Shown here in pieces: positions 1-64,000 of a stretch of 64,000 bases of DNA. The position numbers were made by a program, and so were the translations under genes. Within the stretch, counting starts at the first letter, position 1. Each line of letters begins with the position of its first letter. The stretch is from IMG/VR virus record IMGVR_UViG_3300045988_117710; one strand, 5' to 3'. The notes beneath the pieces were generated by a model. That model was not told the origin of the DNA, did no database searches, and was given only the letters and a program-made list of their open reading frames with translations. This DNA is from a virus.

Positions 1-62
1 GTATGGTTCTGAAGTTGATGAATCCACTGGGCAAGAGATTGTTGGTGGAAATATTTGTATAG
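1..62 (+). CDS. 3' end of an upstream gene (partial; stop at 60-62)
   Basis: Open frame 3 runs from the window edge to the TAG at 60-62; too short to assign a function. Confidence 0.3.
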   Translation, partial: MVLKLMNPLGKRLLVEIFV

Positions 63-78
63 AGGATGTGGATTTTAT

Positions 79-1431
79 ATGATGACTATTGGTCAAAAGT
101 TAGAAGATCTTATTAAAGCTTGTCAGGATTATCAGGTTACTCCTATTCCTACAAAGACTAATAAGAAGGATCAGTTTTTATCACCATTTGATGTTCCTGG
201 TAAGACTGTTTCCAAAGATGATTGTGTTAAAGTTTTACAACAATATTTTATCAACAAGTATAAGTCTGAAGGTAAGGATACTTCTAGTGTAGAGTTTCTT
301 ATCAATAATGATTTTTCACCTATGCTTGCTGCTAAACTGTCTGATTGTAAGATGACTCAAGAGGATGTTTTCAACTTAGATGAGAATAATTATATAGCTC
401 AAACGAAGTTAGATGGTAATAGAATTCTTATTTATAAGAGTGCAAACTCTGATGAGTTACATTTCTATAGTAGAAACTTATCAGTTGTTGATTATCTTCC
501 TATTGATTATAAGGATAACATTTATACTAATGTAGATTTTAGTAAACTTAAAGGTATTTCATTTATGGTGGATTGTGAGTTAGTGGTTTCTCAAGTTCCT
601 GATAATGTTATTTTGGAATCTTATGGTTTACCTGTTGATACTACTCAACTTAATTTAACTACAGCTTTATTAAGTACTGAATCTGGTACTGAAGAGTTTC
701 AAAAGTTATATCCACTTAAGTTCTGGTTATTTGATGTTATTATGAAGGATGGTGTAAGTTATTTAGATGAACCTTTATATAAACGTCAAATTGTTGTTAA
801 TGAGATGAATGCTTTATTAGTTGAAGCTGGATTACTTATAGAGCAACCACTTAATAATAGAAAGCTTGGTTTATCTATTCGTGACTTTCATAAGAAGATG
901 TTAATGAATAATGAAGAGGGTTCTATTGTTAAGAGATTGGATGCAACTTATTGTACTAATGGTACTCGTTCTCATAAGGCATGGATTAAACTTAAGAGAA
1001 CTGCTACTGAGTCTTTAGTTGAACAAGGTCTTGGTGATACTATTGATGCATTTATTACTGGGTATGAGAATAAGAAGGATTCAAGCTACAATTCTTGGAG
1101 AGTTGGTTCTATTGAATTGAGTGTTTATTTAACTGATGATAATGATAACTATATTTGTGATGAGAATGGTTATCCTATTAGTAAGGTTATTGCTTATGTA
1201 GGTGGTCTTACTGATGAAGATGCGAAGAATCTATCAATACCGGATGTTAACAATCCTGGTATGTGTTGTTTAGATCCTATGTCATATGGTCGTGTTTATG
1301 AAGTTACTGGACAAGATATTAGTCCTAAATCCAATACTTTAATGCATGCTAAGATTATTAGAGAACGTTTCGATAAACAATCTTCTGATTGTAAGTTGAG
1401 AAAATCTTTTATCGAGAGTCAAGTTATGTAG
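79..1431 (+). CDS. ATP-dependent DNA ligase
   Basis: Nucleotidyltransferase motif I KLDGNR (KxDGxR), motif IV-like EGSIVKR and motif V-like WIKLKR. The size (~450 aa) is typical of phage ATP ligases. The track start at 55 is a TTG; ATG 79 lies 12 nt after an AGAGGA RBS. Confidence 0.8.
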   Translation: MMTIGQKLEDLIKACQDYQVTPIPTKTNKKDQFLSPFDVPGKTVSKDDCVKVLQQYFINKYKSEGKDTSSVEFLINNDFSPMLAAKLSDCKMTQEDVFNLDENNYIAQTKLDGNRILIYKSANSDELHFYSRNLSVVDYLPIDYKDNIYTNVDFSKLKGISFMVDCELVVSQVPDNVILESYGLPVDTTQLNLTTALLSTESGTEEFQKLYPLKFWLFDVIMKDGVSYLDEPLYKRQIVVNEMNALLVEAGLLIEQPLNNRKLGLSIRDFHKKMLMNNEEGSIVKRLDATYCTNGTRSHKAWIKLKRTATESLVEQGLGDTIDAFITGYENKKDSSYNSWRVGSIELSVYLTDDNDNYICDENGYPISKVIAYVGGLTDEDAKNLSIPDVNNPGMCCLDPMSYGRVYEVTGQDISPKSNTLMHAKIIRERFDKQSSDCKLRKSFIESQVM

Positions 1432-1457
1432 AGGATGAAAATCCTCTCTTTTCTTTC
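1431..1457 (+). terminator. Intrinsic terminator hairpin (agaggat-gaaa-atcctct) plus T-run, fused to the promoter motif
   Basis: Perfect 7-bp stem with a 4-nt loop followed by TCTTTTCTTT, read directly. Confidence 0.6.
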
Positions 1458-1464
1458 GTATAAG
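1456..1464 (+). promoter_or_regulatory. TCGTATAAg -10-type promoter motif upstream of the SbcC fragment
   Basis: Member of the recurring TTTCGTATAAT motif family found directly after terminator T-runs. Confidence 0.45.
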
Positions 1465-1665
1465 TATATAGGTGTTACAAACCTAGATATCGGTTGGTCC
1501 TATTAATACTAATACTAACAATCAAAACATTAATTTTAATAAGGATATTATTAAACAAGAGAAAGACAATATTTAGAGGGTACAGATTATCAAGAGAGTA
1601 AAATATAATTTAGATGGTAACGATTATTTAAACTTTAAGAAATTTTAATTAAGAGGTGATACAAT

Positions 1666-2724
1666 TTGAGAGTTAAAGTTAAAGATTTTAATTGTATTCG
1701 AGAAGCTGAGTTTCAGTTCTTACCTGGATTAACTGTATTACAAGGTGAATCCAATGGTGGGAAGAGTTCAGTGTTCAGAGCGATTGAGAATACAATATTT
1801 AATCAGTCTGGGACAGCAAATGTTCAGCATGGTAAGCAGTTTTACTTGGTAGGGATTGAGAATAATGGTCATAAGGTTGTATTCAAGAAGGGTAAAGCTG
1901 GTGGAGTGTATAAGGTTGATGATGTAGAGTATTCTAAAGTTGGAGTCGGACAGGTGGAACAAGTAGCAGACGCTCTTGGGATCCGAGAAACTGTGCTTGC
2001 GGGAGAGAAGATTCGATTGAACTTCTGGAGTCAGATGGGATATCCGTTCTTGCTTGATAGAAGTCCGGGGCAGTTATACAAGTTTATTGTAGACAGCAGT
2101 GAATCGGAGTCGCTTTCAAGCGTTCTGAAGGACATCGCTAAGGACATCAAGGACACCAATGCGAGTATCGTGGCGAACGATAGTAAGTTAGATCTTCTTC
2201 ATTCACAACTTACTACGACCGAGGAGAGACTTCGTGATGCGGAGAAGACTGAGGAAACTTGTAAAGCGATTATAGCGATGGATTCTGAATACAATTTCAT
2301 TAATTCATTGGATTCAGAGATTCAAGCGTTCAATCGTGTATCTACTAATCTTGGAGAGCTTCAAGCTTCTCTGATAACTATTCCGAACCTAGATACTTCA
2401 ACTTTAGATGTGGCTTATCAAGATTATCAAGTTGTTCCTGTGGTAGAGGAGTATCAGAAGAAGTCCCAAGAACTTCATTCTGCTGAGGAGTCTCTATCAC
2501 AAATCAATTCCAAGATTGAAATCATTCAGGATATAGATGATGTTGATATTAGTGTTCTTAATACCATTCAGTCTGCTATTAATGAATATAATTCAGTTAT
2601 GTATGAATTATCCAATGAACACTCTAGATTGGGTGAGTTGGATCTTATGATTGAGCAGTGCAGGGAAGAGTTGAAAGAATTCAAAGTTTGTCCTCTATGT
2701 GGAGGAGAGATTCATGAGGGTTAG
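1666..2724 (+). CDS. sbcC: SbcC/Rad50-like ATPase, N-terminal fragment (Walker A, coiled coil, zinc hook)
   Basis: N-terminal VLQGESNGGKSS P-loop typical of SMC/Rad50/SbcC, then a long coiled coil, ending CPLCGGEIHEG (CxxC zinc hook) followed at once by a stop. TTG start with an AAGAGGTGA RBS. Confidence 0.7.
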   Translation: MRVKVKDFNCIREAEFQFLPGLTVLQGESNGGKSSVFRAIENTIFNQSGTANVQHGKQFYLVGIENNGHKVVFKKGKAGGVYKVDDVEYSKVGVGQVEQVADALGIRETVLAGEKIRLNFWSQMGYPFLLDRSPGQLYKFIVDSSESESLSSVLKDIAKDIKDTNASIVANDSKLDLLHSQLTTTEERLRDAEKTEETCKAIIAMDSEYNFINSLDSEIQAFNRVSTNLGELQASLITIPNLDTSTLDVAYQDYQVVPVVEEYQKKSQELHSAEESLSQINSKIEIIQDIDDVDISVLNTIQSAINEYNSVMYELSNEHSRLGELDLMIEQCREELKEFKVCPLCGGEIHEG

Positions 2725-3031
2725 TACACATGGGAAGAAGAGAATGAGAGAACGAGTTCAATCTTCCCTAACTAATCGAAATGTTAATTCTCTGTTCAAG
2801 ACAGCTTTACATAAGGGTTATACTCCGAAAGCATTTATTGATGGTGACTTCAAGAAGTATTTGATGGCACATTCGAAGAAGAATTCAGTTAAGGTTTTCC
2901 AAGACCATATGTACTTATATAATGGTTCAAGAAAGATTTTGTACACAGTGTGGAAGGTTCCTAACCAATTTCTACCTGTGGAACAGTTTCTGAAGAGAAA
3001 CCAACCGAATCCTAATCAATTAAGTAAATAG
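2714..3031 (+). CDS. Small basic protein inserted within the split sbcC, DUF4258-like (RelE/ParE-like fold family) by recollection
   Basis: MRVSTHGKKRMRERV N-terminus resembles the HAxxRMxERGI start of DUF4258 proteins. Its RBS GGAGGAG lies inside the zinc-hook codons of the upstream fragment. No HNH or GIY-YIG motifs seen. Confidence 0.4.
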   Translation: MRVSTHGKKRMRERVQSSLTNRNVNSLFKTALHKGYTPKAFIDGDFKKYLMAHSKKNSVKVFQDHMYLYNGSRKILYTVWKVPNQFLPVEQFLKRNQPNPNQLSK

Positions 3032-3061
3032 TTTCGTAATTTCAAATGAGAGGTGATTTTA

Positions 3062-3310
3062 ATGAGTAATGATGAATTAGTTACTAGGTATAATAATATT
3101 AAGAGAAAGCAACAAGATTTCGAGAATCAGAAGATTCAAGTGGAGACTTCTATTAATATTAAGAAGACTGAGCTTGAAGCTGTGAAGACAAGATTACAAG
3201 AGTTAGGAGTTACTGATTTTGACAATCTAGATGCTTTTATTCAAGCGAAGAGAGAACAATTTGATAAGACTTTACAAGAGTTGGAGGCGAGGTTGAATGG
3301 TTCAGTATAG
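3062..3310 (+). CDS. sbcC: SbcC/Rad50-like middle coiled-coil fragment
   Basis: Heptad-rich K/E/Q sequence continuing the coiled coil; strong RBS GAGAGGTGA 6 nt upstream of ATG 3062. Confidence 0.55.
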   Translation: MSNDELVTRYNNIKRKQQDFENQKIQVETSINIKKTELEAVKTRLQELGVTDFDNLDAFIQAKREQFDKTLQELEARLNGSV

Positions 3311-3938
3311 TCAACTTAAGTCTGTTGCTGTTTCAAAGCTTTCAGAGATTAATGTGTTCAGAGAGCAGAGAAACAATTTCATCCTATCTATTGAGGATGT
3401 TACTAAGGATAATGATAGATTGAAGGAGCAAATCAATCTTCTTACTGAGTCTTTAGAAGTAGTTAAGGTTTGTATTAATAAGTTGTCTGAAGGACATATA
3501 TCTCATTTACAAGAGCTTGTTAATAGTATGCTTAATACTGTGTTCTATGATAAGAAGTATTCTATTGATATGCAACTTAATGATACAAAGAATGGTAAGG
3601 TTTTAGATTTATTCCTTATTGATTCTACTCTATCTGATGAGGATCCTGTTGTTACAGAGCTTTCTTCTAATGGTGGAGGTTTACAAACTGTTGTAGGGTT
3701 TGTACTTCAGATTTATTTCATTATTTATTTTAAGCAAGAGAGAATTCTATTCTTGGATGAAGCTTTGTCTGCTGTTTCTTCAGAGTATATTCCTACTCTA
3801 GTGGATTTTATGCGAGGGTTAGTAGACAAGTATCAATTTAAGTTTGTAGCAATATTCCATGATACTAGATTTTCTGAATATGCTGATACAATTTATCAAG
3901 TGTCTAATGGCACTGCCAAGTTGGTTACACAGGAGTGA
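3297..3938 (+). CDS. sbcC: SbcC/Rad50-like C-terminal ATPase fragment (signature, Walker B, H-loop)
   Basis: SSNGGGLQT (ABC signature-like), ILFLDEALSAVS (Walker B, D-loop) and AIFHDT (H-loop). Its start overlaps the end of the previous piece in another frame. Confidence 0.7.
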   Translation: MVQYSQLKSVAVSKLSEINVFREQRNNFILSIEDVTKDNDRLKEQINLLTESLEVVKVCINKLSEGHISHLQELVNSMLNTVFYDKKYSIDMQLNDTKNGKVLDLFLIDSTLSDEDPVVTELSSNGGGLQTVVGFVLQIYFIIYFKQERILFLDEALSAVSSEYIPTLVDFMRGLVDKYQFKFVAIFHDTRFSEYADTIYQVSNGTAKLVTQE

Positions 3939-3944
3939 TGATTC

Positions 3945-3982
3945 CAAACACCGAATTAGTGATAATTTGGTGTTTTTATTTC
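3945..3982 (+). terminator. Intrinsic terminator (caaacaccgaatt...aatttggtgttt plus T-run) fused to the promoter motif
   Basis: About 12-bp stem with one G-U pair, followed by TTTTTATTT. Confidence 0.6.
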
Positions 3983-3989
3983 GTATAAC
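3981..3989 (+). promoter_or_regulatory. TCGTATAAc promoter motif
   Basis: Recurring motif immediately after a terminator T-run. Confidence 0.45.
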
Positions 3990-4217
3990 TTATTAGAGTA
4001 TACTACTCTACGATGTCCCAAGTCCAAAAGATAATGACTCGTTGATTGGTTTGGAGTATACCAGTCAAGATAAAACTTGTTCAATCGGTAAGCAGCCAGT
4101 TTGGAGGTAAAGTCTTTGTAACACCTTTCCTCTGTGGAAATTGTTGCTGATGATGTCTAGAAACAAATACTCCATTCTAATTTGTTATTAGATTTTTTTC
4201 AAGAAGGAGGTTATTAT

Positions 4218-5483
4218 ATGGAATTTGAAAAAGATTTAAATATAGATCCATTTGCAAGTACTGATGCTGTTAGTGATAACTTAAGTGCTTTCGATGGAGA
4301 TGAAGCTGAAGATTCTACTGTGTTAGAAGGTTTCAACATTCCTGAAGAGAAAGAATTCCCACATATCAAATTAAATTCTAGAGATTTCTTAAATGCTTTA
4401 GGTACTTGTGGAACTGTTCTTGAGAAGATGAGCACAGATAGTATTTTCAAGACAGTAATGATTCAAGTTGACGGTAAGAATTGTAATTTCAAGGTTATTG
4501 GTCCTGTTTCTAAATTACATTATCATTGTGGTATTATGAATACTAATGATGATTTAATTCTAACTGATACTTTATTCATTAATCACGATTTACTTACTAA
4601 GGTTTGTAAGGTTCTTGGTTCTAGTATTTATATCATTAAGAAAGATGATGGTATTTACTTAAGACTTGTTGGTGGAGACTTAAAGGTTGAAACTGAAGAA
4701 CATAATGTAGAAAGATTTGAATTACCAGAAGGGGCATTAACTGAAATTCTTAATGTTGAAACTGGTAGATTTGGTGCAATGCTATCTAACTTTGAAAGTT
4801 TAGTTAATGCTGCAATCAAGTCATCTGATAAGAGAATATTCTTACACAACAATGGTGTGTATTTTAATGATTTATCTACTTGGACAAAAGCAGAGTTCGA
4901 GGGTATCAACAATGATTTGATATTAAGAGGTGTTGATATTAAGGTATTAAAGAAACTTATTGATACTAGTACAAGTCAAACTGTTGTATTTAATAAGGTA
5001 GATAATAAGTTCAATTATGTTCTTGTTAATACTACTAATTGTACATTTGCTTTTATAGCTGATTCTAATATCTTTGATACTAACTTCCTAGATGGTGCAA
5101 ATCTTGAGTCTTGTGCTGCTAATGGTGTAGATGTTGAAGCGAAGTTACTTAAGAATTATGCTACTTTAAGTACAGTGTTACCTAATGCATCTGAATATTT
5201 AACTTTATTAGTTTCTGATGAGAAATTCTTCAGTGTTGTAGAACAAAAGACTACTGGATTAAGTAAGTTTGCATTAGATATTACTTCTAACAATAAATCA
5301 TTAGATATGAAAACTCCTGCTAGAGTTAATTCTCGTAAATTAGATTTATTATTAGCTGCTCTTAATTGTACAGGATCTGTTAGAGTTTATATGAGTGAAG
5401 ATAATAACTTTGTTTATGTATGTAAAGTTCCTACAGATACTAAAGTCAAGAATGCTGTTTATAGTTTAATTATGAAAGCGTAG
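4218..5483 (+). CDS. Hypothetical protein; possible DnaN-like sliding clamp with an acidic N-terminal extension
   Basis: Strong RBS AAGGAGG. Length and segments such as NYATLSTVLPNASE loosely recall beta-clamp domain boundaries. Weak, recollection only. Confidence 0.25.
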   Translation: MEFEKDLNIDPFASTDAVSDNLSAFDGDEAEDSTVLEGFNIPEEKEFPHIKLNSRDFLNALGTCGTVLEKMSTDSIFKTVMIQVDGKNCNFKVIGPVSKLHYHCGIMNTNDDLILTDTLFINHDLLTKVCKVLGSSIYIIKKDDGIYLRLVGGDLKVETEEHNVERFELPEGALTEILNVETGRFGAMLSNFESLVNAAIKSSDKRIFLHNNGVYFNDLSTWTKAEFEGINNDLILRGVDIKVLKKLIDTSTSQTVVFNKVDNKFNYVLVNTTNCTFAFIADSNIFDTNFLDGANLESCAANGVDVEAKLLKNYATLSTVLPNASEYLTLLVSDEKFFSVVEQKTTGLSKFALDITSNNKSLDMKTPARVNSRKLDLLLAALNCTGSVRVYMSEDNNFVYVCKVPTDTKVKNAVYSLIMKA

Positions 5484-5491
5484 TGATATTT

Positions 5492-6028
5492 ATGGACATT
5501 GGTTATTATATTTTCAATATAGTTAAAAATAGTCCTTTATTACTTATTGGTGGTTACGTATCAGAGTTTAAGAAGATCTGTATGCAATATGACAATCAGT
5601 TTACTGTTTTCTATTTTCGTGAGAAAGCAGATATGGATGAGTTTATAGATTCTAACTCTGGTCGTAAATTCCCTAATGTTTTAGTTATTGAGTTAGGTAA
5701 GAATCTTATTTCTCATGTTGATGGGCTTCTTAAGTTCGTTGAGGATTATCCTGGTCCTTTAATTGTAACTAGTTCACAAGATATTAATAATTTGGTATTC
5801 TTATCTAGATTCAAACTAGAGTTTAGAAAGTCTAAAGAGGATATCAAGTTCTTATTACCAAGTCATAAGAATACTTTGAATGATGGTATTAGTGAGGAAA
5901 CTAAACTTTCTGATCCTATAATCTGGTATGCTTATTCCAAAGGTATGAAGACTTTTATCCCAATGTGTAATACATATTCAAGAGCAGAGAGTGAAGTTCT
6001 GAAGTGTATTGATATTATATATGGTTAG
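5492..6028 (+). CDS. Hypothetical protein
   Basis: ORF with phage-like codon usage; the start is ambiguous (GTG 5483 or ATG 5492). Confidence 0.4.
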   Translation: MDIGYYIFNIVKNSPLLLIGGYVSEFKKICMQYDNQFTVFYFREKADMDEFIDSNSGRKFPNVLVIELGKNLISHVDGLLKFVEDYPGPLIVTSSQDINNLVFLSRFKLEFRKSKEDIKFLLPSHKNTLNDGISEETKLSDPIIWYAYSKGMKTFIPMCNTYSRAESEVLKCIDIIYG

Positions 6029-6040
6029 GCAGGTGAATAT

Positions 6041-7201
6041 ATGAAGAAATTAAGAGTTTTAGAGTTTTTCAGTGGTATTGGTGCTACTCATGTTGCATTT
6101 GATATGTTGAGAGAACAATTAGATGTTGATTTTGAGTTCGTTGATGCTATTGAGATTGATCCTGTTCCTATGGCAATGTATAATTCCATGTTTGGTACTA
6201 ATCATCCTACTCAAGATGTTACTAGGTGGGATAAGTCGATTGAAGAGCTTGGTGGGGAGATAGATATTATTCAACATTCTAGTCCCTGTCAAGATTTTTC
6301 TAACCAAGGTCATGGAGCTGGTGCTGAGAAGGATTCTGGTACACGAAGTTCATTGCTTTGGGAGATGGTTCGTATTTGTGATAAGATTAGACCAAAGATT
6401 ATGATTTGGGAGAATGTTGAAGGACTTTTGAATCATAAGCATGCAGCTGTATTTGAGGGTTATAAAGAAGAGTTAAGACGTATGGGTTATTTATCATATG
6501 TAATTAAGATGAATGCTTCTGATTATGGTATTCCTCAAGCACGTCCTAGGGTGTTCACTGTTTCAGTTCGAAGAGATTTTAGTGATAAGTATTTCTATCA
6601 ACCTGATCCATTTTACAATAATATTTGTTTAAGAGATTTATTAGAGGATGAACCTAAGGATTTTAAATTCCATTGGTATGATTTAGGTGGGAAGCAGTTT
6701 CTAAAGGATAAAGAGGATAATTATTTTAAGAATGTTAAGTTAGAGAGTCAACTTTATTATAAGGGTATTAATCCAGAGTATAATATTTATCCTGGTATTT
6801 ATGTTCTAGCAGAGGTTGACCAAGCATTCAAGTCTACTTCTAGAATATTTAGTCCAGATGGTATTTCACCAACTCTTGATACTAAGTCTGAAGTTAAGGT
6901 TGGTCTTAAGGAAGATTTATATGAGGATAGAGCAATTCGATATATAACTCCTTTAGAAGCATGGAGAATTGATGGATTCCCTGATGAGTATTATTTTAAG
7001 GCAACACAAGCTTGTCATGCTGCTACGAAGTTGAAGAAAGCGGCAGGTAATTCTATTTCCACTGCTCAGATGTATCATTTATTGAAGGAGATTATAATTC
7101 ATTTGTTTGGTGAGGATTATTATAATAGAGATAGATTAGAAGATTCTATTTATTATCTTCCTTACTTTGAAGGTAAAGGTATTTACAAGGACAACGAATA
7201 G
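6041..7201 (+). CDS. DNA (cytosine-5)-methyltransferase
   Basis: Motif I FSGIGA, motif IV SSPCQDFS (PCQ), motif VI WENVEGLL (ENV), motif VIII QARPRVF and motif X GNSIS, in canonical order. Confidence 0.9.
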   Translation: MKKLRVLEFFSGIGATHVAFDMLREQLDVDFEFVDAIEIDPVPMAMYNSMFGTNHPTQDVTRWDKSIEELGGEIDIIQHSSPCQDFSNQGHGAGAEKDSGTRSSLLWEMVRICDKIRPKIMIWENVEGLLNHKHAAVFEGYKEELRRMGYLSYVIKMNASDYGIPQARPRVFTVSVRRDFSDKYFYQPDPFYNNICLRDLLEDEPKDFKFHWYDLGGKQFLKDKEDNYFKNVKLESQLYYKGINPEYNIYPGIYVLAEVDQAFKSTSRIFSPDGISPTLDTKSEVKVGLKEDLYEDRAIRYITPLEAWRIDGFPDEYYFKATQACHAATKLKKAAGNSISTAQMYHLLKEIIIHLFGEDYYNRDRLEDSIYYLPYFEGKGIYKDNE

Positions 7202-7250
7202 TTGTTCTTTTAATTTCGTATATATTACTATAGAGTGCTAAAGGATTTCG

Positions 7251-7427
7251 TATGAGAATTGAAAACGAAAAGATTTATGTAGATGATCATGTTATTGCAG
7301 TCATAGATAAATGTCGTGAGGTTGTTCGAGTTCTTAAGAAATGTTTCCTTAAGGATGTCATAGATTTTGCGATTTCTGATAAGATTTTGAAAGATTACAG
7401 TTGGGAGACTTACTCTCACGAAGAGTA
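7251..7427 (+). CDS. Small hypothetical protein (58 aa, below the ORF-track cutoff)
   Basis: ATG preceded by AAAGGA, read by eye. The overlapping minus-strand ORF 7228-7419 is its antisense. Confidence 0.35.
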
Positions 7428-7446
7428 ACCCTATGAAAGAGTGTTT

Positions 7447-8601
7447 ATGAGTAAAGGTTTTTCTAGATTGAAAGAGTCTATTCGAATGTGCAATTTATCT
7501 TATAAGGACCTTGCTATCACTACAGGAGTTCCAAAGCAATTTATACAAGAGTATATGCGAGGAGCAATAGATTCTGGAACAAGTCCAAGTTATCGAAATG
7601 GTGATTTAGTTGAGGAGTATAAATCAATTCTTTATAACTATTTTGAGAATTTTGTTAAGTCACAAGATAAACTGAAGACTAAACAGACTAAGATGGTAAA
7701 TGAGCATGATTTGGTGGTCAAGAAGGGTGAGTATCATTCCAAATCTTCTTTGGGTGGTGTTTCTTATGCACCACAAGTTTCACCCCATACAAGGGCTGTA
7801 AATGTGCTTGTTTATGATATAGAAGTTTCGCCTTTATTGGGGTGGGCTTATAATCGTTTTAAGACAAATCTTTTAAAGGTAGAGCAAGAACAGATTCTAC
7901 TTAGTTTTTCAACTTTAGAGTTTACTGTTGATGAAGATCATTCTATTTTAGATGGAGATACATCTAAGGTAAGATGTTGGACTCTTGCAGATTTTGATTT
8001 CAATGAAGAGCTTCTAGTTAAGAAGTTGTTTGAATGTTTTGATTCTGCAGATATTATAATGGGTTTCAATAACAAAGGTTTTGATACAAAGTTTGCCAAT
8101 AGATATTTTATTAAATATAATACTGGTCGACCTTCACCATTTAAACAGATTGATGTATTTAAAGAATGGAAGAAGATTGCAAGACTTTCTTCTAATGGTT
8201 TAGATTCTGTTAATATGTATTTGGATGAGAAGGGTAAGACAGATATTAAGGTTGGCGAACTATGGCATGATTGTATTGTCAATAGAGATAAGAAAGCATA
8301 CAAGCTTTTAGAGTCTTATAACAATCAAGATGTAGTTCTTACATATGACTTATTCAAGAGTATTTTAGCATATATCGATTCTTCTGATGTTAATTTAGCA
8401 ACATTGATGCAACATCCATTGGCTTGTCCTAGATGTGGTTATGTTGGTTCATTTGAGGATCATGGTTATGCTTATTCTCAAGTTGGTCGTTATAATCAAT
8501 ATCAGTGTTGTAATTGTGGTTCTATTGTTCAAGGTAGATATCAAGATTCAACTGTTTTACAGAATGATATTTATGTAGATGTACGACCAATACTTAAATA
8601 A
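7447..8601 (+). CDS. DEDDy-type 3'-5' exonuclease with an N-terminal HTH-like region and a C-terminal zinc ribbon
   Basis: Exo I YDIEVS, Exo II NNKGFDTKF and Exo III YNNQDVVLTYD; C-terminal CPRCG...CCNCG. Confidence 0.55.
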   Translation: MSKGFSRLKESIRMCNLSYKDLAITTGVPKQFIQEYMRGAIDSGTSPSYRNGDLVEEYKSILYNYFENFVKSQDKLKTKQTKMVNEHDLVVKKGEYHSKSSLGGVSYAPQVSPHTRAVNVLVYDIEVSPLLGWAYNRFKTNLLKVEQEQILLSFSTLEFTVDEDHSILDGDTSKVRCWTLADFDFNEELLVKKLFECFDSADIIMGFNNKGFDTKFANRYFIKYNTGRPSPFKQIDVFKEWKKIARLSSNGLDSVNMYLDEKGKTDIKVGELWHDCIVNRDKKAYKLLESYNNQDVVLTYDLFKSILAYIDSSDVNLATLMQHPLACPRCGYVGSFEDHGYAYSQVGRYNQYQCCNCGSIVQGRYQDSTVLQNDIYVDVRPILK

Positions 8602-8638
8602 GTTATATATTAAGATATAATAGTTTATGGAGGTTTGA

Positions 8639-8827
8639 ATGGAAGAAAAGTTAAAAACTATCCCAACTAATGAGGATCTTCAAGTTTTAAATCCTGATGG
8701 TATCGAAATTGATATGACATTAGTTGAACAATTCATTAATGAGGAAGGAGATGAATTTGTTCAAAGTACTTTAAATGAAGATTCTTTAGAAGTTCTATGT
8801 GAAGAAGGAGAAATTGAAAATGCCTAA
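8639..8827 (+). CDS. Small acidic hypothetical protein
   Basis: GGAGGT RBS; D/E-rich 62 aa. Confidence 0.4.
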   Translation: MEEKLKTIPTNEDLQVLNPDGIEIDMTLVEQFINEEGDEFVQSTLNEDSLEVLCEEGEIENA

Positions 8828-9809
8828 TTTCAAAGCAAGAACAAGTTGTCCTTCCAATAATAAGCATTTCATTCGTCAAGCAACTGGTGGATGGAATTCA
8901 TGTATCCAAGGAAATCCAACTAAGTCAGATGCTAATGTTCTAGCTAACTGTGTTGGGTATGCAAATGGTAGATTTAATGAAATCTATGCAGGAATTAAGA
9001 ATACAACAGGTAATAGATACAATACTCTTAATTGTAATGCTGAGAATTTCATTGAAAGAGCAATCTCTGCTGGATTGCAAATAGTTTCATATCCTGTACC
9101 TGGTGGTATCATGGTATGGCAAAAGGGTAATACTCTATCTGGTAGTGATGGTGCTGGTCACGTTGCTATCTGTGAATATTATGTTGAAGTAGATTCTAAA
9201 GGATATCCTACTAAGGTATATACTTCTGAATCTGGATATGGTTCTAGTTATTTCTGGAATTCATATCGTTCTAATTCTAATGGAAGATGGGGATTAGGTT
9301 CTGGTTATAAATGGAGAGGTTGTATTGTTAACCCTGCAGTTGGTTTACCAGAATTGAAACCAGATACACCAACTCCTACACCAAGTGGTAATTTTAAATT
9401 CAATATTGGTGATAAAGTAGTTATTAATGGTCCATTATATGTTAGTTCTGTAGCTGGAAGTCCTTCTGGTTCAGTATCTAATAAAGTTACTACTATAACT
9501 AGAAGAGTAAATGCTGCTCATCCATATAATACTACTGGAGATTTAGGTTGGATGGATGAATCTTCTATTAAGAAGTATGAAGAACCAAAACCAACTCCTG
9601 TTACTTATAATGTAGGTGATACTGTAACTGTTACTGGTGTTGGTAAGTCTACATCTTATGGAGAAGGTGCAAGTACTAAGAAGTTCACTAATTGTAAAGC
9701 AAAGATTATTTATATTAGAGAAGGTCGTGCTTATCCTTATGCATTAAATTGTAATAACAATATGAATGGTGTAACTGGATGGTTTAAAGCTTCTGATATA
9801 AGAAAGTAG
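8820..9809 (+). CDS. Peptidoglycan hydrolase: CHAP/NlpC-P60-type cysteine peptidase plus two SH3b-like wall-binding repeats (endolysin candidate)
   Basis: NCVGYANGRF (catalytic Cys context) and GHVAICEY (His); two about 65-aa C-terminal repeats starting GDKVVINGP and GDTVTVTGV. GAAGGAGA RBS before ATG 8820. Confidence 0.7.
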   Translation: MPNFKARTSCPSNNKHFIRQATGGWNSCIQGNPTKSDANVLANCVGYANGRFNEIYAGIKNTTGNRYNTLNCNAENFIERAISAGLQIVSYPVPGGIMVWQKGNTLSGSDGAGHVAICEYYVEVDSKGYPTKVYTSESGYGSSYFWNSYRSNSNGRWGLGSGYKWRGCIVNPAVGLPELKPDTPTPTPSGNFKFNIGDKVVINGPLYVSSVAGSPSGSVSNKVTTITRRVNAAHPYNTTGDLGWMDESSIKKYEEPKPTPVTYNVGDTVTVTGVGKSTSYGEGASTKKFTNCKAKIIYIREGRAYPYALNCNNNMNGVTGWFKASDIRK

Positions 9810-9830
9810 TCAATTGTTTCGTATATTAAA

Positions 9831-9859
9831 ATAGTGATAAGTAATTATCACTATTTTTA
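9831..9859 (+). terminator. Intrinsic terminator (atagtgataa-gtaa-ttatcactat plus TTTTT)
   Basis: Perfect 10-bp stem; here it follows the TTTCGTATATT motif. Confidence 0.65.
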
Positions 9860-9872
9860 ACAAGGAGATTCT

Positions 9873-10010
9873 ATGGAAGAAACTGTTATCGATTCAGTTA
9901 TCAGTCTTTCAGAGGAAGAGTTTGCAGTTTGTTTGGGGAACGCAGATTCTTATACTGAAGAGGTAACTGAGACAGAAGTTATAGAAGGAACTGAAGAAAA
10001 CAATGATTAA
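9873..10010 (+). CDS. Small acidic hypothetical protein (45 aa)
   Basis: AAGGAGA RBS 7 nt upstream; read by eye. Confidence 0.35.
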   Translation: MEETVIDSVISLSEEEFAVCLGNADSYTEEVTETEVIEGTEENND

Positions 10011-10195
10011 TAAAGAGGGTGGAGGTCAGATCGTTTTCTGATTTTCTATCCTCTTATTTTATTATAAGTTGATTTTCAGTATTTCCTATCGTATAACAAG
10101 TTTAGTAAGGAGGATATTGTTGGTTTAATAAATCAACAGTGAATTGTTATGAAAGATATAAGGAATTTTTCAGAGATGTTCGAGGAGAAAATTTA

Positions 10196-10733
10196 TATGT
10201 TACAAGAGAACTCACAGAAGAGGAGGGCCATTAAGCTTGAGAAGAAGATAGCGAAGTGGAAACCTGAAGTGGTTGCCAATATTCGTGAGGAGCTTGAGAA
10301 CAAGATTCGCAAAGAATATATTGATGAAATTGAGAAGTTATCTGATGACTTGTATGAAGCAAGACGTGATAGTAGAACTAATGCTAATAATTCTATTCAT
10401 TATAAGGCAAAGTTCGAAGAGTATAAAGAGAGATATTTAGAGGTTCTAGATAGGTTAGAGAAGAAATCTGAAAACTTAGGTGAGGTTAAGACTGAGCTTA
10501 AGGAAGTTAAGAGTGATCTTGATGAAGCTCTAGGTGTTGAAGAAGTTAATTTAGAAGAGAGTAAGGAATTCCAAAAGGAACTTAAAGCATTAACTACTAG
10601 ATGTAATAAGCCAGATGCGAAGAAGTCTGATTTAATATCTACATTTAGTGTTAAGTGGTCTGTTTCTTTAAAGGAAGTTGTTGCTGATGATGGTAGTATA
10701 TCATTTACATGGAAATCTATTAAAGTAGATTAA
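10196..10733 (+). CDS. K/E-rich coiled-coil hypothetical protein (alternative start 10149)
   Basis: GAGGAGAAA RBS before ATG 10196; no RBS before 10149. Confidence 0.45.
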
Positions 10734-10859
10734 ACTGTCAAGTGTGTAAAATATTTTGTTCAAGTAGTTGCATTTTATTTTCGTTTATTGTATACTAGTA
10801 TTGTAAGGTAGAGAGGGGTATAACCTTATGATATTAAATACAAAGGAGATGGTTAGTGT

Positions 10860-11543
10860 ATGAAGAAGATTTCTAGAGTAGGTGGTACTCGTAGGAAGAG
10901 AAAGTTGAGATTAAGACCTTGGGTTAAGAAGTGTCTTAAAGGGTTGTTGGTTATTGTTTTAGGAGTTTTCCTTATTGGAGCTTTTACAAACAATGATTCT
11001 AGTGATAAGAACTTGGATGGTGTTATTGCAGATGTAGCAGTTGTTCAAGCTTATGAAAATGTTGGGGAACCGAATATTGTTCCTGTAGTTGAAGAGGTTG
11101 AGGAACCTGTTAAGGAAGAAAGAGTTAATTATATGTGTTCTGATTCTTCAGTTAAGACTTATATGGATTATAGAGCAATTACTGATAAGAGTTCTAATCA
11201 ATATAAGTATATTCAAGCTCATATGACTGTTGGTGCTGATGGTTTCTTATATGATGAGGATGGTTCTATTGGTGTAGCATTAGGTTCACATTTTGGTCCT
11301 ATTGGTTCTAAATGGGAGATTGTGTTAGATACTGGTATTACATTTAAAGCTGTTAAAATCGATGAGAAAGCTGATAGACATGTGTATAATGGTTGTCAAC
11401 ATAAGCAAGATGGTTCAGTTATTGAATTTGTTATAGATTCTCGTAAGTTTGAGAAAGCTTCTAATGGTTATGTATGGCAAGGTAATTTTAATAACAATCC
11501 TGATTTCAAAGGTAAGATATCTGCAATGTATAAAGTTGATTAA
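10860..11543 (+). CDS. Membrane-anchored 3D-domain-like protein (MltA/YuiC-type lytic transglycosylase fold), possible SAR-type lysin
   Basis: N-terminal basic stretch then a Gly/Ala/Leu-rich TM (GLLVIVLGVFLIGAF). The C-terminal IGVALGSHFGPIGSKWEIVLDTGITFKAVKIDEKAD...IEFVIDS matches the 3D-domain pattern from memory. Confidence 0.4.
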   Translation: MKKISRVGGTRRKRKLRLRPWVKKCLKGLLVIVLGVFLIGAFTNNDSSDKNLDGVIADVAVVQAYENVGEPNIVPVVEEVEEPVKEERVNYMCSDSSVKTYMDYRAITDKSSNQYKYIQAHMTVGADGFLYDEDGSIGVALGSHFGPIGSKWEIVLDTGITFKAVKIDEKADRHVYNGCQHKQDGSVIEFVIDSRKFEKASNGYVWQGNFNNNPDFKGKISAMYKVD

Positions 11544-11550
11544 TAATGTA

Positions 11551-11583
11551 AAAGATGATATGAATTTCGTATCATCTTTTTTC
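11551..11583 (+). terminator. Intrinsic terminator (aagatgata...tatcatctt plus T-run) fused to the promoter motif
   Basis: 9-bp stem, 10-nt loop, then TTTTTT. Confidence 0.6.
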
Positions 11584-11590
11584 GTATAAC
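11582..11590 (+). promoter_or_regulatory. TCGTATAAc promoter motif
   Basis: Recurring motif. Confidence 0.45.
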
Positions 11591-11616
11591 AATAATATAG
11601 ATTAAGGAGTTTAATT

Positions 11617-12507
11617 ATGATGAATGAGCAAATTGCTGACATTATGGATGATGCTCAAGCAAATCCTGAAAAATACACAGAAGTTGTTGGTGATGTTAAT
11701 GCTGCACCAATTACTAAAGAAGAACTTCTAGCAAGAGTTAAGCAACAAAGTGAGAAGAAGATTCCAGATGGAGTTGCAACTCAAGAAGTTCAAGTACCTA
11801 GTCAAGGTTATTTTGGTGGTCCTGCTTCAGTGAAGATTAGAAGAATGACTACTAAGGAAGAGAAGATTATGTTTACTGCAACTGATGCTTCTTATTTAGC
11901 AGATATTGTTAAGAGTTGTATTGTATCGCATGATATTGATTTTCATACTTTACATGAAAATGATTTATTATATTTATTATTCGCAATAAGAAACTTTACT
12001 TTTGGTAATACTTATACTCAAGTTCATACTTGTCCTTATTGTGGATTTAAGAATAATCTTACAATAGATATTACAGCTTTACCTGTTAATTATTTAGATC
12101 ATAATAATGTTGATACTTTAAGAAAGGTTTTATTACCTGATTCTAAAGATGTTCTTGAGTTAAATATTTTAACTGAAGGTGATGTTAGAGATTTAAATGT
12201 TGATATTGATAGAGCTATTCTATCTGGTAAGATTACAGATACTGCTGAGTTTACTTTTGATACTAGACTTAGTAGAACTATTGGGGATTTGAATGGTATT
12301 CCTTTTGAGTCACCTGATAAGAAGAAAGCTTATTTAGATAATTTATCTTTAAGAGATTATAATAAGTTATCTAATGCGGCAGATAAGATTAGAAATTCAT
12401 TTGGTATGATTCGTAATACTGAATTTATTTGTAAGAGTTGTAAGAGAACTATGGAGGTAGAAGCTCTAATCGCTCCTGAATTTTTTCGTCCTAGTGATGA
12501 AGCATAG
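11617..12507 (+). CDS. Hypothetical protein with two distant CxxC pairs
   Basis: AAGGAG RBS; CPYCG ... CKSCK. Confidence 0.5.
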   Translation: MMNEQIADIMDDAQANPEKYTEVVGDVNAAPITKEELLARVKQQSEKKIPDGVATQEVQVPSQGYFGGPASVKIRRMTTKEEKIMFTATDASYLADIVKSCIVSHDIDFHTLHENDLLYLLFAIRNFTFGNTYTQVHTCPYCGFKNNLTIDITALPVNYLDHNNVDTLRKVLLPDSKDVLELNILTEGDVRDLNVDIDRAILSGKITDTAEFTFDTRLSRTIGDLNGIPFESPDKKKAYLDNLSLRDYNKLSNAADKIRNSFGMIRNTEFICKSCKRTMEVEALIAPEFFRPSDEA

Positions 12508-12703
12508 GAGAGAAGAGATTCCTGCAGATATAGAAGAGTCTTATATTAATTCTTCTTTCTCAAGGTATAAGACTATTATTCAAGAACAATATGCTTTAGC
12601 GAAGAATAATATAGATTTCTCTTATTCTGATACTGTTTCTTATAAGGAACGACAATTTTTATTAGAGGTGTTACAAGAGTTCTTGGAATCTACTAGTAAT
12701 TAG
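12494..12703 (+). CDS. Small hypothetical protein
   Basis: Overlaps the previous stop; 69 aa. Confidence 0.35.
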   Translation: MMKHRREEIPADIEESYINSSFSRYKTIIQEQYALAKNNIDFSYSDTVSYKERQFLLEVLQEFLESTSN

Positions 12704-12753
12704 TATATATTATAGTAGTATTTTATGATGAATAGTTTATAGGAGTGTTAAAG

Positions 12754-15700
12754 ATGAACAATAATAACTTTAATACTGAAAACTTTTTTGGTTTACAGAA
12801 TATTGAAGCACTTCTAAGTTCTAATCAAGCCAGAGCACTTGGTAAGAAGTTTGCTAAAGAATTCTCTGATGCACTTGAAACTGCAATTATTCAAGAGGAT
12901 CCCTTTAAGGAAGGTTTGAAGGGTTATTCAGCAGAGCTTAAGAAGCTTGAAGCCGATGTTAAGGAACTTTTTAAGGGTGATAATTTTGATTCTGGTCTTA
13001 AGAAGGCAATTAATGATACTCTTACTAAAGCAGATAAGCAACTAATTTCTTTACAACAAAGATTTTCAGATGTTTATGCTGAGATTCAGAAAGAGAGTCA
13101 GAAGTCTGATAAAGATTTAGACAAGATGGTCAAACTTCTTCAACAGTTATATGGTATTCAAACTGAGTTTAATATAGCTCAAGCCACTACTGTTGATAAT
13201 GTTGGTATTCTGGTTCAAGAGAATGAGCTTCGTATTGAACAATCTAAAGTAATAGCTTCTAATGAAGCTTATCATAGACAGGAAGCAGAACTTTTATTAC
13301 AAAAGAAGAAGTTAATTAATGCTTCTGATGAGCAAGAGATTGCTGCTTTAGAGAAAAAGATTAAGTTGATGGAAACTGAACTTGGTCTTGCGAAGAATAA
13401 GTTAGATGCTCAGAAGGATACAGTTACTAATACTGAAAATGACATTAATAGACGTCGTAGAGATGTTTCTGAAAGAAAGTCTAATATTAATAGTGAGTCT
13501 GATGCTAATAATCAAGTTTTTAATGATGCAAAGGATACTCTTAAAGATTTAGATAAAGAAACTACTTCTGTATTTAAGAAATGGAGTAGTGGTATTGAAG
13601 CCATTGCCAATGAGGTTACTAAGGTTTTTGATTTATGGAATCAGTTATTCAATAATACTGAACAGAGAATAGCAAACTTAAATCAAGAATTTGGTGAACG
13701 TTGGCAAATAAGAAATAATATCTCGAAGAACATTGGTGGTGCAGATTTTAATGAATATCAAACTGGTATTTATAATTCTGCTACTTCTGGTGCTATGAAG
13801 GGTATGTATAATGAACAAGAACTTAAAGAGCATTTAGTTTCTATGTCTGAATATTTATTTGAGACTAAAGAAGCTGCAATTGAGAATTCTCAATTGATTG
13901 CTTATGGTAATAAGTTCTTGGGTATGTCTAGTGAATCTATGAAGTCTATTTATAATTTAGAGAAGATGACTAATGGTGATGGATTCATTAGATCTCAATT
14001 ACAAACTATTACTAAGTTACAAAACTCTGGTTTAGTAACTAGTCAAGCTCAATTAGATAAGTTAACTACTTTAGCTGCAAATACAACTAGAGAACTTTCT
14101 GAATTAGGGTTGAAGGGTGATGCTGCACAAACATTACAAAGTTCTATGACTGAGGTTTCTGCAGTACTTGATTCTAAAGTTTATGAGGGTGCTGGTCAAG
14201 ATTTCCAAAATAAGATTGTAGAAGCATTGAAGGATCCTACTGGAGCTGGTGTTGAGTTGTTTGGTTCTAATATTACTAGAGCTCAACAGATTGTTAACTC
14301 TGGTGCACCTGATGTTGCTTGGCAATTATATGACTTGATTCAAGGTTCACCTTATGCGGCAAAGACTAGAGAGTTGTCTGCTAATGGTTATTCTATTTCT
14401 TCAGCAATAGCTGGTCAACAGTTTTCTAATGCTGGTTTCTATAATGCCATTGGTAATAATGCAAGTCAGATTGAACAAGATCGTAAGTTACTTGCTAGTA
14501 TGGGACTTGAAGATTATCTTGCAAAGAGTCAAGAAGGAGATTCTGAACAAGTTGATGATCGTACTAAGTGGTTGAATGAGAAAGCAGTTGATTTAGCAAA
14601 TGGTCAATATGATGTTCTTATTGAACAAGCTATGTCTACTGAAAGAATTGAAACTTATGTAGATGAGATTAATAGAAATGTTAAGATTCTTACTACTGCT
14701 TTAGGAGTTATGGCTGGTATTGAAGCTGGTGGTAAACTTCTAGGTAAGCTTGGTGGTAAAGGTGGAGGTGTTAGTATCTTTGGTGGAGGAGCCAAAGGTG
14801 CTGGAGCTGCTGGTGGAGGTAAACTTGCAGGTTTAACTATTGGTAAAGCTTCTGGTTTAACTGCTGCGGCTGGTGTTGCTAGTATTGCTGCTGGTGCTCT
14901 ATGGGCTGGATATGATGGTATTACTGGTGGTATTAATGGTATTACTGATGAAGATGGTAATTACATCATGGATAAGGGTGTTAAGACAGGTTTTGTTACT
15001 GCATTTGGTGGTAAAGACATTAACACAGAGTCTTATCAAGGTAAGTTGACTAAGAGTGCTAAGAAGGAAAATACTTGGGATTCAGTTGGTTCTGGTGCTG
15101 CTAAGGGTGCTTTAATTGGTGCTGGTATTGGTACATTCTTTGGTCCTGGTATTGGTACTGCAATTGGTGCTGGTATTGGTGGTCTTGTTGGTGGTCTTGC
15201 TGGTTTATGGTCAGGAAGTCAGAAGAACAAGGAAGCTGAAGAGTATGCGAAGAAGCAATACGAAGAGCAAAAGAGATTAACTGAAATCAATCAAGAGATG
15301 TTAGATATTGCTAAACGTGGTAACGCTGCATTGGCTTATCGTTATGCAATTGATACTTCTGTTATGGGTTCTGCTGGTGGAGCTCCTGCTATGGGTGGTG
15401 AATCTATGGCAATGGGTTCTAGTAGAAGTGATGTACTTGATACTGGTCTATTAACTGGTCCTTGGGGATGTTCTCGTGGATTTGAATGGAGTACTAAATA
15501 TGTAGATGGTAAGCCAACAAATCAAAAGTCATTCCATAATGGTATTGACTTAACTGCTCCTGGTGGAACTCCTATTGGAGCACCTGTTAGTGGAGAGATT
15601 ACTCATGTTGGAACTCTTGAAGGTGATGCAGGTAATAATATTACATTGAAGGGTGATAATGGTTTAGTATATAGATTCTTACATTTATCTGAACCTTCTA

Positions 15701-16137
15701 AATTATCAGCTGGTGATAGAGTTAATGCTGGTTCACTTGTTGGGTTCGTTGGTACAACTGGTAACTCATCTGGTAACCATTTACACTTAGGTGTTAAGAG
15801 TGGTAAAGATTGGGTAGATCCAATTGGATATATTAATTCTTATCTATTTGGTGCTAAAGATACTTATGATTCTGTTTCTAGTTCAACTTCTGATATCTAT
15901 GATACTTCTAAATTGAATTCTGCTGCAACTATGAGAACTGCTGCAAGAACTCACTTTGTAGCGGCAGGTGGAGATAATAGTAGTGTTAGTGGACAACAGA
16001 TAGTTGATATTAGTCCTGTTGTTGCTGGATTAGAAACAGTTAATAATACAATCAAAGAATTAGGTGAAAGACAAGATGCTCAACAAAGAATTCTTGATGC
16101 TCTTACAGTAAGACCTATTCCTAGTTTAGGTATATAG
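12754..16137 (+). CDS. Tail tape measure protein with a C-terminal M23 (LytM-type) peptidase domain
   Basis: About 450 aa of coiled coil, a Gly/Ala-rich hydrophobic mid-region, and a C-terminal HNGIDLTA (HxxxD) ... GNHLHLGV (HxH). It sits directly upstream of the baseplate genes. Confidence 0.65.
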   Translation: MNNNNFNTENFFGLQNIEALLSSNQARALGKKFAKEFSDALETAIIQEDPFKEGLKGYSAELKKLEADVKELFKGDNFDSGLKKAINDTLTKADKQLISLQQRFSDVYAEIQKESQKSDKDLDKMVKLLQQLYGIQTEFNIAQATTVDNVGILVQENELRIEQSKVIASNEAYHRQEAELLLQKKKLINASDEQEIAALEKKIKLMETELGLAKNKLDAQKDTVTNTENDINRRRRDVSERKSNINSESDANNQVFNDAKDTLKDLDKETTSVFKKWSSGIEAIANEVTKVFDLWNQLFNNTEQRIANLNQEFGERWQIRNNISKNIGGADFNEYQTGIYNSATSGAMKGMYNEQELKEHLVSMSEYLFETKEAAIENSQLIAYGNKFLGMSSESMKSIYNLEKMTNGDGFIRSQLQTITKLQNSGLVTSQAQLDKLTTLAANTTRELSELGLKGDAAQTLQSSMTEVSAVLDSKVYEGAGQDFQNKIVEALKDPTGAGVELFGSNITRAQQIVNSGAPDVAWQLYDLIQGSPYAAKTRELSANGYSISSAIAGQQFSNAGFYNAIGNNASQIEQDRKLLASMGLEDYLAKSQEGDSEQVDDRTKWLNEKAVDLANGQYDVLIEQAMSTERIETYVDEINRNVKILTTALGVMAGIEAGGKLLGKLGGKGGGVSIFGGGAKGAGAAGGGKLAGLTIGKASGLTAAAGVASIAAGALWAGYDGITGGINGITDEDGNYIMDKGVKTGFVTAFGGKDINTESYQGKLTKSAKKENTWDSVGSGAAKGALIGAGIGTFFGPGIGTAIGAGIGGLVGGLAGLWSGSQKNKEAEEYAKKQYEEQKRLTEINQEMLDIAKRGNAALAYRYAIDTSVMGSAGGAPAMGGESMAMGSSRSDVLDTGLLTGPWGCSRGFEWSTKYVDGKPTNQKSFHNGIDLTAPGGTPIGAPVSGEITHVGTLEGDAGNNITLKGDNGLVYRFLHLSEPSKLSAGDRVNAGSLVGFVGTTGNSSGNHLHLGVKSGKDWVDPIGYINSYLFGAKDTYDSVSSSTSDIYDTSKLNSAATMRTAARTHFVAAGGDNSSVSGQQIVDISPVVAGLETVNNTIKELGERQDAQQRILDALTVRPIPSLGI

Positions 16138-16146
16138 GAGGAATTT

Positions 16147-16827
16147 ATGGCGATTAAGAGATATTTAATAGCACCAAATCCATATCAAAAGACAGATGCC
16201 TTTGGTAATCCTAGAGGACCTGTCAATGCATTAGTTACTCAAGGAGTAGATAATCGATTTACTCCTGTACCTGCTAATGTACCTAGAAAGTGGTGGCTTT
16301 CTAATGAATCTAGTTCTAATTTACCAGAGTCACCATGTACAACATATTTTAAAGTTATGAGTGGTAAATTTAAGGGAGTTAAGGTTGGTTTAGCAAGTAC
16401 TCCAGATGGTTTTACTAATAATACTGAACAGAGTACTTCTTCTGAATCACCTATTGGTTCTTTACAACCAGTAGTAACTTTTAATGCAACTGGTGCCAGA
16501 ACTTTATCATTTCAGTTTTCAGTGTTTGGTGATTTATTACCACCTTATCCTGATGGTTCTGGTATTCTAGATTATAATGTTGTTACTTATTGTAAGTTTT
16601 TACAGCAGATAGCATTACCTACACAGTCTGGTAATGGTAAAGATGTAGCTTATAATATAGAACCTCCTATTGTTTATTTCTGCTATGGTGGTTTACATAT
16701 TAAGGGAATTTTTAAGTGTGATACTTCATTTGGTTCAACTGTCACTAACGGAGTTATTGACAGAGCAACAGTTTCTATTTCAATTATAGAAACAGAGAAA
16801 ATTCTCAATGGAGAAGTTATTTTATAG
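16147..16827 (+). CDS. Hypothetical tail/baseplate-associated protein
   Basis: Position between the tape measure protein and the hub; AGGAGG RBS. Confidence 0.45.
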   Translation: MAIKRYLIAPNPYQKTDAFGNPRGPVNALVTQGVDNRFTPVPANVPRKWWLSNESSSNLPESPCTTYFKVMSGKFKGVKVGLASTPDGFTNNTEQSTSSESPIGSLQPVVTFNATGARTLSFQFSVFGDLLPPYPDGSGILDYNVVTYCKFLQQIALPTQSGNGKDVAYNIEPPIVYFCYGGLHIKGIFKCDTSFGSTVTNGVIDRATVSISIIETEKILNGEVIL

Positions 16828-16841
16828 GGAGGTATTTTATA

Positions 16842-17453
16842 ATGGAAAATAAAGATGTAAAAGTAAGAATAACAGATTTCGATATTAACTGGCCGAAGAT
16901 TAAATCGGCTTGTATGACAACAATCAGTAAGCAGGCAGGTGATAAGGAACCACCTCAAGAATGGAAACGTAAATTATTGGTATGTCAACATAGTCCAATA
17001 AGAAGAGGTTCTATTTCTTGGAAGTGGGAAGAAATTCCTTATGCAATTTCTACTCATTTTGCCCGTCATCATGAGGGTTGTGAGAAATGGGTTGGAACTT
17101 CAAGAGAAGATAGAACTGGTGTTAATAGAGAAGAGAGAAGTCAGATGGCTCCTGTTCCTATGGAGATGGAAGCCAATATACAAGCATTAATCAATATTTC
17201 TGAAAGAAGATTATGTACTTGTGCTGATCCTACAACTAGAAAATACTGGAAAGCTGTTCTTGAAGCAATTAGAGAATATGATGAAGATATCTATTGGGCT
17301 TGTGTTCCTCAATGTGTTCGTTTAGGTGGTTGTCCTGAATTATTTAGTCCATGTGGTTTCTATGAAAAGTTCATGGAAGGTGCAGAACCTGAAGAACATA
17401 TGTCATTAGTGAAGAGGTACGATAGATATAATAAATTCAGAAATAAGGGGTAA
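16842..17453 (+). CDS. Cys/His-rich hypothetical protein within the tail module
   Basis: Nine Cys, including CTC and CVPQCVRLGGCPELFSPCG, plus HH; GGGAGG RBS. Confidence 0.45.
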   Translation: MENKDVKVRITDFDINWPKIKSACMTTISKQAGDKEPPQEWKRKLLVCQHSPIRRGSISWKWEEIPYAISTHFARHHEGCEKWVGTSREDRTGVNREERSQMAPVPMEMEANIQALINISERRLCTCADPTTRKYWKAVLEAIREYDEDIYWACVPQCVRLGGCPELFSPCGFYEKFMEGAEPEEHMSLVKRYDRYNKFRNKG

Positions 17454-17456
17454 TTT

Positions 17457-20400
17457 ATGGCTTGGAATAGTACATACGAATCTAGAGCAGGTTTATTTAC
17501 ACTTACTTTTGTTTCACCTCAAGATTCAAAGAAGACTTTTGATTATACTTTCACTGCTGCTGTTTCTTTTACTCAAGAGAGAAATCTTACTGATACATTA
17601 AATAAGTTTTCATTAGATATTGTAGATGATGGTTCTGAAGATTTTCATGGACTTGAAAATATTATTTTAAGTGGTATCACTGGTATAAGAATGACTTATG
17701 GGGTAGGTACTGATAATCAGATTTCTTGGTCTGGTTTTGTGTATGACTATTCCTCTACTTTCTTTGGTCAGAAAGTTAAGTTAACTCTTATAGGTTATAT
17801 TACTTTAAGTCACAATAATTTAAATGATTATGCAGGTCATTATTATAGACTAGATTGGTCACCTATGATTCCATATCGTAATGATTATTCTAGAGAGTGG
17901 GATCTTTTCCAAACATCTGATTATGTATGGCAACGTGATGGTAATGATGTTGAAATAACTAAGATTACAAAAGAAGATTTTTTAGATTCTTATGAGGATG
18001 CTTATAATGATGCTATTAAATCTGAGGCCAAATATTTAAATGATCATGCTTTTAAATTAGATTTTGCTAGAAGTTCTGAAGATTTAGAGGGAGCTTTTAA
18101 AGCTTATATTGAATCCAATAAGAAAACAAATAAGCAAGTGTATTGGTCACTTCTTGGTTTATGGGAACCATATACTATGAAGTGGGTTGATGAGAGTGGG
18201 TATATTAATTCTTCTTGGAGAACTTATAGGGAATTACAAGAAGCAGAGAAGAGATATCAGTTATATGAATCTTTGTATAATTCTTATTTCAATCGTTATA
18301 AGAAAGGTAACTTTGCAGTTGATTTTGATATCACTAAGCTTAAGAATGCAGTGTTTTCACCATTCCCAAGTAATTTTAGTTCAGATAGACAGATTTTGAT
18401 TCCTGTTCCAGATTTATTTATTCAGTGGGATGGTATTTTACCAGAGGCAACTTATCAAGATAAGAAATGGAAGATTAATTATGATTCTCTTTTAGGTACT
18501 CTTAATGATGTTACTGCTTTTGGTTTAAAGTGTGAACTAGTACCTGGTACTTATAGTGATAGTGATGAAAATACTAAACCTAAGGTAGCTTTGAAGGGTG
18601 TTCAGGATCAGTATTTAAATACACGTATTCTTAAGATGAATAATGCTACTTTTATATGTGTTTCTGACGCTAAGGCATTGGCAGAATATAGATGGGGTAA
18701 GTTTTCTGGTGAAGCTGATTTCACTGAAGCTGTTTCTTCTTCATCTACTACTAATACTACAACTAAGGCAACTATGTCTGAAACTGCTAATAAAGTTTAT
18801 AATTATTTTCATGCTCGAGGTTGGTCAGATGCGGCAATTGCTGCTGTTTTAGGTAATGGTGAGTGTGAGAGTGGATTAGTTCCAAATAAATTACAAGGTG
18901 GTTCTCTTATTTCTTATGATGATGCTTATGCACTTTATCCTGAAGATAAGCAAACTGCACATGCTTGGGGTATTTGGCAATGGGATCCATTAATGAAGAT
19001 TCATCAAACTGTTGGTAGATCTTGGGCAACTCGTATTTCTGGAGATAGAAATTTAGTTGAAACTCAATGTGCAATCCTAGAATCTCAATTGAATACTGTT
19101 GGTTGGTCTAATGGAGATAACTATGCTTTAAGTGTAGCAGACTTTAAGACTTGTACTGATGTTCAAAAGACTTCTAGAGCATTTTTATGTAATTTTGAGA
19201 TTCCTGCAGGTTGGGATACAGCTGAGAAACAACAAGAAAGGGCAAAGGTTTGTTCAACTTATTTGAATGCTATTCAAGGGTTTGAAGCTTCAGAGAATGA
19301 GGCAAAGATAGCGGATAATACTGTAGTTCCTAAATCTTGGTATAGAACTTATTATAATTATTGTCTATCTGCTTATCGTTCTGCTTTACCATTACAATAT
19401 GGTGGAGTTTATATAAGTGATATTGTTGAGAAGTTATGTAAGATTGAAGGTTGGTCTTGTGAAGTAACTCCTACTGTATGGTCGAGTTATGAAGCAATTC
19501 AAGATTCTTTAATTATGGATGGTCGTAATGCTCTTGATTACATTGTTAATGTGTTAGCTCCTTTAGCAACTTCTGAAAATGGATATACAGGTTATGTTGT
19601 TAAGTTAGAGAATAGTCATTTAACTTTCCAACCTGCTGTTCCAGATAGATTAGGTACTCTTGAGATTAGAATGGGGTATAATATTCCTGATTCACCTGTT
19701 TTATCTTTTTCTTGTAAGACAAGAGGAACTTTTATAATGCATGGTGTAGCTGAAGAGGTTTCTACTGTTACCAATTATTCTAATGAGTCAGCAGTATTAC
19801 AAACTTATACTAAGGCAGAATCTTTTATTGAGAGTAAGTTTGCAAGTAAATCAACTACTCAAGGAAGTAATTGGTTTTCTAAAGGTTTATTCTCTTATTA
19901 TGGTTTCTTGAATAATCTAGAGGGTTATAATAGTTTCTTTACAACCTTTTATGGGGATGATTTTTACTATGGTGAGAATAATATAAATAAGAAAAAGAGT
20001 TTCTCATTCTCTGTTAATGATTTTCAAGGTAATAAAGTTAATGATTTTCAAGGTAATAAAGTTAATGCTTCCTTAAGTACTTCGTTAATTCGTTCTACTC
20101 CTTATTCATCTTTAGGTGATTTGAGTGGTGCTAAGGTTCTTAATGATTTATCTCGTTTCGAAGAGACTTCTATTAAGGCAGAGATTAATATTATCGGGGA
20201 TAATAGAATTATTCCTAACTCTTATATTGAGATTATTAATATGACAAGACGTGGTCGTCATTATACTTCTGGTGTTTATTGGATTAATAAAATAACTGAT
20301 AGTTTTAGTAAGGGTACTTGGACACAAAAGTTAGAATGTAATAGATATGATTCTAATGTAGATTTCTTTAATAGAACTACTGATTCTGTAATTAATCAGG

Positions 20401-20504
20401 TTGATTCTTCAATGAGTGAATTAATTGATGCAGTTATTAATAATAACATTACAGTAGAACAAGTAGACCAAAAACTTAAAGATTATCAAGAAGGTAAAGC
20501 GTAG
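17457..20504 (+). CDS. Baseplate hub / tail-associated lysin with an embedded phage tail lysozyme-like domain
   Basis: 1015 aa. Mid-region AAVLGNGECESGLVPN matches the GNxxxESG motif of phage tail lysozyme domains (recollection of Pfam Phage_lysozyme2). Location follows the tape measure protein. Confidence 0.55.
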   Translation: MAWNSTYESRAGLFTLTFVSPQDSKKTFDYTFTAAVSFTQERNLTDTLNKFSLDIVDDGSEDFHGLENIILSGITGIRMTYGVGTDNQISWSGFVYDYSSTFFGQKVKLTLIGYITLSHNNLNDYAGHYYRLDWSPMIPYRNDYSREWDLFQTSDYVWQRDGNDVEITKITKEDFLDSYEDAYNDAIKSEAKYLNDHAFKLDFARSSEDLEGAFKAYIESNKKTNKQVYWSLLGLWEPYTMKWVDESGYINSSWRTYRELQEAEKRYQLYESLYNSYFNRYKKGNFAVDFDITKLKNAVFSPFPSNFSSDRQILIPVPDLFIQWDGILPEATYQDKKWKINYDSLLGTLNDVTAFGLKCELVPGTYSDSDENTKPKVALKGVQDQYLNTRILKMNNATFICVSDAKALAEYRWGKFSGEADFTEAVSSSSTTNTTTKATMSETANKVYNYFHARGWSDAAIAAVLGNGECESGLVPNKLQGGSLISYDDAYALYPEDKQTAHAWGIWQWDPLMKIHQTVGRSWATRISGDRNLVETQCAILESQLNTVGWSNGDNYALSVADFKTCTDVQKTSRAFLCNFEIPAGWDTAEKQQERAKVCSTYLNAIQGFEASENEAKIADNTVVPKSWYRTYYNYCLSAYRSALPLQYGGVYISDIVEKLCKIEGWSCEVTPTVWSSYEAIQDSLIMDGRNALDYIVNVLAPLATSENGYTGYVVKLENSHLTFQPAVPDRLGTLEIRMGYNIPDSPVLSFSCKTRGTFIMHGVAEEVSTVTNYSNESAVLQTYTKAESFIESKFASKSTTQGSNWFSKGLFSYYGFLNNLEGYNSFFTTFYGDDFYYGENNINKKKSFSFSVNDFQGNKVNDFQGNKVNASLSTSLIRSTPYSSLGDLSGAKVLNDLSRFEETSIKAEINIIGDNRIIPNSYIEIINMTRRGRHYTSGVYWINKITDSFSKGTWTQKLECNRYDSNVDFFNRTTDSVINQVDSSMSELIDAVINNNITVEQVDQKLKDYQEGKA
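20013..20060 (+). repeat. Perfect 2 x 24-bp tandem duplication (gttaatgattttcaaggtaataaa) encoding VNDFQGNK twice
   Basis: Read directly in the sequence. Confidence 0.9.
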
Positions 20505-20514
20505 GAGGTATATT

Positions 20515-21561
20515 ATGTTTGGTGTTTCTAGTATTAATGGTCTTTCTCAAATTGAGAATGAAGAATTTAAGAAATTAATCAATTATAATGGTTTCTATCG
20601 TGGGTTTGTAGTTTCTACAGATGATCCTAAACATTTAGGTAGAGTTAAGGTCAGAATTCCTGCTATTCATGGTTCTGATCCTTCTCTAGAAACTTATATG
20701 GCTGATAATACTTTACCATGGGCTCAACCTGGTGCTTTTAATCTAGCTGGTCCTGGTATGGGACAATTGATTTTACCTTATGTTGGTTCAGCTGTTTGGG
20801 TTACTTTTGAAGTAGATCAACCTAATTGTCCTATTTACTTTGGTAATCTTTATAGTACTAAACCTATGGGTGAGAAGTTTATCCAAGGTTCTCGTCATGT
20901 TTATCAAGGAACTCAATTACAATGTAAGGAAGATGATTTAGGTATGTATGATTCTGCTGTATATAATCTTCTTACAACTCTTAAGGGAGCATCAATTACT
21001 ATTGATGATTCTGATATGAGAGAAAAGATTGAGTTTAAAGATGCTTTTGGTCAGTATATTCGATTTACTAATTTAGGAGAATTGCTTTATTATGGAAGAA
21101 CTCCTAATAAAGATAATTGTGAGATTGAGATTGCAAGTGGCAATTCTAGTTTAGTTGTAAAGAATAGTGGAATACAATTGAAAGGTAAATTACCTTATCA
21201 GACTTATTATTTTGTTGATGTTTCAAAGGTTTCTGATGATTTGTTATTTGTAGTATCTAAAGATTCTTTATTTACTGATAAGAATTTAACAACTGTTTCT
21301 GATTCTATTCTTAATGGTGCTAGAATAGTATATATTAATTCAGATAGAGATATTGTAGGATTTGGTGTTATTACTAATATTACTTCAGAAGGAGTTTTCA
21401 TTAGTAATGGTATAGTTCTAGATTCTATTATATCTAGAAATCCATATCCTGTTGGTTCTTATTACTATTGTTCAGCAGATGTGGACCCTAACAAAGAATT
21501 TGGTGGTGTTTGGGAGAAAACTAATTCTACTGAACCTATTTGTTGGAAGAGAGTTTCATAG
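20515..21561 (+). CDS. Baseplate spike/assembly protein, gpV/gp5 OB-fold family
   Basis: GRVKVRIPAIHG ... LPWAQP ... PYVGSAVWVTFEVDQPNCPIYFG fits the phage baseplate assembly protein V / gp5 N-terminal pattern. Confidence 0.65.
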   Translation: MFGVSSINGLSQIENEEFKKLINYNGFYRGFVVSTDDPKHLGRVKVRIPAIHGSDPSLETYMADNTLPWAQPGAFNLAGPGMGQLILPYVGSAVWVTFEVDQPNCPIYFGNLYSTKPMGEKFIQGSRHVYQGTQLQCKEDDLGMYDSAVYNLLTTLKGASITIDDSDMREKIEFKDAFGQYIRFTNLGELLYYGRTPNKDNCEIEIASGNSSLVVKNSGIQLKGKLPYQTYYFVDVSKVSDDLLFVVSKDSLFTDKNLTTVSDSILNGARIVYINSDRDIVGFGVITNITSEGVFISNGIVLDSIISRNPYPVGSYYYCSADVDPNKEFGGVWEKTNSTEPICWKRVS

Positions 21562-21569
21562 GAGGTTAT

Positions 21570-21941
21570 ATGAATACAGATATTCTTTCTATGTGGTATA
21601 CTTGGTATGATGTTAAGGTTAAGTCTGTTACTGTTCCTTCAGTTTCTTTAAATGATTCTAGTAGATATAGAAAGATTGCTACAATACATTCTAGTAGAGG
21701 TAGTCATCTTAAGTTTATGAGAAAGGGTTTCTATAACTTTAGTGATAGTGAGGTTACTTATTACATTACTAAGGCCACAGAGTTCAGACCTGATATTGTT
21801 TCAGTTGAGATGTATGGTGATCCAAGATATGCTTGGGCAATTCTTTGTGCCAATGGTATGAAGTCTTTCTTCGAGTTTACTTGTGATCAGTATATTATGG
21901 TTCCTACTCTTTCTGATGTTACTAGAGAGTTAGGAGTGTAG
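21570..21941 (+). CDS. Hypothetical baseplate-module protein
   Basis: AGGAGG RBS before ATG 21570. Confidence 0.45.
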   Translation: MNTDILSMWYTWYDVKVKSVTVPSVSLNDSSRYRKIATIHSSRGSHLKFMRKGFYNFSDSEVTYYITKATEFRPDIVSVEMYGDPRYAWAILCANGMKSFFEFTCDQYIMVPTLSDVTRELGV

Positions 21942-21944
21942 TGT

Positions 21945-22328
21945 ATGAATATTCAAGTTTTAGGTGGTTTAGCTTCACCGAAGTTTATAGATGATAATGG
22001 TAAGACTATTGTAACACATCAAGTTGCGAAGTTGGTAGAGGATTTGAAATTATATTTATCAACTCCTGTTGGTACTTTATTTGGTAGACCTGATTATGGT
22101 ACTAATCTTCAGAACTTTTTGTTTCAACCAACTACTGAAGAAACTGGTCATGAGATTAGAGAAGATATAAGTCGTGCTTTAAGAGTTAGTTATCCTAATA
22201 TATCTTTTGCTAAAGTTGATGTGAAGTTCATTCCAGATGGTATAAACCTTAATATATCGTATTACATTAATAATGAATCTTATTTAATAGATTTAAGTTT
22301 TGATATACTTAAGGAAAGGAGTAAATAA
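21945..22328 (+). CDS. Baseplate wedge protein, gp25/GPW family
   Basis: LSTPVGTLFGRPDYGTNLQNFLFQP fits the conserved GPW_gp25 core. Confidence 0.7.
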   Translation: MNIQVLGGLASPKFIDDNGKTIVTHQVAKLVEDLKLYLSTPVGTLFGRPDYGTNLQNFLFQPTTEETGHEIREDISRALRVSYPNISFAKVDVKFIPDGINLNISYYINNESYLIDLSFDILKERSK

Positions 22329-24355
22329 TGATTGATAGTACTGCAAGAGATTATGAAAAGATTTTTGAAGAGTTAAAGCGTTTAGCAAAAGAGTATTCAG
22401 CAGGTCGTTGGACTGATTTCACTGATGGTGATTTTGGTACTGTTATTATTCACTTACTTTCTTATGTTGGTGATTTATTATCGAATCAGATAGATACTAC
22501 TGCTAATGAGTTGTTCTTGTTTACTGCAGAAGAACGTACAAGTTTAATGGAGATTGCAAAGCTTGTTGGTTATGAACCTAGACATTTTATGTCTGCTTTG
22601 GCAACTATTAAGTTTACAGCTTCTGAAGATATCACAATTCCTAGATGGGCAACTTGGAAAGGTGCAGGATTTGAATTTCATAATATTAAACCACAAAGTT
22701 TCTTAAAGGGTGAAAATACTATTTATGTTTATGAGGGTACTCTTACTACACGTACTTTTACTTATAATGATATAGATGAGAATGGGTGTATTAATCTTCA
22801 AGATTATTATGTAGCATTTAATACAGTTCATTTAGATTTAACTAATGGTACTTTATCTGGTGAAGTACCACAAGTGGAAGATGCTAGATTTAATACTGGT
22901 GATAGTTTTACTTTCTCTTGTCATTTAGGTTTAGATGGTTTTGTTTATATTCAACTTCCATCATTCTGGCAAGATACATTAAGTCAATCATCTAAATTGG
23001 TTTTCTCTTATTTAAGATGTCATGGTGAGTCTGGTAATATTGAGAATAATATTATTACTACTTTAGATCATAGTGTAGGTAATTATATCACTATTGATGA
23101 ACAGCTTCCAGCTATTGGTGGTTTATCACCAGAGACTGTTTCTGAAATGAAACTTAATACTATGGTGTTTGCAAGAACAATGCATACAATTGTTACGAAG
23201 AAGGATTTTGAAGATTTATCTAGATTTGTTCCTTCAGTAGCTACTTTAAGAGCATTAGATTATTTAGATAAAGAGTCTGGTTATGTTCAACCAAGTCCTC
23301 CTAATGGATATCCTAATGATGCTTATAAGACTAAGTTAGTTGTAGTTCCTGCTAATGCAAATGAGAGTTCTATTTGGTATACAGATTCTGCTACTGGTGA
23401 GAAAGAGTTAACTGAAGTTGGTGTAGCTCTTAAAGAGTTTGTTGATGATAAGAGATTAGCAACTCTTTACATTGAGTATGAAGATCCTACTTATATAGTT
23501 CCAGATATTATTCTTTATCTTTATATGGATGATTTTGCAATTCGTAAGAATGCTATTTCATCTGCTGTAGTTGATTTTATTAAAACTACTTTTGGTAGAT
23601 ATGAAACTAAGATTGGTCAATCAATTCGTGGTTCTGTTATTGGTAAACAAATACTTAATTACTTTGAAGATATTGATTATGTTAACATAGATACTACTAT
23701 TGTTGGTGAACAAGAAGGTGAGGAAGAAGGATTTGAGTTTGATATTAAAGCTGGTCCTTTAGAATTCATTGATATGGCAAATGCTAAATATACAGTATAT
23801 GTTAATGATACACTTCAATATGTTCCAGATGGTAACTCTATTGTTAGGTTAGGTTTAGCCGAAAGTACAAATCTTAATTTAAATTCTCAATATAACTTCT
23901 TGCAATTTTATGTAACTAAAGAAGATTATGAGAAGAATAAGAGTTTAGTAGCATCTGGAGTTAAACCTTTATGGGAAGAAGATGGTCGTAAGTTAGTTCT
24001 TACAATTCCTAATGATATGATGGTTTCTGTTAATAATTCTAGTGCTGTATTCTATCAAGGTTTATGGGATATTGAAACATCTTATGGTCAAGATGATTAT
24101 GTTGTTTACTTTGGTGATGAAGAATTAGTATTTAGTGGTATGTATAATTCAGCTGTTTCTTATGGTAAGAAGAATTATGTATTCAATGATGGATACTATT
24201 ATGAATCATTAATAGATGAGAATAATAAAGCGTTGACAGATGGCTCTGCTTGGAGTAAGATGAGTTGTTACTATCGTTCAACTTCTGATTATAATAAAGA
24301 GAATGTTCCAAGTATTTCAGATAATTGGGTAACATTTGACCCATATACAGAGTAA
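22328..24355 (+). CDS. Baseplate J-like protein (gp6/gpJ family)
   Basis: N-terminal FTDGDFGTVIIHLLSYVGDLLSNQIDTTANELFLFTAEERTSLMEIAKLVGYEPR has a J-like character; the size and the position after the gp25-like gene fit. Confidence 0.55.
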   Translation: MIDSTARDYEKIFEELKRLAKEYSAGRWTDFTDGDFGTVIIHLLSYVGDLLSNQIDTTANELFLFTAEERTSLMEIAKLVGYEPRHFMSALATIKFTASEDITIPRWATWKGAGFEFHNIKPQSFLKGENTIYVYEGTLTTRTFTYNDIDENGCINLQDYYVAFNTVHLDLTNGTLSGEVPQVEDARFNTGDSFTFSCHLGLDGFVYIQLPSFWQDTLSQSSKLVFSYLRCHGESGNIENNIITTLDHSVGNYITIDEQLPAIGGLSPETVSEMKLNTMVFARTMHTIVTKKDFEDLSRFVPSVATLRALDYLDKESGYVQPSPPNGYPNDAYKTKLVVVPANANESSIWYTDSATGEKELTEVGVALKEFVDDKRLATLYIEYEDPTYIVPDIILYLYMDDFAIRKNAISSAVVDFIKTTFGRYETKIGQSIRGSVIGKQILNYFEDIDYVNIDTTIVGEQEGEEEGFEFDIKAGPLEFIDMANAKYTVYVNDTLQYVPDGNSIVRLGLAESTNLNLNSQYNFLQFYVTKEDYEKNKSLVASGVKPLWEEDGRKLVLTIPNDMMVSVNNSSAVFYQGLWDIETSYGQDDYVVYFGDEELVFSGMYNSAVSYGKKNYVFNDGYYYESLIDENNKALTDGSAWSKMSCYYRSTSDYNKENVPSISDNWVTFDPYTE

Positions 24356-24367
24356 TAGGAGTTGATT

Positions 24368-24958
24368 ATGAAGGCGATTAATAGATTGTTAGAAGCTACT
24401 AATTTTAAGAAATACAGAAAGTATATTGAAAGAGATTTATTACCAGCTATTGAGAGATATTTAGGATTTAAGTTAAGTCCTGTTATTGGTTCTGATTCTT
24501 CTTATGGTCGTGCTTATAAAGCAGTTACTAGTCTAGATGGTAAGTATCTTAATTTCGTTTTAAACTTTACTACTAATGATATTGGTATTAAGGATGATAA
24601 AGCATTGGTAGCTGATTTAATTGTTAATGGTAGAAGTTATCCTTCTTATATTACTTGTACTAGTGTAGAGGATGATATAGATTCTTGTGCAGTTGCTTTT
24701 GAGAAAGCAAGTAGAGATTTTGATGTTGATCTTGCATTAGATGATTATAAGTTAGAAGAGTCTGATGGGTTAGATATTGCAGGTAAAGCAATTGATGAAT
24801 TCAATGATTCTGAAAAGACTTTAGATGATTATAATAAGGTTCTTAATATTATTTCTAAGTTAGAATGGTATAATAAGATAAGTCGTTCACAGTATGATGA
24901 ATATCTTGAACGAGTTAAGAAGATTCTAGCAAGTAGAGATGTTAAGGTTGAGAAGTAA
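24368..24958 (+). CDS. Hypothetical protein (last gene of the baseplate block)
   Basis: AGGAG RBS; followed by a strong terminator. Confidence 0.45.
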   Translation: MKAINRLLEATNFKKYRKYIERDLLPAIERYLGFKLSPVIGSDSSYGRAYKAVTSLDGKYLNFVLNFTTNDIGIKDDKALVADLIVNGRSYPSYITCTSVEDDIDSCAVAFEKASRDFDVDLALDDYKLEESDGLDIAGKAIDEFNDSEKTLDDYNKVLNIISKLEWYNKISRSQYDEYLERVKKILASRDVKVEK

Positions 24959-24982
24959 CAGTTTAGAAACTGTTACTTTTTT
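24955..24982 (+). terminator. Intrinsic terminator (gtaacagtttagaaactgttac plus TTTTTT) fused to the promoter motif
   Basis: 8-bp stem then a T-run. Confidence 0.7.
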
Positions 24983-24990
24983 CGTATAAT
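24982..24990 (+). promoter_or_regulatory. TCGTATAAT promoter motif (first of a tandem pair)
   Basis: Recurring motif. Confidence 0.5.
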
Positions 24991-25014
24991 ATTCTAGGAA
25001 TCATCGAGTTGATG

Positions 25015-25023
25015 TCGTATAAT
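25015..25023 (+). promoter_or_regulatory. TCGTATAAT promoter motif (second of the pair)
   Basis: Recurring motif, 33 nt after the first copy. Confidence 0.45.
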
Positions 25024-25041
25024 TGATTGAGAGGTGATATT

Positions 25042-25542
25042 ATGGAAGCTTCTACAGAGACTAAGCAATTGTATAATTATTTACAACCTTTGGGGTTGAG
25101 TAATATGAATAGAGCTTTGCTTGCGAAGTTAAATTTTGATAAGTTTGATTTAGATACAGATTTAGTATTTTGTTGCAAAAGAAGTTGTGCTAATGAAGTT
25201 TTCTTAAAGTTATTATTTGCTTTGAAGACAAGTGATTCTTATAAGGTTATTCCTTTATCAAGATTGTGTGCAATTAATGATGCCTATAAGACAGGTTATG
25301 TTGATCCTGATTATGGAGCATTGGCAGGTATTACTGATACTAAGATTTTGTTTATTACTTCTGGAGGGTTTGAAGTTCCTAGTTATGTTGGTAACATTTT
25401 AGATGTTTTGATTCAGACTCGTAGACCTGCTGGGTTAAAGACTTTTGTATTCCATCTAGGAGATAAGACTGAGTTCTTATCATACAAGAGTACTTCTTTA
25501 ACTAGATTACATTCATTGAGTGTTGGAGGTAGTAAGGTATGA
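25042..25542 (+). CDS. Hypothetical protein
   Basis: GAGAGGTG RBS. Confidence 0.45.
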   Translation: MEASTETKQLYNYLQPLGLSNMNRALLAKLNFDKFDLDTDLVFCCKRSCANEVFLKLLFALKTSDSYKVIPLSRLCAINDAYKTGYVDPDYGALAGITDTKILFITSGGFEVPSYVGNILDVLIQTRRPAGLKTFVFHLGDKTEFLSYKSTSLTRLHSLSVGGSKV

Positions 25543-27056
25543 CGAATAAGGGTAAAGAGAGTCAAGTTGTTGCTAGAAAGTATGAGTTCAAGGATATCTT
25601 TGTTAACTTATTTGATAGTGATGAGACTCGAATTAATGATTTTATAGGAGCATTAGAATCTAATGAAGTTCTGTATTGGAATGAAGTAGCTGCTTTGAAT
25701 GGTTTCAAGCAATTACTAAAGGATTCTGGTGGAATTCCTACTATTGATTTATTTATGACAACTTTTCCAGATTCTAGTGCTGAGTGTGATTCTAGTTTTA
25801 AGACTAATGATTTGTTAGGTACTATTCGATTATTCATTAGACAAAGAAAGAATATTTTAGCTGCTAATGCTTTAAGTTCATGTGTTAGTGTTGTCATGAG
25901 GGATGGAGTTACACCAGAGATTAGTGATGAGATTAGTAATATTCTTAAATCTGATGTTGTTGAAATTAAGTATGAAAATATCATAGACAGGATTGAAGAA
26001 AGATATGAAATGTCTGTTGAGAATTCTGGCATCAAGACAGGTATTGAACAAGTAGACCAAGTTATTGGTGGTCTTAAAGCTGGTCAAGTGTCAGTTGTAG
26101 CAGGATTCACAGGAATGGGTAAATCTATTTGTTCTGTTAGTATTATGCATGCGGCTGTTGAACAAGGATATAATGTTTGTTATATTTCTCTTGAACTTAG
26201 TGCTGACCATTTAATGTATAATATGATTTCGAGACATTCTCTTGAGACTAAGTTCTCAAAGAAGATTGAGCACAGACATCTTAAATCAAAGACTTTAAGT
26301 AGAACTGATTGGGATTATGTTAAGTCTGATATTCTACCTGATTTGAGAAATATGCCTGGTAAGTTCTATATCCTAGATGAACAAGATATTGAAGGTTATA
26401 ATTATTATTCCTTTGATAATAAGTTACAAGAGATTGAGAATTTATGTTTTAAGGAAACTGGTAAAGGTCTTGATTTAATAATTGTTGACCACATTCAGAT
26501 GTTAGCTTTCTCTGATCAGGGTTCTAAACTTTCAGAGAATACTGTTATTAATAGATGGTGTAACTATTTCAGAAGTCAGTGTCTAGACTTTCTGAAATCA
26601 AAGAGACAGATTCATGTTATTCTGGTTGCTCAGATTAACCGTCAAGGTTATTTGAAAGCTGCAAGAAATAATGGGATGTATGATATGACTGCTCTTAAGG
26701 AAGCAAATGAAATTGAAACTTGTGCATCTGTTATATTGGGTATTTATTCTGATACTTCTCTGATTACTTCTAATCAGACTAAGGTTGGTATTCTGAAGAA
26801 CAGGGATGGTAGTCGTGTTGGAGATGCATATCAAGTACCTGCTAACTATCCATATCAATTAATTGGTGGTGTTGGTTCTACTATTAAGACGGTTATGGCA
26901 AATGCAACTAGTGATACTCTTAATAATATGTTTGATACTATTGATGCATTTGGTGGAGAGGAAGCTTTCCAAGAAAGTGGTGGCTTTATGCCAGTTGAAC
27001 AAGAAGATGTTGATTTCGTTGCTGATGATGGTTTTGGAATCAATGGTTTAATATAG
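25539..27056 (+). CDS. DnaB-family replicative DNA helicase
   Basis: Walker A GFTGMGKS, LIIVDHIQML (H4-like), RecA-like C-terminal domain; start overlaps the upstream stop (ATGA). Confidence 0.8.
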   Translation: MTNKGKESQVVARKYEFKDIFVNLFDSDETRINDFIGALESNEVLYWNEVAALNGFKQLLKDSGGIPTIDLFMTTFPDSSAECDSSFKTNDLLGTIRLFIRQRKNILAANALSSCVSVVMRDGVTPEISDEISNILKSDVVEIKYENIIDRIEERYEMSVENSGIKTGIEQVDQVIGGLKAGQVSVVAGFTGMGKSICSVSIMHAAVEQGYNVCYISLELSADHLMYNMISRHSLETKFSKKIEHRHLKSKTLSRTDWDYVKSDILPDLRNMPGKFYILDEQDIEGYNYYSFDNKLQEIENLCFKETGKGLDLIIVDHIQMLAFSDQGSKLSENTVINRWCNYFRSQCLDFLKSKRQIHVILVAQINRQGYLKAARNNGMYDMTALKEANEIETCASVILGIYSDTSLITSNQTKVGILKNRDGSRVGDAYQVPANYPYQLIGGVGSTIKTVMANATSDTLNNMFDTIDAFGGEEAFQESGGFMPVEQEDVDFVADDGFGINGLI

Positions 27057-27068
27057 AAGGAGGATTTT

Positions 27069-27446
27069 ATGGAATTAGAAAATAAGAATGGAGTTAAATT
27101 TAATTTAACTGAAGAAGAGTTTCTAGATGTTAGTGCTGCTGGATTACTTTTGGAACAAAGTTTTGTTGATTTTGAAGGAGAACCTAAAGACTTCATAGAA
27201 TTAGCAAAGCTTCAAGTTCCACAACCAATGTTTTTAGATAGAACTGAGGAATCTTTATTACTTGGTAATTCTATCTTTATTGGTATTTGCACTTATGGTA
27301 AGGATTTTATAGACAAGATGCTTAAGGTTGATGATCCAACTACTGTAGTATTTAGTTTATTTAATTATTCTTTACAAATGATTGATTCTTTGACTAAAGA
27401 TTCGTATAACAATGTAGAAAGTGAGGATGATAGTCATGTTCAATAA
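27069..27446 (+). CDS. Hypothetical protein
   Basis: GAAGGAGG RBS; contains an internal TTCGTATAAC motif at 27401-27410 ahead of the next gene. Confidence 0.45.
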
Positions 27447-28485
27447 TGATGATTTTAATTTTGATCCGTTTGCAACTGATTTTGAGTTTAGTGAAACAGT
27501 TCAACCTGCACAACCTCAAAAACCAATGCAACCAGTTCAACCAACTCAACAAGTACAACCTGTAAGACCAGTTCAACAAGCTCAACCTACGAGACCTGTT
27601 CAACCGGTACAACCAACACAGCCAGTTAGACCAGTAGCTCCAGTACAACCTGTAGCACCAGTTCAACCAGTAACTCCAGTTCAACAACCTATAGTTGAAC
27701 CTGTTCAAGGAGGAACTGTGTTTGGTTCAAGAACTAATAAGGAGACAGTAGGATTTAATGAACAAATAGTTTCAAAATGGATTGAGTGGAAGAGTTCACT
27801 TAAATCATTCTGCTATTATGATTCTAATGCTAAACAATTAGTTCCTGTTGATCCTAATTTAGAGTTTATTCCTTTAACTGCTACTTTATCAATTAAGGGA
27901 ACTCATCAAGTTGGTAAGAAAGGTACTCCATCATTACATTGGAATAATGTTTATTCAAATGAATTTACTAATTATAATAGCGATTATATTGTAGTTCGTG
28001 AGAAAGATTCTTATAATGGGACTACTGAAGATATCGCTCAAGGAACTTATACTAAAGACATTAAACCAGTTATTAGTGAATTACCTTATGCTAACTTTAC
28101 TATCAATGTATATTGTTTAGTTCGTGGTACAGAAGAAGTTGTTAAGTTCATGTTCTATAAATCAAGTCGTGATGTAGGTTTCGACATTAGTAATAATAGA
28201 ATGCAAGGACAATGCTTTAAGTTAGATGCTTATGAAGAAGCTGGTTCTGCTATTAAGTATAACATTCCAGTATTAGCTTTCAGTAGAATTACTATTGAAG
28301 AAGATTCTAAAGCAACTGATTTAGCGAAAGAAATTGAAGCAAAATTATCAGCAAGAAATAAAGCATTTCTTGGAAACTTGATGAAGCAACAACCTGTTCA
28401 ACCAGTTCAACAAAATGTTCAGTTAACTCCAGACCAAGTTGATTACTATAATTCAAGTTATGATGATTTTAACTATATGGGATAG
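27436..28485 (+). CDS. Hypothetical protein with an N-terminal Pro/Val/Gln repeat array; possible replication-associated protein
   Basis: About 70 aa of (P)VQP(T/V)QP-type repeats, then a globular C-terminal domain and a final QQPVQPVQQ; downstream of the DnaB helicase. Confidence 0.45.
27495..27715 (+). repeat. Iteron-like array: (C)AGTTCAAC(C) repeated about 7 times at 18-36 bp spacing
   Basis: cagttcaac at about 27499, 27534, 27570, 27661 and 27679, plus ctgttcaa variants at 27597 and 27711. Confidence 0.7.
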
Positions 28486-28509
28486 AGCTCTGTGAGCTCT
28501 TTTTCTTTT
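28484..28509 (+). terminator. Intrinsic terminator (agagctc-tgt-gagctct plus T-run) fused to the promoter motif
   Basis: Perfect 7-bp stem then TTTTTCTTTT. Confidence 0.65.
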
Positions 28510-28517
28510 CGTATTAT
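28509..28517 (+). promoter_or_regulatory. TCGTATTAT promoter motif
   Basis: Recurring motif variant. Confidence 0.4.
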
Positions 28518-28542
28518 ATAAGTATAGTATGGAGATGTGATT

Positions 28543-29058
28543 ATGAAGATTGATTATTATGATGTGTTGTTATTTATATTTCTTTATGCTGTTGGGTGTA
28601 TTATAATTTATATTTGGCAACATAGAGATACTTTATTTAAAGATGATTATGAAGTAGATAGTGACACTGCTGTTAAGGGTAAGATTTCAAAGACAGATAT
28701 TTTAAATGACAAGATGGTTGCTACTAGCAAGAATTTTCTTTTAGTAAATTCTTTGTTCTTTACTGATAACTATTTTGATTTTAAGAAGTATTTAGAGTTT
28801 GCATCGAATGTTGAGGATGAAGTTAGTTTTTCTGATGCCATTCAAGCTCTTTCTTTGCTTAGTTTATTGGTGAAGGTTAGTTCCGCTCTTAATGAGGATT
28901 TTTACCACCAATTATTCTTTAGTAATCGTGAGGTTATTCCTATTAAGGATGTTAGGGAGAAGATATCTAATGGAGTGTACTCTGGTACTGTAGCAGACTT
29001 TTATGAGATAACTATTTCTCTAATATTTCATTTCAAGAAGTTCTTAATTTATAAGTAA
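28543..29058 (+). CDS. Membrane protein (single N-terminal TM), hypothetical
   Basis: VLLFIFLYAVGCIIIYIW hydrophobic segment; GGAG RBS. Confidence 0.45.
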   Translation: MKIDYYDVLLFIFLYAVGCIIIYIWQHRDTLFKDDYEVDSDTAVKGKISKTDILNDKMVATSKNFLLVNSLFFTDNYFDFKKYLEFASNVEDEVSFSDAIQALSLLSLLVKVSSALNEDFYHQLFFSNREVIPIKDVREKISNGVYSGTVADFYEITISLIFHFKKFLIYK

Positions 29059-29097
29059 CTTTTATATATTATCATAGAACGTTAGGAGATTATAATT

Positions 29098-29370
29098 TTG
29101 AAGGATTTAGTTATTAAGTGCTGTAGCTGCAACGAAGAATTTACATTTGATGTTGGAGAACAAGATTATTACAAGAAGAATAATCTATATTTTCCTAAGA
29201 GATGTAAAGCTTGTCGTAAAGCGAAGCGAGATCAAGTTAATGAACTTGAGAAAGATGAAATCACTTCTAGAGGTGATAGTGTTAGTTTAGACAATGTTGA
29301 GAAATATATTTCTAAACAAGATACTAGTTCTGATACGATAGATTATCGTATCTACGGTTATTATATTTAG
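29098..29370 (+). CDS. Zinc-ribbon hypothetical protein (TTG start)
   Basis: CCSC ... CKAC; AGGAGA RBS 8 nt before TTG. Confidence 0.4.
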   Translation: MKDLVIKCCSCNEEFTFDVGEQDYYKKNNLYFPKRCKACRKAKRDQVNELEKDEITSRGDSVSLDNVEKYISKQDTSSDTIDYRIYGYYI

Positions 29371-29385
29371 TTTAAGGAGAACTGT

Positions 29386-29634
29386 ATGCAAAACTTTAGA
29401 ATGTTATTAATGACATCAAAACCAAATCCAACTAGTACAGGAGTTTATACTTTCTACTCTGAAGCTGGTGATGGACTTACATGGTCAACTACTAATGTTG
29501 ATGAAGCTCTAGAAATGTATAAGAATTTATTAAGTGTTTATACAACTACTGAAATGTTTTTAGTGGATATGGTAGACATTGAAGTAATTATTCGTGATAG
29601 AGATACTCTTACTGAAGAGACAATTTCTGAATAA
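29386..29634 (+). CDS. Hypothetical protein
   Basis: AAGGAGA RBS. Confidence 0.45.
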   Translation: MQNFRMLLMTSKPNPTSTGVYTFYSEAGDGLTWSTTNVDEALEMYKNLLSVYTTTEMFLVDMVDIEVIIRDRDTLTEETISE

Positions 29635-29651
29635 TTCGTATTGTTATTAAG

Positions 29652-29680
29652 GTCAACTATTTAGTTGACTTTTTCTTTTG
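29652..29680 (+). terminator. Intrinsic terminator (gtcaactatttagttgac plus T-run)
   Basis: 7-bp stem, 4-nt loop, TTTTTCTTTT. Confidence 0.65.
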
Positions 29681-29738
29681 TTTCTATATATTTTAAAGAA
29701 CAATAAGTTGTATATTATTATAGAATAGGAGGGCTATT

Positions 29739-30008
29739 ATGAAGTTAGTTGTAGAAAGAAAAGCATTAGATAAGGACAATATTAGTTTTTTATTTGAGTT
29801 GTCATCTGTCAATAATGTAATTTTCTCTACGAAGGTTAAGAAACTTTTAGACAAAGGTTTTGTTCCTGATTCAAAAGGATATTTACACAGAGGTACTACT
29901 TACATTACCGAAAGTAATGGGTTTTATCATTTAACAAAGTTTAGTTCTATTTGGCATAATGGTGTACCTGTTAGAGAGGATATAAATGTGTTACATATTT
30001 TAGATTGA
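29739..30008 (+). CDS. Hypothetical protein
   Basis: AGGAGGG RBS. Confidence 0.45.
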   Translation: MKLVVERKALDKDNISFLFELSSVNNVIFSTKVKKLLDKGFVPDSKGYLHRGTTYITESNGFYHLTKFSSIWHNGVPVREDINVLHILD

Positions 30009-30036
30009 AATGCATTTGTAGATAGTAGGAGAAATT

Positions 30037-31380
30037 ATGAATAATTTAGTGATTGCAAATCCCGAAAGGTTGGATGATCAGTCTTTTAAAATTACTATTG
30101 CTGGAAAAGACTATGAATATGAAATTTCAGAAGATAAGGATATTGATAAAGTAATAGCCAAGTTAGTTCAATGGATTTCAAGAGGAGATGATTCTTTTGG
30201 AGGGTTATATGATTATATTAAACGTAGTTTCCAATTAGTTGGTGAGTACGAGGAACCTGTTGTTGAAGATGAGCTTCCTGAAGAACCAAAATCTATCTTA
30301 CCATCTGACGGTCAAGATTTAGATGATGTTCAATCTAATGAACTAGAATTCAAAGTAGATATACTTTCTAGTAGTGAAGTTAGTGTTTCTCTTGGAGAAT
30401 TTTCTGCAGTATTTAATCTAGCTGGTAATGCAGATAATTTTGAGACTGAGTTGAGAGAATTAATTAAAGATGAAATGACTCTTAAAGATAGAATTGATTT
30501 AAATACTTTTCTTGTTAAAGAACTCGATACTGATAATTCAGTAGATGTTTATAATCTATCTGGTTTGGTTCTTGATCCAAACTTTGAGATAGTTTCTAGT
30601 GTTGAAGGTGAAGAACTTACAGATTTAGCTGTGGATGGAGAACATGAAGTTCCAGATATTGTTATCGGTGATACAACAGATGAGGTTGATATTCCTAGTG
30701 ATGATGCCGAGGTTGTTGATACTGAAGAAGTTGTGTCTGATGAAGATACAGAAGATGATTTAGAAGATGAAGCTCTTAATGCTGAAGAAGATTTAACAGA
30801 TGATTATGAACCTAGTGAGGATGAAGAGTCTGAAGAGGATGATTCAGATGAAGAGGATGATGAAGATTCTAAATCAAAGAAGAAATCAAAGAAGAAATCT
30901 AAGAAGTCAAAGAAGAAATCGAAGAAGAAATCCAAGAAAGAATCTTATGATGCTTTTGGTAATCTCTTAACTGAAGATGAGGTGTTTGATGGTGTAATTG
31001 ATTTACCTGTTGAACCAACTGAAATAGATTTTACAGACGAAGAAGTCGAAGATAAGTTTACTCTTGAAGATTTAATTGTTTCTGAAGATTTCCTAAGTAG
31101 TTTAAGAGATTTAGGTTTATCTTTATTCAAATTTACTAATAAGGATAATAATTTAGAGAATTTATACTTTGTTGGTGGTATTAATAGTAATGATGGTACT
31201 CTTTACACTTTAACCTACCAAATGGGAGATTCGTATAGTACATTAGATGGAGAATTTGAAGATCTATCTACTAATGAATATGAACTATCTAATATTGAGG
31301 ACTTAACTATTGTTACTAACTATTTAAGTAAGTTATTAGATTTGGTTTATAATAGAGAGTTAGGAGAGGACAATGAGTAA
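30037..31380 (+). CDS. Highly acidic protein with an internal poly-Lys/Ser block; scaffold-like or DNA-mimic candidate
   Basis: Long D/E tracts (EDEESEEDDSDEEDDED) flanking SKSKKKSKKKSKKSKKKSKKKSKKES. Confidence 0.5.
   Translation: MNNLVIANPERLDDQSFKITIAGKDYEYEISEDKDIDKVIAKLVQWISRGDDSFGGLYDYIKRSFQLVGEYEEPVVEDELPEEPKSILPSDGQDLDDVQSNELEFKVDILSSSEVSVSLGEFSAVFNLAGNADNFETELRELIKDEMTLKDRIDLNTFLVKELDTDNSVDVYNLSGLVLDPNFEIVSSVEGEELTDLAVDGEHEVPDIVIGDTTDEVDIPSDDAEVVDTEEVVSDEDTEDDLEDEALNAEEDLTDDYEPSEDEESEEDDSDEEDDEDSKSKKKSKKKSKKSKKKSKKKSKKESYDAFGNLLTEDEVFDGVIDLPVEPTEIDFTDEEVEDKFTLEDLIVSEDFLSSLRDLGLSLFKFTNKDNNLENLYFVGGINSNDGTLYTLTYQMGDSYSTLDGEFEDLSTNEYELSNIEDLTIVTNYLSKLLDLVYNRELGEDNE
30871..30940 (+). 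repeat. Tandem about 12-nt repeats (aagaagaaatcN) encoding (KKKS)n
   Basis: Read directly. Confidence 0.85.
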
Positions 31381-32236
31381 GAAGGTAATTAAGTCTGTTG
31401 ATGTTTTAGACGATATAAGAGTAAATCCTGAAGAAGGTAAGAAGACAATTCTTAAGGTTATTGATAAGGATGAGAACAGAGAAGATAGAATGAAGTCAGC
31501 TGATTCTGCTGAAGTATTTCCAACTCCTGCTGAACCAGTTATTAATGAAGCTGTTAGTTCTACATTAAATCAAAATGTTAAGGATTATTTAATTCAAGAT
31601 TTAACTAAAGAAGATTTTGTTGGTGATGAGGATGTTAAAGATGTTTTAGATAAGGTTGATATCTTTAAGATTCTTAATTCAGTTGATGGTGATTTAACTG
31701 AATCTTATGGTACTAACTATGGAGATATTAATATTCTATTCTCTAGAAGTTCTAAAGATTGTATCCGTGAGTCAGCTCTTATTGAATACTCTACTTCTGG
31801 TAATAAGTCATATGTTTTAGGACTTAATATTTTAGAAGCGGAAGATAATAAAGTTAACTTTATAGTTAAATCTAGTTATGGTGTTGATATTTATTCTAAA
31901 GTTTGTACACCAAATCAAATTGCTAATACTGTTTACAGATTCTTGGAAGCAGTTTATTTAAGAGATAAGTTTGCAAGTATTCTTAATGAATCAGTTGATT
32001 CTGATAGATGGGGTGAAATCATTAGTGATGTTAATGAGTTTGCAAAGAATATAGATGCTGGTAAAGATGTTCTTAAGATTAGTTATTCTGAAGATAACTC
32101 TAAACCTTTAGAAGTTACTATTGCTAGAGGAACTAATAATCAGGTATTCGATGATGTTAGAAAATATATAGAAGATACTTACAGAGATGAAGTTGAAATA
32201 ACTGATATCGATGATTCAAGTTTCTTACTAAAGTAG
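31373..32236 (+). CDS. Hypothetical protein
   Basis: ATGA overlap with the upstream stop. Confidence 0.45.
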   Translation: MSKKVIKSVDVLDDIRVNPEEGKKTILKVIDKDENREDRMKSADSAEVFPTPAEPVINEAVSSTLNQNVKDYLIQDLTKEDFVGDEDVKDVLDKVDIFKILNSVDGDLTESYGTNYGDINILFSRSSKDCIRESALIEYSTSGNKSYVLGLNILEAEDNKVNFIVKSSYGVDIYSKVCTPNQIANTVYRFLEAVYLRDKFASILNESVDSDRWGEIISDVNEFAKNIDAGKDVLKISYSEDNSKPLEVTIARGTNNQVFDDVRKYIEDTYRDEVEITDIDDSSFLLK

Positions 32237-32251
32237 TTTAAGGAGTTAGAT

Positions 32252-35200
32252 ATGAATGGTAATCAATTAATTACAAAGCATTCTGCTAAATTTGATACTG
32301 TTGAGAAATCTAAAAGACCTGGAGTTCTAGCTACTTTGAGAGGTCCTGTTACTGGATGGAAACCTAATCGTAATGGTAGAACTTATTCTAGGGATTTATG
32401 GGTTAAAGCATTAAATTCTGATTATGTTAAGGAACAAGTTGCTCTTAATCATTTTGTTGGTGAAGCAGATCACCCAGAAGAAAGACTTGAACCAGTAATT
32501 CAAAATATGTCACACGCTATGAGAGATTTTGAATTTGATGATGCTAATCAAGAAGTTATTGCTACTATTGATATTCTAGATACTCCATGTGGAAATATGC
32601 TTAAGACTTTATATGATTATTCTGGAGCTTTAAGTTTTTCTACTAGAGGTTCTGGAGATGTTTTAGAAGATGGTGAAGTTGATCCAGAAACATATCAATT
32701 ATTTGCCATTGATGCTGTTTTAAGACCAAGTTATGCAACAGCTACTGTTAGAAATCTTTTAACTGAAAGTGAATCTTTACATAAGAATAAAGATGTTAAG
32801 AAGGTTCTTGAATCTTATTCTGGTGAGAAAGAATTAGATGAGTCTGTTGATTGGGATTATTTTAATATATTCCATGATATTAACGATAAATATTTACCTG
32901 ATTCTGGTGAAGGTGATAATATGGCCACTCAAACTGTAACAGCTGTTAATAAGTTAGTTTATAAGTGGTATAATGATGGTGATGTATATGATAATTCAAC
33001 TGCTTCTGGTCTAGATGGTTGGGGAAATGATTTATCTGATTATGCTAACTGGCTTGCAAAGAATATAGATGGTTGTAAGGATATTCTAGATAGAATTTTT
33101 GAAATCCATTATGGTGATAATGGTGCTTATGAAGATTTACTTAAGGATTTAGCAAATAATTGTTTAGATGAAAATTTACTTTCTGGTTTAGCTACTCAAC
33201 CTAAGGAAGGTTCTGTTTATGAATGTTCTGGTGATTATTCTTTTGATGAGAGTAGAAACTATGATGAAGAATATGATGAGTCTGAAAACTTAGAAGAGGT
33301 TGTTCGTGTATACGATGATGAGAAAGATTATAGTTCTGAATTAGAGGAAGTATTCAATATTGTTGGTGGTTTTATTAATAATGATTTCAAATCTAATACC
33401 AAGGATTATTTAAGATATTCTGGTTCTACTGATCGTGTAGATAGTAGTAAAGTATTTGATGGTTTAGCTAGTGCATTAGGAGCTGCTGGTTATATTGTTT
33501 CTAAAGATCGTGTTTCTCATGCACATAATATTGGTAACAATAATGCCTATGAAATATTCAAGGATTCTGAATGTATTGGATTCTTAAATGTTAATAGTGG
33601 TATGTATGGTGAAGCATATGTATATGTTGAGAACCTATCTAATGGTAGAGTTGGTGGTGCTTGGGAATTACATTCTAGAGGTACTTCTACTTTCAAAGAA
33701 GGTGAAGAATTAGGTAAGGTTAATACTAAAACTGATTTATCAAAGAAATATATCTTTAATGACAAGGGTGTTGAAAGAACTGTAACTGAAGTTGAACCAC
33801 TTGCTTATAGAGATGGATATAAGTTTAGAGAGATTCTAGATAATGGTTCAGTAGGTAAAGTTGTTCATACTATGAGTAAAGCTGATTTTGATTCTTTAAA
33901 GGAATTAACTGAAGATGCTGATAGTGTTGTAGCAATTCCTGATGATGTTAAGGAAGCTGTTGAAACTGAAGTTTATGATGATAGAAACATTGATGTTAGA
34001 AGTTCTATGTTCAAAGGTAATGATTTTGTAGTTGAAGCTAGAAATGAGTTATCTGAAGATGAATTTACTAAGATTGTTGATAGAATTCAATATCATTTCA
34101 ATAATTATGGTATTGTTTATGACTCTATTGAAGATGATGACAATAATGTAATTGCTATTGATTGTGGTATGTCTGCTAGTGCTTATGAAGAGTACAAAGC
34201 AAATTCTGATGATTATACTCTTAATGATGAATCATTTACTATGTATAATGCTGATACAGATAAAACTGTTAGAGTTTACAAAGATGGTGGTAAATGGGTA
34301 GATGAAGATGGTAATCGTTATATGAGTTACCTAACTAAGTCTGATATTAAGAAGTATTTCAAAGGTAATTGGGTTGAATTAGATGAGTCTGAACAATTAA
34401 ATGAGTATGGTGATACTAAAGATTATTCAGAAGATATTCAAAAGTTATTTAAGAAATGGTTTAAGGATAATGCTGATTTAGGTATTCGTGCTTGGCAGGC
34501 AATGACTGATTCATATCATTTAGATATTGAAACTATGGATAAGGGTGAAGGTTCTGAAAGAAGAAAACTTTACAAGGTTGTTAATAATTCACCATTTGTT
34601 GAAGTTGAAGATTGGGCTGATGAGATTGGTGAGTACATTGCAGATAATTTACATTCATTAAAGTATATCAAACATACTTTCAATGATAAGTCATTCTTTA
34701 GTGATGATGAAACTGCTGGTGATATTACTTGGTACTTTGTTCAACAAATTGGTATGCCAGATTTTGGTGATAATATATTTGATTCAGAGAAGTTATCTGA
34801 AGACAATGAACCTAAGACTACTAAAGAGTTTAGAATTATAGATACTGAAACTGGTAAGATTCTTAAGGTATTTAAAGATGATGAAGAATCTAAAGGTTAT
34901 GAAGAAATGAGAGCCATGGGTGAAGAACTTAAGAAGGCAGGTAAAGAAGATAACTTAATCTATAAAGAGTTTAAGGTTAAGAACAAACCTGAAAGACTTA
35001 AGGAAGATTCTACTTGGGCTGAGATTATGATTGATAGAGCTTTAGAGTCTGGTGTTAGAAAGACACAATATCAAGATGTTGATGGTGTTAAGGATCAGTA
35101 TTATGTAGTTGCTAATTTCCAAGACGTTGGAACTAGAGCAGATGCAAGAAAGTATTGTAAAGCTCAAGGATGGAGTGCTGTTAATGATTCTACTTTAGAT

Positions 35201-36085
35201 AAGGGAGTTATGTATAGATATCCTTTAGTTATTTATATTCCTGCTGATAAGCTTCCAGATGGTGTTCAAGTAATTAATGAAGCTGGTGTTAATTTAGATG
35301 TTAGTGCTGGTGTTGATTTACCAGATGATGCTGTTAGTGGTATTATAAGTGCTCTACCTGCATTACTTGCTTCTGATAAACCAGATTTTGATACATTCTG
35401 TGAAGAGAATTATGAAGCAATTAATAATGCTTATGATGAATGTAAGGCAAGTGATTTAGGTATTTCAGTAGAAGAGTATTGGGCTATGGATGAACCTGTA
35501 GATCCTAAATACTGGGAGATGGTTGCTAGAGATATGTATGAAGATAGTAATAGTTTAGTTGAAGATGTTAATGATTCTCAAGAATACATTGATAAATTCA
35601 ATGAACTATATAGCAAGTATTGTGTTGCTAGTAAAGAAGATGAAGAAGTTATTAAGTCTGAAGTGGTTGATTTACTTACTAATGCACCTGTAGGAACTGC
35701 TTTATATAGACTTTATAAAGATACTTCTAGTGGATGGACTAGTCGTGGTTCTTATTCTAATACTAGAACTGAAATTCATGAATATCTAAAGTCAGGTGAA
35801 AATGAATGGACAATTAATGGTCGTAAGAAAAATGACATGAGAGATGCTATGTTATCAATCTTATATAATCCTGGAGAGTTCATGACTAAGGAAGAAGCAG
35901 AAGCTCAAAAGAAAGAGCAATCTAAGAATGATACTTCTTCTCGTAGAGAGATTGTAAATGTTGGTACTGATTCAGCTGGCAATCCTGTAGGTAAGTCTAC
36001 TAATACTGTAACTTATCCAAATAGAGAAGTTGAGTCTGTTGATTTCTTGGATGATTACTTTGCATATCATAAAGGTAACTTCTAG
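32252..36085 (+). CDS. Giant protein (1277 aa) with an N-terminal HK97-family (S78-like) prohead protease domain fused to a long acidic region
   Basis: The N-terminal about 140 aa, with His in LNHFVGEADHP and Ser in GALSFSTRGSG, fit the His/Ser spacing and sequence flavour of prohead proteases. The rest is D/E-rich with no recognisable domain. Ends DDYFAYHKGNF. Confidence 0.45.
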   Translation: MNGNQLITKHSAKFDTVEKSKRPGVLATLRGPVTGWKPNRNGRTYSRDLWVKALNSDYVKEQVALNHFVGEADHPEERLEPVIQNMSHAMRDFEFDDANQEVIATIDILDTPCGNMLKTLYDYSGALSFSTRGSGDVLEDGEVDPETYQLFAIDAVLRPSYATATVRNLLTESESLHKNKDVKKVLESYSGEKELDESVDWDYFNIFHDINDKYLPDSGEGDNMATQTVTAVNKLVYKWYNDGDVYDNSTASGLDGWGNDLSDYANWLAKNIDGCKDILDRIFEIHYGDNGAYEDLLKDLANNCLDENLLSGLATQPKEGSVYECSGDYSFDESRNYDEEYDESENLEEVVRVYDDEKDYSSELEEVFNIVGGFINNDFKSNTKDYLRYSGSTDRVDSSKVFDGLASALGAAGYIVSKDRVSHAHNIGNNNAYEIFKDSECIGFLNVNSGMYGEAYVYVENLSNGRVGGAWELHSRGTSTFKEGEELGKVNTKTDLSKKYIFNDKGVERTVTEVEPLAYRDGYKFREILDNGSVGKVVHTMSKADFDSLKELTEDADSVVAIPDDVKEAVETEVYDDRNIDVRSSMFKGNDFVVEARNELSEDEFTKIVDRIQYHFNNYGIVYDSIEDDDNNVIAIDCGMSASAYEEYKANSDDYTLNDESFTMYNADTDKTVRVYKDGGKWVDEDGNRYMSYLTKSDIKKYFKGNWVELDESEQLNEYGDTKDYSEDIQKLFKKWFKDNADLGIRAWQAMTDSYHLDIETMDKGEGSERRKLYKVVNNSPFVEVEDWADEIGEYIADNLHSLKYIKHTFNDKSFFSDDETAGDITWYFVQQIGMPDFGDNIFDSEKLSEDNEPKTTKEFRIIDTETGKILKVFKDDEESKGYEEMRAMGEELKKAGKEDNLIYKEFKVKNKPERLKEDSTWAEIMIDRALESGVRKTQYQDVDGVKDQYYVVANFQDVGTRADARKYCKAQGWSAVNDSTLDKGVMYRYPLVIYIPADKLPDGVQVINEAGVNLDVSAGVDLPDDAVSGIISALPALLASDKPDFDTFCEENYEAINNAYDECKASDLGISVEEYWAMDEPVDPKYWEMVARDMYEDSNSLVEDVNDSQEYIDKFNELYSKYCVASKEDEEVIKSEVVDLLTNAPVGTALYRLYKDTSSGWTSRGSYSNTRTEIHEYLKSGENEWTINGRKKNDMRDAMLSILYNPGEFMTKEEAEAQKKEQSKNDTSSRREIVNVGTDSAGNPVGKSTNTVTYPNREVESVDFLDDYFAYHKGNF

Positions 36086-36100
36086 GAGTTGCCTTTTTCT
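36072..36100 (+). terminator. Intrinsic terminator (aaggtaac...gttgcctt plus TTTTT) fused to the promoter motif
   Basis: 8-bp stem with one G-U pair. Confidence 0.55.
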
Positions 36101-36107
36101 TTATTAT

Positions 36108-36116
36108 TCGTATAAT
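36108..36116 (+). promoter_or_regulatory. TCGTATAAT promoter motif
   Basis: Recurring motif. Confidence 0.5.
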
Positions 36117-36138
36117 ATAGTAATTAGGAGGAGATTAT

Positions 36139-37224
36139 ATGAGTACTCATTGTGGTATAGGAATTAAACGTAAGAATGGTGCTGTTGATGCTACTTATTG
36201 TCATTTTGATGGATATCTTGATGGTGTTGGTGAGAATCTTAAGAATTTCTTTAGAGATGCTGATAAGGTAAGTAATCTAGTTAGTATGGGTGATTTAAGA
36301 GGTATTAGTGATTCTGGTGAAGTTGAAGCTTTCGATGATGAAGTTGGTTTTGATGACAAACATTTCAGATCTGTAGAAGAGTTTCTTCAAAGTGATTTAG
36401 GAACTTTAGAATATACTTATTTATTTGATGAAGATACTAATAGATGGTATTTCCTAGGTGGAGAGGATCCAGAAACTGATATTTTTGATGGTTCTTTAGG
36501 AATGTATCATTTAGATAGAGAATCTTTAGAGGAAGATGATAAGTCAACTTTCGAGATATTTAGAAGAACTTATCCTAGAGGACAAAATTCTTATGAAGTA
36601 GTTATTGATGAAACTATTTATAGAGATGGACGTGGTAGAAGACATAGTGACCATAAGACTTATAAGGTTTATAAGAATGGTGAACAAATTTTATTTACTT
36701 CAGTTCCTCAAACTTATAATAAGTGTTTAAGAAATATTGAAGCTGGTAAGTATGATTTTATGTCTGTTAAAGAGATTTCTAATTCTCTTACTGGTGTTAA
36801 TGAAAGTGAGTTCTATGTTAAGGAATTCAATCAAGATGGAACTAATATAGATTATGTTGAGTTTGATAGTCAACATGAAGCAGAAGATTATGCAAGTTCT
36901 TTAAATAAGAAGACAGGACATGAAGTTGCTGTTTATATGAGTTCTAATGATGAATGTATTTCTCTTTATGATAAGTTAGATGAACATTCTTTAAAAGACT
37001 TAGTTGCTGATAATGATAGTGAGGCAATGAGAAAGTTAATTAGTTATTGTGAAAATTTTGGTACTAATGAAGTTTGGGAAGAAACTTTAAAACAATTACT
37101 AAAATATGTTTCTGAAGATGTTATTGAAAATTATATTCATTATGAATTGAATGATTTAGTTTCTGATGAAGTTCCAGAAAGTATTACTGATGACTATTTT
37201 GATTTCCATAATGGAAATTATTAA
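36139..37224 (+). CDS. Acidic hypothetical protein sharing a C-terminal motif with the protease-fusion protein
   Basis: Ends DDYFDFHNGNY versus DDYFAYHKGNF in the 32252 ORF; AGGAGG RBS. Confidence 0.5.
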   Translation: MSTHCGIGIKRKNGAVDATYCHFDGYLDGVGENLKNFFRDADKVSNLVSMGDLRGISDSGEVEAFDDEVGFDDKHFRSVEEFLQSDLGTLEYTYLFDEDTNRWYFLGGEDPETDIFDGSLGMYHLDRESLEEDDKSTFEIFRRTYPRGQNSYEVVIDETIYRDGRGRRHSDHKTYKVYKNGEQILFTSVPQTYNKCLRNIEAGKYDFMSVKEISNSLTGVNESEFYVKEFNQDGTNIDYVEFDSQHEAEDYASSLNKKTGHEVAVYMSSNDECISLYDKLDEHSLKDLVADNDSEAMRKLISYCENFGTNEVWEETLKQLLKYVSEDVIENYIHYELNDLVSDEVPESITDDYFDFHNGNY

Positions 37225-37250
37225 TTCTAATTAAGAAAGAAGGTAGATTT

Positions 37251-38723
37251 ATGAAATTATTAAGTAATGACAGACCCTTTGATGTTTGGTCTAAAGCAAC
37301 TAGTATTCTCTATAGAGCTGTGGCGCATACTTTAGGTCCTAATGGTGCTAATACAGCTGTTGTATATGGAGATAGATTAGAATCTAATGCTAAGTTTAAT
37401 ATTATTAATGATGGTAAATCTATTATTGATAATTTAACTAGTGAAGAAGCTGTTGTGGCTTGTGCTTTACAAACATTGAAAGAGTCTGTTCTTTCAACTA
37501 ACAATAATGCAGGTGATGGTACTACTAGTACTATTGTTATGTTGCATGGTTTAGTTTCTGATTTGAATAATTATTTTGATGTTGATAAGGATTCTATTAA
37601 GTTATGTTCATTGGTTAGAAGAATCAAGAAAGAGTTACTTGATATTCTTCCAAGTATTACTGAAGATGTGTCTATTGATGATGTTTTCAATATTGCAACT
37701 ACCAGTTTAGGTTCTGATGAGTATTCTTCTTTGTTTGATGAAGCTTTCAGATTTGTTGGGGAGAATGGTAAGGTTCTTCTTGAGAGAACTACTGGTGATG
37801 AGTGTGTTGTTGAGAAGTTAGATGGTGTTTCTTTTGATCGTGTTGGTCTTGTTGCAGAGTTACTTCTTGATGATATTGGAACTATTAATAAGACAGTTGA
37901 TGCTAGGTCAATTATTCTAGATGGAGATATTTCTTCATTCAGTCAGATATCAAAGATTCTTTTAGCAGGTAAGACATCTGATGTTCCTATTGTAATGTAC
38001 TTTACGAAGATGACTCAAGAGGTTTTCCAATTGATGCTTCAGAATATTGTTAAGTCTGATATGAAGATAATTCCTGTTTCTCTTGAAGGTTATGGTCAAG
38101 AGAAAGTAAGATATATTAAGTTACTTGAATCTGTAATTGGTCATGATGCTGTTAAGATTGGTGACTTGGCTGGGGTTCAAGATTTATCTGATGTGAATCA
38201 TTATATTTTTAATTCTGATGCGATGATGGTTCGTCCATTGGATATGGAGAAATTTGAGGAAGTAAAAGACCAATTAAGGTTGAATATTTCTTCAAAGACT
38301 GCTATTATTAAAGTAGGTGCTGGTAATGCTGTACTCCAAGAGGAATTATTCAAGAGATTTGAAGATGCTGTGTATTCAGTGTCAAATTCTCTTAAATTTG
38401 GTCGTTGTTTAGGGGGAGGGGTTAGTTATATTACTTTGGCAGATAAGTTTGCTGAAGGGGCTGATTCTTCGGTTTCTAGTTGGATTAAGAATGCTATGCG
38501 ATGTGTATACAAGTTGTTACTTGAAAATTGTGATTTGACTTTTGAGGATAATGGTACTTATTTATTACCTAAGTTTGATGCTGAAACTGATTCTTGGTCT
38601 TTGAGTGATGAATTGGTTGTATATGATTCTTATAAGGTAATTGAGCAAGTAGTTTCCAATAGTTTTGATATGTTATACTCAATTCTATCGGTAAAAGCAT
38701 TTATTCTTGATCCAAAACGTTAA
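37251..38723 (+). CDS. GroEL-like chaperonin (Hsp60 family), phage-encoded and C-terminally shortened
   Basis: TLGPNGANTAVV ... NNNAGDGTTSTIVML aligns with GroEL TLGPKGRNVVL ... ANDAAGDGTTTATVLA. GRCLGGGVSYI corresponds to the GroEL VPGGGVAL equatorial motif. 490 aa, with no GGM tail. Confidence 0.7.
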   Translation: MKLLSNDRPFDVWSKATSILYRAVAHTLGPNGANTAVVYGDRLESNAKFNIINDGKSIIDNLTSEEAVVACALQTLKESVLSTNNNAGDGTTSTIVMLHGLVSDLNNYFDVDKDSIKLCSLVRRIKKELLDILPSITEDVSIDDVFNIATTSLGSDEYSSLFDEAFRFVGENGKVLLERTTGDECVVEKLDGVSFDRVGLVAELLLDDIGTINKTVDARSIILDGDISSFSQISKILLAGKTSDVPIVMYFTKMTQEVFQLMLQNIVKSDMKIIPVSLEGYGQEKVRYIKLLESVIGHDAVKIGDLAGVQDLSDVNHYIFNSDAMMVRPLDMEKFEEVKDQLRLNISSKTAIIKVGAGNAVLQEELFKRFEDAVYSVSNSLKFGRCLGGGVSYITLADKFAEGADSSVSSWIKNAMRCVYKLLLENCDLTFEDNGTYLLPKFDAETDSWSLSDELVVYDSYKVIEQVVSNSFDMLYSILSVKAFILDPKR

Positions 38724-38743
38724 TTTTTCAAAAAGTTTACACT

Positions 38744-38780
38744 GAACAAAGTCTTATTTCACTGGGCTTTGTTCTCTTTT
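38744..38780 (+). terminator. Intrinsic terminator (gaacaaag...ctttgttc plus TCTCTTTT)
   Basis: 8-bp stem, 14-nt loop, T-run. Confidence 0.6.
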
Positions 38781-38813
38781 ATGAAAAGTTTTCTAAATTT
38801 TTTGCAAAATTTA

Positions 38814-38842
38814 GTTCACTTTTTTAGAGTTCTAGTGTATAA
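38814..38842 (+). promoter_or_regulatory. Canonical sigma-A-type promoter: TTCACT-N17-(TG)TATAAT, extended -10
   Basis: -35 ttcact at 38814-38819, TG at 38835-38836, tataat at 38837-38842. Preceded by a near-palindrome tctaaattttttgcaaaatttag at 38791-38815. Confidence 0.6.
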
Positions 38843-38897
38843 TGGTTATAGTTGGAGGCAGGTATAACCACTGCACTAACGAGAAAGGTGGTATATT

Positions 38898-39770
38898 ATG
38901 AATACAAATGAACAATTCGGTTATGACAAATTATTGACAAAGGAGGAATTCTACTTAGATGTGATTTATCCCAATATTGTGAAGTCTGCTGGTATCTTTT
39001 ATTTCAAAGAGGAGTATGCAAGAGCCAGAAGAAATGGTAATACTATTGAGGATGTAATCCAACAAACTTTCTTCTATGCTTATAAGCCATTAGTACGTGG
39101 TGGTAAGTATGGCAAAGCTGGAGGAACTATTTATGATTATTATGTGGATAATTATTTCCATGTAAAGAACGGGGATGTTGCACAAGTTCCTATTTATGAA
39201 AAGGATGAGAATGGTAAGAAGGTTGAGACAGGTGAGTATCGTGAAGTTCCTATAACACCTTGCCTTAATACAATTCGTGCTTATATGAATACCTTTGTTA
39301 GAAATGTTTTGGTTGATATGTGTAAGGTAGCAGAGAATCAAAAGACTTTAGTTTCTTTTGATACACCTATTGGTGATGAAGAGGATGGTAGAACTCTTCT
39401 AGATGTTTTCTCTGATACTGAAGATAGCTCTATTAATGAAACTATTGATGATTTTCATATCACTGTTAAGGATACGTTTTTGATTAACACTTATGGTAAA
39501 AAGATTAATATTCTTGATGTTTTATATTCTTTAGAGAGTGGTTCTTCTGTTAAGGATGTATGCAATCAATTTAATTTAAGTACTTATGATGTTCTTAACT
39601 TCTTTAAAGAGAATTTTAATCTAATGCAAGATAGTTTTGATGCTGTTACAGATGTTAGTAGAGTTAAGCTAGAACAAAAGTTACGTCGTGCCAAGAAAGA
39701 ATTGTCTAAAGTTGAAGAAGTAATTTCTGATTATACTTTAGATGCCATCAGGGAGTTTATGTTAAGTTAG
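38898..39770 (+). CDS. Putative phage sigma-like transcription factor
   Basis: C-terminal ILDVLYSLESGSSVKDVCNQFNLSTYDVLNFFKE resembles a sigma-70 region-4 HTH, with a region-2-like aromatic stretch earlier. It has its own canonical promoter, unlike most genes here. Recollection only. Confidence 0.35.
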   Translation: MNTNEQFGYDKLLTKEEFYLDVIYPNIVKSAGIFYFKEEYARARRNGNTIEDVIQQTFFYAYKPLVRGGKYGKAGGTIYDYYVDNYFHVKNGDVAQVPIYEKDENGKKVETGEYREVPITPCLNTIRAYMNTFVRNVLVDMCKVAENQKTLVSFDTPIGDEEDGRTLLDVFSDTEDSSINETIDDFHITVKDTFLINTYGKKINILDVLYSLESGSSVKDVCNQFNLSTYDVLNFFKENFNLMQDSFDAVTDVSRVKLEQKLRRAKKELSKVEEVISDYTLDAIREFMLS

Positions 39771-39798
39771 CAATGATTCATTCATTGCTTTCTTTTTC
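39769..39798 (+). terminator. Intrinsic terminator (agcaatga-ttcat-tcattgct plus T-run) fused to the promoter motif
   Basis: Perfect 8-bp stem then TTCTTTTT. Confidence 0.7.
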
Positions 39799-39805
39799 GT
39801 ATAAT
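39797..39805 (+). promoter_or_regulatory. TCGTATAAT promoter motif
   Basis: Recurring motif. Confidence 0.5.
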
Positions 39806-39825
39806 ACATTGAAAGAGGTGAATTT

Positions 39826-40815
39826 ATGTTATCAATTGAGAAAAGACCTAAGACTTGGGATGAAGTAGTTGGTCAAGATTCTGCTGTTCGTCTTTTGAAA
39901 TCGGTTGTCAAGAATGCCAAGGAAGCTCCTAGGTGTATTATTTTACAAGGTCCTTTTGGTACTGGTAAGACAACTTTAGGTAGAATATTTGCTTCTGCTC
40001 TTAACAAGAATTTATTTACTGGTCCAGTGGATGCTTCACCATTCTATAGTGAGTTTGACTCGAGTGCAGTTGGTAATGTAGCAACTATTAGGGAATTAAG
40101 AGATAGTTTTCATTGGTCTGGTGAGGGGTATCGTGTATTTCTATTCGATGAGATGCAACTTTCTTCTAAACAAGCTCAATCAGCTTTGCTTAAAGTTATT
40201 GAGGAAGTAGAAGATAATTGTTTCTTTATGTTTGCAACTACTGATCCACAGGATTTACTTCCTACTATTATTTCTAGATCTTTGGTTGTACCACTTAATC
40301 TTATTTCTGATGAAGCTTTAAGGGAAAGATTAGATGTTGTTATTGGTGAGCTTAATGTTAATGTTTCTGAAGATGTAAGAAAGTTAATCGTTGAGAAGGC
40401 ACATGGTCATGGTCGTAACCTTATGATGTTATTAGATAATTATCTATTGTTGGGTGAAGAACATTTTCATGAGTTTCTTAAGTCTTCAGTAGATATATTT
40501 GTGGAGTTATTTGTTTCTATATTCAATCATGATTTAACTACTTTTAAGAAGTGTATAGATGATTTACAAACTTTTAGTTTATCTGATTTAAATTCAGATT
40601 ATAATGTTTGTGTTAGTGATATTCTTAAGGGTTGTGTTGGTGCAGAGGTTTCCCATCCTGAAGTTAATAGGATTGTTAATACTTGTAAACCACATTTTGT
40701 TAGATTAGCAAGATTGTTAAGAGATAATGTTGTAACTTCTTGTTTTACAGATCCTGTATCTTTTATGTCAGGAATGTATTTTATTTATGGTTCTATAGCA
40801 GGTGTTTCACGTTAG
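39826..40815 (+). CDS. AAA+ clamp-loader subunit (gp44 / DnaX / RFC-like)
   Basis: WDEVVGQD...ILQGPFGTGKTT (Walker A), LFDEMQ (Walker B), SRS-like sensor; size about 330 aa. Confidence 0.65.
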   Translation: MLSIEKRPKTWDEVVGQDSAVRLLKSVVKNAKEAPRCIILQGPFGTGKTTLGRIFASALNKNLFTGPVDASPFYSEFDSSAVGNVATIRELRDSFHWSGEGYRVFLFDEMQLSSKQAQSALLKVIEEVEDNCFFMFATTDPQDLLPTIISRSLVVPLNLISDEALRERLDVVIGELNVNVSEDVRKLIVEKAHGHGRNLMMLLDNYLLLGEEHFHEFLKSSVDIFVELFVSIFNHDLTTFKKCIDDLQTFSLSDLNSDYNVCVSDILKGCVGAEVSHPEVNRIVNTCKPHFVRLARLLRDNVVTSCFTDPVSFMSGMYFIYGSIAGVSR

Positions 40816-40821
40816 AAAGGA

Positions 40822-41364
40822 GTGTCGATGATTAATTGGAAGAAATTACATGAGTCATCTTATGCAGATATTTTGTATAATGTTTCAGAGGTAATATTTA
40901 ATATGTATTACAGTAATTATCCTCGAACTCTTTTCGAAGATATGCAACAATTTATGATTTATAAGATGGTGAATGTAATTAGTACAACTGGTGTTGATAC
41001 TATGAGGTCTTTAAGAAATTATTTAATGATGATTTCTAGAAATGGTGGTTCTATGTATTTGTATCATGATAATAAGACTTCTAATTTAGTTGAGTTGACT
41101 GATTTGAATGCTCCGTCAGTTGATTTTGCATATGTAGATGAGTTATCTAGTAAGGATGTATATTCTATTACTTCTAGATATCTTGATTTAGGAGATTACA
41201 CTATACTTATTATGGATACTCTTAAGGATTATGGTGTTACTTTTGATTCTTGGTATTCTGATAATGTAGTTAGTGAACCGTTAACTGATGTGGATATGGA
41301 TATTTTCTATATGCTCAGAGGTATGGTTATTTGGAAATTAGCAAAGGTAGGTGATTTATCGTGA
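40822..41364 (+). CDS. Hypothetical protein (possible clamp-loader small subunit, by position only)
   Basis: AAAGGAG RBS; 180 aa, comparable to T4 gp62 in size and position. Confidence 0.4.
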   Translation: MSMINWKKLHESSYADILYNVSEVIFNMYYSNYPRTLFEDMQQFMIYKMVNVISTTGVDTMRSLRNYLMMISRNGGSMYLYHDNKTSNLVELTDLNAPSVDFAYVDELSSKDVYSITSRYLDLGDYTILIMDTLKDYGVTFDSWYSDNVVSEPLTDVDMDIFYMLRGMVIWKLAKVGDLS

Positions 41365-41846
41365 ATGATTCAAATTTTAAAATAGAGAATGCTGGGTTAC
41401 TAGTTAGCTACAGAGATTTGACTAAGGAAGATTTAGATGTCTTTATTCAACAGTTCTCTAGTGATAAGGGTGTTATTTATAGATTTATTGCAGATTTGTT
41501 AGAGTCTCCTGATAACTTTTTACAATTTATAGATGTTCTATCTTCGAAGTCTATTAAAGTTCCTTCTATTAATCAATCTTTAAAGATTTTAGAGGAAATT
41601 AGGATTTGGAGATATTTAAGAAATAGAGAGATTACTTACAATGTTCTTAAAGCATGTTCTAATGCTTTTAAGGATAGTGAGTCTATTATTAAAGCTACTC
41701 CTAAGAGATGTTATGACATCTTTATTAAGATGGAGAGTTTATATGGTGATAAGTCTTTAGTAGAGAAGTATCAAGAGTATCCAAAGTCTAAAGGTGTTAA
41801 AGAAGTTTCTGATGAAGATGATTCAGAAGAGTCTGAAAACCTTTAG
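41361..41846 (+). CDS. Hypothetical protein with an acidic C-terminus
   Basis: Start overlaps the upstream stop. Confidence 0.4.
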   Translation: MNDSNFKIENAGLLVSYRDLTKEDLDVFIQQFSSDKGVIYRFIADLLESPDNFLQFIDVLSSKSIKVPSINQSLKILEEIRIWRYLRNREITYNVLKACSNAFKDSESIIKATPKRCYDIFIKMESLYGDKSLVEKYQEYPKSKGVKEVSDEDDSEESENL

Positions 41847-41926
41847 ACTTTCTTCGTATAAATATTTAGTTGGTATAGGTTTATGTAACTTTAGCCGAAA
41901 AGTTATAGAGGGAAGAGGTGTATATT

Positions 41927-44416
41927 ATGGCTCAAAATAGTCAAGCATATCAACATTATATTCATGATGTTCCTGTGGATCCTGGTTTTCCTAGGGATTT
42001 TAAATTTATACTTGTAGAGAGTATAGAACAACTTCGTGAGTTGTTGTCTGAACCAGTTAATTTATTTGGTTTCGATATTGAAACTACAGGTCTTAATTCA
42101 GAGACTGATGATATAGTTTCATTTAGTTTTTGTAAGGAATCTCATGTTGGTTACAATGTTCCTGTTGACCACGATCCTGTTGTTAATGGTGGTAATCCTG
42201 GTCTTGGTGAGGAAGCATTGGATTTAGTTTATGAATTTATGAGAGATAAAGCAAGATGGGTTGCAATTCACAATTTTGCTTTCGAATCTAGAATGATGGA
42301 GTGGCATGGGTTTACTTCACTAGATGATTATCATAAGAGAATGTGGTTAGGTTTGGAACCTTATGTAGAGAATGAATTCTTTACTCAAGACCAAGTTAGT
42401 CATTGTTTTAAGTATGATATGGGTAAGATTAATTATTTTGATACTATGGTGTCATGTTGGTTGTCTGATACTAATGACCAAAAGACAGGGTTAAAGAAAT
42501 ATGAAGAGAAGTTTCTTGGTTGGCGTTCTAGTTCTTTCGAAGATACTTTAGGAGATAATGTCAATTTTAAGTTTACCAATTATCGTGATCCTTCAATTAT
42601 TGAGTATACTTGTTTGGATGCCATTGGAGCTTTCAATTTGGCAGTTAAAACTAAGAGATTTTATGATGAAGCAAAGACTTCTGGTAAGATTGATATGAAG
42701 TTTATTTATACTATTATGAGAGGTTCTACTTTATTACAGAGATTAGACCCAGTGGTTCTTAAGAATTATGAGGATGAACTTTCTGAACATTTATATAAGT
42801 TAGAGCAAGAGTGTTGGTCTATTGCAGGTCAACCATTTAATCTTAAGTCTCCAAAGGACAAGGCAAGAATCTTTGAATTGTTAGGTTTGAATACTGGTGA
42901 GGTTGGTAAAGCTGGTGTTATGAAGACTGGTAAGGAGTTACTTAACAAACTTAAGAAATCTTTGGATAAGAGTGATCCTAATTACAAGTTATTAGATAAC
43001 ATTACACAGTTTGGTATCTTATCAACTGTTAAGAATACATTTGTTAAGAATTTACTTAATGCTTGTGAGTCTGGTGGTTATCGTGAGAACTTTACTAGAT
43101 TCAATTATAAGACTACTCATGTTCCTACTGGTAGACTTTCAGCTGCTGGTGATAAGAAGAGTTTAGGTTTCTTCTCTGATTTAAATATTCAAAATATTCC
43201 TAAACCACATCCTGCAGATTATCATGCAATTTCTATTCAAGATGCAATGAGATTGAATCCTGAATTAGTTGAGTTAGGTCGTGGAGATGAACCTGGTACA
43301 TTTAAAGATGTTTGGTATTATCAAACATCTAAACGTAATTGTAAGATTGTTAGAATTATGGGTTGGTTGTTTACTCAAGTTTATTGGAAGAATATTGTTG
43401 TTGATGCTGATGGTCGTACAGAGAAGTGGCCTGATGACTTTCCATTCAATAATGAGTTTGAGAATCCGATGATTGAAGAAGGAGCAGACCAACATTTAAA
43501 TATTCGTTCTGCAATGTTACCTTTTGATGACGATGATTATATTTTATCTCTAGACTATTCTGGTCAAGAGTTAAAAGCGGCGGCAATGCTTTCTAGGGAA
43601 CCTGTATGGTTCGATGCTTTCGCTAATGGTGATGATGCTCATAAGCAAACTGCCTATGCAATCTTTGGTAAAGAGAATTATGACAAAGAGAAGAGAAAGC
43701 TTGCTAAGGGATTAAACTTTGGTATTATTTATGGTATGGAAGCATATTCTATTTATTCTAGGGGAATGGCAAAGACTCCAGAGGAAGCAGAAGATTTCTA
43801 TACGAAGTTTAAGGATGGACTTCCTGTACTATTCAATTGGCTTGATTCAGTTGTTCAGGATGGTAAGAATAATGGTACAGTTTATACTATGTTTGGTCGT
43901 CCTAGAAGAGTTAAGTATTGGCTTGATAATGATAACTTTAAGTTTAAAGCATTTGGTGCTCGTACTTGTAAGAATACAGTAGTTCAAGGAACTGGAGCGG
44001 ATATTACAAAGACAGCTCTTAATAGAGTATTTGATAATGTTCTGAATGTTCCTAAGAATAAGACTATTGTTAGATTTATGTCTACAGTTCACGATGAAGT
44101 TAACTATTCTGTTAAGAAGAAGTATTTCTCTAGTGTAGCCAAGACTATCAATAAATTGATGACCATTTGGATTGGTTCTAATGATAGATTCCCATTTGAT
44201 ACTGGTCTAGGTATTGGTTTACGTTGGGGTGAGTTATTTGACTTTGATTATGATAAGAAGACGTTTGATATCCTTCATCCTAAATGGGATCCACTTCCAC
44301 CTAAACCTGTTGAGTATGTAGTTGAGAATTCTGAAGAGGAAGTTGTTGAAGAGATTACTTACGATTTCTCTAAAATGTTTGAAGGATTAGATGAGGAAGG
44401 TTCTAATGAATTCTAG
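41927..44416 (+). CDS. DNA polymerase, family A, with 3'-5' exonuclease domain
   Basis: Exo I FGFDIETTGL; pol motif A DYSGQELKAAAML, motif B RKLAKGLNFGIIYGM, motif C VHDEV. Confidence 0.85.
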   Translation: MAQNSQAYQHYIHDVPVDPGFPRDFKFILVESIEQLRELLSEPVNLFGFDIETTGLNSETDDIVSFSFCKESHVGYNVPVDHDPVVNGGNPGLGEEALDLVYEFMRDKARWVAIHNFAFESRMMEWHGFTSLDDYHKRMWLGLEPYVENEFFTQDQVSHCFKYDMGKINYFDTMVSCWLSDTNDQKTGLKKYEEKFLGWRSSSFEDTLGDNVNFKFTNYRDPSIIEYTCLDAIGAFNLAVKTKRFYDEAKTSGKIDMKFIYTIMRGSTLLQRLDPVVLKNYEDELSEHLYKLEQECWSIAGQPFNLKSPKDKARIFELLGLNTGEVGKAGVMKTGKELLNKLKKSLDKSDPNYKLLDNITQFGILSTVKNTFVKNLLNACESGGYRENFTRFNYKTTHVPTGRLSAAGDKKSLGFFSDLNIQNIPKPHPADYHAISIQDAMRLNPELVELGRGDEPGTFKDVWYYQTSKRNCKIVRIMGWLFTQVYWKNIVVDADGRTEKWPDDFPFNNEFENPMIEEGADQHLNIRSAMLPFDDDDYILSLDYSGQELKAAAMLSREPVWFDAFANGDDAHKQTAYAIFGKENYDKEKRKLAKGLNFGIIYGMEAYSIYSRGMAKTPEEAEDFYTKFKDGLPVLFNWLDSVVQDGKNNGTVYTMFGRPRRVKYWLDNDNFKFKAFGARTCKNTVVQGTGADITKTALNRVFDNVLNVPKNKTIVRFMSTVHDEVNYSVKKKYFSSVAKTINKLMTIWIGSNDRFPFDTGLGIGLRWGELFDFDYDKKTFDILHPKWDPLPPKPVEYVVENSEEEVVEEITYDFSKMFEGLDEEGSNEF

Positions 44417-44771
44417 TCTTGAAGAGATGGTATATGCAAAGATTAAGTCTATTCTAGGTACTAGGATTAAGGTAGTAGATAGGAATAGAACTAATTGTAG
44501 AGGTAAAACTTATATTGGTTTACATCCTAGAGATGGTGAGTATATTCAAGGTTTCAATTATGAAGACTTTTGGGCAGGTTATGGTACTATAGATTGTGTA
44601 GCTTCTAATGAAGGAGTATATGTTAACTTCTATGATGGTCATGGGAAGTGTCACTATGGTCCTTATATAACCAAGTTTACTTTATCTGGTAATATTGATT
44701 ATTTATTGAAAGATTTCTGCAATGAGATATTTAGAAATTTACATATTGTAGCAATTCCAAAGAAGAAGTAA
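44406..44771 (+). CDS. Hypothetical protein
   Basis: GAGGAAGG RBS; overlaps the polA end. Confidence 0.4.
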   Translation: MNSSLEEMVYAKIKSILGTRIKVVDRNRTNCRGKTYIGLHPRDGEYIQGFNYEDFWAGYGTIDCVASNEGVYVNFYDGHGKCHYGPYITKFTLSGNIDYLLKDFCNEIFRNLHIVAIPKKK

Positions 44772-44776
44772 AGTTG

Positions 44777-44804
44777 TTGACATTTAATTTCATTATGGTA
44801 TAAT
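44777..44804 (+). promoter_or_regulatory. Consensus sigma-A promoter TTGACA-N16-TGgTATAAT
   Basis: ttgaca at 44777-44782, tggtataat at 44796-44804. Confidence 0.7.
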
Positions 44805-44852
44805 GATATTAGAATATAAGAGAGATATTCTGATAGGGTATAAAGGATTGTT

Positions 44853-45128
44853 ATGAATGAGAATGTAATTTATAATTTACCTGTAACTGTTGATAATTCC
44901 AAAGAGCGAGGAAGTTTCATGGGACTTTGTCGCTCTTTTTATTGGAAACTTTCAAGAGATTATAGAGAGGTAAGAAGTTGTTTTACTGGCTGTGATGAGG
45001 GTTTTGAGTTAAGAACTAGTGATAAGGATTTATTTGTTAGGGTTTTATTGATTTTGGATTTATCACTTACTTCTTTTACACATTATAGATTTATGAATAC
45101 TTATGTGGTTGTAGTTAACGGATTTTAG
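44853..45128 (+). CDS. Small hypothetical protein (91 aa) or a non-coding RNA locus
   Basis: ATG with an AAGGA RBS; odd amino-acid composition, and a terminator-like hairpin sits inside at 44901-44942. Confidence 0.3.
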   Translation: MNENVIYNLPVTVDNSKERGSFMGLCRSFYWKLSRDYREVRSCFTGCDEGFELRTSDKDLFVRVLLILDLSLTSFTHYRFMNTYVVVVNGF

Positions 45129-45129
45129 T

Positions 45130-45138
45130 TCGTATAAT
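45130..45138 (+). promoter_or_regulatory. TCGTATAAT promoter motif
   Basis: Recurring motif. Confidence 0.45.
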
Positions 45139-45157
45139 ATTGTAAAGAAGGTGTCAT

Positions 45158-46285
45158 ATGAATCAAGGTAGAGAAGAGTTCACTAATTATCAAATTAAGA
45201 AGTATTTAACTTATATGGTTAGTTTTGAGTCTGTTTATAATAAGTATATGGATGATGAGATGCCTGTATCTGGTTCTTGTATGTGTCCGTTTCATGATAA
45301 TGAAAATACGGAAGCTGCCAAGTTTTATCGTGAGAGTAATACTTTGTGGTGTTTTTCTGAAACTCAGTTGTATACTGTTTATGATTTACTTGTAGAGTTT
45401 AATTTAGATCCTGTAGATATTTTTTATAGTCTTTGGGATTCTTATTCAGATGATAGGAAAGAGTTTATTAAGAAACAAGTAGATCAACCATTTACTACAA
45501 AGTGTATGTTTAAGGATTCTCTGATTTCTTTTGAGAAAGATTTAATTTCTTATGATGAGTTATGTTATGATATATTTAATTCTATTGATGGTTTGAGAGA
45601 CCCATTAAATGTTTTGTATAATATATCTAGACCTATTACAGAGAAGAATTTAGATAAGGTCTCTGATTATATTTATTTGGGAGCTTATCCACAGAATGTA
45701 CATATTAGAAATATTACTTCTGGTGAAATTATTAATTATACAAAGTCTTTGTCTAAGGTTATGGTTTCATTTATTAAAGAACAGAATGATGTTACTATTA
45801 TTTTCAATATGTATAAGGACCAACCTATTGGTGCAACGATGCGTGGGAATAGGAAGAAGGAATTTAGAGATATAGGTAATACTGGAGGTATCTTCTATAA
45901 CTTACTTAATTTGAAAGATTTCAAGAGAGGAGATCCAATATTCCTTGTTGAAGGGCCTAAAGATTGTGAAGCATTCAATGTTTTCTTTAAAGGGTATCAT
46001 TGTTTGTCTTTGATGACTTCGAATCTCACAACGGCTCAACAATTGGTTTTAAGGGCTCTTACAGATAAGATTGTGTTGTGTTTGGATAATGATAGTGTTG
46101 GTATTGAATCAACGACAAAGTTTATTAAGAAGAATTCAGTGTATTTTGATATCAGACCAATAACATTTCCACCTGGGGTTAAGGATTTTGGAGATTTGAT
46201 TACTTTATATAGAAAGAATAAAGATTCTTTTAAAACTGTGTATAAGAATATCAAATCTCAATTGTCTAGAATAGATTTCGTATAG
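45158..46285 (+). CDS. DnaG-type DNA primase (CHC2 zinc finger plus TOPRIM)
   Basis: CMCPFHDNENTEAAKF...CFSE zinc finger (CPFH hallmark); TOPRIM LVEGPKDCE and CLDNDSVG. Confidence 0.75.
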   Translation: MNQGREEFTNYQIKKYLTYMVSFESVYNKYMDDEMPVSGSCMCPFHDNENTEAAKFYRESNTLWCFSETQLYTVYDLLVEFNLDPVDIFYSLWDSYSDDRKEFIKKQVDQPFTTKCMFKDSLISFEKDLISYDELCYDIFNSIDGLRDPLNVLYNISRPITEKNLDKVSDYIYLGAYPQNVHIRNITSGEIINYTKSLSKVMVSFIKEQNDVTIIFNMYKDQPIGATMRGNRKKEFRDIGNTGGIFYNLLNLKDFKRGDPIFLVEGPKDCEAFNVFFKGYHCLSLMTSNLTTAQQLVLRALTDKIVLCLDNDSVGIESTTKFIKKNSVYFDIRPITFPPGVKDFGDLITLYRKNKDSFKTVYKNIKSQLSRIDFV

Positions 46286-46310
46286 TATATGTGAAAGGAG
46301 AGATAGTATC

Positions 46311-46559
46311 ATGAATGAAGTTGTAGAGAAAATTGTTTCAACTACTGAAGTCAATGCAAACGATGTTAAAGTAGTTATCAAAGCTTTTCTTGATGAAGTT
46401 CAAAAAGGAGTTTCATTAACAGGATACTTCACTAGTTCAATTGTTGAAGTACCTGCCAAGAGTGGAGTTACTAAACTAGGTGGAACTGAGAAAGCTTGGT
46501 CTAAACCTGCTCATAAAGAATTAAAGATTAAACTTGCTAAAAGTTATAAGAATCTATAA
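46311..46559 (+). CDS. HU/IHF-like DNA-binding protein (TF1-like)
   Basis: 82 aa; GYFTSSIVEVPAKSGVTKLGGTEKAWSKPAHKELKIK parallels the HU beta-arm region (GFGTF..R.AR.GRNP.TGE.I.I.A..VP.FK.GK). Confidence 0.55.
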   Translation: MNEVVEKIVSTTEVNANDVKVVIKAFLDEVQKGVSLTGYFTSSIVEVPAKSGVTKLGGTEKAWSKPAHKELKIKLAKSYKNL

Positions 46560-46585
46560 TTCTGATTAATCATTTGTATTCATTT

Positions 46586-46616
46586 AAGAGAGTCTAACCA
46601 ACTCTCTTTTCTTTTT
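46586..46616 (+). terminator. Intrinsic terminator (agagagt-ctaacca-actctct plus T-run)
   Basis: 7-bp stem then TTTTCTTTTT. Confidence 0.65.
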
Positions 46617-46631
46617 ATGATTTTTATGAAA

Positions 46632-46667
46632 GAAAATCAATATAACTGTTGATTTTCTTTTTTCTTT
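46632..46667 (+). terminator. Second tandem terminator (gaaaatcaa...ttgattttc plus T-run) fused to the promoter motif
   Basis: 9-bp stem, 8-nt loop, TTTTTTCTTT. Confidence 0.65.
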
Positions 46668-46668
46668 A

Positions 46669-46677
46669 TCGTATAAT
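46669..46677 (+). promoter_or_regulatory. TCGTATAAT promoter motif
   Basis: Recurring motif. Confidence 0.5.
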
Positions 46678-46704
46678 ACTAATATGAAAGGAGACATGAC
46701 CCAT

Positions 46705-47031
46705 ATGAATTTTATCAAGAAGTTGTTAGGGATGGAGTATTTTGTTCCATTAGTAGGTGTTAAGGATGTAGCTGATGATCAGTATATGATCTCATCTGCT
46801 GGTAGAATCAAAAGACTTTATTCTAATAAGAGCTCGAAGGAATCAGTTAGTTTTCTTAAAGGTTCTTTAAATGCAGGTGGGAAGAGAGTTGTTACTTTAG
46901 GTAAGAGTACTTATCTAGTAGGTTCTCTTATGTTATATGCATTTGGTAAAGCTGACAGTCCTAGAGTTAAGTACAATGTTAGAGACAACGATAACTCTAA
47001 CTTAACACTATCTAACCTAGAGGTTATGTAG
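46705..47031 (+). CDS. Hypothetical protein
   Basis: AAAGGAGA RBS before ATG 46705. Confidence 0.4.
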   Translation: MNFIKKLLGMEYFVPLVGVKDVADDQYMISSAGRIKRLYSNKSSKESVSFLKGSLNAGGKRVVTLGKSTYLVGSLMLYAFGKADSPRVKYNVRDNDNSNLTLSNLEVM

Positions 47032-47041
47032 TTAACTGTGA

Positions 47042-47068
47042 AAGGGACTGGTTCTAGTCCCTTTATTT
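47042..47068 (+). terminator. Intrinsic terminator (agggactggttctagtccct plus T-run)
   Basis: 8-bp stem then TTTATTTAT. Confidence 0.55.
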
Positions 47069-47103
47069 ATATATTATTTTAGTTAATATTGAGGAGGATT
47101 TCA

Positions 47104-47412
47104 ATGAATAAGTTATTTGAATCTGTAGAAGGTTGTGACAAATATATTCTTTTAGAAAATGAATATCCTACTTCTATGAGTAGAGAGGAATATATTAGTA
47201 CTTTAAAATCTAAAGTAAACAAGCTTGCAGATGAATTTGCTAGTTTAGCTAATTTCTTTAATTCTTATATTGAAGATTCTGCTACTGGTGAAAGTATTGA
47301 TTGTAATGAGTTTATTTGTATAGCTCAAGAAGAGTACCCATTTGAAAATAGTTTTGATGAGAAAGCATATGAGTTTTCAAACTGGGCTGATAAGATTAAT
47401 GAAATTAAGTAG
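47104..47412 (+). CDS. MNKLFES-leader family protein 1 (103 aa)
   Basis: Starts MNKLFESVEGCDKY; GAGGAGG RBS. Confidence 0.55.
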   Translation: MNKLFESVEGCDKYILLENEYPTSMSREEYISTLKSKVNKLADEFASLANFFNSYIEDSATGESIDCNEFICIAQEEYPFENSFDEKAYEFSNWADKINEIK

Positions 47413-47421
47413 GAGGTAAAT

Positions 47422-50400
47422 ATGAACAAGTTATTTGAATCTGTTGATAATTTATTTGATTCTGGTAAGAGTCTTATTAATGAAGATTATCGTGATGATG
47501 TTATTAATGATTTAGGTATTGAACCTGGTTCTGATGAAGAAGCACAAGTTGATGAAATCCTTAATACAGTTCCAACTGTTTATGATGTTTTCACTTTATC
47601 TCAAGTTGATGTTAATGAGTATAAGTCAGATCTTTATACTACTGTAGAAGATGAAGACCAAGCTTATGATATAGTTGCTGAACTTGGAGCTCAAGGTATT
47701 AATGCTTTTGTAGAAAGTAGAGATGCTAATGAAGATGTTATAGTTCCTAACAATTTCTTATCTGGTCTTTATGCTAGGGATTTGAATGAATCTACTGAAG
47801 GGTTAAGTAAAGAAGATAAGATTTGTCGTTTAGAAGATAAGATTAAGGAATGTAAAGATAGAATTGAAGAGATTGGTAATACTGAATTCTTCGATGATGG
47901 TTCTTATGAAGCAGGTTTAGAGTTAGAAGATAGAGCAATGGAAAGAGCTTCTCTTGAGTATGCTATTTCTGAATATCAAAAGGAAATAGATGAACTTAAA
48001 GGTGAAACTATTAATGAAGGTAGTAAGTTTGATTTATATTCTATCAGAGGAGAAATCAGAGATGATGAAACTGGTAGATTAATGCTTCATACTAAGAATA
48101 AGAATAATGGGTTAGTTGGTTGTGCAAATTTCTTTGGTGATGGTTCAGATATGGTTACTGTTTACGAAGGTAATGGTGATGGTTCTGATGACAAGAGTAT
48201 GGGATTCGATGAGTTCCTAGCAAACTATGATTATGTTCTTGCTGATGAAGATGAACAACCATTTGGTGTTACTGAAGCTTCTGAAGAGAAAGTATTTGTT
48301 AAGAAAGTTAAAGGTCCTAATGGTCAATTCTTTGATGTTTATAAGAAAGATGGTAAGTTTGTGGATGAATATAATAATGAACTTACTGCAGAAGAATTAA
48401 AAGATTATAAGTTAGTTGAAGATGAATCTAATGGTTCTACTGCTATTTTATATCAAGTTACTCCTGGTAAGACTAGAGAATATGGTTTTGAATCTTTAAA
48501 GATGTTAGATAAGTTTGGTATTGAGCTTAGTTTAGATAATTATACTGAAGTTGCTAATATTGATTATAGTAAGTATACAGATGCTACTGATACTAATGCA
48601 ATTCTAGAAGCAATATTCAGAGAAGGTAATACTAATCAAGATATGAGAGTTGAATTCCCTACTATGAGATCTGTTTCTATGTCTGATATTGTTTTATTAG
48701 ATGGTAGATATTACTATTGTGATGACTTTGGTTGGACAGATGTTACTGATCGTTTAACTGGTGTTAATGAGTCTGAAGGTGGAGATTTAAAATCTCAAGT
48801 TGTTGAGTATTTAACTTCTAAATATGGTGAAGGTTTTGAATTAGAAGACAATGTTAATGGTTTTACTAATCAAGATGAAATTATTGATTCTATTGTTAAT
48901 TCTTATGAAGGAAATGAAAATTTAACTGTTGCTGAGTTTATAGATTCTTTAATTGAACCTCATGGTTTAATTGTTGTTAAGTCTAAAGGTTTATCTGAAG
49001 GTACTTCTGCTAAACGTATAGCAAGATATAATGAATTTGATAATGGTAGAGTTTTACATTCTTGGAAAGATATGACAGATGAAGAAGCTGAAGAGCTTGC
49101 TAAACAAAAGTCAATTGAAGATCCAAATAATGTTTATTATGTATGTAATGATAATGTTATGAATCCTACTTCTGATAAGGTTTGGTATAATGGTAAGTCT
49201 TATGATTTCAGTGATGTTAAGTTTAGTGAAACTGGTACTTACTGTGAATCTGAAGAAACTGATCCTAGATTAGATACTTTTGCTGAGTTATATTATAAGT
49301 ATCAAGATGGTGAATCTCATGAATGGACAAGAGAAGAAGTTATTGATTGGATTAATGATGAAATTAAGTTAGGTGATACTTCATTTACTTTAGATGATGA
49401 AACTATTGATTTATTATTAGGTTTCCAACATGATTTACATCAAGCTGATATAGAAGATTTAGATGAAGCTTCTAAACCTTTAGTTAAAGATAAGTTCTAT
49501 ATTGATGGTGTTGGTCCAGAGTTTGATGGTTACCACGATCCTAGTGTTCTTTGGAATGGTTGGGAATGTCCATTCTTTACTAAAGAGGTAGCAGATGAGA
49601 TAACTAAAACTTTTACTGATGAGTCTGTTACTTTTGAATATGATGAAGCTGGTAAGAAATATATAATTACTTGGAATGGTGAAGATACTGAAGAAGTTCC
49701 TATGACACGTCGTGAAACTGTTGATGGTGAGTTAGATTTATTCCCATTAGGTTATTATGGTTGGTGTTGGAATAAAGCTTCTGATGATTTAGAAGAGTCT
49801 AATAAATTAGATGAAACAGCTTGGAAGGGTACTCTTAAGTCTGGTTCTGCTTTAAGAGCCCTAATTAATAATCCAGATGATACTATTGAATATTATCAAG
49901 CTGTATTAGATAAGATTAAAGATGTTTGTAATGAAGCAATTCCAATGTGTGATGATGAATATTATGCTAATGGATTCCAATCTTTAATAGATGATATTGA
50001 ATGTATTTATTATGATGAAGAATTAGATGAAGGTAATGTTGATTATATTCTAGATGGTCTTTGGGATTGGGCTGATGGTGCTAAGTTATTCGTTGCCTTA
50101 GGTGAATCTGAAGTAGTTATGGAAGAAGATTCTAATTATACTAATAAATATCGTTGTGTTACTGCAGGATATGATACTGTAGAAACATTTGATTCAAAGG
50201 ATGATGCAATTGCATTTGCTAAAGAGAATGACAGGGTGTATTCAGTAATGTCTGATATTTATCAAGGTGATATGTTAATTAGTGTTGGATTAAATGATAT
50301 TTGGTCTAAGTATGATGAAGATTTAACTGAAGCTTCTAGTGTAGATGGTTTAGTTACTAAGTTTGTTGAGTTACCATATGGTGATTTCAAAGCAAATAAT

Positions 50401-50652
50401 GCCATTGGTGTTCTTAATGATGGTACAGTGTTTTGGGTAGATAGTGAGAATGAAGCTTATTCAGTTCCTTGTTCTTACGATGAGTTAAAGAGAGCAATGT
50501 ATGGTAAAGAACAAGATGATTGGATGGAATTTTCTCAAAGTTTCACTAGAATAGAAGACCCACTAGAAACTAAGATTATGGTTGCTATTGGACGTTACTC
50601 TGAAGATGTTCTAGATTATCATGAAACTTTTAAAGATGGGTTACCATTCTAA
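47422..50652 (+). CDS. MNKLFES-leader family protein 2 (1076 aa giant, acidic)
   Basis: Starts MNKLFESVDNLFDSGKSLINEDYRDDVINDLG; no recognisable catalytic motifs. Confidence 0.6.
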   Translation: MNKLFESVDNLFDSGKSLINEDYRDDVINDLGIEPGSDEEAQVDEILNTVPTVYDVFTLSQVDVNEYKSDLYTTVEDEDQAYDIVAELGAQGINAFVESRDANEDVIVPNNFLSGLYARDLNESTEGLSKEDKICRLEDKIKECKDRIEEIGNTEFFDDGSYEAGLELEDRAMERASLEYAISEYQKEIDELKGETINEGSKFDLYSIRGEIRDDETGRLMLHTKNKNNGLVGCANFFGDGSDMVTVYEGNGDGSDDKSMGFDEFLANYDYVLADEDEQPFGVTEASEEKVFVKKVKGPNGQFFDVYKKDGKFVDEYNNELTAEELKDYKLVEDESNGSTAILYQVTPGKTREYGFESLKMLDKFGIELSLDNYTEVANIDYSKYTDATDTNAILEAIFREGNTNQDMRVEFPTMRSVSMSDIVLLDGRYYYCDDFGWTDVTDRLTGVNESEGGDLKSQVVEYLTSKYGEGFELEDNVNGFTNQDEIIDSIVNSYEGNENLTVAEFIDSLIEPHGLIVVKSKGLSEGTSAKRIARYNEFDNGRVLHSWKDMTDEEAEELAKQKSIEDPNNVYYVCNDNVMNPTSDKVWYNGKSYDFSDVKFSETGTYCESEETDPRLDTFAELYYKYQDGESHEWTREEVIDWINDEIKLGDTSFTLDDETIDLLLGFQHDLHQADIEDLDEASKPLVKDKFYIDGVGPEFDGYHDPSVLWNGWECPFFTKEVADEITKTFTDESVTFEYDEAGKKYIITWNGEDTEEVPMTRRETVDGELDLFPLGYYGWCWNKASDDLEESNKLDETAWKGTLKSGSALRALINNPDDTIEYYQAVLDKIKDVCNEAIPMCDDEYYANGFQSLIDDIECIYYDEELDEGNVDYILDGLWDWADGAKLFVALGESEVVMEEDSNYTNKYRCVTAGYDTVETFDSKDDAIAFAKENDRVYSVMSDIYQGDMLISVGLNDIWSKYDEDLTEASSVDGLVTKFVELPYGDFKANNAIGVLNDGTVFWVDSENEAYSVPCSYDELKRAMYGKEQDDWMEFSQSFTRIEDPLETKIMVAIGRYSEDVLDYHETFKDGLPF

Positions 50653-50665
50653 TTAGGAGGTTAGT

Positions 50666-50998
50666 ATGAATAGTTTATTTGAAAGTGTTGACGCTTGTTT
50701 TGAATCTGATGTTATAGTTGAATCAGATTCAAAACTTGGTTCTATTTTTGTTGCTGAGGTTGGTTACAATGGTGTAGTCGGTACTTGTAGAGGTGCTGGT
50801 TCTACTCCTGAAGAAGCCAAAGCAAATGTTATTAAATTCTTCAAGCAAGTTTATCCTAGTGTATTAGAAGATTTATTAACTAAAGAAGATTATCAAGATG
50901 TTTCTGAAGATAAAGCTCTTGAAGATTGGTATGGTATCAATGTATTCGATTTAAGTTCTGGAGCTACTTGTGAGAGTGGAGAAACTTTAAAAGGATAA
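50666..50998 (+). CDS. MNKLFES-leader family protein 3 (110 aa)
   Basis: Starts MNSLFESVDACFESD. Confidence 0.55.
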   Translation: MNSLFESVDACFESDVIVESDSKLGSIFVAEVGYNGVVGTCRGAGSTPEEAKANVIKFFKQVYPSVLEDLLTKEDYQDVSEDKALEDWYGINVFDLSSGATCESGETLKG

Positions 50999-51001
50999 TT
51001 T

Positions 51002-51331
51002 ATGAATAAGTTATTTGAAAGTATAGATAATTTATTTGAATCTGATATTCTAACTCTAGATGACTTCCTTAGTCATCTAGATGCCTATATGGCAGAGCAA
51101 TCTATTTTCTTTGAACCATTAGGTGGTTATATTGTCTATGATGGAGAGTATAGGTTTGTTTATTATGAATTATTAGATACTAATACAACTTATAGTCGTG
51201 ATGCAAAGAGAAAGCATTATCGTATATTAAGTTATGATGGTTCTACTTTTGTTGAGAATCGAATTACAGCTCCTATGTATAATGACTATATTAGATTAGG
51301 CATGGTTAGGGAGTATAGTAGAGAGGTATAG
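51002..51331 (+). CDS. MNKLFES-leader family protein 4 (109 aa)
   Basis: Starts MNKLFESIDNLFESD. Confidence 0.55.
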   Translation: MNKLFESIDNLFESDILTLDDFLSHLDAYMAEQSIFFEPLGGYIVYDGEYRFVYYELLDTNTTYSRDAKRKHYRILSYDGSTFVENRITAPMYNDYIRLGMVREYSREV

Positions 51332-51340
51332 GAGATTATT

Positions 51341-51838
51341 ATGAATAAGTTATTTGAGTCTGTTGATGACTTATATGAATCTGGAAGAAGTTTAGTTGTT
51401 GAAGATACTGAAGATTTTGTAGATGATGTTATTACTGATCCTTATGATTTAGGGTTTACTGAAGAAGATTTACAAAATAATCTTAATGTAAAGTTTACTG
51501 AATATGGTGAATTAGATAGTGCTGAACAAGAAGACTTTCCAGAATGTGATGCAGTATTATATTTTGATGTTTACTATGGAGATTCTAAAGTTGGTGAAAC
51601 TCAATGTTATGGTGCTAAAGAAGATAATGTTGAAGAGTATTTTCCTCAAGTAATTGAAAATCTTGTTGGTAATACTTTTGGGTTAGACTTTAGTGAAATT
51701 AAGAAAGAAGAAAAACCTTTAGGTGAATCTATTGAATATTGTTTAGTTTTACCAGAAGTAAAATCTGATGAAGAAATGAATAAGGTAATTGAAGCTCTTA
51801 AGGATTTAGGTTACGAAGCTTATTCTTGGACTCGTTAA
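51341..51838 (+). CDS. MNKLFES-leader family protein 5 (165 aa)
   Basis: Starts MNKLFESVDDLYESGRSLVVEDTEDFVDDVITD; about 40 aa co-linear with protein 2. Confidence 0.55.
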   Translation: MNKLFESVDDLYESGRSLVVEDTEDFVDDVITDPYDLGFTEEDLQNNLNVKFTEYGELDSAEQEDFPECDAVLYFDVYYGDSKVGETQCYGAKEDNVEEYFPQVIENLVGNTFGLDFSEIKKEEKPLGESIEYCLVLPEVKSDEEMNKVIEALKDLGYEAYSWTR

Positions 51839-51842
51839 TATA

Positions 51843-51870
51843 AGACTAGTTAATCTAGTCTTTTTCTTTT
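51843..51870 (+). terminator. Intrinsic terminator (agactag-ttaat-ctagtct plus T-run)
   Basis: Perfect 7-bp stem then TTTTTCTTTT. Confidence 0.65.
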
Positions 51871-51910
51871 GTCTTTCTATTATATATTTATTATAGTAGA
51901 GAGGTGGCCT

Positions 51911-53719
51911 ATGGATAATACTAATTTCCTAGATAAGATTATTGATTATAACAAATCTCAATATATTTCGAAAGCTACTAAGATTAGAGAGATAGTAGCA
52001 CCAGAAGTTTGGATTAACGATCCTTACTATTGTGGTGAGGATGGTAAGTTTTTATATCCATTCTGGAAGAAACACTTTGTTGAGATTTTTTCTCGTCCAA
52101 ATGAGAAGAGAATTAATGAGATTATAATTACTGGTTCTTTAGGAACTGGTAAGACTACATTCATGACTTTCTGCTTCTTAAGACTTTTATATGAGCTTAG
52201 TTGTTATGATTGTCCACAGATTCTTTATAATTTGATGTCAAGTACTTCTATTGTTCTTATGTATTTGTCTATCAATAAGGATATAGCAGAGAATACTGGT
52301 TATGGGGATTTGAGACAGAGAATTGATACTATTCCATACTTCATTGAGAATTATCCTAGAAATCAAAGATTGTCTAATGATATTGAGTTCCCACAATCTA
52401 ATATTCGTGTAGGTTCTGGTTCTAGAGCTTCTCATGCAATTGGTACTAACTTAATTGCTGCGGCTCTTGACGAATCTAACTTCAAAGGTACGGGTGAAGC
52501 TGCTACTGATGTCAACTCAATGTCTAAAGCACAACAAGTTTATAATGCTTTACGTAGACGTGGAGAAAACCGTTTTACCGTTGGTGGTATTGATTATTCA
52601 TTGTCTATCTTACTTTCTTCTGCAACTACTTCAAACTCTTTTACAGAGGCACGTATTGCTCATACTGCTTCTAATGAGCATGTTTATCATATTAATGCTA
52701 AGGTTTATGAAGTTAAACCTGCAGGAACTTATAGTAGTGAGAAGTTTATAGTATTTATGGGTAATGACCAATTGGATCCTACTCTTGTTGAGACTGTTCC
52801 AGCTCTTAATAATATTATGGATTCGGTTGGATTACCAAGATTTGCAGATACAGTCAATCTCGTAGATAGTATTAACTCATTGAGAGAAGATATTAGGGCA
52901 ATGTTTGAACTTGTTCCTATGAATTTTATTGAGTCTTTTAGAACAGATGTTGTTAAGTCTTTACAAGATATTTGTGGTGTTCCTGTTAACCCTATTGGTA
53001 GATTGTTTACAGCAAAGAGATATTATAATGAGTGTATTGACAATCAAGTTACACATCCATTTATTCAAGATGAGTTTATTCTTTCTACTGGTTCATCTGT
53101 TACTGGTATTGAGTATTTAAGGTCTGATTGGAAACCTTTAGAACCACATAAGACTAGATTTGTTCATATCGACCAATCTACAGCATCCGATAAGACTGGT
53201 ATTTGTATGGGATTTATAGACCATTTTGAGAATATTAATGGTGAGAATAGACCGGTTATTTATGTAGATTTTATGTTAGCTGTTAATCCACCATTGGCAC
53301 CAGAAAAGATTCATATTGCCAAGTGTCGTCAGTTAGTTTTAGATATAGCCAAGAAGTTTAATCTTAAGATTGGTAAATTCACTTACGATACCTTTGCATC
53401 TCAAGAGTCTGTTCAACAGCTTCAACAAGAAGGTATTAATGCTGATTTTCAATCAGTGGATAGAACAGTTGATGCTTATCTTGAGTTGTGTGATTTATTT
53501 TATGAGAAGAGAATTCATATCTATTCTTATCCGAAGTTTGAGAAGGAGTTCTTTAATTTACAATACTATCGTGATAGGAAGAAGATAGACCACTTACCAG
53601 AGTTTTCAAAGGACGTTTCTGATGCTGTTGCAGGAATGATTCATAATTGTACTCATAATGATGCTCAGTTGGATGCACTTCGTAAGATGGATGCTGAAAA
53701 CATTCTTAAGTGGTTATAA
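51911..53719 (+). CDS. terL: Terminase large subunit
   Basis: N-terminal ATPase P-loop (GSLGTGKTT), Walker B-like LIAAALDESNF, and a C-terminal RNase-H-like nuclease region (FVHIDQSTASDKTG); about 600 aa. Confidence 0.65.
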   Translation: MDNTNFLDKIIDYNKSQYISKATKIREIVAPEVWINDPYYCGEDGKFLYPFWKKHFVEIFSRPNEKRINEIIITGSLGTGKTTFMTFCFLRLLYELSCYDCPQILYNLMSSTSIVLMYLSINKDIAENTGYGDLRQRIDTIPYFIENYPRNQRLSNDIEFPQSNIRVGSGSRASHAIGTNLIAAALDESNFKGTGEAATDVNSMSKAQQVYNALRRRGENRFTVGGIDYSLSILLSSATTSNSFTEARIAHTASNEHVYHINAKVYEVKPAGTYSSEKFIVFMGNDQLDPTLVETVPALNNIMDSVGLPRFADTVNLVDSINSLREDIRAMFELVPMNFIESFRTDVVKSLQDICGVPVNPIGRLFTAKRYYNECIDNQVTHPFIQDEFILSTGSSVTGIEYLRSDWKPLEPHKTRFVHIDQSTASDKTGICMGFIDHFENINGENRPVIYVDFMLAVNPPLAPEKIHIAKCRQLVLDIAKKFNLKIGKFTYDTFASQESVQQLQQEGINADFQSVDRTVDAYLELCDLFYEKRIHIYSYPKFEKEFFNLQYYRDRKKIDHLPEFSKDVSDAVAGMIHNCTHNDAQLDALRKMDAENILKWL

Positions 53720-53728
53720 TTTTGTTTT

Positions 53729-53737
53729 TCGTATTAT
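53729..53737 (+). promoter_or_regulatory. TCGTATTAT promoter motif
   Basis: Recurring motif variant after TTTTT. Confidence 0.4.
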
Positions 53738-53768
53738 ATATTATGAATGAAGAAAGGATTGGTTTAAT

Positions 53769-54044
53769 ATGTATGTAATTATTATTGAACACTCATTATC
53801 TGATGAACATGATAATGATATTGCTTTTATATCAGTTAAAGAAGTAGGAGCTCCTGGTACTCCTATATCTGGTCAATATTCTGCTGATAATGAATGTTAT
53901 TATGAATGGTATGAAACTTATGAAGATTATCAAGTTGCTCTTGATGTTAAGAATGAGTTAGTTGATAGATTCAAACCATATATGATGGTTAAGAAAAATA
54001 AGAAGAATCATAAAAATGTAACTAAAGTTGTGACTTCTGAATAG
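53769..54044 (+). CDS. Hypothetical protein
   Basis: GAAAGGA RBS. Confidence 0.45.
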   Translation: MYVIIIEHSLSDEHDNDIAFISVKEVGAPGTPISGQYSADNECYYEWYETYEDYQVALDVKNELVDRFKPYMMVKKNKKNHKNVTKVVTSE

Positions 54045-54061
54045 TAAATTAGGGAGGAGTT

Positions 54062-55825
54062 ATGTCTGGACCTTTAAACGATAAATTATTGGACGAGGCA
54101 GTCAACAAGACTCTTAATGAAAAGAGTTATGAGACTAACAAGTCTTTTATTGCTGGTATGTCTTTATCACAATTTAGTGACTTTATTCACTCTGACCAAA
54201 TGTCAGATTTAAATGATAAGGCACTTTATGATGAGATGTTACTAGATGCCACAGTTCGTAATGTAATTGATGCTTATGTTGCTGAGATTGTAATTCGTGA
54301 TACTAATACAAATCATATTTGTACTGTTTTATCTGAAGATGCTAAACTTGTCGAAGAGTTAAACTCTTTTCTATTTGATAATATCAATATAGATGCTTTA
54401 GCAAATAATATTGTATTAAGAATGTTAGCTTATGGATGTGCTCCATGTGAGTTAGCTTATATTGATTCAACTACAGATTCTCAATGGCAATTATTCTCTG
54501 AAAGTGAGAAGTTAAAAGATATGACTTCTGAAAACTTATTAGAGAGTTTATCCAAGAAGGATGTTAAAGAGTTTCTTGTTGAAGGTAAGAAACTACGAGT
54601 TGTTTCTAATAAGAAAGCTCTTAAGGAAGATGTTCTTGAGTTAAGAAAGAAACAGTTCCCTGTTAGATGGTATTTAAATCAATTACCTATTTGGTCTTTG
54701 AAGGTTTTAAATTCTAAGGGTAAAGATATCGCTTATTTAGATCCAACTGTAACTGATAGAGTTTATGATGGAAGAACTCTTGTTCCTTTTATGAACATTT
54801 CTTCTAATGATTCAACTAGTATTAGTTCAACAGATGGTTCTGATAGTTATACTATATCAGCATCTGAAAGTTTTCTTAAACCTGCTAGAAAAGCGTATAG
54901 AGTTTTAAGTTCTTTTGAGGATTTATTATTAATCCATGCACTTACTACTTCAATTAACTATCGTATTTTTAGTGTTGAAGTTGGTAATTTAGATGAGAAA
55001 CAAACTCCAGCTCTTTTAGGAGATATTAAGAAGAGAATTAATGAGAATGAATCATTCAATTTAGAGACTTCATTCTATAATGCTTCTATGACAGGTGTTC
55101 CTCTAGGAGCGTCAATCCTTATTCCAACAAGAAATGGGGTTGGAACTATTTCAGTTCAACAAATTGATAATAGTTTTGGTACTAGTGAATTAGGTGATTT
55201 TAATTATTTCAAGAATAAATTAGCAACTGCTTTACATAGTAATTCACTTTTAACTGGTTCTACTGATAATGCAGGTGGACTTGATTCTGGTGGTTCTATG
55301 TCTGTTCTTGATGATAGAGCATCACAATATATAGAGTTATATAGAAATATATTTGCTTCTGGTATTGAATCTTTATGTGATTATTATTTAAGATTAACTA
55401 GAACAGAGTCTGCTTATTCAAAGTTAACTACTTTTAGTATTAGACTTGCTAGAAATATAGATGCTGAACAAGTTAATTTCTTAAAGGGACAATCTGAAGC
55501 TGCAAGTTCTCTACAACAAGTTGTTAGAGCACTTAAAGATTTAGGTTTAGATATGAAGAATTTCTCTGATACTCAATTATTACTAGTTCGTAAATTCTTG
55601 GGTAATGAGATTGCAGATTCTTTAGCTCTTGAGATGGAGAGTGCTAGTTCATTGTCTAGTCGCAAACCTCCTATTGTAGGAGATGATTCTACTGGTGGTG
55701 AGTTAGGTTCTACTGGTGATGATTCATTTGATTCATTCGAAGTAAGTGATGAAGAAGTTGACAATGCAGTTTCTGGTTCTGATGAAGAACAATTAACTGT
55801 TGAAGAACCTGGTATTGAATTATAA
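54062..55825 (+). CDS. Putative portal protein
   Basis: Position immediately downstream of terL, size 587 aa, acidic C-terminal tail; no motif-level support. Confidence 0.3.
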   Translation: MSGPLNDKLLDEAVNKTLNEKSYETNKSFIAGMSLSQFSDFIHSDQMSDLNDKALYDEMLLDATVRNVIDAYVAEIVIRDTNTNHICTVLSEDAKLVEELNSFLFDNINIDALANNIVLRMLAYGCAPCELAYIDSTTDSQWQLFSESEKLKDMTSENLLESLSKKDVKEFLVEGKKLRVVSNKKALKEDVLELRKKQFPVRWYLNQLPIWSLKVLNSKGKDIAYLDPTVTDRVYDGRTLVPFMNISSNDSTSISSTDGSDSYTISASESFLKPARKAYRVLSSFEDLLLIHALTTSINYRIFSVEVGNLDEKQTPALLGDIKKRINENESFNLETSFYNASMTGVPLGASILIPTRNGVGTISVQQIDNSFGTSELGDFNYFKNKLATALHSNSLLTGSTDNAGGLDSGGSMSVLDDRASQYIELYRNIFASGIESLCDYYLRLTRTESAYSKLTTFSIRLARNIDAEQVNFLKGQSEAASSLQQVVRALKDLGLDMKNFSDTQLLLVRKFLGNEIADSLALEMESASSLSSRKPPIVGDDSTGGELGSTGDDSFDSFEVSDEEVDNAVSGSDEEQLTVEEPGIEL

Positions 55826-55839
55826 ATTTCGTAGAATAA

Positions 55840-55870
55840 GTAGAGAATTTAATTATTCTCTACTTTTTTA
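55840..55870 (+). terminator. Intrinsic terminator (gtagagaat-ttaatt-attctctac plus T-run) fused to the promoter motif
   Basis: Perfect 9-bp stem then TTTTTTA. Confidence 0.75.
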
Positions 55871-55871
55871 T

Positions 55872-55880
55872 TCGTATAAT
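55872..55880 (+). promoter_or_regulatory. TCGTATAAT promoter motif
   Basis: Recurring motif. Confidence 0.5.
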
Positions 55881-55905
55881 TTATTATGAAAGAGAGGTTA
55901 AGTAT

Positions 55906-56376
55906 ATGAATACAGTTATTATGTGTGGAAATCTAACAGCAGATCCTGAATTACGTCAGGGAGCATCTGGAGTTAATTATACTCAGTTTACTGTTGCTGT
56001 TCAACGTTCTAATTTAGAGAAAGATGGAACAAGAAAAGCAGATTTTATTCCTACTACAGCATTTGGAAACAATGCAATCAATATTTGTAAGTATTTTAAG
56101 AAGGGTTCAAAGATACTTCTAAATGGTGAGTGGAGAACTGATTCTTATGACCAAAATGGTGTAAGAGTTTATACTCATAAGTTTATAGTTACTCGTTTCT
56201 TCTTTACTGGAGGTTCTAGTAATAATAACAGTACAACTGCAAATCAATCGTTAGGTGTTCCATATCAACAAGCTCAACAAAATGCACAAATTCGTCAAGA
56301 TTTTGAAGTACCAACTATAGCAGATGTACCTCAAGAAGATTTCGGGTTTAGTACAGAAGATGATTTTGGTTTCTAG
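55906..56376 (+). CDS. ssb: Single-stranded DNA-binding protein
   Basis: MNTVIMCGNLTADPELR...ADFIPTTAFG...YTHKFIV matches the bacterial SSB OB-fold, and the C-terminal acidic tail ends DDFGF. Confidence 0.85.
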   Translation: MNTVIMCGNLTADPELRQGASGVNYTQFTVAVQRSNLEKDGTRKADFIPTTAFGNNAINICKYFKKGSKILLNGEWRTDSYDQNGVRVYTHKFIVTRFFFTGGSSNNNSTTANQSLGVPYQQAQQNAQIRQDFEVPTIADVPQEDFGFSTEDDFGF

Positions 56377-56385
56377 GAGGTTAAT

Positions 56386-56592
56386 ATGATAAGAGTTAAT
56401 GATAATTTATATCCAAAAGAAAATATTAAGAATGTTTCAATTACTTCTGATAATGGTTCTTTTATACTAACTTATTATTTTAAGGAAGATACTAGATTAA
56501 GACCTGTTTCTGAATCATTTACTTCTTCTAAAGATATGGAGAAGAAGATTACAGAATTACAAGGTAAGAAGGGTAAGACACTTCTTGGCTAG
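56386..56592 (+). CDS. Small hypothetical protein
   Basis: AGGAGG RBS. Confidence 0.4.
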   Translation: MIRVNDNLYPKENIKNVSITSDNGSFILTYYFKEDTRLRPVSESFTSSKDMEKKITELQGKKGKTLLG

Positions 56593-56926
56593 TATGAAAG
56601 AGTTTTCTATCTTTTTAGATGAGATAACTCCTTGTTTGGAGAGTCGTGAGGAGATAGATATTATAACTATAAGGGATAAAGTTAATAATCTCATTTCCTA
56701 TTATAATTTAAATAAGTCGAATTTGATTACCAAGTGGATTGAGATTAATGGCAATGATGCTTTTAAGATTCTTCAAGTAACTGATGTGGATTCTTATTTT
56801 AAGGTTTTGAGTGTTGTTTTGATGAGTTCTATTGAGTATTTGTCTGTTCGCAATGATCCTTTATATCTTTTAGCACAATTATCAATTATGTCGGATTGGT
56901 ATTCGTATAATTCTTTGGATATTTAA
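56585..56926 (+). CDS. Hypothetical protein (start uncertain: TTG 56585 or ATG 56594)
   Basis: ORF only. Confidence 0.35.
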   Translation: MASMKEFSIFLDEITPCLESREEIDIITIRDKVNNLISYYNLNKSNLITKWIEINGNDAFKILQVTDVDSYFKVLSVVLMSSIEYLSVRNDPLYLLAQLSIMSDWYSYNSLDI

Positions 56927-56943
56927 TGATTTGAGGTGATTAA

Positions 56944-57912
56944 GTGTTAAAGCTTTATTTTGTAGGAGATTTACATTTACATGATGTAAGTCCTAGTTCG
57001 AGAATAGATGATTATTCTCAAGCAATTTTAGATAAGCTTTCTCAAGTATTTACTAAGGCGAAGGAAAGTAATGTTGATGCAATTATATTTGAAGGAGATA
57101 TTTTCCATAAGCCATCTGGTATTTCAGTTAGATACTTGAATAAGGTTATTGATGTGTTTAAGGAAGCACATTGTCCATGTTATTCTGTTATAGGAAATCA
57201 TGATGTTCAGTATGGTCGAATAGATGATATTGGTGGCACTTCTTTAGGAGTTCTATTTAAAGCTGGTTTACTGAAACCATTCTTTGCTGGAGCTTTCTCA
57301 ATTCCTTTTATGGATGGTAAGGTTTTAGTTGAAGGATATAACTATGGTGAGGATATTTCTCAAGCAAGTCCAAGTAGACAAGCAAATTTAACTATTTGTG
57401 TTGCTCATAGTTATGGTGAAGATGTTTCATTTGGTGCTGCAGATACACCAGAGTACTTTAAGTTTAATTCTATAGCTCCTGAAGTTCCATATAATGTTTA
57501 TGTTTTAGGACATGACCATTCATATCATGATACTATGGATTTGTTTGGTGGTCTTTCTAAACTTTATCGTTTAGGAGCTTTGTCTAGAGCAACTTCTAGT
57601 GTTACTGATACTAGTAGAGATGTTCAAGTTCTAGAGTTAGATATTAATGAGGATGGTTCTTATATTCCAATTCCTGTTCACATTGATATTAATCCTGCAG
57701 AAGATTGTTTCTCTGCTTTAGCTCTTGATAAGGATATGATGTCAAAGAGAGATAGAGAGTTGATTAATAAGTCTTTAGAGGAAGTTTTAGCAAATCTAGA
57801 TTTTTCAGTTAAGAGTTCTATTTATGATATTCTTGATGCTATGGATTTAGATGATAATGTCAAAGCAACTGTAGAACGATATTTGAATAATGCGTTCATT
57901 GTAAGGAAGTAG
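56944..57912 (+). CDS. sbcD: SbcD/Mre11-family nuclease (calcineurin-like phosphoesterase)
   Basis: Motif I VGDLHLHD, motif II EGDIFHK, motif III IGNHD, motif V-like GHDH; GTG start with a GAGGTGA RBS. Confidence 0.75.
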   Translation: MLKLYFVGDLHLHDVSPSSRIDDYSQAILDKLSQVFTKAKESNVDAIIFEGDIFHKPSGISVRYLNKVIDVFKEAHCPCYSVIGNHDVQYGRIDDIGGTSLGVLFKAGLLKPFFAGAFSIPFMDGKVLVEGYNYGEDISQASPSRQANLTICVAHSYGEDVSFGAADTPEYFKFNSIAPEVPYNVYVLGHDHSYHDTMDLFGGLSKLYRLGALSRATSSVTDTSRDVQVLELDINEDGSYIPIPVHIDINPAEDCFSALALDKDMMSKRDRELINKSLEEVLANLDFSVKSSIYDILDAMDLDDNVKATVERYLNNAFIVRK

Positions 57913-57927
57913 TATACTTCCTTTTTT
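57904..57927 (+). terminator. Intrinsic terminator (aggaagt-agtat-acttcct plus TTTTTT) fused to the promoter motif
   Basis: Perfect 7-bp stem. Confidence 0.7.
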
Positions 57928-57935
57928 CGTATAAT
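57927..57935 (+). promoter_or_regulatory. TCGTATAAT promoter motif
   Basis: Recurring motif. Confidence 0.5.
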
Positions 57936-57958
57936 AATTAGATGATAGGAGGTATATT

Positions 57959-58192
57959 ATGCTTTGTATGAATGGTGTTAGTACAGGTAAGATTCCAATG
58001 ACTTATACTTGGGTTCCTTGTTTTGTTTGTAATCATTGTAGAAAGATAGTATCTGGTGGTGAGTATATTCAAGGAGTTTTCTATTGTCCTATGTGTGCAA
58101 GTATAATTCATAGGAATAATAGAGAGTCTAGGGAAGTTGTTCCTGTGGTAGTTCCTATTAGTATTCCAATGGATAGACAAATTACTTATTAG
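57959..58192 (+). CDS. Cys-rich zinc-finger hypothetical protein
   Basis: CFVCNHC...CPMC; AGGAGG RBS. Confidence 0.45.
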   Translation: MLCMNGVSTGKIPMTYTWVPCFVCNHCRKIVSGGEYIQGVFYCPMCASIIHRNNRESREVVPVVVPISIPMDRQITY

Positions 58193-58201
58193 GAGGTATT
58201 T

Positions 58202-58519
58202 ATGGAGAAGTTTGAGTTTTGTATTCCAGAAGGGATTTCGATTCCCACTGATTTGAAGGTTAAGAAAGGTAAGATTATAGTTAATTATCATAGAGATTCT
58301 GATGATTCTATGACTTGGCATTTTACTGTTTATAATGCAGGTTCTTTGTCTGAAGCTGATAATGTTGTTCATGAGATTATTCAATTAATGTGTGATCAGT
58401 CTTTTGATCATGGTGCTGAGTGGAGAATGACTTCTTGTGAGATGGGTGATTCTTGTTTTAATAACTTTCTTGACTATGCTGATTTTAAGGTATCATTTAG
58501 AATAAAGGATAGTTGGTAA
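58202..58519 (+). CDS. Hypothetical protein
   Basis: AGGAGG RBS. Confidence 0.45.
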   Translation: MEKFEFCIPEGISIPTDLKVKKGKIIVNYHRDSDDSMTWHFTVYNAGSLSEADNVVHEIIQLMCDQSFDHGAEWRMTSCEMGDSCFNNFLDYADFKVSFRIKDSW

Positions 58520-58520
58520 T

Positions 58521-58982
58521 ATGGAGAAGATTGCAAGTTTTACTGTAGATCATACAGTTTTGTTACCTGGAGTGTATATTAGTAGGGTTGATGAAGATAT
58601 TGTTACTTATGATATTAGAATTAAGCGACCTAATACTGATGATTTGATGTCTAATGAGGAGATGCATTCGGTTGAGCATTTATTGGCTACGGCATTGAGG
58701 AATTCTTATCTTAAGGATGATGTTATTTACTTTGGTCCTATGGGTTGCCAAACGGGTTATTATTGTCTTATGAGAGTGGATTCTGGGTTTAATTTTATGA
58801 AGTTTCTGAAGGATGTTATGATTTATGCTCTTTCTTTTGATTCTATGCCAGGTCAATCTGCTGTTGAGTGTGGTAATTATAAGAATTTAGATTTAGAATT
58901 AGGTAAGTCTTGTATTAAGAATTACTTGAATTTACTTGATTCTTTTGAGGATATTTGTGAATATCCAAAGAAACTTGATTAA
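58521..58982 (+). CDS. luxS: S-ribosylhomocysteine lyase LuxS (autoinducer-2 synthase)
   Basis: HSVEHLLA (HxxEH metal-binding motif) and GPMGCQTGYY (conserved PMGCQTGFY Cys motif) in the right order and spacing, with a LuxS-like N-terminus (SFTVDHT) and a typical length of 153 aa. Confidence 0.75.
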   Translation: MEKIASFTVDHTVLLPGVYISRVDEDIVTYDIRIKRPNTDDLMSNEEMHSVEHLLATALRNSYLKDDVIYFGPMGCQTGYYCLMRVDSGFNFMKFLKDVMIYALSFDSMPGQSAVECGNYKNLDLELGKSCIKNYLNLLDSFEDICEYPKKLD

Positions 58983-59049
58983 GTTATCAGTTTAAGATTA
59001 ATTTATTTTATATTAATATAGTAGATTTTAGTATTTAAAAGGAGAATTT

Positions 59050-59499
59050 ATGGCTGTTAGAACAGGTATCGCTACAAGCGAAACTATTAAAGAAACTCTT
59101 GAAAATGCAGGAGTTGAATTATCTTATGGAGCTACTGCCGAAACTTGGAAAGAAGCATTAACTACTATTAGTGGTACAGATACTACTATTGCTCCTAGAG
59201 AAGTTGAAGGTGTTACTGGTTTCATGAGTACTAACGAAACAGTTTTAAAAACTTTTAATAATGAAGTTTCTGGTTCAGCATTCACTGTTGATTTAGTTTT
59301 CATTAAAGATGGTAAAGCTGTTGAAGTTGAAAATCCTACATTAGGTGGTCAAGTAGGAGTTAAAGAAGATGACCATTATGAATTTGCAAATATTAGTGCA
59401 GAACTAGTTGATGCAGAATTAACATTTAGTTTCGATGGAGAAGATTATAGCTTAACTAAATCTTATTCAACATTTACTGATGATATTGTAATATTATAA
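59050..59499 (+). CDS. Hypothetical protein (strong RBS, possibly a structural protein)
   Basis: AAAAGGAGA RBS; T/G/S-rich beta-like composition. Confidence 0.4.
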   Translation: MAVRTGIATSETIKETLENAGVELSYGATAETWKEALTTISGTDTTIAPREVEGVTGFMSTNETVLKTFNNEVSGSAFTVDLVFIKDGKAVEVENPTLGGQVGVKEDDHYEFANISAELVDAELTFSFDGEDYSLTKSYSTFTDDIVIL

Positions 59500-59519
59500 T
59501 TTAATAGAAGGAGGAAAAT

Positions 59520-61172
59520 ATGAATAATTTTTATGATTCAATTGATAAAGTAGATTTCACTTCTATTTTTGAGGAAGACAACAATATTTCTCTTGATGAT
59601 GTAAAGTTTTGTAAAAATTGTTTTAATGAGTTTAGTGGCGAAGGTGACATATGTCCATCTTGTAGCAAACTAAATGAAGAAATTCCTGCAGAAACAAAAT
59701 TGATTCTAGATGCAGTTAGAGAATTTGAAAACCAATTACCAATGTTTGGTTATTCAGATCCTACTGAACTTAGTTATGAAGAACAAGAAGAACTTCTTAC
59801 TGATACAATGAATTTTGTATATGGTGAAAACAATTGGTCAAAGAAAGAATTCAATGATGTTGCTAGAGAGTTAGGAATTCCTGGAATCATTAAAGAGAAT
59901 GTAGAAGAAGATATTTCTGATTTACAATCTGCTTTATCTGAACTTAAACAAGGTATTGAAGGTTTAGAAAAGACTGATGATGTTTCTGATGAAGATACTT
60001 TCGAGTTCAGAGGACAAAAGTATACTAAAGAGAAAGCACAAAAGGAAATCGACAAGATTGAGAAAGATTTAGATAATCTTAATCAAGAAAAGGTTGATGA
60101 CTTAGATAATGCATTCAATGATAATACAATCACTGAACCTGTTGCTTCTGAACCTGTTGAGGAACCTGCTGCACCTGAACCAGTTGAAGTTGTAGATGGT
60201 GTTATTGATCCAACTAATGGTGATGCTGGTCAAGCTACTGATGTTGATGTTATTGATGGTGTTGATCCATTAAGTGATATTGAATTAGCTGCTGAAGAAC
60301 CTAAGGAAGAACCTAAAGAAGATACTGAAGATTCTAAAGAAGATTCTAAAGAAGATGAAGGTTTAAATGAAGCAATTCAAGCCCATGTAACAGTTGATAA
60401 TATTGACCAAGAATCTAAAGACAAAGCAACTATTGAAAAGGCAATTGCTTTAGCTGGTGATAAGAATGTTATCGATAATGATACTTTCAGAGCTTTACGT
60501 TTAGCTCTTGCTAATAAAGATTATGACTTAATTGATAGACTTAAAGATTATGCATTAGTTCGTGGTGAAGATGTAGTTTACACTTGGTTACGTGCTGAAG
60601 ATTCTAATCTTAAGGAATCTGCTAGTAGCAAGAAGTTCTGCTTAGTTGAAGGTGTTGATTGTGGTACTTGTAAAGAAGAAGTTCTTGAAGAACCTGAAGA
60701 TGATGAAGTTGTTGAAGATGGTGCTTTACAAGTTGATGATGTTCCTGCCAAGGTTGATCAAGGTAAACCTGGTAAACGTCTTGAATTAGCAAGACTTGAA
60801 AATGAAGGTGTTGTTTCTTACAGAGTTTCTTATCTTAAAGAAGATGATGAAATTATGGGTTGGGATATAGAAGCTGATTCTGATGAAGAAGCTTTAGATG
60901 CCTTAGACAAGTTTGATGCTGCAAGTGATACAATAGATGGTGTTTCTAATTTAGAGTTTAATGATACTCCTATTGCTGGAATTAGTTCTACAAGTTACAA
61001 TGGTGTTGATTTAGCATTATCTACTGCTGAAGATGGAAACGCTTTATTAACTATTACTACTCAAGAAGGAATTCCTGTACTTTTAAAAGGTGAAAACCTA
61101 GACGATATATTGACTAAGTTAATTTATTGGTTTATAATGGGTGCAGAGAGTACTTGCAAGGAGGTAATGTAA
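59520..61172 (+). CDS. Acidic hypothetical protein with an N-terminal zinc ribbon
   Basis: CKNC...CPSC; long D/E/P tracts; the N-terminus MNNFYDSIDKVDF is weakly MNKLFES-like. Confidence 0.45.
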   Translation: MNNFYDSIDKVDFTSIFEEDNNISLDDVKFCKNCFNEFSGEGDICPSCSKLNEEIPAETKLILDAVREFENQLPMFGYSDPTELSYEEQEELLTDTMNFVYGENNWSKKEFNDVARELGIPGIIKENVEEDISDLQSALSELKQGIEGLEKTDDVSDEDTFEFRGQKYTKEKAQKEIDKIEKDLDNLNQEKVDDLDNAFNDNTITEPVASEPVEEPAAPEPVEVVDGVIDPTNGDAGQATDVDVIDGVDPLSDIELAAEEPKEEPKEDTEDSKEDSKEDEGLNEAIQAHVTVDNIDQESKDKATIEKAIALAGDKNVIDNDTFRALRLALANKDYDLIDRLKDYALVRGEDVVYTWLRAEDSNLKESASSKKFCLVEGVDCGTCKEEVLEEPEDDEVVEDGALQVDDVPAKVDQGKPGKRLELARLENEGVVSYRVSYLKEDDEIMGWDIEADSDEEALDALDKFDAASDTIDGVSNLEFNDTPIAGISSTSYNGVDLALSTAEDGNALLTITTQEGIPVLLKGENLDDILTKLIYWFIMGAESTCKEVM

Positions 61173-63124
61173 TGAAAGTTAAAGTAAATAAACTTGTTAA
61201 GGAAGCTGACATCGCTGTTGATACAAATTTAATAGATATGGGTGAAGGTTCTAGTTTTATTACTGGAACCGAAGCTCTTACTAAACTTAAATCTTTAGAA
61301 GTTGGTATGCCTGTAGTTGTTAAGTGGGGTACTGAAAGTAATTCACCTGCTAAACAATCTATTTTTGTTGGTATTGCTGAAGGTCCTTATGGAAACGTTT
61401 TCGATTTCTATGATGGTGAAGGTGTTACTGGTATTTCTTCTGCTTCTGAAGGATTTATTAAGAATGGTAAGGTGTCATTTGATTTTGATAATAATGACGC
61501 TACTGAAGTTACTAGATTAACTAATGAAGTTAAGAGTCAATCAGGAATAGTTGAAGAATCTGCTGAAGGTTCTGAAAAGACTTTCTCTCAATGGTTTGAT
61601 GAAACTTATCCAGAAACTCATGATGTTAGTAGTGGTGAATTCTATCCATTTACTAATTATATTAAAGCATTTCCAAATGCTGCTTGTCTTAAAGATGCAA
61701 CTGCTAAAGACATAAGAGCAAATGCTAGTAAGTTCTATGATGTTTATGATGTAGACTCTGATGATAGAGAATATGCATTTATTTTTGCTAGTGAAGAACT
61801 AGGTATAGATTATGATGAATTATACTATGCTTGGTTACATGGTGAAGATTCTGAATCTCTTAATGAAGGTGAAGCTTTCTATAAGATTCCAGAAGATTTA
61901 CAAAAGATTATTGATGGTTTCTCTACTAATGTAGATGATCCTATGTATGATAATGGTTATGAAGTTCCAGATGAACTTTTAGATCTTGCAAATAATCCAC
62001 CTAAGAATATGAGAGTTAAAGATTGGATGAGAATTATAGCTCCATTTGAATATCAATTAGATCGTATTCCATCAGATATTACTTTCGAAAACCTATATAA
62101 TGGTATTGATGATGGATTCTTAACTAATATTGATTCTGATCCTAGAAATGAAGTTTTAGATAAGCTTTATGATATCTATGATTTAGATAAGGATAAAGAA
62201 TTAGCCAATAAGATTTGGACTAGTTTAGGATTTGAAAGATGGTTTGAATCTGAAGAACCTAAAGTTTCTGAAACTGCAGTTGAAAGTAGATTATTAGATT
62301 TAGTTAAAACTGTTAATTCAGAGTATTCTTTAGACAATGTTCAATTATATACTACTGATAAAGGTAATTATAATATTAGAACTAAAGCTGATGAATCTAA
62401 TCCAATTGGTAAGGATATTGTTACAGTTTCTTATAGTGCTTTAATTAAAGATGAAGATGATGAAATTGCTTTACGTGATTTAGGTTACTTTGATGATTAT
62501 ATTAATAATATGATTAATGGTTCTGAAGGATTAACTGAAAGTGTTATTCCTGCTAGTAACTTAGATTTTGCTCATCAAGAGTTAGCAATTATTCAAAGTG
62601 AGATTGAAAAGATTGCTGGTCTTAAGTCTGAAGATACTGCAAATGATTTATATACTGATTTACTTGAAGTATTAGACAAAGCTGTTGAAGTTCTATCTGA
62701 CCATATAGCAGAACAACCTATAGGAACTGTTGTTGGTGATGAACCAGCTCCTACTCCTGTAGAACCAACTCCAGAATTACCAATGGATATGCCTATGGGT
62801 GAATCTGAAACTCTTACTGAGGATGAAGATACTTTAGAGGCAATGTGGACTGCTGTATGTAGTGGTGATGCTGATACTATTAAGAGTATGTATGATAATG
62901 GTGTAATTCAACCAAACACTAGATATGAACGTTTTGGACATAATAATTCATTTATAATGGGTGCTTTAAGAAATGGTGATTTTGATACTGCAGAGTTATT
63001 AAAGAACTACGGTGAAACTATTTTAAAAGCAGAGTTAGATGAATATAAGTCAATTATGGCAAAGCGTAATTATGAAGATGAAACTACTAAGTCAGCATTA
63101 GATGAAAATAAGAGTGCTGAATAA
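61173..63124 (+). CDS. Acidic hypothetical protein (possible ankyrin-like repeat near the C-terminus)
   Basis: GGAGG RBS before ATG 61173. The track ORF starting at 61127 overlaps the previous gene. GHNNSFIMGALRNGDFDTAELLKNYG is ankyrin-like. Confidence 0.4.
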
Positions 63125-63166
63125 TAGATTTTACTATATATTAGTATAGAATATAAGGAGATTGAA

Positions 63167-63421
63167 ATGTTTAGTTTAGACGTAATGAAAGCTGAAATTT
63201 TAGAAGTTATCAAAGAAGTTAATCCTGAAACAGTTGTAACTGAAGCTGATATCACAGTTGATTTTACAAGAAATGTATTCGAAGTTACTATTGCTAACTT
63301 AGATGTTGAAACAAAGACATTCTTTGTTAGAGGTTCTGATGTTATCGGAAGATATGTAGTTAGAACTATTGGATTTATAGCTCCAACTGAAGAAGGATTT
63401 GTTACTTTCTTTAGAGGGTAA
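63167..63421 (+). CDS. Hypothetical protein
   Basis: AAGGAGA RBS. Confidence 0.45.
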   Translation: MFSLDVMKAEILEVIKEVNPETVVTEADITVDFTRNVFEVTIANLDVETKTFFVRGSDVIGRYVVRTIGFIAPTEEGFVTFFRG

Positions 63422-63441
63422 TTACTAATTAGTCTTTCTTA

Positions 63442-63467
63442 AGAGTCACATATGTGGCTCTTTTTAT
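63442..63467 (+). terminator. Intrinsic terminator (agagtcaca-ta-tgtggctct plus TTTTT)
   Basis: 9-bp stem with one G-U pair. Confidence 0.65.
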
Positions 63468-63500
63468 ATATTAGAATAGTTTAGATATGAAAGGATTTTT

Positions 63501-63677
63501 ATGGCAAAGAAAAAGAAGAACTTAGTAGATAAAGTTAAAGAAGCTTTTTCTAAAGAAGTTAAGGAAGAAGTAGAAGTTGTTGATGAGGTTGAAGAATTAG
63601 AACCTGAATTACGTTCTGCTGATTTTGGTATTCCTGCTGAAGATGAAGAGTTAGTTGTTTTAGAAGATGAGGAGTAG
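63501..63677 (+). CDS. Small acidic hypothetical protein (58 aa)
   Basis: AAAGGA RBS; below the ORF-track cutoff. The minus-strand ORF 63464-63715 is its antisense. Confidence 0.35.
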   Translation: MAKKKKNLVDKVKEAFSKEVKEEVEVVDEVEELEPELRSADFGIPAEDEELVVLEDEE

Positions 63678-63679
63678 AG

Positions 63680-64000
63680 ATGAAAGTATTTGGTATTGAT
63701 ATAAGTACTTGGCAAAAGAATTATCCTTATGATAAAGCAAATAAGGAAGGTGTTAAGTTTGCTATTTTAAGAGCTGGGTTTTCTAGAACTAAAGACAATC
63801 AATTTGAAACACATTATTCTAATGCTAAAAGATTAGGATGGGGTGTTGGAGCTTATTGGTATATGTATGCTACTACTGTAGATGCTGCTAAAGCCGAAGC
63901 ACAAGCTTTCCTAAATGCAATCAAAGGTAAACAATTTGATTATCCTGTTTATTTGGATATTGAAGATAAGACAGTTAGAGCAACAGGTAAGACTAACTGT
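63680..64000 (+). CDS. GH25 family muramidase (lysozyme), partial N-terminal part; endolysin candidate
   Basis: MKVFGIDISTWQKN...VKFAILRAGFS...GAYWYMYA matches the GH25 N-terminal signature (GIDVS.WQG...F.IIKA...GAYHY). Confidence 0.7.
   Translation, partial: MKVFGIDISTWQKNYPYDKANKEGVKFAILRAGFSRTKDNQFETHYSNAKRLGWGVGAYWYMYATTVDAAKAEAQAFLNAIKGKQFDYPVYLDIEDKTVRATGKTNC

Follow-up and report, generated by a model that had tools for sequence, protein, structure and literature searches.

How does a phage encode a Rad50/SbcC protein in three separate genes, with an unrelated gene lying at the point where the zinc hook should turn the coiled coil back on itself? The case considered here comes from a 64,000-nt stretch of viral DNA, IMG/VR record IMGVR_UViG_3300045988_117710, which is referred to in full as the window. 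Four co-oriented, coupled ORFs on the plus strand, called A, B, C, and D, fill positions 1666–3938. Piece A (1666–2724; 352 aa) ends with FKVCPLCGGEIHEG and a stop codon, ORF B (2714–3031; 105 aa) begins MRVSTHGKKRMRER, piece C (3062–3310; 82 aa) begins MSNDEL at the ATG at 3062, and piece D (3297–3938) encodes 213 aa. The SbcC pieces and the inserted ORF were all found where the initial annotation had placed them, although C is one residue shorter than the 83 aa given there and does not resume the SbcC frame: A is in frame 1, B and C are in frame 2, and D is in frame 0. The B start codon overlaps the end of A (cATGAgggTTAG), and the Shine-Dalgarno sequence of B, GGAGGAG at 2701–2707, is made by the G-G-E codons just after the hook, so B does use hook-region codons as its ribosome binding site. 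Similarly, the strong site claimed ahead of C is there; the Shine-Dalgarno site (GAGAGGTGAT; 3047–3056, plus strand) can be read directly from the sequence, with GAGAGGTGA six bases upstream of the ATG. C and D overlap by 14 nt, and a strong ribosome binding site and a start codon are present for each piece. Terminator-like hairpins lie upstream of A, after a DNA ligase gene (1430–1447, plus strand), and just past the stop codon of D (3946–3975, plus strand), with no plus-strand terminator-like site between them. Bracketed in this way, the four ORFs probably form one transcription unit.

What does each piece encode? Piece A is a Rad50/SbcC N-terminal ATPase lobe with a Walker A motif, GESNGGKS (residues 27–34), and a Q-loop glutamine (Q123), followed by an ascending coiled coil of ~190 residues between the lobe and a CPLC motif at residues 342–345. 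The protein stops 7 residues later. G27, G32, K33, Q123, C342, P343, and C345 are invariant among 10 homologs. A matches Pfam AAA_23 (1.6e-7), phrog_16465 “exonuclease” (5.6e-17), and the Rad50 N-lobes of PDB entry 3qku (2.5e-11), and its residues 146–351 align to positions 232–447 of the 878-position NCBIfam Rad50 model PRK03918, i.e., to the hook. The A profile also matches the Rad50 hook structures 1l8d/6zff (2e-3), with ELKKAKGKCPVCGREL aligned to ELKEFK-VCPLCGGEI; at the core of this alignment, KCPVCGREL in the structure pairs with VCPLCGGEI in A. The CPLC motif is thus a predicted CxxC zinc hook at the apex of the coiled coil, and it is predicted to bind zinc. The motifs and the Rad50 matches agree with the earlier description of the first ORF as an N-terminal lobe plus coiled coil that ends at the hook.

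Piece D is a long N-terminal helix, i.e., a coiled-coil stub, followed by Rad50 ATPase lobe II. The signature, Walker B, and H-loop that had been attributed to the last coupled piece, starting at 3297, are all found: SNGGGLQ (residues 124–130), ILFLDE (150–155), and H188, together with a D-loop, ALSAVS. In 15 homologs, G126 and G128 of NGGGLQ, LFLDE at 151–155, and H188 are invariant, and position 150 is I or V. D matches phrog_15167 “ATPase” end to end (4.9e-13), and its residues 28–201 align with 3qkr_B, a separate C-terminal Rad50 chain. An AlphaFold2 model of D (pLDDT 82.6) has a helix at residues 4–82 and then beta strands.

Piece C is the small piece between the two. It consists of a helix, a G-V-T-D turn, and a second helix, and it aligns end to end with its counterparts in a related locus (L007 C′) and in two Bacillus phages (BC1854 of phBC6A51 and gp7 of 0305phi8-36). 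An HMM built from 10 C pieces finds an ORF of ~71–102 aa between A and D in most of the IMG/VR loci, with E-values from 1e-10 to 8e-3. Against the Rad50 model of 878 positions, C has a weak match at 549–606 (E 0.002), and the model is colinear with the pieces, A reaching position 447 and C following at 549–606. In one locus, L039, A and a C-like tail are in one ORF; the expected motif is aligned there, at a non-significant score (hhalign E 0.045). The assignment of C as Rad50 coil draws on its position, its length, a conserved G-[VIY]-[TD] turn, and weak profile scores, and coiled-coil matches are not specific. With these grounds, C is best described as a candidate for the hook-proximal part of the descending coiled coil.

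Taken together, positions 1666–3938 most probably encode a Rad50 whose three subunits, an ancestral arrangement, assemble non-covalently and act together with a distant SbcD, with B as a later passenger (probability roughly 0.8). How would such a complex be put together? A would contribute the Walker A lobe, the ascending coil, and the CPLC hook, with the chain ending right after the hook motif. C, as an 82-aa helix-turn-helix piece, and the helical stub of D (~50–80 residues), which precedes lobe II, would run alongside the long helix of A in antiparallel packing and so unite lobe I, from A, and lobe II, from D, as a normal Rad50 head, and the hook at the C-terminus of A could still dimerize via zinc. 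The complex, together with the SbcD/Mre11-like protein, might then process DNA ends and hairpins in phage replication and recombination. The coil lengths are not simply matched, A having ~190 helical residues against ~80 in C plus 50–80 in D; the coil of the phBC6A51 A protein is longer, at ~350 residues. A genes-in-pieces Rad50 rejoined through its coiled coils was one of three alternatives initially put forward. It is the best supported of the three, although the split was not caused by B.

The comparison with known systems is instructive. Canonical SbcCD/Mre11-Rad50 complexes (e.g., E. coli SbcC, T4 gp46/gp47, and Pyrococcus furiosus Rad50) also have a metallophosphoesterase partner, and their Rad50 has the same order of elements: Walker A, Q-loop, coil, CPxCG hook, coil, signature, Walker B, D-loop, and H-loop. 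However, canonical Rad50/SbcC is a single chain of 600–1300 aa, whereas the protein in the window comes from three genes, with breaks right after the hook and within the descending coil, and with a short coil of ~190 residues. Both lobes and an intramolecular antiparallel coil are not found on one polypeptide in the window or in the relatives examined, of which L039 joins A and C. A structural parallel comes from the crystallography constructs 3qkr_A/B, 1ii8, and 1f2t/1us8, in which separate N and C chains of Rad50 form one head; A matches those N chains, as D matches the C chain 3qkr_B. Hopfner and colleagues are said to have found in 2000 that separate Rad50 halves reassemble into an active head. 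Those constructs are engineered and are without most of the coil and the hook, whereas the split in the window is natural, keeps the hook, and involves a third piece.

How old is the split? The three-gene arrangement without an inserted ORF, which the initial annotation had named as a refuting observation, was found in three related loci, and these are split in the same way. In L007 (D 58% identical), A′ ends with ICPLCGSSIKC and a stop codon, and C′ begins 10 nt on; in L021, A and C overlap by 7 nt; and in L026, the gap between A and C is 19 nt. More distant phages of Bacillus have the same breakpoints. In phBC6A51, BC1852 ends with VCPLCESPMSFDHSH and a stop codon and is followed by BC1854 (77 aa) and BC1855 (211 aa); in 0305phi8-36, gp8 ends shortly after KCPTCNQEVSEH and is followed by gp7 and gp5; and in vB_BboS-125, A, C, and D correspond to gp32, gp34, and gp35. 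Across these three phages, A ends 9–18 residues past CPxC, C is 77–92 aa, and D is 211–236 aa, but the pieces are only 21–30% identical to those of the window. The three phages also have extra genes, BC1853 and an HNH/AP2 ORF, and gp6 between C and D. Their pieces are annotated as “exonuclease SbcC,” “chromosome segregation ATPase,” or “hypothetical.” For 0305phi8-36, Yoshida et al. (2011; PMC3175470) described gp8 as being without one P-loop NTPase segment, and gp5 was not linked. No paper describing the split was found in the literature. Because the insert-free loci and the distant Bacillus phages share the A|C|D breakpoints, the split is older than B, and the proposal that the inserted ORF split sbcC does not hold.

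Gut phages and Bacillus phages alike keep the piece boundaries, and A ends 6–22 residues after CPxC in nearly all the relatives examined. Among 22 IMG/VR loci, A, where it lies within the locus, is a separate ORF ending just after CPxC, the A–C fusion in L039 being the exception, and a separate D is found with a C-like ORF of 71–102 aa in most. The 102 homologs of D are all 186–229 aa. A D profile matches 1390 cluster representatives at E ≤ 1e-10, and the best 150 of these are nearly all stand-alone proteins of 200–235 aa (~210), with no full-length Rad50. Hence, there is no intact single-ORF relative among the 102 close homologs or the best 150 of the 1390 D clusters. An assembly indel, which had been raised as a way to explain the locus, can be set aside, since an identical D protein is present on at least 23 contigs, the split is present in 6/6 of those inspected (from six different samples), and it is kept in relatives with 38–89% identity. 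The arrangement of the pieces varies in other clades. In LR745208 and the loci L042–L051, A is ~3.4–4.7 kb from C, and another gene separates C and D; in Magritte, at least 39 kb lies between the A-like gene 155 and the D gene 2. A CxxC is missing from the A-like protein of Magritte, so not every member of the wider family has the hook. Relatives also differ in the frame offset from A to C. Judging from these gene arrangements, the pieces behave as independent genes. All four ORFs are under purifying selection, with dN/dS, measured over divergences up to dS ~2, of 0.09–0.22 for A, 0.09–0.14 for B, 0.24–0.38 for C, and 0.13–0.15 for D. The division into three at these positions was already present in the ancestor of a large family of phages.

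What, then, is B? Its family (phrog_16724) consists of free-standing small phage proteins. B has no HMM match to Pfam families generally, and the specific label “DUF4258-like” fails at the level of Pfam, with no match to DUF4258 (PF14076) for B (E ≤ 1) or for 51 family members (E ≤ 0.01). What survives of that label is a likeness of fold, in that B is predicted to have a RelE/ParE/colicin-D (BECR)-like fold. Profile searches gave no nuclease-domain match for B. The likeness to the BECR-fold toxins RelE, ParE, colicin D, and CdiA-CT is at the level of fold only, and no antitoxin-like partner is evident. A domain of R9ZW62, a protein annotated as an HNH homing endonuclease, has the same BECR-like fold. 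Homologs of B are free-standing in unrelated contexts, i.e., EF24C ORF093, Brevundimonas phage Gurke, L056, and L058, and phage G gp136, which sits after thymidine kinase; elsewhere, they never adjoin SbcC-like genes.

B is one of many occupants of its site. The A|C junction carries no cargo in L007, L021, L026, and 0305phi8-36; B in the window and L013; B with an HNH/NUMOD4 ORF and a ParB-like ORF in L008–L012; a B homolog with a 113-aa ORF in L016 and L017; ORFs of 92 aa and 125 aa in L014; five small ORFs in L024; BC1853 in phBC6A51; and the HNH/AP2 ORF in vB_BboS-125. In the near-identical strains L008–L012, a 1.5-kb cassette replaces the stretch corresponding to window positions 3043–3059, which includes the Shine-Dalgarno sequence of C. 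Mobile genes have repeatedly settled in the A|C junction, directly 3′ of the strongly conserved hook codons, and B is a later, lineage-specific passenger there, translationally coupled to A. Could B nevertheless have been co-opted in this lineage as a fourth subunit or regulator of the Rad50 complex? In that case, its target might be the hook or the coil end, or it might serve as an RNase or as a module that binds nucleic acids. Its coupling to A, its retention while A diverged to 68% identity (L016/L017), its low dN/dS, and its invariant residues H6, R10, and R14, which suggest an active or binding site, all point in this direction. However, purifying selection is equally expected of a selfish or auxiliary gene, three-piece relatives lack B or have unrelated ORFs in its place, and the homologs found elsewhere show no association with SbcC-like genes. 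Co-option is therefore unlikely, although it fares better than any other alternative to the three-subunit Rad50 with a passenger.

Is the complex a Rad50 at all? A matches the first half of the PADLOC Lamassu LmuB profiles (6.7e-14), which means that a Rad50/SMC-like assignment from sequence alone is generic. D matches a “mad3” profile (7e-5), and SbcD is not adjacent to the other genes in the window. A, C, and D could then belong to another SMC-like system, such as an LmuB-like defense or counter-defense ATPase, rather than to Mre11-Rad50. This is very unlikely. D has no match to the LmuB profiles, the top PDB and NCBIfam matches are to Rad50, hook included, and the neighboring genes, for DNA ligase and DNA methylase, are replication genes, with no LmuA-type effector seen near A–D. 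Moreover, an SbcD is tied to the pieces in several relatives: it forms one protein with A in 0305phi8-36 (gp8), follows D at a distance of one to four genes in phBC6A51 and L026 (among the three Bacillus phages, those without the fusion have it one to two genes past D), and lies between A and C in LR745208. The window has its own SbcD/Mre11-like metallophosphoesterase gene at 56944–57912 (plus strand; 322 aa), ~53 kb from A–D as initially noted, with matches to phrog_100 (8.6e-18) and TIGR00619 sbcd (2e-8). Its product is presumably the nuclease partner of A, C, and D.

The likeness to nrdA of Aeromonas phage Aeh1, on which the initial annotation drew, deserves separate consideration. In Aeh1, the homing endonuclease gene mobE lies between two parts of nrdA (PMC3045599). 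As there, an essential DNA-metabolism enzyme is encoded here as separate polypeptides that would have to assemble, with a slot for mobile genes between them, and the inserted DNA encodes part of the terminus of one piece; in the present case, the codons for the last residues of A, HEG/HES, run into the start of B. By the same token, B or a mobile element carrying B could recently have split an intact sbcC. B begins 5–9 codons after the hook, the final codons of A come from its 5′ end, and near-identical strains, like vB_BboS-125, have HNH genes at this junction. A recent disruption by B is nonetheless highly improbable, because the insert-free L007, L021, L026, and 0305phi8-36 are also split, the family exceeds 1000 clusters, B does not account for the break between C and D, and the searches of close homologs and best D clusters gave no intact relative. 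The Aeh1 split is recent, with close relatives that have intact nrdA, whereas the split described here is family-wide; and B, unlike the Aeh1 insert, has no match to a nuclease domain. The analogy therefore holds for the recurrence of HNH genes in the post-hook junction of relatives, and not for B as the cause of the split.

Could a single polypeptide be restored after transcription or translation, by a group I or II intron carrying B, by split inteins, or by programmed frameshifting or bypassing? Introns, inteins, and homing endonuclease genes are common in phage genes, fractured genes with a homing endonuclease gene between split-intein halves are a known precedent (PMC2677866), A runs up to or into C in some relatives, and L039 joins A to a C-like tail. 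Yet there is no Rfam match to a group I or II intron in 1400–4300 on either strand (E ≤ 1), and no Pfam match to a Hint/intein domain in A, B, C, or D. There is also no room for an intein, with A ending so soon after the hook and C starting MSNDEL, and the spacings between A and C in L007 (10 nt) and L021 (−7 nt) are too short for an intron. The A–C frame offset differs among relatives, and no conserved frameshift was found; in other clades, unrelated genes or at least 39 kb separate the pieces. Rejoining into one chain is thus about as improbable as a recent disruption, and the self-splicing insert that had been proposed can be rejected, the pieces lying in different frames and each having its own ribosome binding site and start codon. 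Least probable of all is that the three ORFs are remnants of a decaying, non-functional sbcC, as the fragmentation and the nuclease partner 53 kb off might suggest, given dN/dS of 0.09–0.38 for every piece, invariant catalytic motifs, strong translation signals, conserved boundaries, and 1390 clusters of stand-alone D-type proteins.

What are the implications of a Rad50 in three pieces? For the window itself, the practical message is modest: sbcC is not broken, is not mis-assembled, and has no self-splicing interruption. Second, annotation can be corrected, since pieces are labeled “exonuclease,” “chromosome segregation ATPase,” “chromosome partition protein,” or “hypothetical.” Third, the A|C junction illustrates how mobile genes can keep returning, over long periods, to an intergenic gap that borders a conserved coding motif, and homing into the hook junction may even be the origin of the split itself. 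More broadly, the balance of evidence leans toward a large, previously undescribed phage family, seen in gut metagenomes of humans and ruminants and in phages of Bacillus and Microbacterium, that runs Mre11-Rad50 with a three-polypeptide Rad50, cut after the hook and in the descending coil, with the hook junction as a conserved homing site for selfish genes, HNH endonuclease genes among them. In models of Rad50/SMC action, it is through the coiled coils that the hook and the ATPase head communicate. If the reading of this family is correct, covalent continuity of the coil at the apex would be dispensable for Rad50 function. The family would also offer small, separately expressible subunits for structural work and a natural system for asking which covalent links matter, with the returning coil given in trans by two small proteins.

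Four ORFs occupy window positions 1666-3938, as the initial annotation described in claiming an sbcC gene in three pieces with an ORF inserted at the zinc hook. The hook piece, A (1666-2724, 352 aa, frame 1), has a TTG start after AAGAGGTGA and ends in EFKVCPLCGGEIHEG and a stop codon. The insert, B (2714-3031, 105 aa, frame 2), begins at an ATG overlapping the final codons of A (cATGAgggTTAG), and its Shine-Dalgarno sequence, GGAGGAG, is formed by the G-G-E codons after the hook in A. The coil piece, C (3062-3310, 82 aa, frame 2), is preceded by GAGAGGTGA, and the C-lobe piece, D (3297-3938, 213 aa, frame 0), overlaps C by 14 nt. The SbcC frame does not re-initiate at C, as had been proposed, because A and C are in different frames. 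Terminator-like hairpins at 1430-1447 and 3946-3975 flank all four ORFs, and no terminator-like hairpin was found between them on the + strand; hence, we infer that A-B-C-D is a single transcription unit. The flanking genes encode an ATP-dependent DNA ligase (55-1431; phrog_114, 3e-30) and a cytosine DNA methyltransferase (6041-7201; phrog_116, 3e-74), placing the split Rad50 within a replication/DNA-metabolism module. Downstream of D are ORFs of 433 aa (4182-5483) and 181 aa (5483-6028) that have no PHROG, Pfam or NCBIfam match and are conserved neighbors of D; at loci L008, L013, L014 and L024, D likewise precedes a pair of comparable ORFs (414-421 and 171-178 aa) and then a DNA methylase. 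The SbcD-like gene reported at 56944-57912 is present (phrog_100, 8.6e-18; TIGR00619, 2e-8). The source phage is ~182 kb and has been seen in human-gut metagenomes (e.g., Hadza samples).

What do A, C and D encode? A matches Pfam AAA_23 and the phrog_16465 "exonuclease" family (5.6e-17), and residues 146-351 align to positions 232-447 of 878 in the NCBIfam Rad50 model PRK03918, reaching the hook. The best PDB matches of a profile of ten A homologs are Rad50 heads (3qku, 2.5e-11), and the profile also matches the P. furiosus Rad50 hook structures 1l8d and 6zff (2e-3); with a single sequence, the hook alignment is ELKKAKGKCPVCGREL / ELKEFK-VCPLCGGEI. Invariant residues among the ten homologs are G27, G32 and K33 of Walker A, Q123, and the hook C342-P343-x-C345. 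D matches the phrog_15167 "ATPase" family end to end (4.9e-13). Across 15 homologs with 32-81% identity, G126 and G128 (signature NGGGLQ), LFLDE 151-155 (Walker B) and H188 are invariant. In the AlphaFold2 model of D (pLDDT 82.6), residues 4-82 form a single long helix, and the strands and helices after it make up an ABC lobe II. Residues 28-201 of the D profile align with 3qkr_B, in which the C-terminal part of P. furiosus Rad50 was expressed as a chain of its own. C is formed by two helices joined through a G-V-T-D turn. Its coiled-coil matches are weak and non-specific, the best being to Rad50 model positions 549-606 (E 0.002). BLASTP does not link C to the Bacillus phage proteins BC1854 or gp7; the four C pieces from the window, the relative L007, phBC6A51 (BC1854) and 0305phi8-36 (gp7) align end to end with an invariant turn glycine, and an HMM built from 10 C pieces detects C-like ORFs in most loci. 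An extra zinc ligand (Cys/His 4-9 residues after CxxC, in most lineages) was considered as a special feature of the split family; the idea was dropped because the canonical P. furiosus hook reads CPVCGREL, and the tails resemble the ordinary post-hook motif.

The interpretation in the initial annotation is partly supported: of the explanations that it offered for the locus, a Rad50 encoded in pieces has the best support. We propose that the three proteins would be subunits of one Rad50-like ATPase, in which the C helices and the N-terminal helix of D may pack against the long helix of A and thereby connect lobe I to lobe II. Zinc-dependent dimerization would still take place through the hook at the end of A, with SbcD providing the nuclease. 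There is a precedent for such assembly: when the N and C halves of Rad50 are produced as separate proteins, they reportedly form an active head (Hopfner et al. 2000). This half-assembly is mirrored in the PDB Rad50 entries with separate chains, which match A and D. The position and sequence pattern of C suggest a coil piece, and the coil lengths of A and of C plus D show no simple match. The helix-loop-helix of Mre11 binds the base of the Rad50 coil, and C could, by analogy, instead be an adaptor that clamps the two coils.

The case for a Rad50 in pieces is broadened by relatives with the same split. A near-identity DNA search with window 1500-4100 against phage records and a protein search of IMG/VR with A both returned no match. 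Among IMG/VR contigs, L007 (181 kb, D 58% identical) is the closest relative: its 363-aa A' ends in FDICPLCGSSIKC and a stop codon, its 83-aa C' starts ten bases on, its 229-aa D' overlaps C', and B is absent. In L021-L023 (D 57% identical), A and C overlap by 7 nt, and in L026 (D 39% identical) they are 19 nt apart. Cultured Bacillus phages with the same layout are only 21-30% identical. phBC6A51 has BC1852 (518 aa, ending in GGVCPLCESPMSFDHSH and a stop codon), BC1853, BC1854 (77 aa), BC1855 (211 aa), BC1856 and SbcD, in that order; vB_BboS-125 has gp32 (ending in GGICPLCEQTHKGGGC and a stop codon), gp33, gp34 (78 aa) and gp35 (211 aa); and 0305phi8-36 has gp8 (an SbcD-A fusion ending in KCPTCNQEVSEHAVNEMLEHIA and a stop codon), gp7 (92 aa), gp6 and gp5 (236 aa). 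A further 22 IMG/VR loci were scanned with HMMs of A, C and D. Except in L039, every A that lies inside its locus has an ORF to itself, which stops right after CP[LYTVFI]C. A standalone D, together with a C-like ORF (71-102 aa; E 1e-10 to 8e-3), is present in most of the 22 loci. In L039, a 562-aa ORF (1979-3667) has CPLC at residues 459-462, then ~100 residues of C-like helix-turn-helix (QVRKHGFSDNDALKAYV), and is directly followed by a separate D. The C HMM does not detect this fused tail; hhalign against C aligns the expected motif only at E 0.045. L039 resembles a two-piece form of the split family, with a tail-C similarity that is only suggestive.

Some members are more dispersed. In a high-GC environmental clade (L020, which is LR745208 449500-460000, and L042-L051), A, C and D are not adjacent; the order is A, ~3.4-4.7 kb, C, a gene of ~377 aa, and D, and the A-C stretch of LR745208 includes an SbcD-like gene. 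In Microbacterium phage Magritte (L001, L060), D is represented by gene 2, located at the left end of the genome, and the A-like gene 155 (350 aa, "hypothetical protein") has no CxxC hook and lies at least 39 kb from the D gene. D relatives also occur on 116-132 kb contigs (L052-L055) from ruminant gut that were binned as Erysipelotrichaceae or Bacilli MAGs. The contigs are probably phage genomes placed in these bins, and they hint at Bacillota hosts. The family is large. There are 102 word-indexed D homologs, all 186-229 aa, and a D profile search of 1.84 billion cluster representatives found 1390 proteins at E<=1e-10, of which 119 reach E<=1e-30. The best 150 of the 1390 matches include no full-length Rad50: almost all have 200-235 aa, and the longest has 398 aa. 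A few members (P0193, L032-L034) have an extra N-terminal domain of ~145 aa; these form one subclade, with D proteins of ~346-350 aa.

Could the split have arisen in some other way? First, B did not split the gene, because L007, L021, L026 and 0305phi8-36 have the same split without B; the three-way split is ancestral. Second, a decaying gene is contradicted by dN/dS values (Nei-Gojobori, window against L013, L016 or L014) of 0.09-0.22 for A, 0.09-0.14 for B, 0.24-0.38 for C and 0.13-0.15 for D. Third, the insert is not self-splicing: no Rfam family matches window 1400-4300 at E<=1, no intein domain was found in A, B, C or D, where there is no room for one either, and each piece has its own RBS and start. 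Programmed A/C frameshifting was rejected, as the A-C frame offsets vary among relatives and each piece has its own RBS and ATG. Lastly, the split is not an assembly artefact, because it is retained at all six places inspected, in six different samples, all with an identical D protein that is found on at least 23 contigs.

B is a family in its own right. It matches phrog_16724 (function unannotated; 1.2e-9), and a profile search found 85 proteins of ~90-115 aa, with no Pfam domain and with invariant H6, R10, R14, G35 and T78. Its confident AlphaFold2 model (pLDDT 90.2) matches, in BFVD, a domain of R9ZW62 (annotated as an HNH homing endonuclease; E 6e-5, TM 0.72) and, distantly, a DUF4258 protein. 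The description of B as DUF4258-like therefore holds at the level of fold class and fails for family membership, as the DUF4258 HMM does not match. Its homologs are free-standing genes at unrelated sites. They include ORF093 of Enterococcus phage EF24C and one in a Brevundimonas phage; in two unrelated phages, Bacillus phage G (gp136) and L056, the homolog directly follows thymidine kinase, and in L058 it directly precedes a helicase. These slots adjoin conserved nucleotide/DNA metabolism genes, which is typical of free-standing mobile genes. At the split locus, B is confined to the immediate clade of the window: copies in the window, L013 and L008-L012 are 96-97% identical, and a copy 61% identical in L016 and L017 has the same overlapping junction (cATGAaagTTAG). 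Wherever B is present, the DNA at its start also codes for the final residues of A (HEG, HES). The split Rad50 of the window is an ordinary member of the split family, accompanied by a passenger gene.

Comparison with relatives maps the insertion point to the A|C junction, a hotspot with different contents from one relative to the next, and insert-free relatives are equally split. The junction is empty in L007, L021, L026 and 0305phi8-36, the last of which has its extra gene, gp6, at the C|D junction instead. It carries B in the window and L013; a B homolog and a 113-aa ORF in L016 and L017; unrelated 92-aa and 125-aa ORFs in L014; five small ORFs in L024; BC1853 in phBC6A51; and an HNH/AP2 ORF, gp33 (phrog_99, 4.5e-18), in vB_BboS-125. 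L008-L012, with a D protein identical to that of the window, carry B and a 1535-bp cassette replacing window 3043-3059. The cassette has its own promoter-like site (TTGACT-17-TATTAT), a 198-aa HNH/NUMOD4 ORF (phrog_59, 1.2e-31) and a 265-aa ParB-like ORF (phrog_12305, 1.2e-26), and its presence/absence polymorphism suggests an active mobile element. The 100-aa C ORF called in L010 (2712-3014) is not a real variant; its length is an artefact of a scaffold gap, which put a stretch of N and foreign residues into the ORF. With a gene boundary directly behind them, the invariant hook codons may offer free-standing homing endonucleases and other selfish genes both a suitable target and a place to insert without harm. 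Behavior of this kind has been described in T4-type phages (PMC2988022). Base composition also varies along the locus: A has a GC-rich patch at 1800-2400 (44%, against ~31% in the flanks), GC3 of A and B (1666-3031) is 0.36-0.38, against 0.18-0.20 in the neighboring ligase and 433-aa gene, and at synonymous sites A and B have diverged from L016 by ~2, C and D by ~0.6-0.7. These contrasts suggest that the locus has a mosaic history and that a recombination breakpoint lies near the B|C junction.

How does the A/C/D set relate to what has been described? It is the same kind of gene set as that found, under other annotations, in phBC6A51, vB_BboS-125 and 0305phi8-36. The Mre11/Rad50 fusion gp8 of 0305phi8-36 was recorded as lacking one P-loop NTPase segment (Yoshida et al. 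2011, PMC3175470). The missing segment is explained because gp5 encodes it as a separate gene two genes downstream, a link not noted in that paper. A literature search for split Rad50 or SbcC found no paper, an absence that does not prove that the arrangement is unpublished. By motif content, the A/C/D set would work as Rad50/SbcC does; the one conventional feature that it lacks is a single polypeptide.

What the first reader, a model, noticed from the sequence alone, without database searches (positions are those of the whole stretch)
47104..51838. Tandem array of five proteins with a shared MNKLFESVDNLFES N-terminal leader and unrelated bodies, directly upstream of terL
Five consecutive genes of 103, 1076, 110, 109 and 165 aa begin with almost the same 15-40 residues, MNKLFES(V/I)D(N/D)L(F/Y)(D/E)SG(K/R)SL..ED. 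The first 18 nt, atgaataagttatttgaa, are identical in most copies, while the rest of each protein is unrelated. They are packed 9-13 bp apart, each with its own strong RBS. This layout mirrors the T4 internal-protein locus, where IPI, IPII and IPIII share a cleavable capsid-targeting sequence. The leader even contains two L-x-E sites (KLFE/S and NLFE/S) of the kind the T4-type prohead protease cuts. The window also holds a protease-domain protein (32252-36085), and the array sits immediately before the large terminase. The hypothesis is a cassette of capsid-targeted, probably co-ejected proteins, plausibly hypervariable anti-defence effectors, addressed by a common leader. Alternatives are a shared secretion or localisation tag, or a hotspot where new genes are captured behind a fixed translation-initiation region.
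Basis: partly seen in the sequence, partly recalled or inferred. Interest (0 to 1): 0.85.

Follow-up and report, generated by a model that had tools for sequence, protein, structure and literature searches.

The report
Shared-leader cargo gene cassette in gut phage
Five neighbouring genes of an uncultivated large human-gut phage carry the same detachable 8-14-residue N-terminal tag on unrelated protein modules; it most likely addresses them into the phage head and marks where the head protease cuts, as in phage T4's internal proteins, but no experiment has tested this.

Summary
Five adjacent + strand genes (102, 1076, 110, 109, 165 aa) start MN(K/S)LFES(V/I)(D/E). Four continue x(L/C)(F/Y)(E/D)S. 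Nothing else in them is alike.

The tag is conserved at the protein level, is not part of the fold, and stays N-terminal while modules are inserted or lost behind it. Three near-identical strains carry three different arrays.

Two other phage contigs carry comparable sets of leader genes with a diverged tag (MNLYESIKxNLKES). In each, the run ends in a ~1000-aa mosaic protein.

The tag's hydrophobic-x-Glu-Ser motif recurs at module boundaries inside such mosaic proteins. The window encodes a T4 gp21-type (S77) prohead protease. That protease's own ~1000-aa C-terminal extension is built from modules that sit in mosaic proteins elsewhere, at least three of them leader-bearing.

Best reading (confidence ~0.6): a capsid-targeting and cleavage leader for head cargo, combined with polyvalent-protein modularity.

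Packaging, cleavage, ejection and anti-defence roles are untested. The proteins are very acidic, unlike T4's basic internal proteins. Adjacency to terL is not conserved. I rate it a new variant of a known kind.

The parts
47041..47064 (+). Terminator-like hairpin plus T-run that closes the preceding unit (the NUMOD4-like ORF)
   Evidence: 10-pair stem AAAGGGACTGGTTCTAGTCCCTTT followed by a T-rich tail.
47070..47084 (+). Class-B promoter-like motif TATATTATTTTAGTT, 34 nt upstream of gene 1
   Evidence: TATATT-N(1-6)-TAG(T/A) occurs 12 times on the + strand and once on the - strand. Eight of the 12 lie 28-41 nt upstream of gene starts, including 12745 (tape-measure-like), 29739 (operon ending in the protease), 51911 (terL), 59050 and 63167. 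That these are late promoters is inference.
47104..47412 (+). Gene 1, 102 aa; half-leader MNKLFESV then an unrelated acidic body (pI 4.19)
   Evidence: No Pfam or PHROG hit. C-terminally truncated to 93 aa in strains L004/L005; absent as a separate gene in L092.
47422..50652 (+). Gene 2, 1076 aa; leader MNKLFESVDNLFDS followed by about 10 shuffled modules (a polyvalent-type mosaic protein, pI 4.07, net charge -158)
   Evidence: 736 library proteins at E<=1e-3, each matching separate stretches (1-133, 201-285, 331-446, ~520-600, 684-798, 791-899, 946-1071). Strain variants are 610 aa and 682 aa.
47422..47463 (+). 14-residue leader of gene 2: two heptads KLFESVD / NLFDSGK, amphipathic if helical
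   Evidence: helical hydrophobic moment about 0.6; residues 1-19 have pLDDT below 50 while residues 52-126 are confident; strain L092 has a ~95-aa module inserted between this leader and the first module.
48448..48744 (+). YodL-like module of gene 2 (residues 343-441)
   Evidence: PF14191, E=1.6e-8, 35.8 bits (cut-off 24); the stand-alone homologue P0144 scores 2.1e-22. This module lies within a stretch missing in strain L004.
48979..49221 (+). 'RIARYxEFDNG' module of gene 2 (residues ~520-600), preceded by the linker GLSE|GT
   Evidence: about 90 homologues, in proteins of 85-1387 aa. A hydrophobic-x-E-(G/S/A/T) motif lies within the 20 upstream residues in 52 of 93 cases, against 14% of random windows. 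AF2 pLDDT 79 with the linker residues at low confidence. No Pfam, PDB, phage-isolate or plasmid match.
49492..49815 (+). phrog_9945 module of gene 2 (residues 691-798, WNGWECPFFTKEVA)
   Evidence: E=7.8e-12; many stand-alone homologues of 100-120 aa.
50666..50998 (+). Gene 3, 110 aa; leader MNSLFESVDACFES plus one module
   Evidence: the body is 44% identical (E=1.3e-24) to an internal module of P0027 (996 aa), where it is flanked by GLFNE|SE and NTLKE|SE. Absent from strains L004, L005 and L092.
51002..51331 (+). Gene 4, 109 aa; leader MNKLFESIDNLFES plus an orphan body
   Evidence: no family hits. Absent from strains L004, L005 and L092.
51341..51838 (+). Gene 5, 165 aa; leader MNKLFESVDDLYES plus a very acidic body (pI 4.05, 27% D+E)
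   Evidence: It is the only array member present in every strain seen (L003, L004, L005, L092).
51842..51862 (+). Terminator-like hairpin that closes the array
51911..53719 (+). Large terminase (neighbour, not part of the cassette's function)
   Evidence: tblastn to annotated TerL, 30% identity, E=3e-62; in five relatives terL is preceded by a CHAP lysin and a small ORF, not by a leader array.
32252..36085 (+). Prohead protease (S77 domain, residues ~1-210) fused to a ~1070-aa acidic extension made of cargo-type modules. Motifs NLLTES, KVLES and ELDESVD lie directly after the protease domain
   Evidence: Peptidase_S77 and phrog_207; the sole PDB hit is T4 gp21 (5jbl); motif positions 170, 185 and 195; extension residues 187-426 and 522-713 are 41-64% identical to modules in P0030, P0038, P0057, P0066 and P0097, which also carry modules of gene 2.
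36139..37224 (+). 361-aa acidic protein next to the protease. One of its modules (residues ~214-282) sits directly behind a leader in another phage. Its C-terminal tail resembles that of the protease fusion
   Evidence: 54% identity to residues 5-73 of the L090 289-aa leader protein; also present in P0066 and P0097; tails ...DDYFDFHNGNY and ...DDYFAYHKGNF.
29739..32236 (+). Three genes upstream of the protease in the same apparent unit: 89 aa, a 447-aa extremely acidic protein (pI 4.05, with a KKSKKK tract), and a 287-aa protein carrying ILNESVD. Candidate core or scaffold proteins
   Evidence: No family hits. The role is inferred from position only.
54062..55825 (+). T4-type portal protein, placing the phage in the T4-like head-assembly lineage
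   Evidence: phrog_213, E=6e-20. Portal_T4 PF07230; 27-30% identity to gp20 homologues.

Best explanation
The five genes form one probably late transcription unit. Its products carry a short, unstructured or amphipathic N-terminal leader of two heptads, KLFESVD-NLFESxx.

The leader most likely does two jobs, as the capsid-targeting sequence of T4's internal proteins does. It docks the protein onto the assembling prohead core. It also presents hydrophobic-x-Glu|Ser sites that the phage's T4 gp21-type (S77) prohead protease cuts.

The same motif separates modules inside the 1076-aa member. That protein would therefore be parcelled into domain-sized pieces inside the head. The pieces would stay in the capsid and leave with the DNA at infection.

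The cassette and the mosaic protein draw on one shared pool of small modules. Modules are exchanged by recombination at leaders and linkers. A second carrier for this pool is the protease itself, which bears a ~1070-aa extension of such modules.

**Shown here:** the tag's modularity, its protein-level conservation, its recurrence in other phages, the protease type, motif enrichment at module boundaries, module sharing with the protease fusion, and strain-level cassette turnover.

**Inferred:** docking, cleavage, retention in the head, ejection, and any effector role.
For: 1. **Protein-level selection.** Leader Ser7 is encoded by TCT in three copies and AGT in two. There are 20 synonymous codon-pair differences among leaders. 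Identity collapses immediately upstream and downstream.

2. **Detachable tag.**
   - AF2 gives pLDDT below 50 for residues 1-19 and 83-94 for the following domain.
   - Strain L092 has a ~95-aa module inserted between leader and first module.
   - Gene 3's body is an internal, leaderless module in P0027.
   - P0029, P0030 and P0142 put different modules behind the same leader.

3. **Recurrence.**
   - L089 has five ORFs starting M(N/K/R)LY(E/K)(S/D)I/L..NLKE(S/T/A), plus a weaker sixth. They are interspersed with other genes and end in a 996-aa mosaic protein.
   - L090 has six consecutive MNLY(E/S)(S/N)I..NL.. genes of 74-998 aa.

4. **Protease of the right kind.** Pfam Peptidase_S77 and phrog_207; the only PDB sequence hit is T4 gp21. 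Published T4 sites are IAE-10 of the CTS MKTYQEFIAE, plus ITE-6 and LTE-619 of Alt.

5. **The motif marks module boundaries.**
   - Hydrophobic-x-E-[GSAT] lies within 20 residues upstream of the RIARY module in 52 of 93 cases, against 14% of random windows. The Glu sits at fixed spacing, -5 in 22 cases.
   - It occurs 656 times, against 356 +/- 19 in shuffles, across 150 module homologues. Control motifs are at 0.83-1.24x.
   - The linker residues have low AF2 confidence.

6. **Guilt by fusion.** Modules of the protease's C-terminal extension and of the adjacent 361-aa protein occur in other phages in mosaic proteins alongside gene 2's modules. Three of these (P0030, P0066, P0097) have leader-type N-termini. 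The L090 289-aa protein carries the 361-aa protein's module directly behind its leader. Three leader-like motifs follow the protease domain.

7. **Possible co-regulation.** The array is bracketed by terminator-like hairpins. It shares a promoter-like motif with terL, the tape-measure-like gene and the protease operon.

8. **Hypervariability.** There are three architectures among strains: 102|1076|110|109|165, 93|610|165 and 682|165. Among the loci whose TerL was compared, identity is 97% (L092) or the same 602-aa product is called. Junctions fall at linkers or leaders.

9. **Polyvalent-protein context.** A YodL-like domain, typical of polyvalent (delivered) proteins.

10. **Precedent.** T-even internal proteins are diverse apart from a conserved CTS. 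SPN3US ejection paralogues gp53 and gp54 share an identical 15-residue N-terminus containing protease motifs.
Against: - There is no experimental datum. No virion proteome exists for this clade, and no isolate or GenBank phage carries the leader or the RIARY module.
- All array proteins are very acidic (pI 4.05-4.6). T4's internal proteins are basic.
- The leader has no significant sequence similarity to the T4 CTS, only a shared pattern.
- Hydrophobic-x-E-small is a short motif. It is also 1.47-fold enriched in the TerL control set. In the window it is only modestly enriched per protein (empirical p 0.01-0.05).
- The conserved 'xE-GT' before the RIARY module could be a domain-capping element and not a cut site.
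- The promoter classes do not split cleanly into replication and structural genes. Portal and baseplate hub follow class A.
- The major capsid protein was not found, so its propeptide could not be compared.
- S77 membership rests on a marginal Pfam score (28.7 against 27).
Confidence: 0.6

Rival explanations
1. The proteins are assembly-only core or scaffold components. The leader docks these very acidic proteins into the prohead core, but the protease degrades them at their many hydrophobic-x-Glu sites and they are expelled before DNA packaging, like T4 gp22, gp67 and gp68. They would never reach the host as effectors.
For: The extreme acidity (pI ~4.05-4.6) is shared with the 447-aa and 287-aa proteins upstream of the protease. 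Multiple internal candidate sites exist. T4 core proteins are cleaved to fragments that leave the head.
Against: - The modules are compact folded domains of 80-120 aa between the sites. I infer these are too large to leave through capsid pores.
- The cassette is dispensable and hypervariable between strains, which is unlike a scaffold.
- The same modules occur widely as stand-alone small proteins and in polyvalent-type mosaics with a YodL domain.
Confidence: 0.15
2. The leader is a recombination and expression cassette only. The conserved 5' end with its RBS would be a portable homology arm and efficient translation start that lets the phage capture and swap genes. It would have no targeting or cleavage role.
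For: The strain difference that removes genes 3 and 4 has its junction inside the 55-nt RBS-plus-leader homology. Genes are tightly packed, each with its own RBS.
Against: - Conservation is at the amino-acid level: TCT/AGT serine codons and 20 synonymous differences.
- The 25 nt upstream are not conserved beyond the Shine-Dalgarno sequence.
- In L089 and L090 the peptide pattern persists with a different peptide sequence, hence different DNA.
- The same peptide motif recurs internally at module boundaries, where no translation starts.
Confidence: 0.08
3. The leader is a different address or stability tag: a signal for secretion, membrane or other subcellular localisation, or a degron or adaptor-binding tag. 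It would be unrelated to the capsid.
For: The leader is predicted amphipathic if helical (moment about 0.6). Many short N-terminal tags work this way. No direct evidence of packaging exists.
Against: - The sequence has no hydrophobic core and no basic n-region, and it is net negative, so it is not Sec, Tat or lipoprotein-like (direct reading).
- This reading does not explain why the motif recurs at internal module junctions.
- It does not explain why the same modules are fused to the prohead protease.
- It does not explain the motif's fit to Glu-specific T4-type sites.
Confidence: 0.07
4. The leader is a relic of tandem duplication. The five genes would be old paralogues whose bodies diverged beyond recognition while the N-terminus stayed conserved as part of the fold.
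For: Tandem layout. Genes 2 and 5 share 33 residues.
Against: - Sizes range from 102 to 1076 aa.
- Gene 3's body is an internal module elsewhere without the leader.
- A module is inserted between leader and body in L092.
- The leader is outside the predicted fold.
- The 'extra' similarity between genes 2 and 5 belongs to the first module, not the leader.
Confidence: 0.03

Closest known systems
T4 / T-even internal proteins (IPI, IPII, IPIII, Alt) with the capsid-targeting sequence MKTYQEFIAE, cleaved by prohead protease gp21
   Same: - A short (6-20 residue) N-terminal propeptide is shared by otherwise unrelated proteins.
- The propeptide ends in hydrophobic-x-Glu.
- The phage has a gp21-family (S77) protease and a T4-type portal.
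- The gene set is diverse apart from the tag.
   Different: - No significant sequence similarity between the leaders; the leader here is two acidic heptads.
- The cargo is strongly acidic, not basic.
- The motif also partitions a 1076-aa multi-module protein.
- The protease itself carries ~1070 aa of cargo-type modules.
- Packaging and cleavage are demonstrated for T4 and not here.
Polyvalent proteins of phages and conjugative elements (Iyer, Burroughs, Anand, de Souza, Aravind 2017, PMC5512222)
   Same: - A large mosaic protein built of many small shuffled domains.
- It includes a YodL-like domain.
- It is encoded beside virion genes and predicted to be delivered with the DNA.
   Different: - No zincin-like (MPTase) processing peptidase domain was detected. 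Processing would be in trans, by the prohead protease, at hydrophobic-x-Glu linkers.
- That paper lists YodL as confined to conjugative-element polyvalent proteins; here it is in a phage.
- The same modules also exist as single-module genes, each with its own leader.
Ejection and inner-body proteins of giant phages phiKZ, 201phi2-1 and SPN3US, processed by gp175/gp245 (S80) at (S/A/G)-x-Glu
   Same: - Many head-internal proteins are cut after Glu, some at several sites.
- Paralogues gp53 and gp54 of SPN3US share an identical 15-residue N-terminus containing protease motifs.
- The protease autoprocesses a C-terminal propeptide thought to target it into the prohead.
   Different: - Most of those propeptides are 100-130 residues long; here the leader is 8-14.
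- P3 is small (A/S/G) there and hydrophobic here.
- The protease match here is to S77, not S80.
- Those proteins are true paralogue families; here the bodies are unrelated.

Membership tests
T4-type CTS-bearing internal (ejection) proteins | A short N-terminal propeptide shared by proteins that are otherwise unrelated | tested here: met
   8-14 shared residues; bodies show no BLASTP similarity.
T4-type CTS-bearing internal (ejection) proteins | The propeptide ends at a gp21-type site (Leu/Ile-x-Glu, cleaved after Glu) | tested here: met
   At sequence level only. L-F-E|S at residues 4-7 in all five genes. L-F-E|S or L-Y-E|S at residues 11-14 in genes 4 and 5; C-F-E in gene 3; L-F-D in gene 2; absent in gene 1.
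T4-type CTS-bearing internal (ejection) proteins | The phage encodes a gp21-family (Peptidase S77) prohead protease | tested here: met
   PF03420, 28.7 bits against a cut-off of 27; phrog_207, 8.7e-32; the only PDB hit is T4 gp21 (5jbl), E=0.46. Marginal by Pfam but consistent across three searches.
T4-type CTS-bearing internal (ejection) proteins | Leader homologous in sequence to the T4 CTS (MKTYQEFIAE) | tested here: not met
   Direct comparison shows only a loose pattern: Met, polar or basic residue, aromatic residue, Glu, Ile/Val. The L089 variant MKLYESI is the nearest. No alignment statistics are possible at this length.
T4-type CTS-bearing internal (ejection) proteins | Basic, DNA-associated mature proteins (IPI-III) | tested here: not met
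   pI 4.05-4.59; net charge -8 to -158.
T4-type CTS-bearing internal (ejection) proteins | Physically incorporated into proheads, cleaved by the protease, ejected with the DNA | not testable with these tools
   Needs virion mass spectrometry and N-terminomics. No cultured relative is known.
T4-type CTS-bearing internal (ejection) proteins | Expressed with the head genes (late) | tested here: inconclusive
   the array shares a promoter-like motif with terL, the tape-measure-like gene and the protease operon. Portal and baseplate hub follow the other motif class, and timing is unknown.
Polyvalent proteins (Iyer et al. 2017) | One polypeptide with many (2-15) domains that recur in varied combinations in phage or conjugative-element proteins | tested here: met
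   at least 7 separately matching stretches and 736 homologues in proteins of 78-1387 aa; module order varies. This applies to gene 2 only.
Polyvalent proteins (Iyer et al. 2017) | Contains domains catalogued for the class (for example YodL, ArdC-N, MPTase, LPDs) | tested here: met
   YodL-like PF14191. No other catalogued domain was detected; most modules are absent from Pfam.
Polyvalent proteins (Iyer et al. 2017) | An embedded zincin-like metallopeptidase (MPTase), proposed to process the protein | tested here: not met
   no peptidase domain in the 1076-aa protein at E<=1. This is a frequent feature of the class, not a universal one.
Giant-phage (phiKZ/SPN3US-type) processed ejection proteins | Long (more than 100 residue) N-terminal propeptides cut at (S/A/G)-x-Glu by an S80 protease | tested here: not met
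   The leader is 8-14 residues with a hydrophobic P3. The protease matches S77. S80 is not a separate Pfam test here.
Sec / Tat / lipoprotein signal peptides | A positively charged n-region followed by a hydrophobic core of at least ~7 residues | tested here: not met
   Direct reading of MNKLFESVDNLFES: no hydrophobic run longer than 2 residues, and a net negative charge. No signal-peptide predictor was available.

The most novel reading that the evidence does not exclude
A whole clade of uncultivated large gut phages may use one simple peptide grammar, hydrophobic-x-Glu|Ser heptads, both as the address label and as the cut mark for a combinatorial library of hundreds of small effector modules. 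Modules would be loaded into the capsid either behind a leader, as beads on ~1000-aa polyproteins, or hitched to the prohead protease itself. They would then be parcelled by that protease and injected with the DNA. The prohead would act as a polyprotein-processing and effector-delivery compartment, and the motif would let ejected effectors be read straight from metagenomes.
Probability: 0.35. Interest if true: 0.8.

Novelty: new variant of a known kind. Interest (0 to 1): 0.66.

Why it matters
- **A second capsid-targeting leader family.** If the leader works as proposed, it would be a second, sequence-unrelated family of this kind outside the T-even phages, found in abundant but uncultured human-gut phages.
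- **Two ideas joined.** It would link T4's CTS-tagged internal proteins with Aravind-type polyvalent proteins. The tag and the inter-module linker would be the same protease-readable element.
- **A way to read cargo from sequence.** It gives a sequence rule for listing candidate injected proteins directly from metagenomes. The 736 homologues of gene 2's modules are almost all unannotated.
- **An unusual carrier.** It points to a prohead protease that carries about 1000 residues of cargo.
- **A possible engineering handle.** The leader could serve for packaging foreign proteins into such phages.
- **Testability.** The hypothesis can be tested with existing virome metaproteomes by searching for peptides that begin after the predicted Glu sites.

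Tried and rejected
**Searches that gave nothing useful.**
- A profile of the leaders alone against the 5.8-billion protein set. With 46-aa N-termini it found 1 candidate and no hit, so one search was wasted.
- All five proteins concatenated as one query. Low-complexity word matches swamped the candidate list. Only the 1076-aa protein itself and P0027 came back, though P0027 proved useful.
- TerL and the protease domain against IMG/VR: no relatives.
- blastn of the locus against GenBank phages: only one 44-nt (1% of the query) chance-level match.
- tblastn of the RIARY module against phage isolates and plasmids: nothing.
- Leader patterns against 185,579 bacterial and archaeal genomes: nothing. 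The lineage appears neither as prophage nor in binned genomes.
- Literature search for the leader strings: one irrelevant hit.

**Leads considered and dropped.**
- The leader DNA pattern in IMG/VR gave L001 and L002. I first read L001 as a capsid protein starting with the leader. One search showed 102 in-frame codons upstream. The string lies about 91 residues inside a PAU-type major capsid protein. With about one chance hit expected, by my rough estimate, I treat both as coincidence.
- The JGI metagenome scan returned 79 loci, nearly all chance or unrelated families. Only L035 and L044 look genuine, and both are contigs of about 1 kb.

**Not found.**
- The major capsid protein was not located in the window or in 10 kb beyond it.

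**Inconclusive.**
- The per-protein count of hydrophobic-x-ES in the window is only weakly significant.

Full report
**1. What is in the sequence**

Window 47104-51838 holds five consecutive + strand ORFs of 102, 1076, 110, 109 and 165 aa. Their N-termini are MNKLFESVEGCDKY, MNKLFESVDNLFDS, MNSLFESVDACFES, MNKLFESIDNLFES and MNKLFESVDDLYES.

- The 18-mer ATGAATAAGTTATTTGAA has 8 matches at up to 3 mismatches, against 0.9 expected. None of 100 shuffles reached 8.
- An all-vs-all BLASTP of 62 window proteins finds no paralogy anywhere except these N-termini.
- DNA identity is 69-86% over the first 42 coding nt. It falls to background immediately upstream (apart from the Shine-Dalgarno sequence) and downstream.

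**2. The phage**

The window has 32% G+C and all genes lie on one strand. It comes from human-gut metagenome contigs of up to 179 kb. It has no close relative among GenBank phages.

- Head-assembly genes are of the T4 type:
  - Portal: PF07230 and phrog_213.
  - Prohead protease domain at the start of a 1277-aa ORF: Peptidase_S77 at 28.7 bits against a cut-off of 27, and phrog_207 at 8.7e-32. The only PDB sequence match is T4 gp21.
  - The nearest isolates by these two proteins are Bacillus SP-15, vB_BceM-HSE3, Listeria LIS04 and Streptococcus GXN1, at 27-46% identity.
- terL follows the array.
- Upstream of the array lie DNA polymerase, primase, an HU-like protein and a NUMOD4-like ORF.

**3. 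The leader is a protein-level, detachable tag**

- Ser7 is TCT in three copies and AGT in two. Twenty codon pairs differ synonymously. Selection therefore acts on the peptide, not on the RNA or DNA.
- An AlphaFold2 model of residues 1-132 of the 1076-aa protein used 5 sequences and reached mean pLDDT 74.6. It gives pLDDT below 50 for residues 1-19 and for the C-terminal LNESTEGL linker. The domain between them is confident at 83-94.
- In strain L092 a ~95-aa module plus an acidic spacer sits between the 14-residue leader and that first domain. This also shows that the 33-residue similarity between genes 2 and 5 belongs to the first module, not to the leader.
- The body of gene 3 recurs at 44% identity (E=1.3e-24) as an internal module of P0027 (996 aa), with no leader. 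There it is flanked by GLFNE|SE and NTLKE|SE.
- Other library proteins place different modules directly behind the same leader: P0029, P0030 and P0142.

**4. The same layout recurs elsewhere with a diverged leader**

- **L089** (23-kb contig, with T4-type baseplate and M23 tape-measure genes like the window's) has five ORFs starting M(N/K/R)LY(E/K)(S/D)(I/L)..NLKE(S/T/A), plus a weaker sixth. They are interspersed with other genes. The last is the 996-aa mosaic protein.
- **L090** (112-kb IMG/VR contig) has six consecutive MNLY(E/S)(S/N)I..NL.. genes of 74, 81, 89, 256, 289 and 998 aa.
- In all three phages, small single-module leader genes accompany one ~1000-aa mosaic protein.
- Within L090, the body of the 74-aa gene is the C-terminal module of the 289-aa neighbour.
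- The 289-aa protein's first module, directly behind its leader, is 54% identical to residues 214-282 of the window's 361-aa protein, which sits next to the protease.
- Window-type leaders also occur on P0028, P0029, P0030, P0032 and P0142, and on two short metagenome contigs, L035 and L044.

**5. Leader motif equals linker motif**

A full HMMER search with the 1076-aa protein found 736 proteins at E<=1e-3. Each matches one or a few separate stretches: 1-133, 201-285, 331-446 (YodL-like), ~520-600, 684-798, 791-899 and 946-1071. The protein is therefore a mosaic of mobile modules.

- For the commonest module (RIARYxEFDNG, 93 occurrences), hydrophobic-x-E-[GSAT] lies within the 20 upstream residues in 52 cases. 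It is found in 14% of random windows.
- Leu/Ile-x-E-[GSA] occurs in 41 cases, against 8% of random windows. The Glu sits at a fixed -5 in 22 cases, or at about -9. This holds whether the module is internal or N-terminal.
- Across the 150 best homologues the motif occurs 656 times, against 356 +/- 19 in composition-preserving shuffles.
- Control motifs are much less enriched: Asp for Glu 1.23x, charged P1' 0.83x, small P3 0.95x. A TerL control set is enriched 1.47x.
- The linker residues are low-confidence in both AF2 models.
- Other leader types on these homologues end the same way: MKIKKLNE|S/G/A, MKFIKE|S, MRLIEKS....
- The published T4 gp21 sites are of the same form: IAE-10 of the CTS MKTYQEFIAE, and ITE-6 and LTE-619 of Alt.

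**6. Link to the head**

The 1277-aa protease ORF consists of a ~210-aa S77 domain followed by NLLTES, KVLES and ELDESVD at residues 170-200. An acidic extension of about 1070 aa comes next.

- Residues 187-426 and 522-713 of that extension are 41-64% identical to modules in P0030, P0038, P0057, P0066 and P0097. These proteins also carry modules of gene 2. P0066 and P0097 also carry a module of the 361-aa protein.
- P0030, P0066 and P0097 have leader-type N-termini; P0038 and P0057 do not.
- A domain covalently attached to a prohead protease should enter the prohead with it. In T4, gp21 is a component of the prohead core.
- Finding modules of the same pool behind leaders in other phages is the strongest computational argument that the leader is a functional equivalent of that carrier. 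This step is inference.

**7. Expression unit**

Terminator-like hairpins bracket the array at 47041-47064 and 51842-51862.

- Thirty-four nt upstream of gene 1 is the motif TATATT-N-TAG(T/A). The motif is almost entirely on the + strand (12 sites against 1).
- It also lies 28-41 nt upstream of the tape-measure-like gene, the operon ending in the protease, terL, and two further units.
- A second motif, TCGTATAAT (17 on + strand, 0 on -), precedes helicase, clamp loader, polymerase, primase, SSB and SbcD. It also precedes the 361-aa gene, the portal unit and the baseplate hub.
- Co-regulation of the array with virion genes is therefore suggested but not established.

**8. Turnover**

Strains carry three architectures: 102|1076|110|109|165 (window and L003), 93|610|165 (L004 and L005) and 682|165 (L092). 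L092's TerL is 97% identical to the window's, apart from an intein. The other loci have a TerL of the same 602-aa length.

- The 610-aa form differs from the 1076-aa form by two in-frame gaps. Their junctions are 10-bp microhomologies at Glu-Ala-Ser linkers.
- The absence of genes 3 and 4 has its junction inside the 55-nt RBS-plus-leader repeat.
- Leaders and linkers thus also serve as recombination points.

**9. What argues against the main model, and what is missing**

- Nothing here shows packaging, cleavage or ejection.
- The array proteins are very acidic: pI 4.05-4.6, and net charge -158 for the large one. T4's internal proteins are basic. The acidity is shared with the proteins around the protease and with 59520-63124. 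This leaves room for a scaffold-like, degraded-and-expelled role.
- The motif is short, and part of its enrichment is generic.
- S77 membership is marginal by Pfam score.
- The capsid protein was not found, so its propeptide could not be compared.
- Five loci with TerL 57-67% identical have no leader array within the available 5-10 kb either side of terL. The position next to terL therefore carries no weight.

**10. Comparison with what is known**

- The system works like the T4 CTS and internal-protein system. It also resembles the shared N-termini of the SPN3US ejection paralogues gp53 and gp54.
- The large member fits the definition of a polyvalent protein.
- It is not a sequence member of the T4 CTS family, because the leaders are not homologous and the charge is opposite.
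- It lacks the MPTase peptidase often found in polyvalent proteins.
- Its propeptide length and P3 preference differ from the phiKZ/SPN3US type.
- The new elements are:
  - the leader family itself;
  - the identity of leader and inter-module linker;
  - free exchange of modules between single-module leader genes, ~1000-aa mosaics and the protease's own extension;
  - occurrence in an uncultured gut phage lineage.
- I rate it a new variant of a known kind, with interest about 0.66 and confidence about 0.6 in the capsid-targeting and cleavage model.

Noticed in passing
window 36040-36085 and 37180-37224; also 50600-50652: The 1277-aa protease fusion and the adjacent 361-aa protein end in near-identical tails (...ESVDFLDDYFAYHKGNF and ...ESITDDYFDFHNGNY). 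The 1076-aa array protein ends in a looser version (...DVLDYHETFKDGLPF). This may be a C-terminal docking or propeptide element like the C-terminal propeptide of the SPN3US protease.
   Followed up: no
window 59520-61172 and 61172-63124: Two very acidic proteins (pI 4.05 and 4.15) whose lengths vary between strains (543-551 aa and 581-650 aa). They start MNNFYDSIDKVDF and MKVKVNKLVKEAD. These resemble the array leader and the 'MKIKKLNE|A' leader type seen on module homologues. They may be further cargo genes.
   Followed up: partly
whole window, + strand (for example 47070, 51883, 12706, 29711; and 36108, 39797, 41854, 55872): Two strand-specific promoter-like motif classes, both placed 12-64 nt upstream of gene starts. 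TATATT-N(1-6)-TAG(T/A) has 12 sites on the + strand and 1 on the - strand. TCGTATAAT has 17 on + and 0 on -. They probably mark two temporal gene classes.
   Followed up: partly
window 58521-58982: A phage-encoded LuxS (S-ribosylhomocysteinase, the AI-2 synthase), Pfam E=3.5e-42. It is conserved in all strain contigs seen.
   Followed up: no
window 37251-38723: A phage-encoded Cpn60/TCP-1 family chaperonin (Pfam E=7.5e-25). It lies just downstream of the protease and the 361-aa gene.
   Followed up: no
L085 14995-19866; L086 16684-21803; L088 17508-20819: Phages with TerL 57-64% identical carry 3-4 genes each that start MK(I/L)(I/V)R..IFETNSSSTHS. Only the first ~21-30 residues are shared between several of them. 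This is another shared-N-terminus family; it contains I-F-E|T, and its meaning is unknown.
   Followed up: partly
L004 6553-7354 (between window 46616 and 46619); window 46684-47031: Strains L004 and L005 carry an extra 216-aa Cys-rich (zinc-ribbon-like) ORF just upstream of the NUMOD4-like ORF that precedes the array. The region upstream of the cassette is therefore also an insertion hotspot.
   Followed up: no
P0001 / L092 3493-6132; P0016; P0023: TerL of some relatives is interrupted by an intein with a LAGLIDADG homing endonuclease (PF14890, PF14528). The window's TerL is intein-free.
   Followed up: no
L001 4954-5754: A PAU-type jumbo-phage major capsid protein contains the exact string MNKLFESVD about 91 residues from its start, near where a propeptide cut might be expected. 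It is probably coincidence (about one chance hit expected in that scan, by my rough estimate).
   Followed up: yes
window 12745-16137 and 17457-20504: Two ~1000-aa tail proteins carry cell-wall hydrolase domains: Peptidase_M23 at residues 930-1026 and phage tail lysozyme at residues 442-596. They sit within a T4-like baseplate module.
   Followed up: no
L085 17642-18904 and 21108-21548; L086 17405-18220 and 19447-20712; L087 16034-16846; L088 16368-17186 and 19028-20293: Related phages encode PARP-like, Tad3-like (anti-Thoeris family) and Thg1-like proteins a few kb downstream of terL. This suggests a counter-defence island in the position where the window has other genes.
   Followed up: no

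Follow-up and report, generated by a model that had tools for sequence, protein, structure and literature searches.

A predicted S-ribosylhomocysteine lyase (LuxS) kept in a fixed genomic slot by T4-like phages, probably of gut Clostridia

In the activated-methyl cycle, SAM-dependent methyltransferases yield SAH, which Pfs/MtnN splits in an irreversible hydrolysis, releasing adenine and S-ribosylhomocysteine (SRH); from SRH, LuxS produces homocysteine and DPD (4,5-dihydroxy-2,3-pentanedione), which cyclises to AI-2. Viral luxS genes have been catalogued among organosulfur auxiliary genes by Kieft et al. (2021), with dN/dS below 1 for luxS (bioRxiv 10.1101/2021.01.05.425418). According to the same study, some viral genomes carry luxS and mtnN together, and the organosulfur auxiliary metabolic genes of human-associated viruses are dominated by the SAM-cycle genes metK, dcm, mtnN and luxS (bioRxiv 10.1101/2021.01.05.425418). 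One phage LuxS appears in a 2026 digester study (PMC13644194). The literature searched contained no experimental study of a viral LuxS, and none is mentioned in a review from 2021 on quorum sensing between phages and bacteria (PMC7790227). Phage genes with a bearing on bacterial communication have been described in other forms, namely the agr genes of the Clostridium difficile phage phiCDHM1 (PMC3901668) and the VqmA receptor of vibriophage VP882 (PMC7790227).

The luxS gene analysed here is located in a 64,000-nucleotide stretch of viral DNA (IMG/VR record IMGVR_UViG_3300045988_117710), referred to below as the window. Neither the family nor its occurrence in viruses is new, and this exact protein has already been annotated in public records. 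GenBank entry DAW53538.1, 'MAG TPA: S-Ribosylhomocysteinase (LuxS) [Caudoviricetes sp.]', is 100% identical (153/153 residues) and comes from the same phage species, but the record is an automatic annotation without residue, synteny, selection or origin analysis; an identical protein in JGI is annotated 'S-ribosylhomocysteine lyase'. The first-pass annotation of the window had described LuxS as not a standard phage gene. This stands insofar as there is no LuxS family in PHROGs and none was seen in the credible cultured phage records examined, but it falls short in that the viral luxS class and the identical protein had been annotated before. What is added here is a clean, vertically inherited case, and the constant coupling of luxS to a second gene, orf105, directly upstream.

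In comparison with the viral luxS genes of Kieft et al., the window copy belongs to the same family, is found on viral contigs from gut-type habitats in the company of dcm and other SAM-cycle genes, and is under purifying selection; unlike the catalogue-level genes, it occurs without mtnN in the region seen and is inherited vertically within one T4-like clade. The product shares with bacterial LuxS (Bacillus subtilis 1j98, 1ie0 and 2fqo; Helicobacter pylori 1j6x) a length of ~153 aa, the HxxEH motif with a distal cysteine, the GPMGCQTG motif, the residues S6, H11 and R33, and the fold (TM up to 0.81). It differs from them in being phage-encoded, with ~30–33% identity to the solved structures and at most ~60% to any cellular LuxS found. 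The gene adjoins neither pfs nor a metabolic operon, whereas the nearest Clostridia luxS genes lie in a purine-biosynthesis operon. As with agr in phiCDHM1 and VqmA in VP882, a host-derived component of cell-cell signalling is carried by a phage; those are, however, peptide-signal synthesis or sensing genes or a receptor, in temperate phages, while here a T4-like phage carries a metabolic enzyme for which signalling would be a by-product, and a receptor was not detected.

The luxS product and its upstream partner

The LuxS assignment made at first pass was based on two hallmarks of the 153-aa open reading frame (ORF), HSVEHLLA and PMGCQTGYY. Both are present (residues 49–56 and 73–81, respectively), and the family call is borne out by Pfam, by matches to LuxS entries of the PDB, by the predicted fold, and by the intact catalytic and metal residues. 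The Pfam LuxS profile (PF02664) matches with an E value of 3.5e-42 and 144.2 bits (gathering cutoff 27), and the alignment covers residues 3–137 of the ORF and positions 1–146 of the 154 in the profile. Nine sequences of solved LuxS structures are matched with E values between 9e-16 and 1e-7. Among the NCBIfam equivalog models, whose score is the level used by the NCBI PGAP pipeline for naming proteins, the best (NF002604) gives 155.2 bits against a cutoff of 158, and the other nine LuxS models score well below theirs.

The residues were numbered by alignment to B. subtilis LuxS. The metal triad consists of H49, H53 and C117 (H54, H58 and C126 in B. subtilis); the third ligand, C117 in the motif AVECGNY, had gone unmentioned at first pass. 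The catalytic acid/base pair is formed by E52 and by C76 of GPMGCQTG (E57 and C84), and the substrate site by S6, H11, D31 and R33 (S6, H11, D37 and R39). These nine residues are invariant in 119 sequences, 42 from the phage clade and 77 others, and the invariance also spans the active-site motifs GPMGCQTG and ECGNY. By sequence alignment, the residues contributed across the LuxS dimer interface are conserved in the phage protein as well. The AlphaFold2 model has a pLDDT of 86.7 and a pTM of 0.83. In a Foldseek search of the PDB the top 18 matches are all LuxS (E values of 1e-11 to 1.5e-8, TM 0.66–0.81), and the next match has an E value of 8e-3. The identity of the ORF as LuxS is firmly supported on the criteria of sequence and modelled fold, and the protein is predicted to be a catalytically competent S-ribosylhomocysteine lyase.

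The positions of luxS, its close neighbours and the other genes on which the analysis rests are collected in Table 1. The stop codon of orf105 ends 1 nt before the ATG of luxS, the gap between orf77 and orf105 is 9 nt, and no terminator-like site was detected by pattern scan between luxS and the following gene, orf149. The hairpin at the end of the SbcD-like gene is probably the upstream boundary of a putative orf77-orf105-luxS transcription unit. A search for a riboswitch or other RNA near luxS gave no Rfam match, and no tRNA is present in the window.

Table 1. Position of luxS and associated features in the window
Feature	Position	Strand	Basis or remark
C5 cytosine DNA methyltransferase (Dcm-type)	6041-7201	+	PF00145, 187 bits; phrog_116
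T4-type portal	54062-55825	+	PF07230 Portal_T4 in siblings; tblastn to gp20-type myovirus portals
SSB, single-stranded DNA-binding protein	55906-56376	+	PF00436 in siblings
SbcD/Mre11-like metallophosphatase nuclease	56944-57912	+	PF00149 in siblings; phrog_100 SbcD-like
Terminator-like hairpin and T-run, end of SbcD-like gene	57903-57923	+	consensus scan
TATAAT box	57930-57935	+	pattern match; followed by AGGAGG ribosome-binding site and orf77
orf77, small CxxC...CPMC zinc-ribbon-like protein	57959-58192	+	ORF list; no family match
orf105, clade-restricted, 105 aa	58202-58519	+	no Pfam or PHROG match
Shine-Dalgarno-like AAGGA, 11 nt before luxS ATG, inside end of orf105	58505-58509	+	sequence
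luxS, S-ribosylhomocysteine lyase, 153 aa	58521-58982	+	ATG to TAA

The putative first gene of the unit, orf77, is variable among the relatives: it is absent in L006, and its motif is common to a 91-aa ORF of L094 (68% over 38 aa). A homolog of orf105 directly precedes luxS in all relatives examined; in L002, L006, L094 and L095 the homologs are 40–52% identical to the window copy and are separated from luxS by gaps of 1–8 nt. Two homologs of orf105 were found in 5.8 billion proteins. The gene evolves faster than luxS (dN/dS 0.12–0.52). Its AlphaFold2 model (pLDDT 69.6) has a beta-beta-alpha-beta-beta arrangement, for which there is no significant fold match in the PDB. A weak similarity to tail-terminator/neck proteins (E value of at least 0.02, TM at most 0.45) was not relied on.

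Methyl-cycle and signalling roles

The first-pass annotation proposed that a phage LuxS could detoxify the SAH made by the phage C5-methyltransferase. The methyltransferase is indeed encoded in the window (Table 1), but the proposal is wrong as written, as the removal of SAH is the Pfs/MtnN step, which is absent from the phage region seen. The accompanying remark that no pfs gene adjoins luxS is correct, the PF01048 and tblastn searches being empty at the locus. Over the whole window, no ORF of at least 100 aa has a PF01048 domain, and tblastn with three Pfs probes (E. coli Pfs and two gut-bacterial Pfs-like proteins) gave no match at E values up to 1. Against eight phage-clade loci, the same probes gave one chance-level match (E value 0.99, 34 residues), inside the L006 portal gene. 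In the siblings no pfs/mtnN is present within ~5 kb beyond each window end, the search thus covering the window and ~10 kb more of the ~182-kb genome. A complete phage-borne Pfs-LuxS (mtnN-luxS) module was not encountered in the window, its flanks or the phage-clade loci. Scans of JGI metagenome contigs for more of the ~182-kb genome were empty with 40-mers and gave only a 1.7-kb fragment of a relative when based on the ligase; an exact-match look-up of the window LuxS for the same purpose was also empty. Since no phage pfs was found in the DNA searched, the SRH substrate would have to come from host Pfs; the phage LuxS would be confined to SRH made by the host enzyme, and cannot itself remove SAH.

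We hold it moderately probable that the phage protein is an active SRH lyase acting downstream of host Pfs, which recycles homocysteine during phage DNA methylation and releases AI-2 as a by-product. Judging from the chemistry of the family, the enzyme would be a homodimer with Fe2+/Zn2+ bound by H49, H53 and C117, and with E52 and C76 as acid/base. The SAH from the phage Dcm and from other SAM users would be turned into SRH by host Pfs, and the thioether of SRH would be cut by the phage LuxS, giving homocysteine and DPD, the AI-2 precursor. The homocysteine returned in this way would enter methionine and SAM resynthesis and keep the activated-methyl cycle going during infection, and the release of AI-2 would be unavoidable, whether exploited by the phage or not. 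The methyl-cycle role is supported by the presence in the phage of a SAM consumer, Dcm, which is conserved in the siblings L098 and L099; it is possible that its by-product SAH feeds the Pfs/LuxS branch, linking the gene functionally to luxS. Because the Pfs reaction is irreversible, LuxS is not needed for the relief of SAH inhibition, and the putative benefit to the methyl cycle within a short infection would therefore rest only on the recovery of homocysteine.

An alternative, which we find unlikely, is that the production of DPD/AI-2 is the selected function and the recovery of homocysteine incidental. The extra AI-2 would alter the host population or its neighbours through, for example, biofilm state, receptor or defence expression, or the induction of competing prophages. 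AI-2 is, to our knowledge, synthesised by LuxS alone, and the phage copy is intact in residues and predicted fold; its AI-2 output would nevertheless be limited by the supply of SRH from host Pfs. The retention of luxS without pfs in the region seen would boost only the DPD-forming step, and orf105, as the conserved coupled partner, could be an accessory factor, but an AI-2 receptor, transporter or regulator was looked for in the window and none was detected. Phage T1 and prophages of Enterococcus faecalis are reportedly induced by AI-2 supplied from outside (PMC7790227), but any AI-2 response by the Clostridia host or by the phage studied here is hypothetical, and the SAM-cycle genes that co-occur in gut viruses point to metabolism (bioRxiv 10.1101/2021.01.05.425418). 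A stronger form of this proposal, that a lytic-type T4-like phage keeps LuxS and orf105 as a dedicated module which rewrites inter-species quorum signalling in the gut via AI-2/DPD-derived signals, we consider quite improbable.

It is very unlikely that the fold is conserved and the role has shifted, whether to another thioether or ribosyl substrate or to a non-catalytic function with orf105, such as the sequestering of a metabolite or a host protein. The long separation from cellular LuxS (at most 60% identity), the tight coupling to the clade-specific orf105 and the score just under the best NCBIfam equivalog cutoff would be compatible with such a shift, but no variation was seen at any of the catalytic, metal-binding or substrate-contact residues examined, as expected for unchanged chemistry. 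If the enzyme is active as an SRH lyase, an abundant gut phage lineage would control the last step of the activated-methyl cycle together with the only AI-2 route in the infected hosts, and infection would be tied both to the SAM economy, through phage DNA methylation, and to community signalling. The locus is chiefly of value as a clean, well-validated case in which a viral LuxS could first be studied by biochemistry and genetics.

Phage origin and inheritance of luxS

The source phage is an uncultured T4-like myovirus with a genome of ~182 kb, and its hosts are probably gut Clostridia. A ruminant gut habitat is suggested by the XIEF21-1 sample labels and by the occurrence of RGIG genomes in the closest bacterial matches. 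The lineage is classed as uncultured, on portal comparison, because no cultured relative is close (identity of at most ~30% over part of the portal). All ORFs of at least 100 aa in the window that have a family match or a conserved sibling homolog are on the + strand. Besides the genes of Table 1, they encode an ATP-dependent ligase, DnaB, a clamp loader, a family A polymerase (PolA), a Toprim primase and an AAA_23 protein, as well as T4 baseplate proteins and gp25, a prohead protease, a gpV-type spike, a tail lysozyme, a tail protein with an M23 peptidase domain and a Cpn60 chaperonin. The T4-type portal, a phage hallmark gene, is located 2.7 kb upstream of luxS. The SSB and SbcD-like genes that the first-pass annotation had placed upstream of luxS are both confirmed, and luxS is followed by conserved phage ORFs, a GH25 lysozyme-family gene and a metallophosphatase.

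The gene is phage-encoded, as proposed at first pass: it lies mid-genome between phage flanks, its GC content matches that of the window (32.3 and 32.1%, respectively), and it occupies the same slot in relatives. Identical or 95–99% identical LuxS proteins are found in dozens of assemblies, contigs of 180–189 kb among them, and in a 99.8-kb contig and a 182,294-bp scaffold luxS is far from the contig ends. That the ORF is host DNA on a misassembled or misbinned contig, or a prophage flank, is scarcely credible: other database 'phage' LuxS entries (MT835487, MT835476 and the IMG/VR contig L001) look bacterial, but here conserved phage genes flank luxS on both sides away from contig ends, the arrangement is repeated in many independent assemblies of 100–189 kb and in diverged relatives, the GC is phage-like, and the product differs by more than 40% from any LuxS found in the species-representative bacterial genomes, so that synteny, GC, recurrence across assemblies and divergence from cellular LuxS rule out host contamination and misassembly. 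With viral genes on both sides, a position off the contig edge, retention in relatives and purifying selection, luxS can be classed as a viral auxiliary metabolic gene.

The order of genes around the slot in the relatives is SSB, small ORFs, SbcD-like nuclease, orf105 homolog, luxS and orf149 homolog (in L095, the ORF in the nuclease slot has no Pfam family on record). The LuxS proteins of the same-slot relatives L006, L095 and L094 are 77, 72 and 66% identical to the window copy, and identity reaches 97% among the relatives overall. The dN/dS ratios were calculated by the Nei-Gojobori method for window genes against L002 and L006. For luxS the ratio is 0.155 against L002, from 15 substitutions only (9 synonymous and 6 non-synonymous), and 0.10 against L006, an approximate value as dS is saturated (1.5). 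Against the same two relatives, in this order, the portal gene has ratios of 0.09 and 0.18 and the SbcD-like nuclease gene ratios of 0.02 and 0.13. By these values luxS is evidently under purifying selection, like the portal gene.

A neighbour-joining tree was built from 84 LuxS sequences of genome and viral databases (80 of them matches in Clostridia genomes), 12 metagenomic sequences and B. subtilis as the outgroup. The nine phage LuxS proteins are monophyletic in 198 of 200 bootstraps, and no specific bacterial sister of the phage clade emerged in this tree. When species-representative bacterial genomes were scanned, the nearest cellular LuxS, the best 80 loci, were 47–60% identical and belonged almost all to gut Clostridia (Oscillibacter, Dysosmobacter, Ruminococcus and other Oscillospiraceae). 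Two of the closest loci were verified as chromosomal, within a purine-biosynthesis operon of spore-forming Clostridia. Because the synteny is shared, the dN/dS is low, the phage proteins are monophyletic and the nearest cellular LuxS are those of gut Clostridia, the comparisons show a single, old capture from a Clostridia-type host by an ancestor of the phage clade, followed by vertical inheritance in a fixed slot under constraint.

The operon in the two chromosomal loci (L007 10001-15668 and L009 9216-10465) comprises purL, luxS, purE, purM, purN and purH. L007 has an insertion of three SLH-domain genes after luxS. In L009, luxS adjoins a PunA-like nucleoside phosphorylase; this PF01048 protein was considered as a pfs beside luxS and rejected, as it is PunA-like, has no match to E. 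coli Pfs and lies in the purine operon.

Among the 50,697 records of INPHARED, 13 contain LuxS matches, and none of these is an annotated phage genome (12 are without annotation, and the thirteenth is the record of a Salmonella genome). MT835476 and MT835487 carry the label 'UNVERIFIED: Bacteriophage sp.'. In MT835487 (L012, MT835487.1 14205-27468) the luxS-pfs pair is surrounded by PTS, GH1, histidine-kinase and decarboxylase genes, and MT835476 (L011, MT835476.1 12727-28325) contains the origin region dnaA-dnaN-parB-gidB-yidC-jag-mnmE with a PF01048 gene before luxS. In the one IMG/VR match (L001), luxS-pfs is located at the contig end beside a transposase. All three look like bacterial DNA, and some of the catalogued 'viral' luxS+mtnN pairs may therefore be host flanks. 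Apart from LuxS, the window has no protein in common with L001, L011, L012 or L013, and these were rejected as phage relatives; L011 and L012 are bacterial chromosome.

Several other features of the window and its siblings were observed. The ORF before the portal (616 aa, window 51869-53719) has 1005 aa in the siblings (L002 2190-5207 and L003 2190-5207), where it contains an intein with a LAGLIDADG endonuclease (PF14890, PF14528) in addition to PF27249; the shorter window ORF is therefore the intein-free allele. An insertion/deletion polymorphism separates window 2724-3297 (573 nt) from L098 and L099 (~7850-10001), which are ~1.5 kb longer, the insert carrying a 198-aa NUMOD4 homing-endonuclease-like ORF and a 265-aa ORF; a weak NUMOD4 match is also present in the window at 46684-47031. 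A phage Cpn60/GroEL-type chaperonin (PF00118, 88 bits) is encoded at 37251-38723. The 1277-aa ORF at 32252-36085 matches the T4 prohead protease (Peptidase_S77) in residues 39–174, and the remaining ~1100 residues are without a family match. In the siblings L098 (1545-2030) and L099 (1502-1987), a 161-aa ORF that matches PF25185 'Tad3', possibly involved in anti-defence, is located outside the window, ~3.7 kb before its start. The 1076-aa protein at 47422-50652 has a YodL-like domain (PF14191) at residues 343–441.
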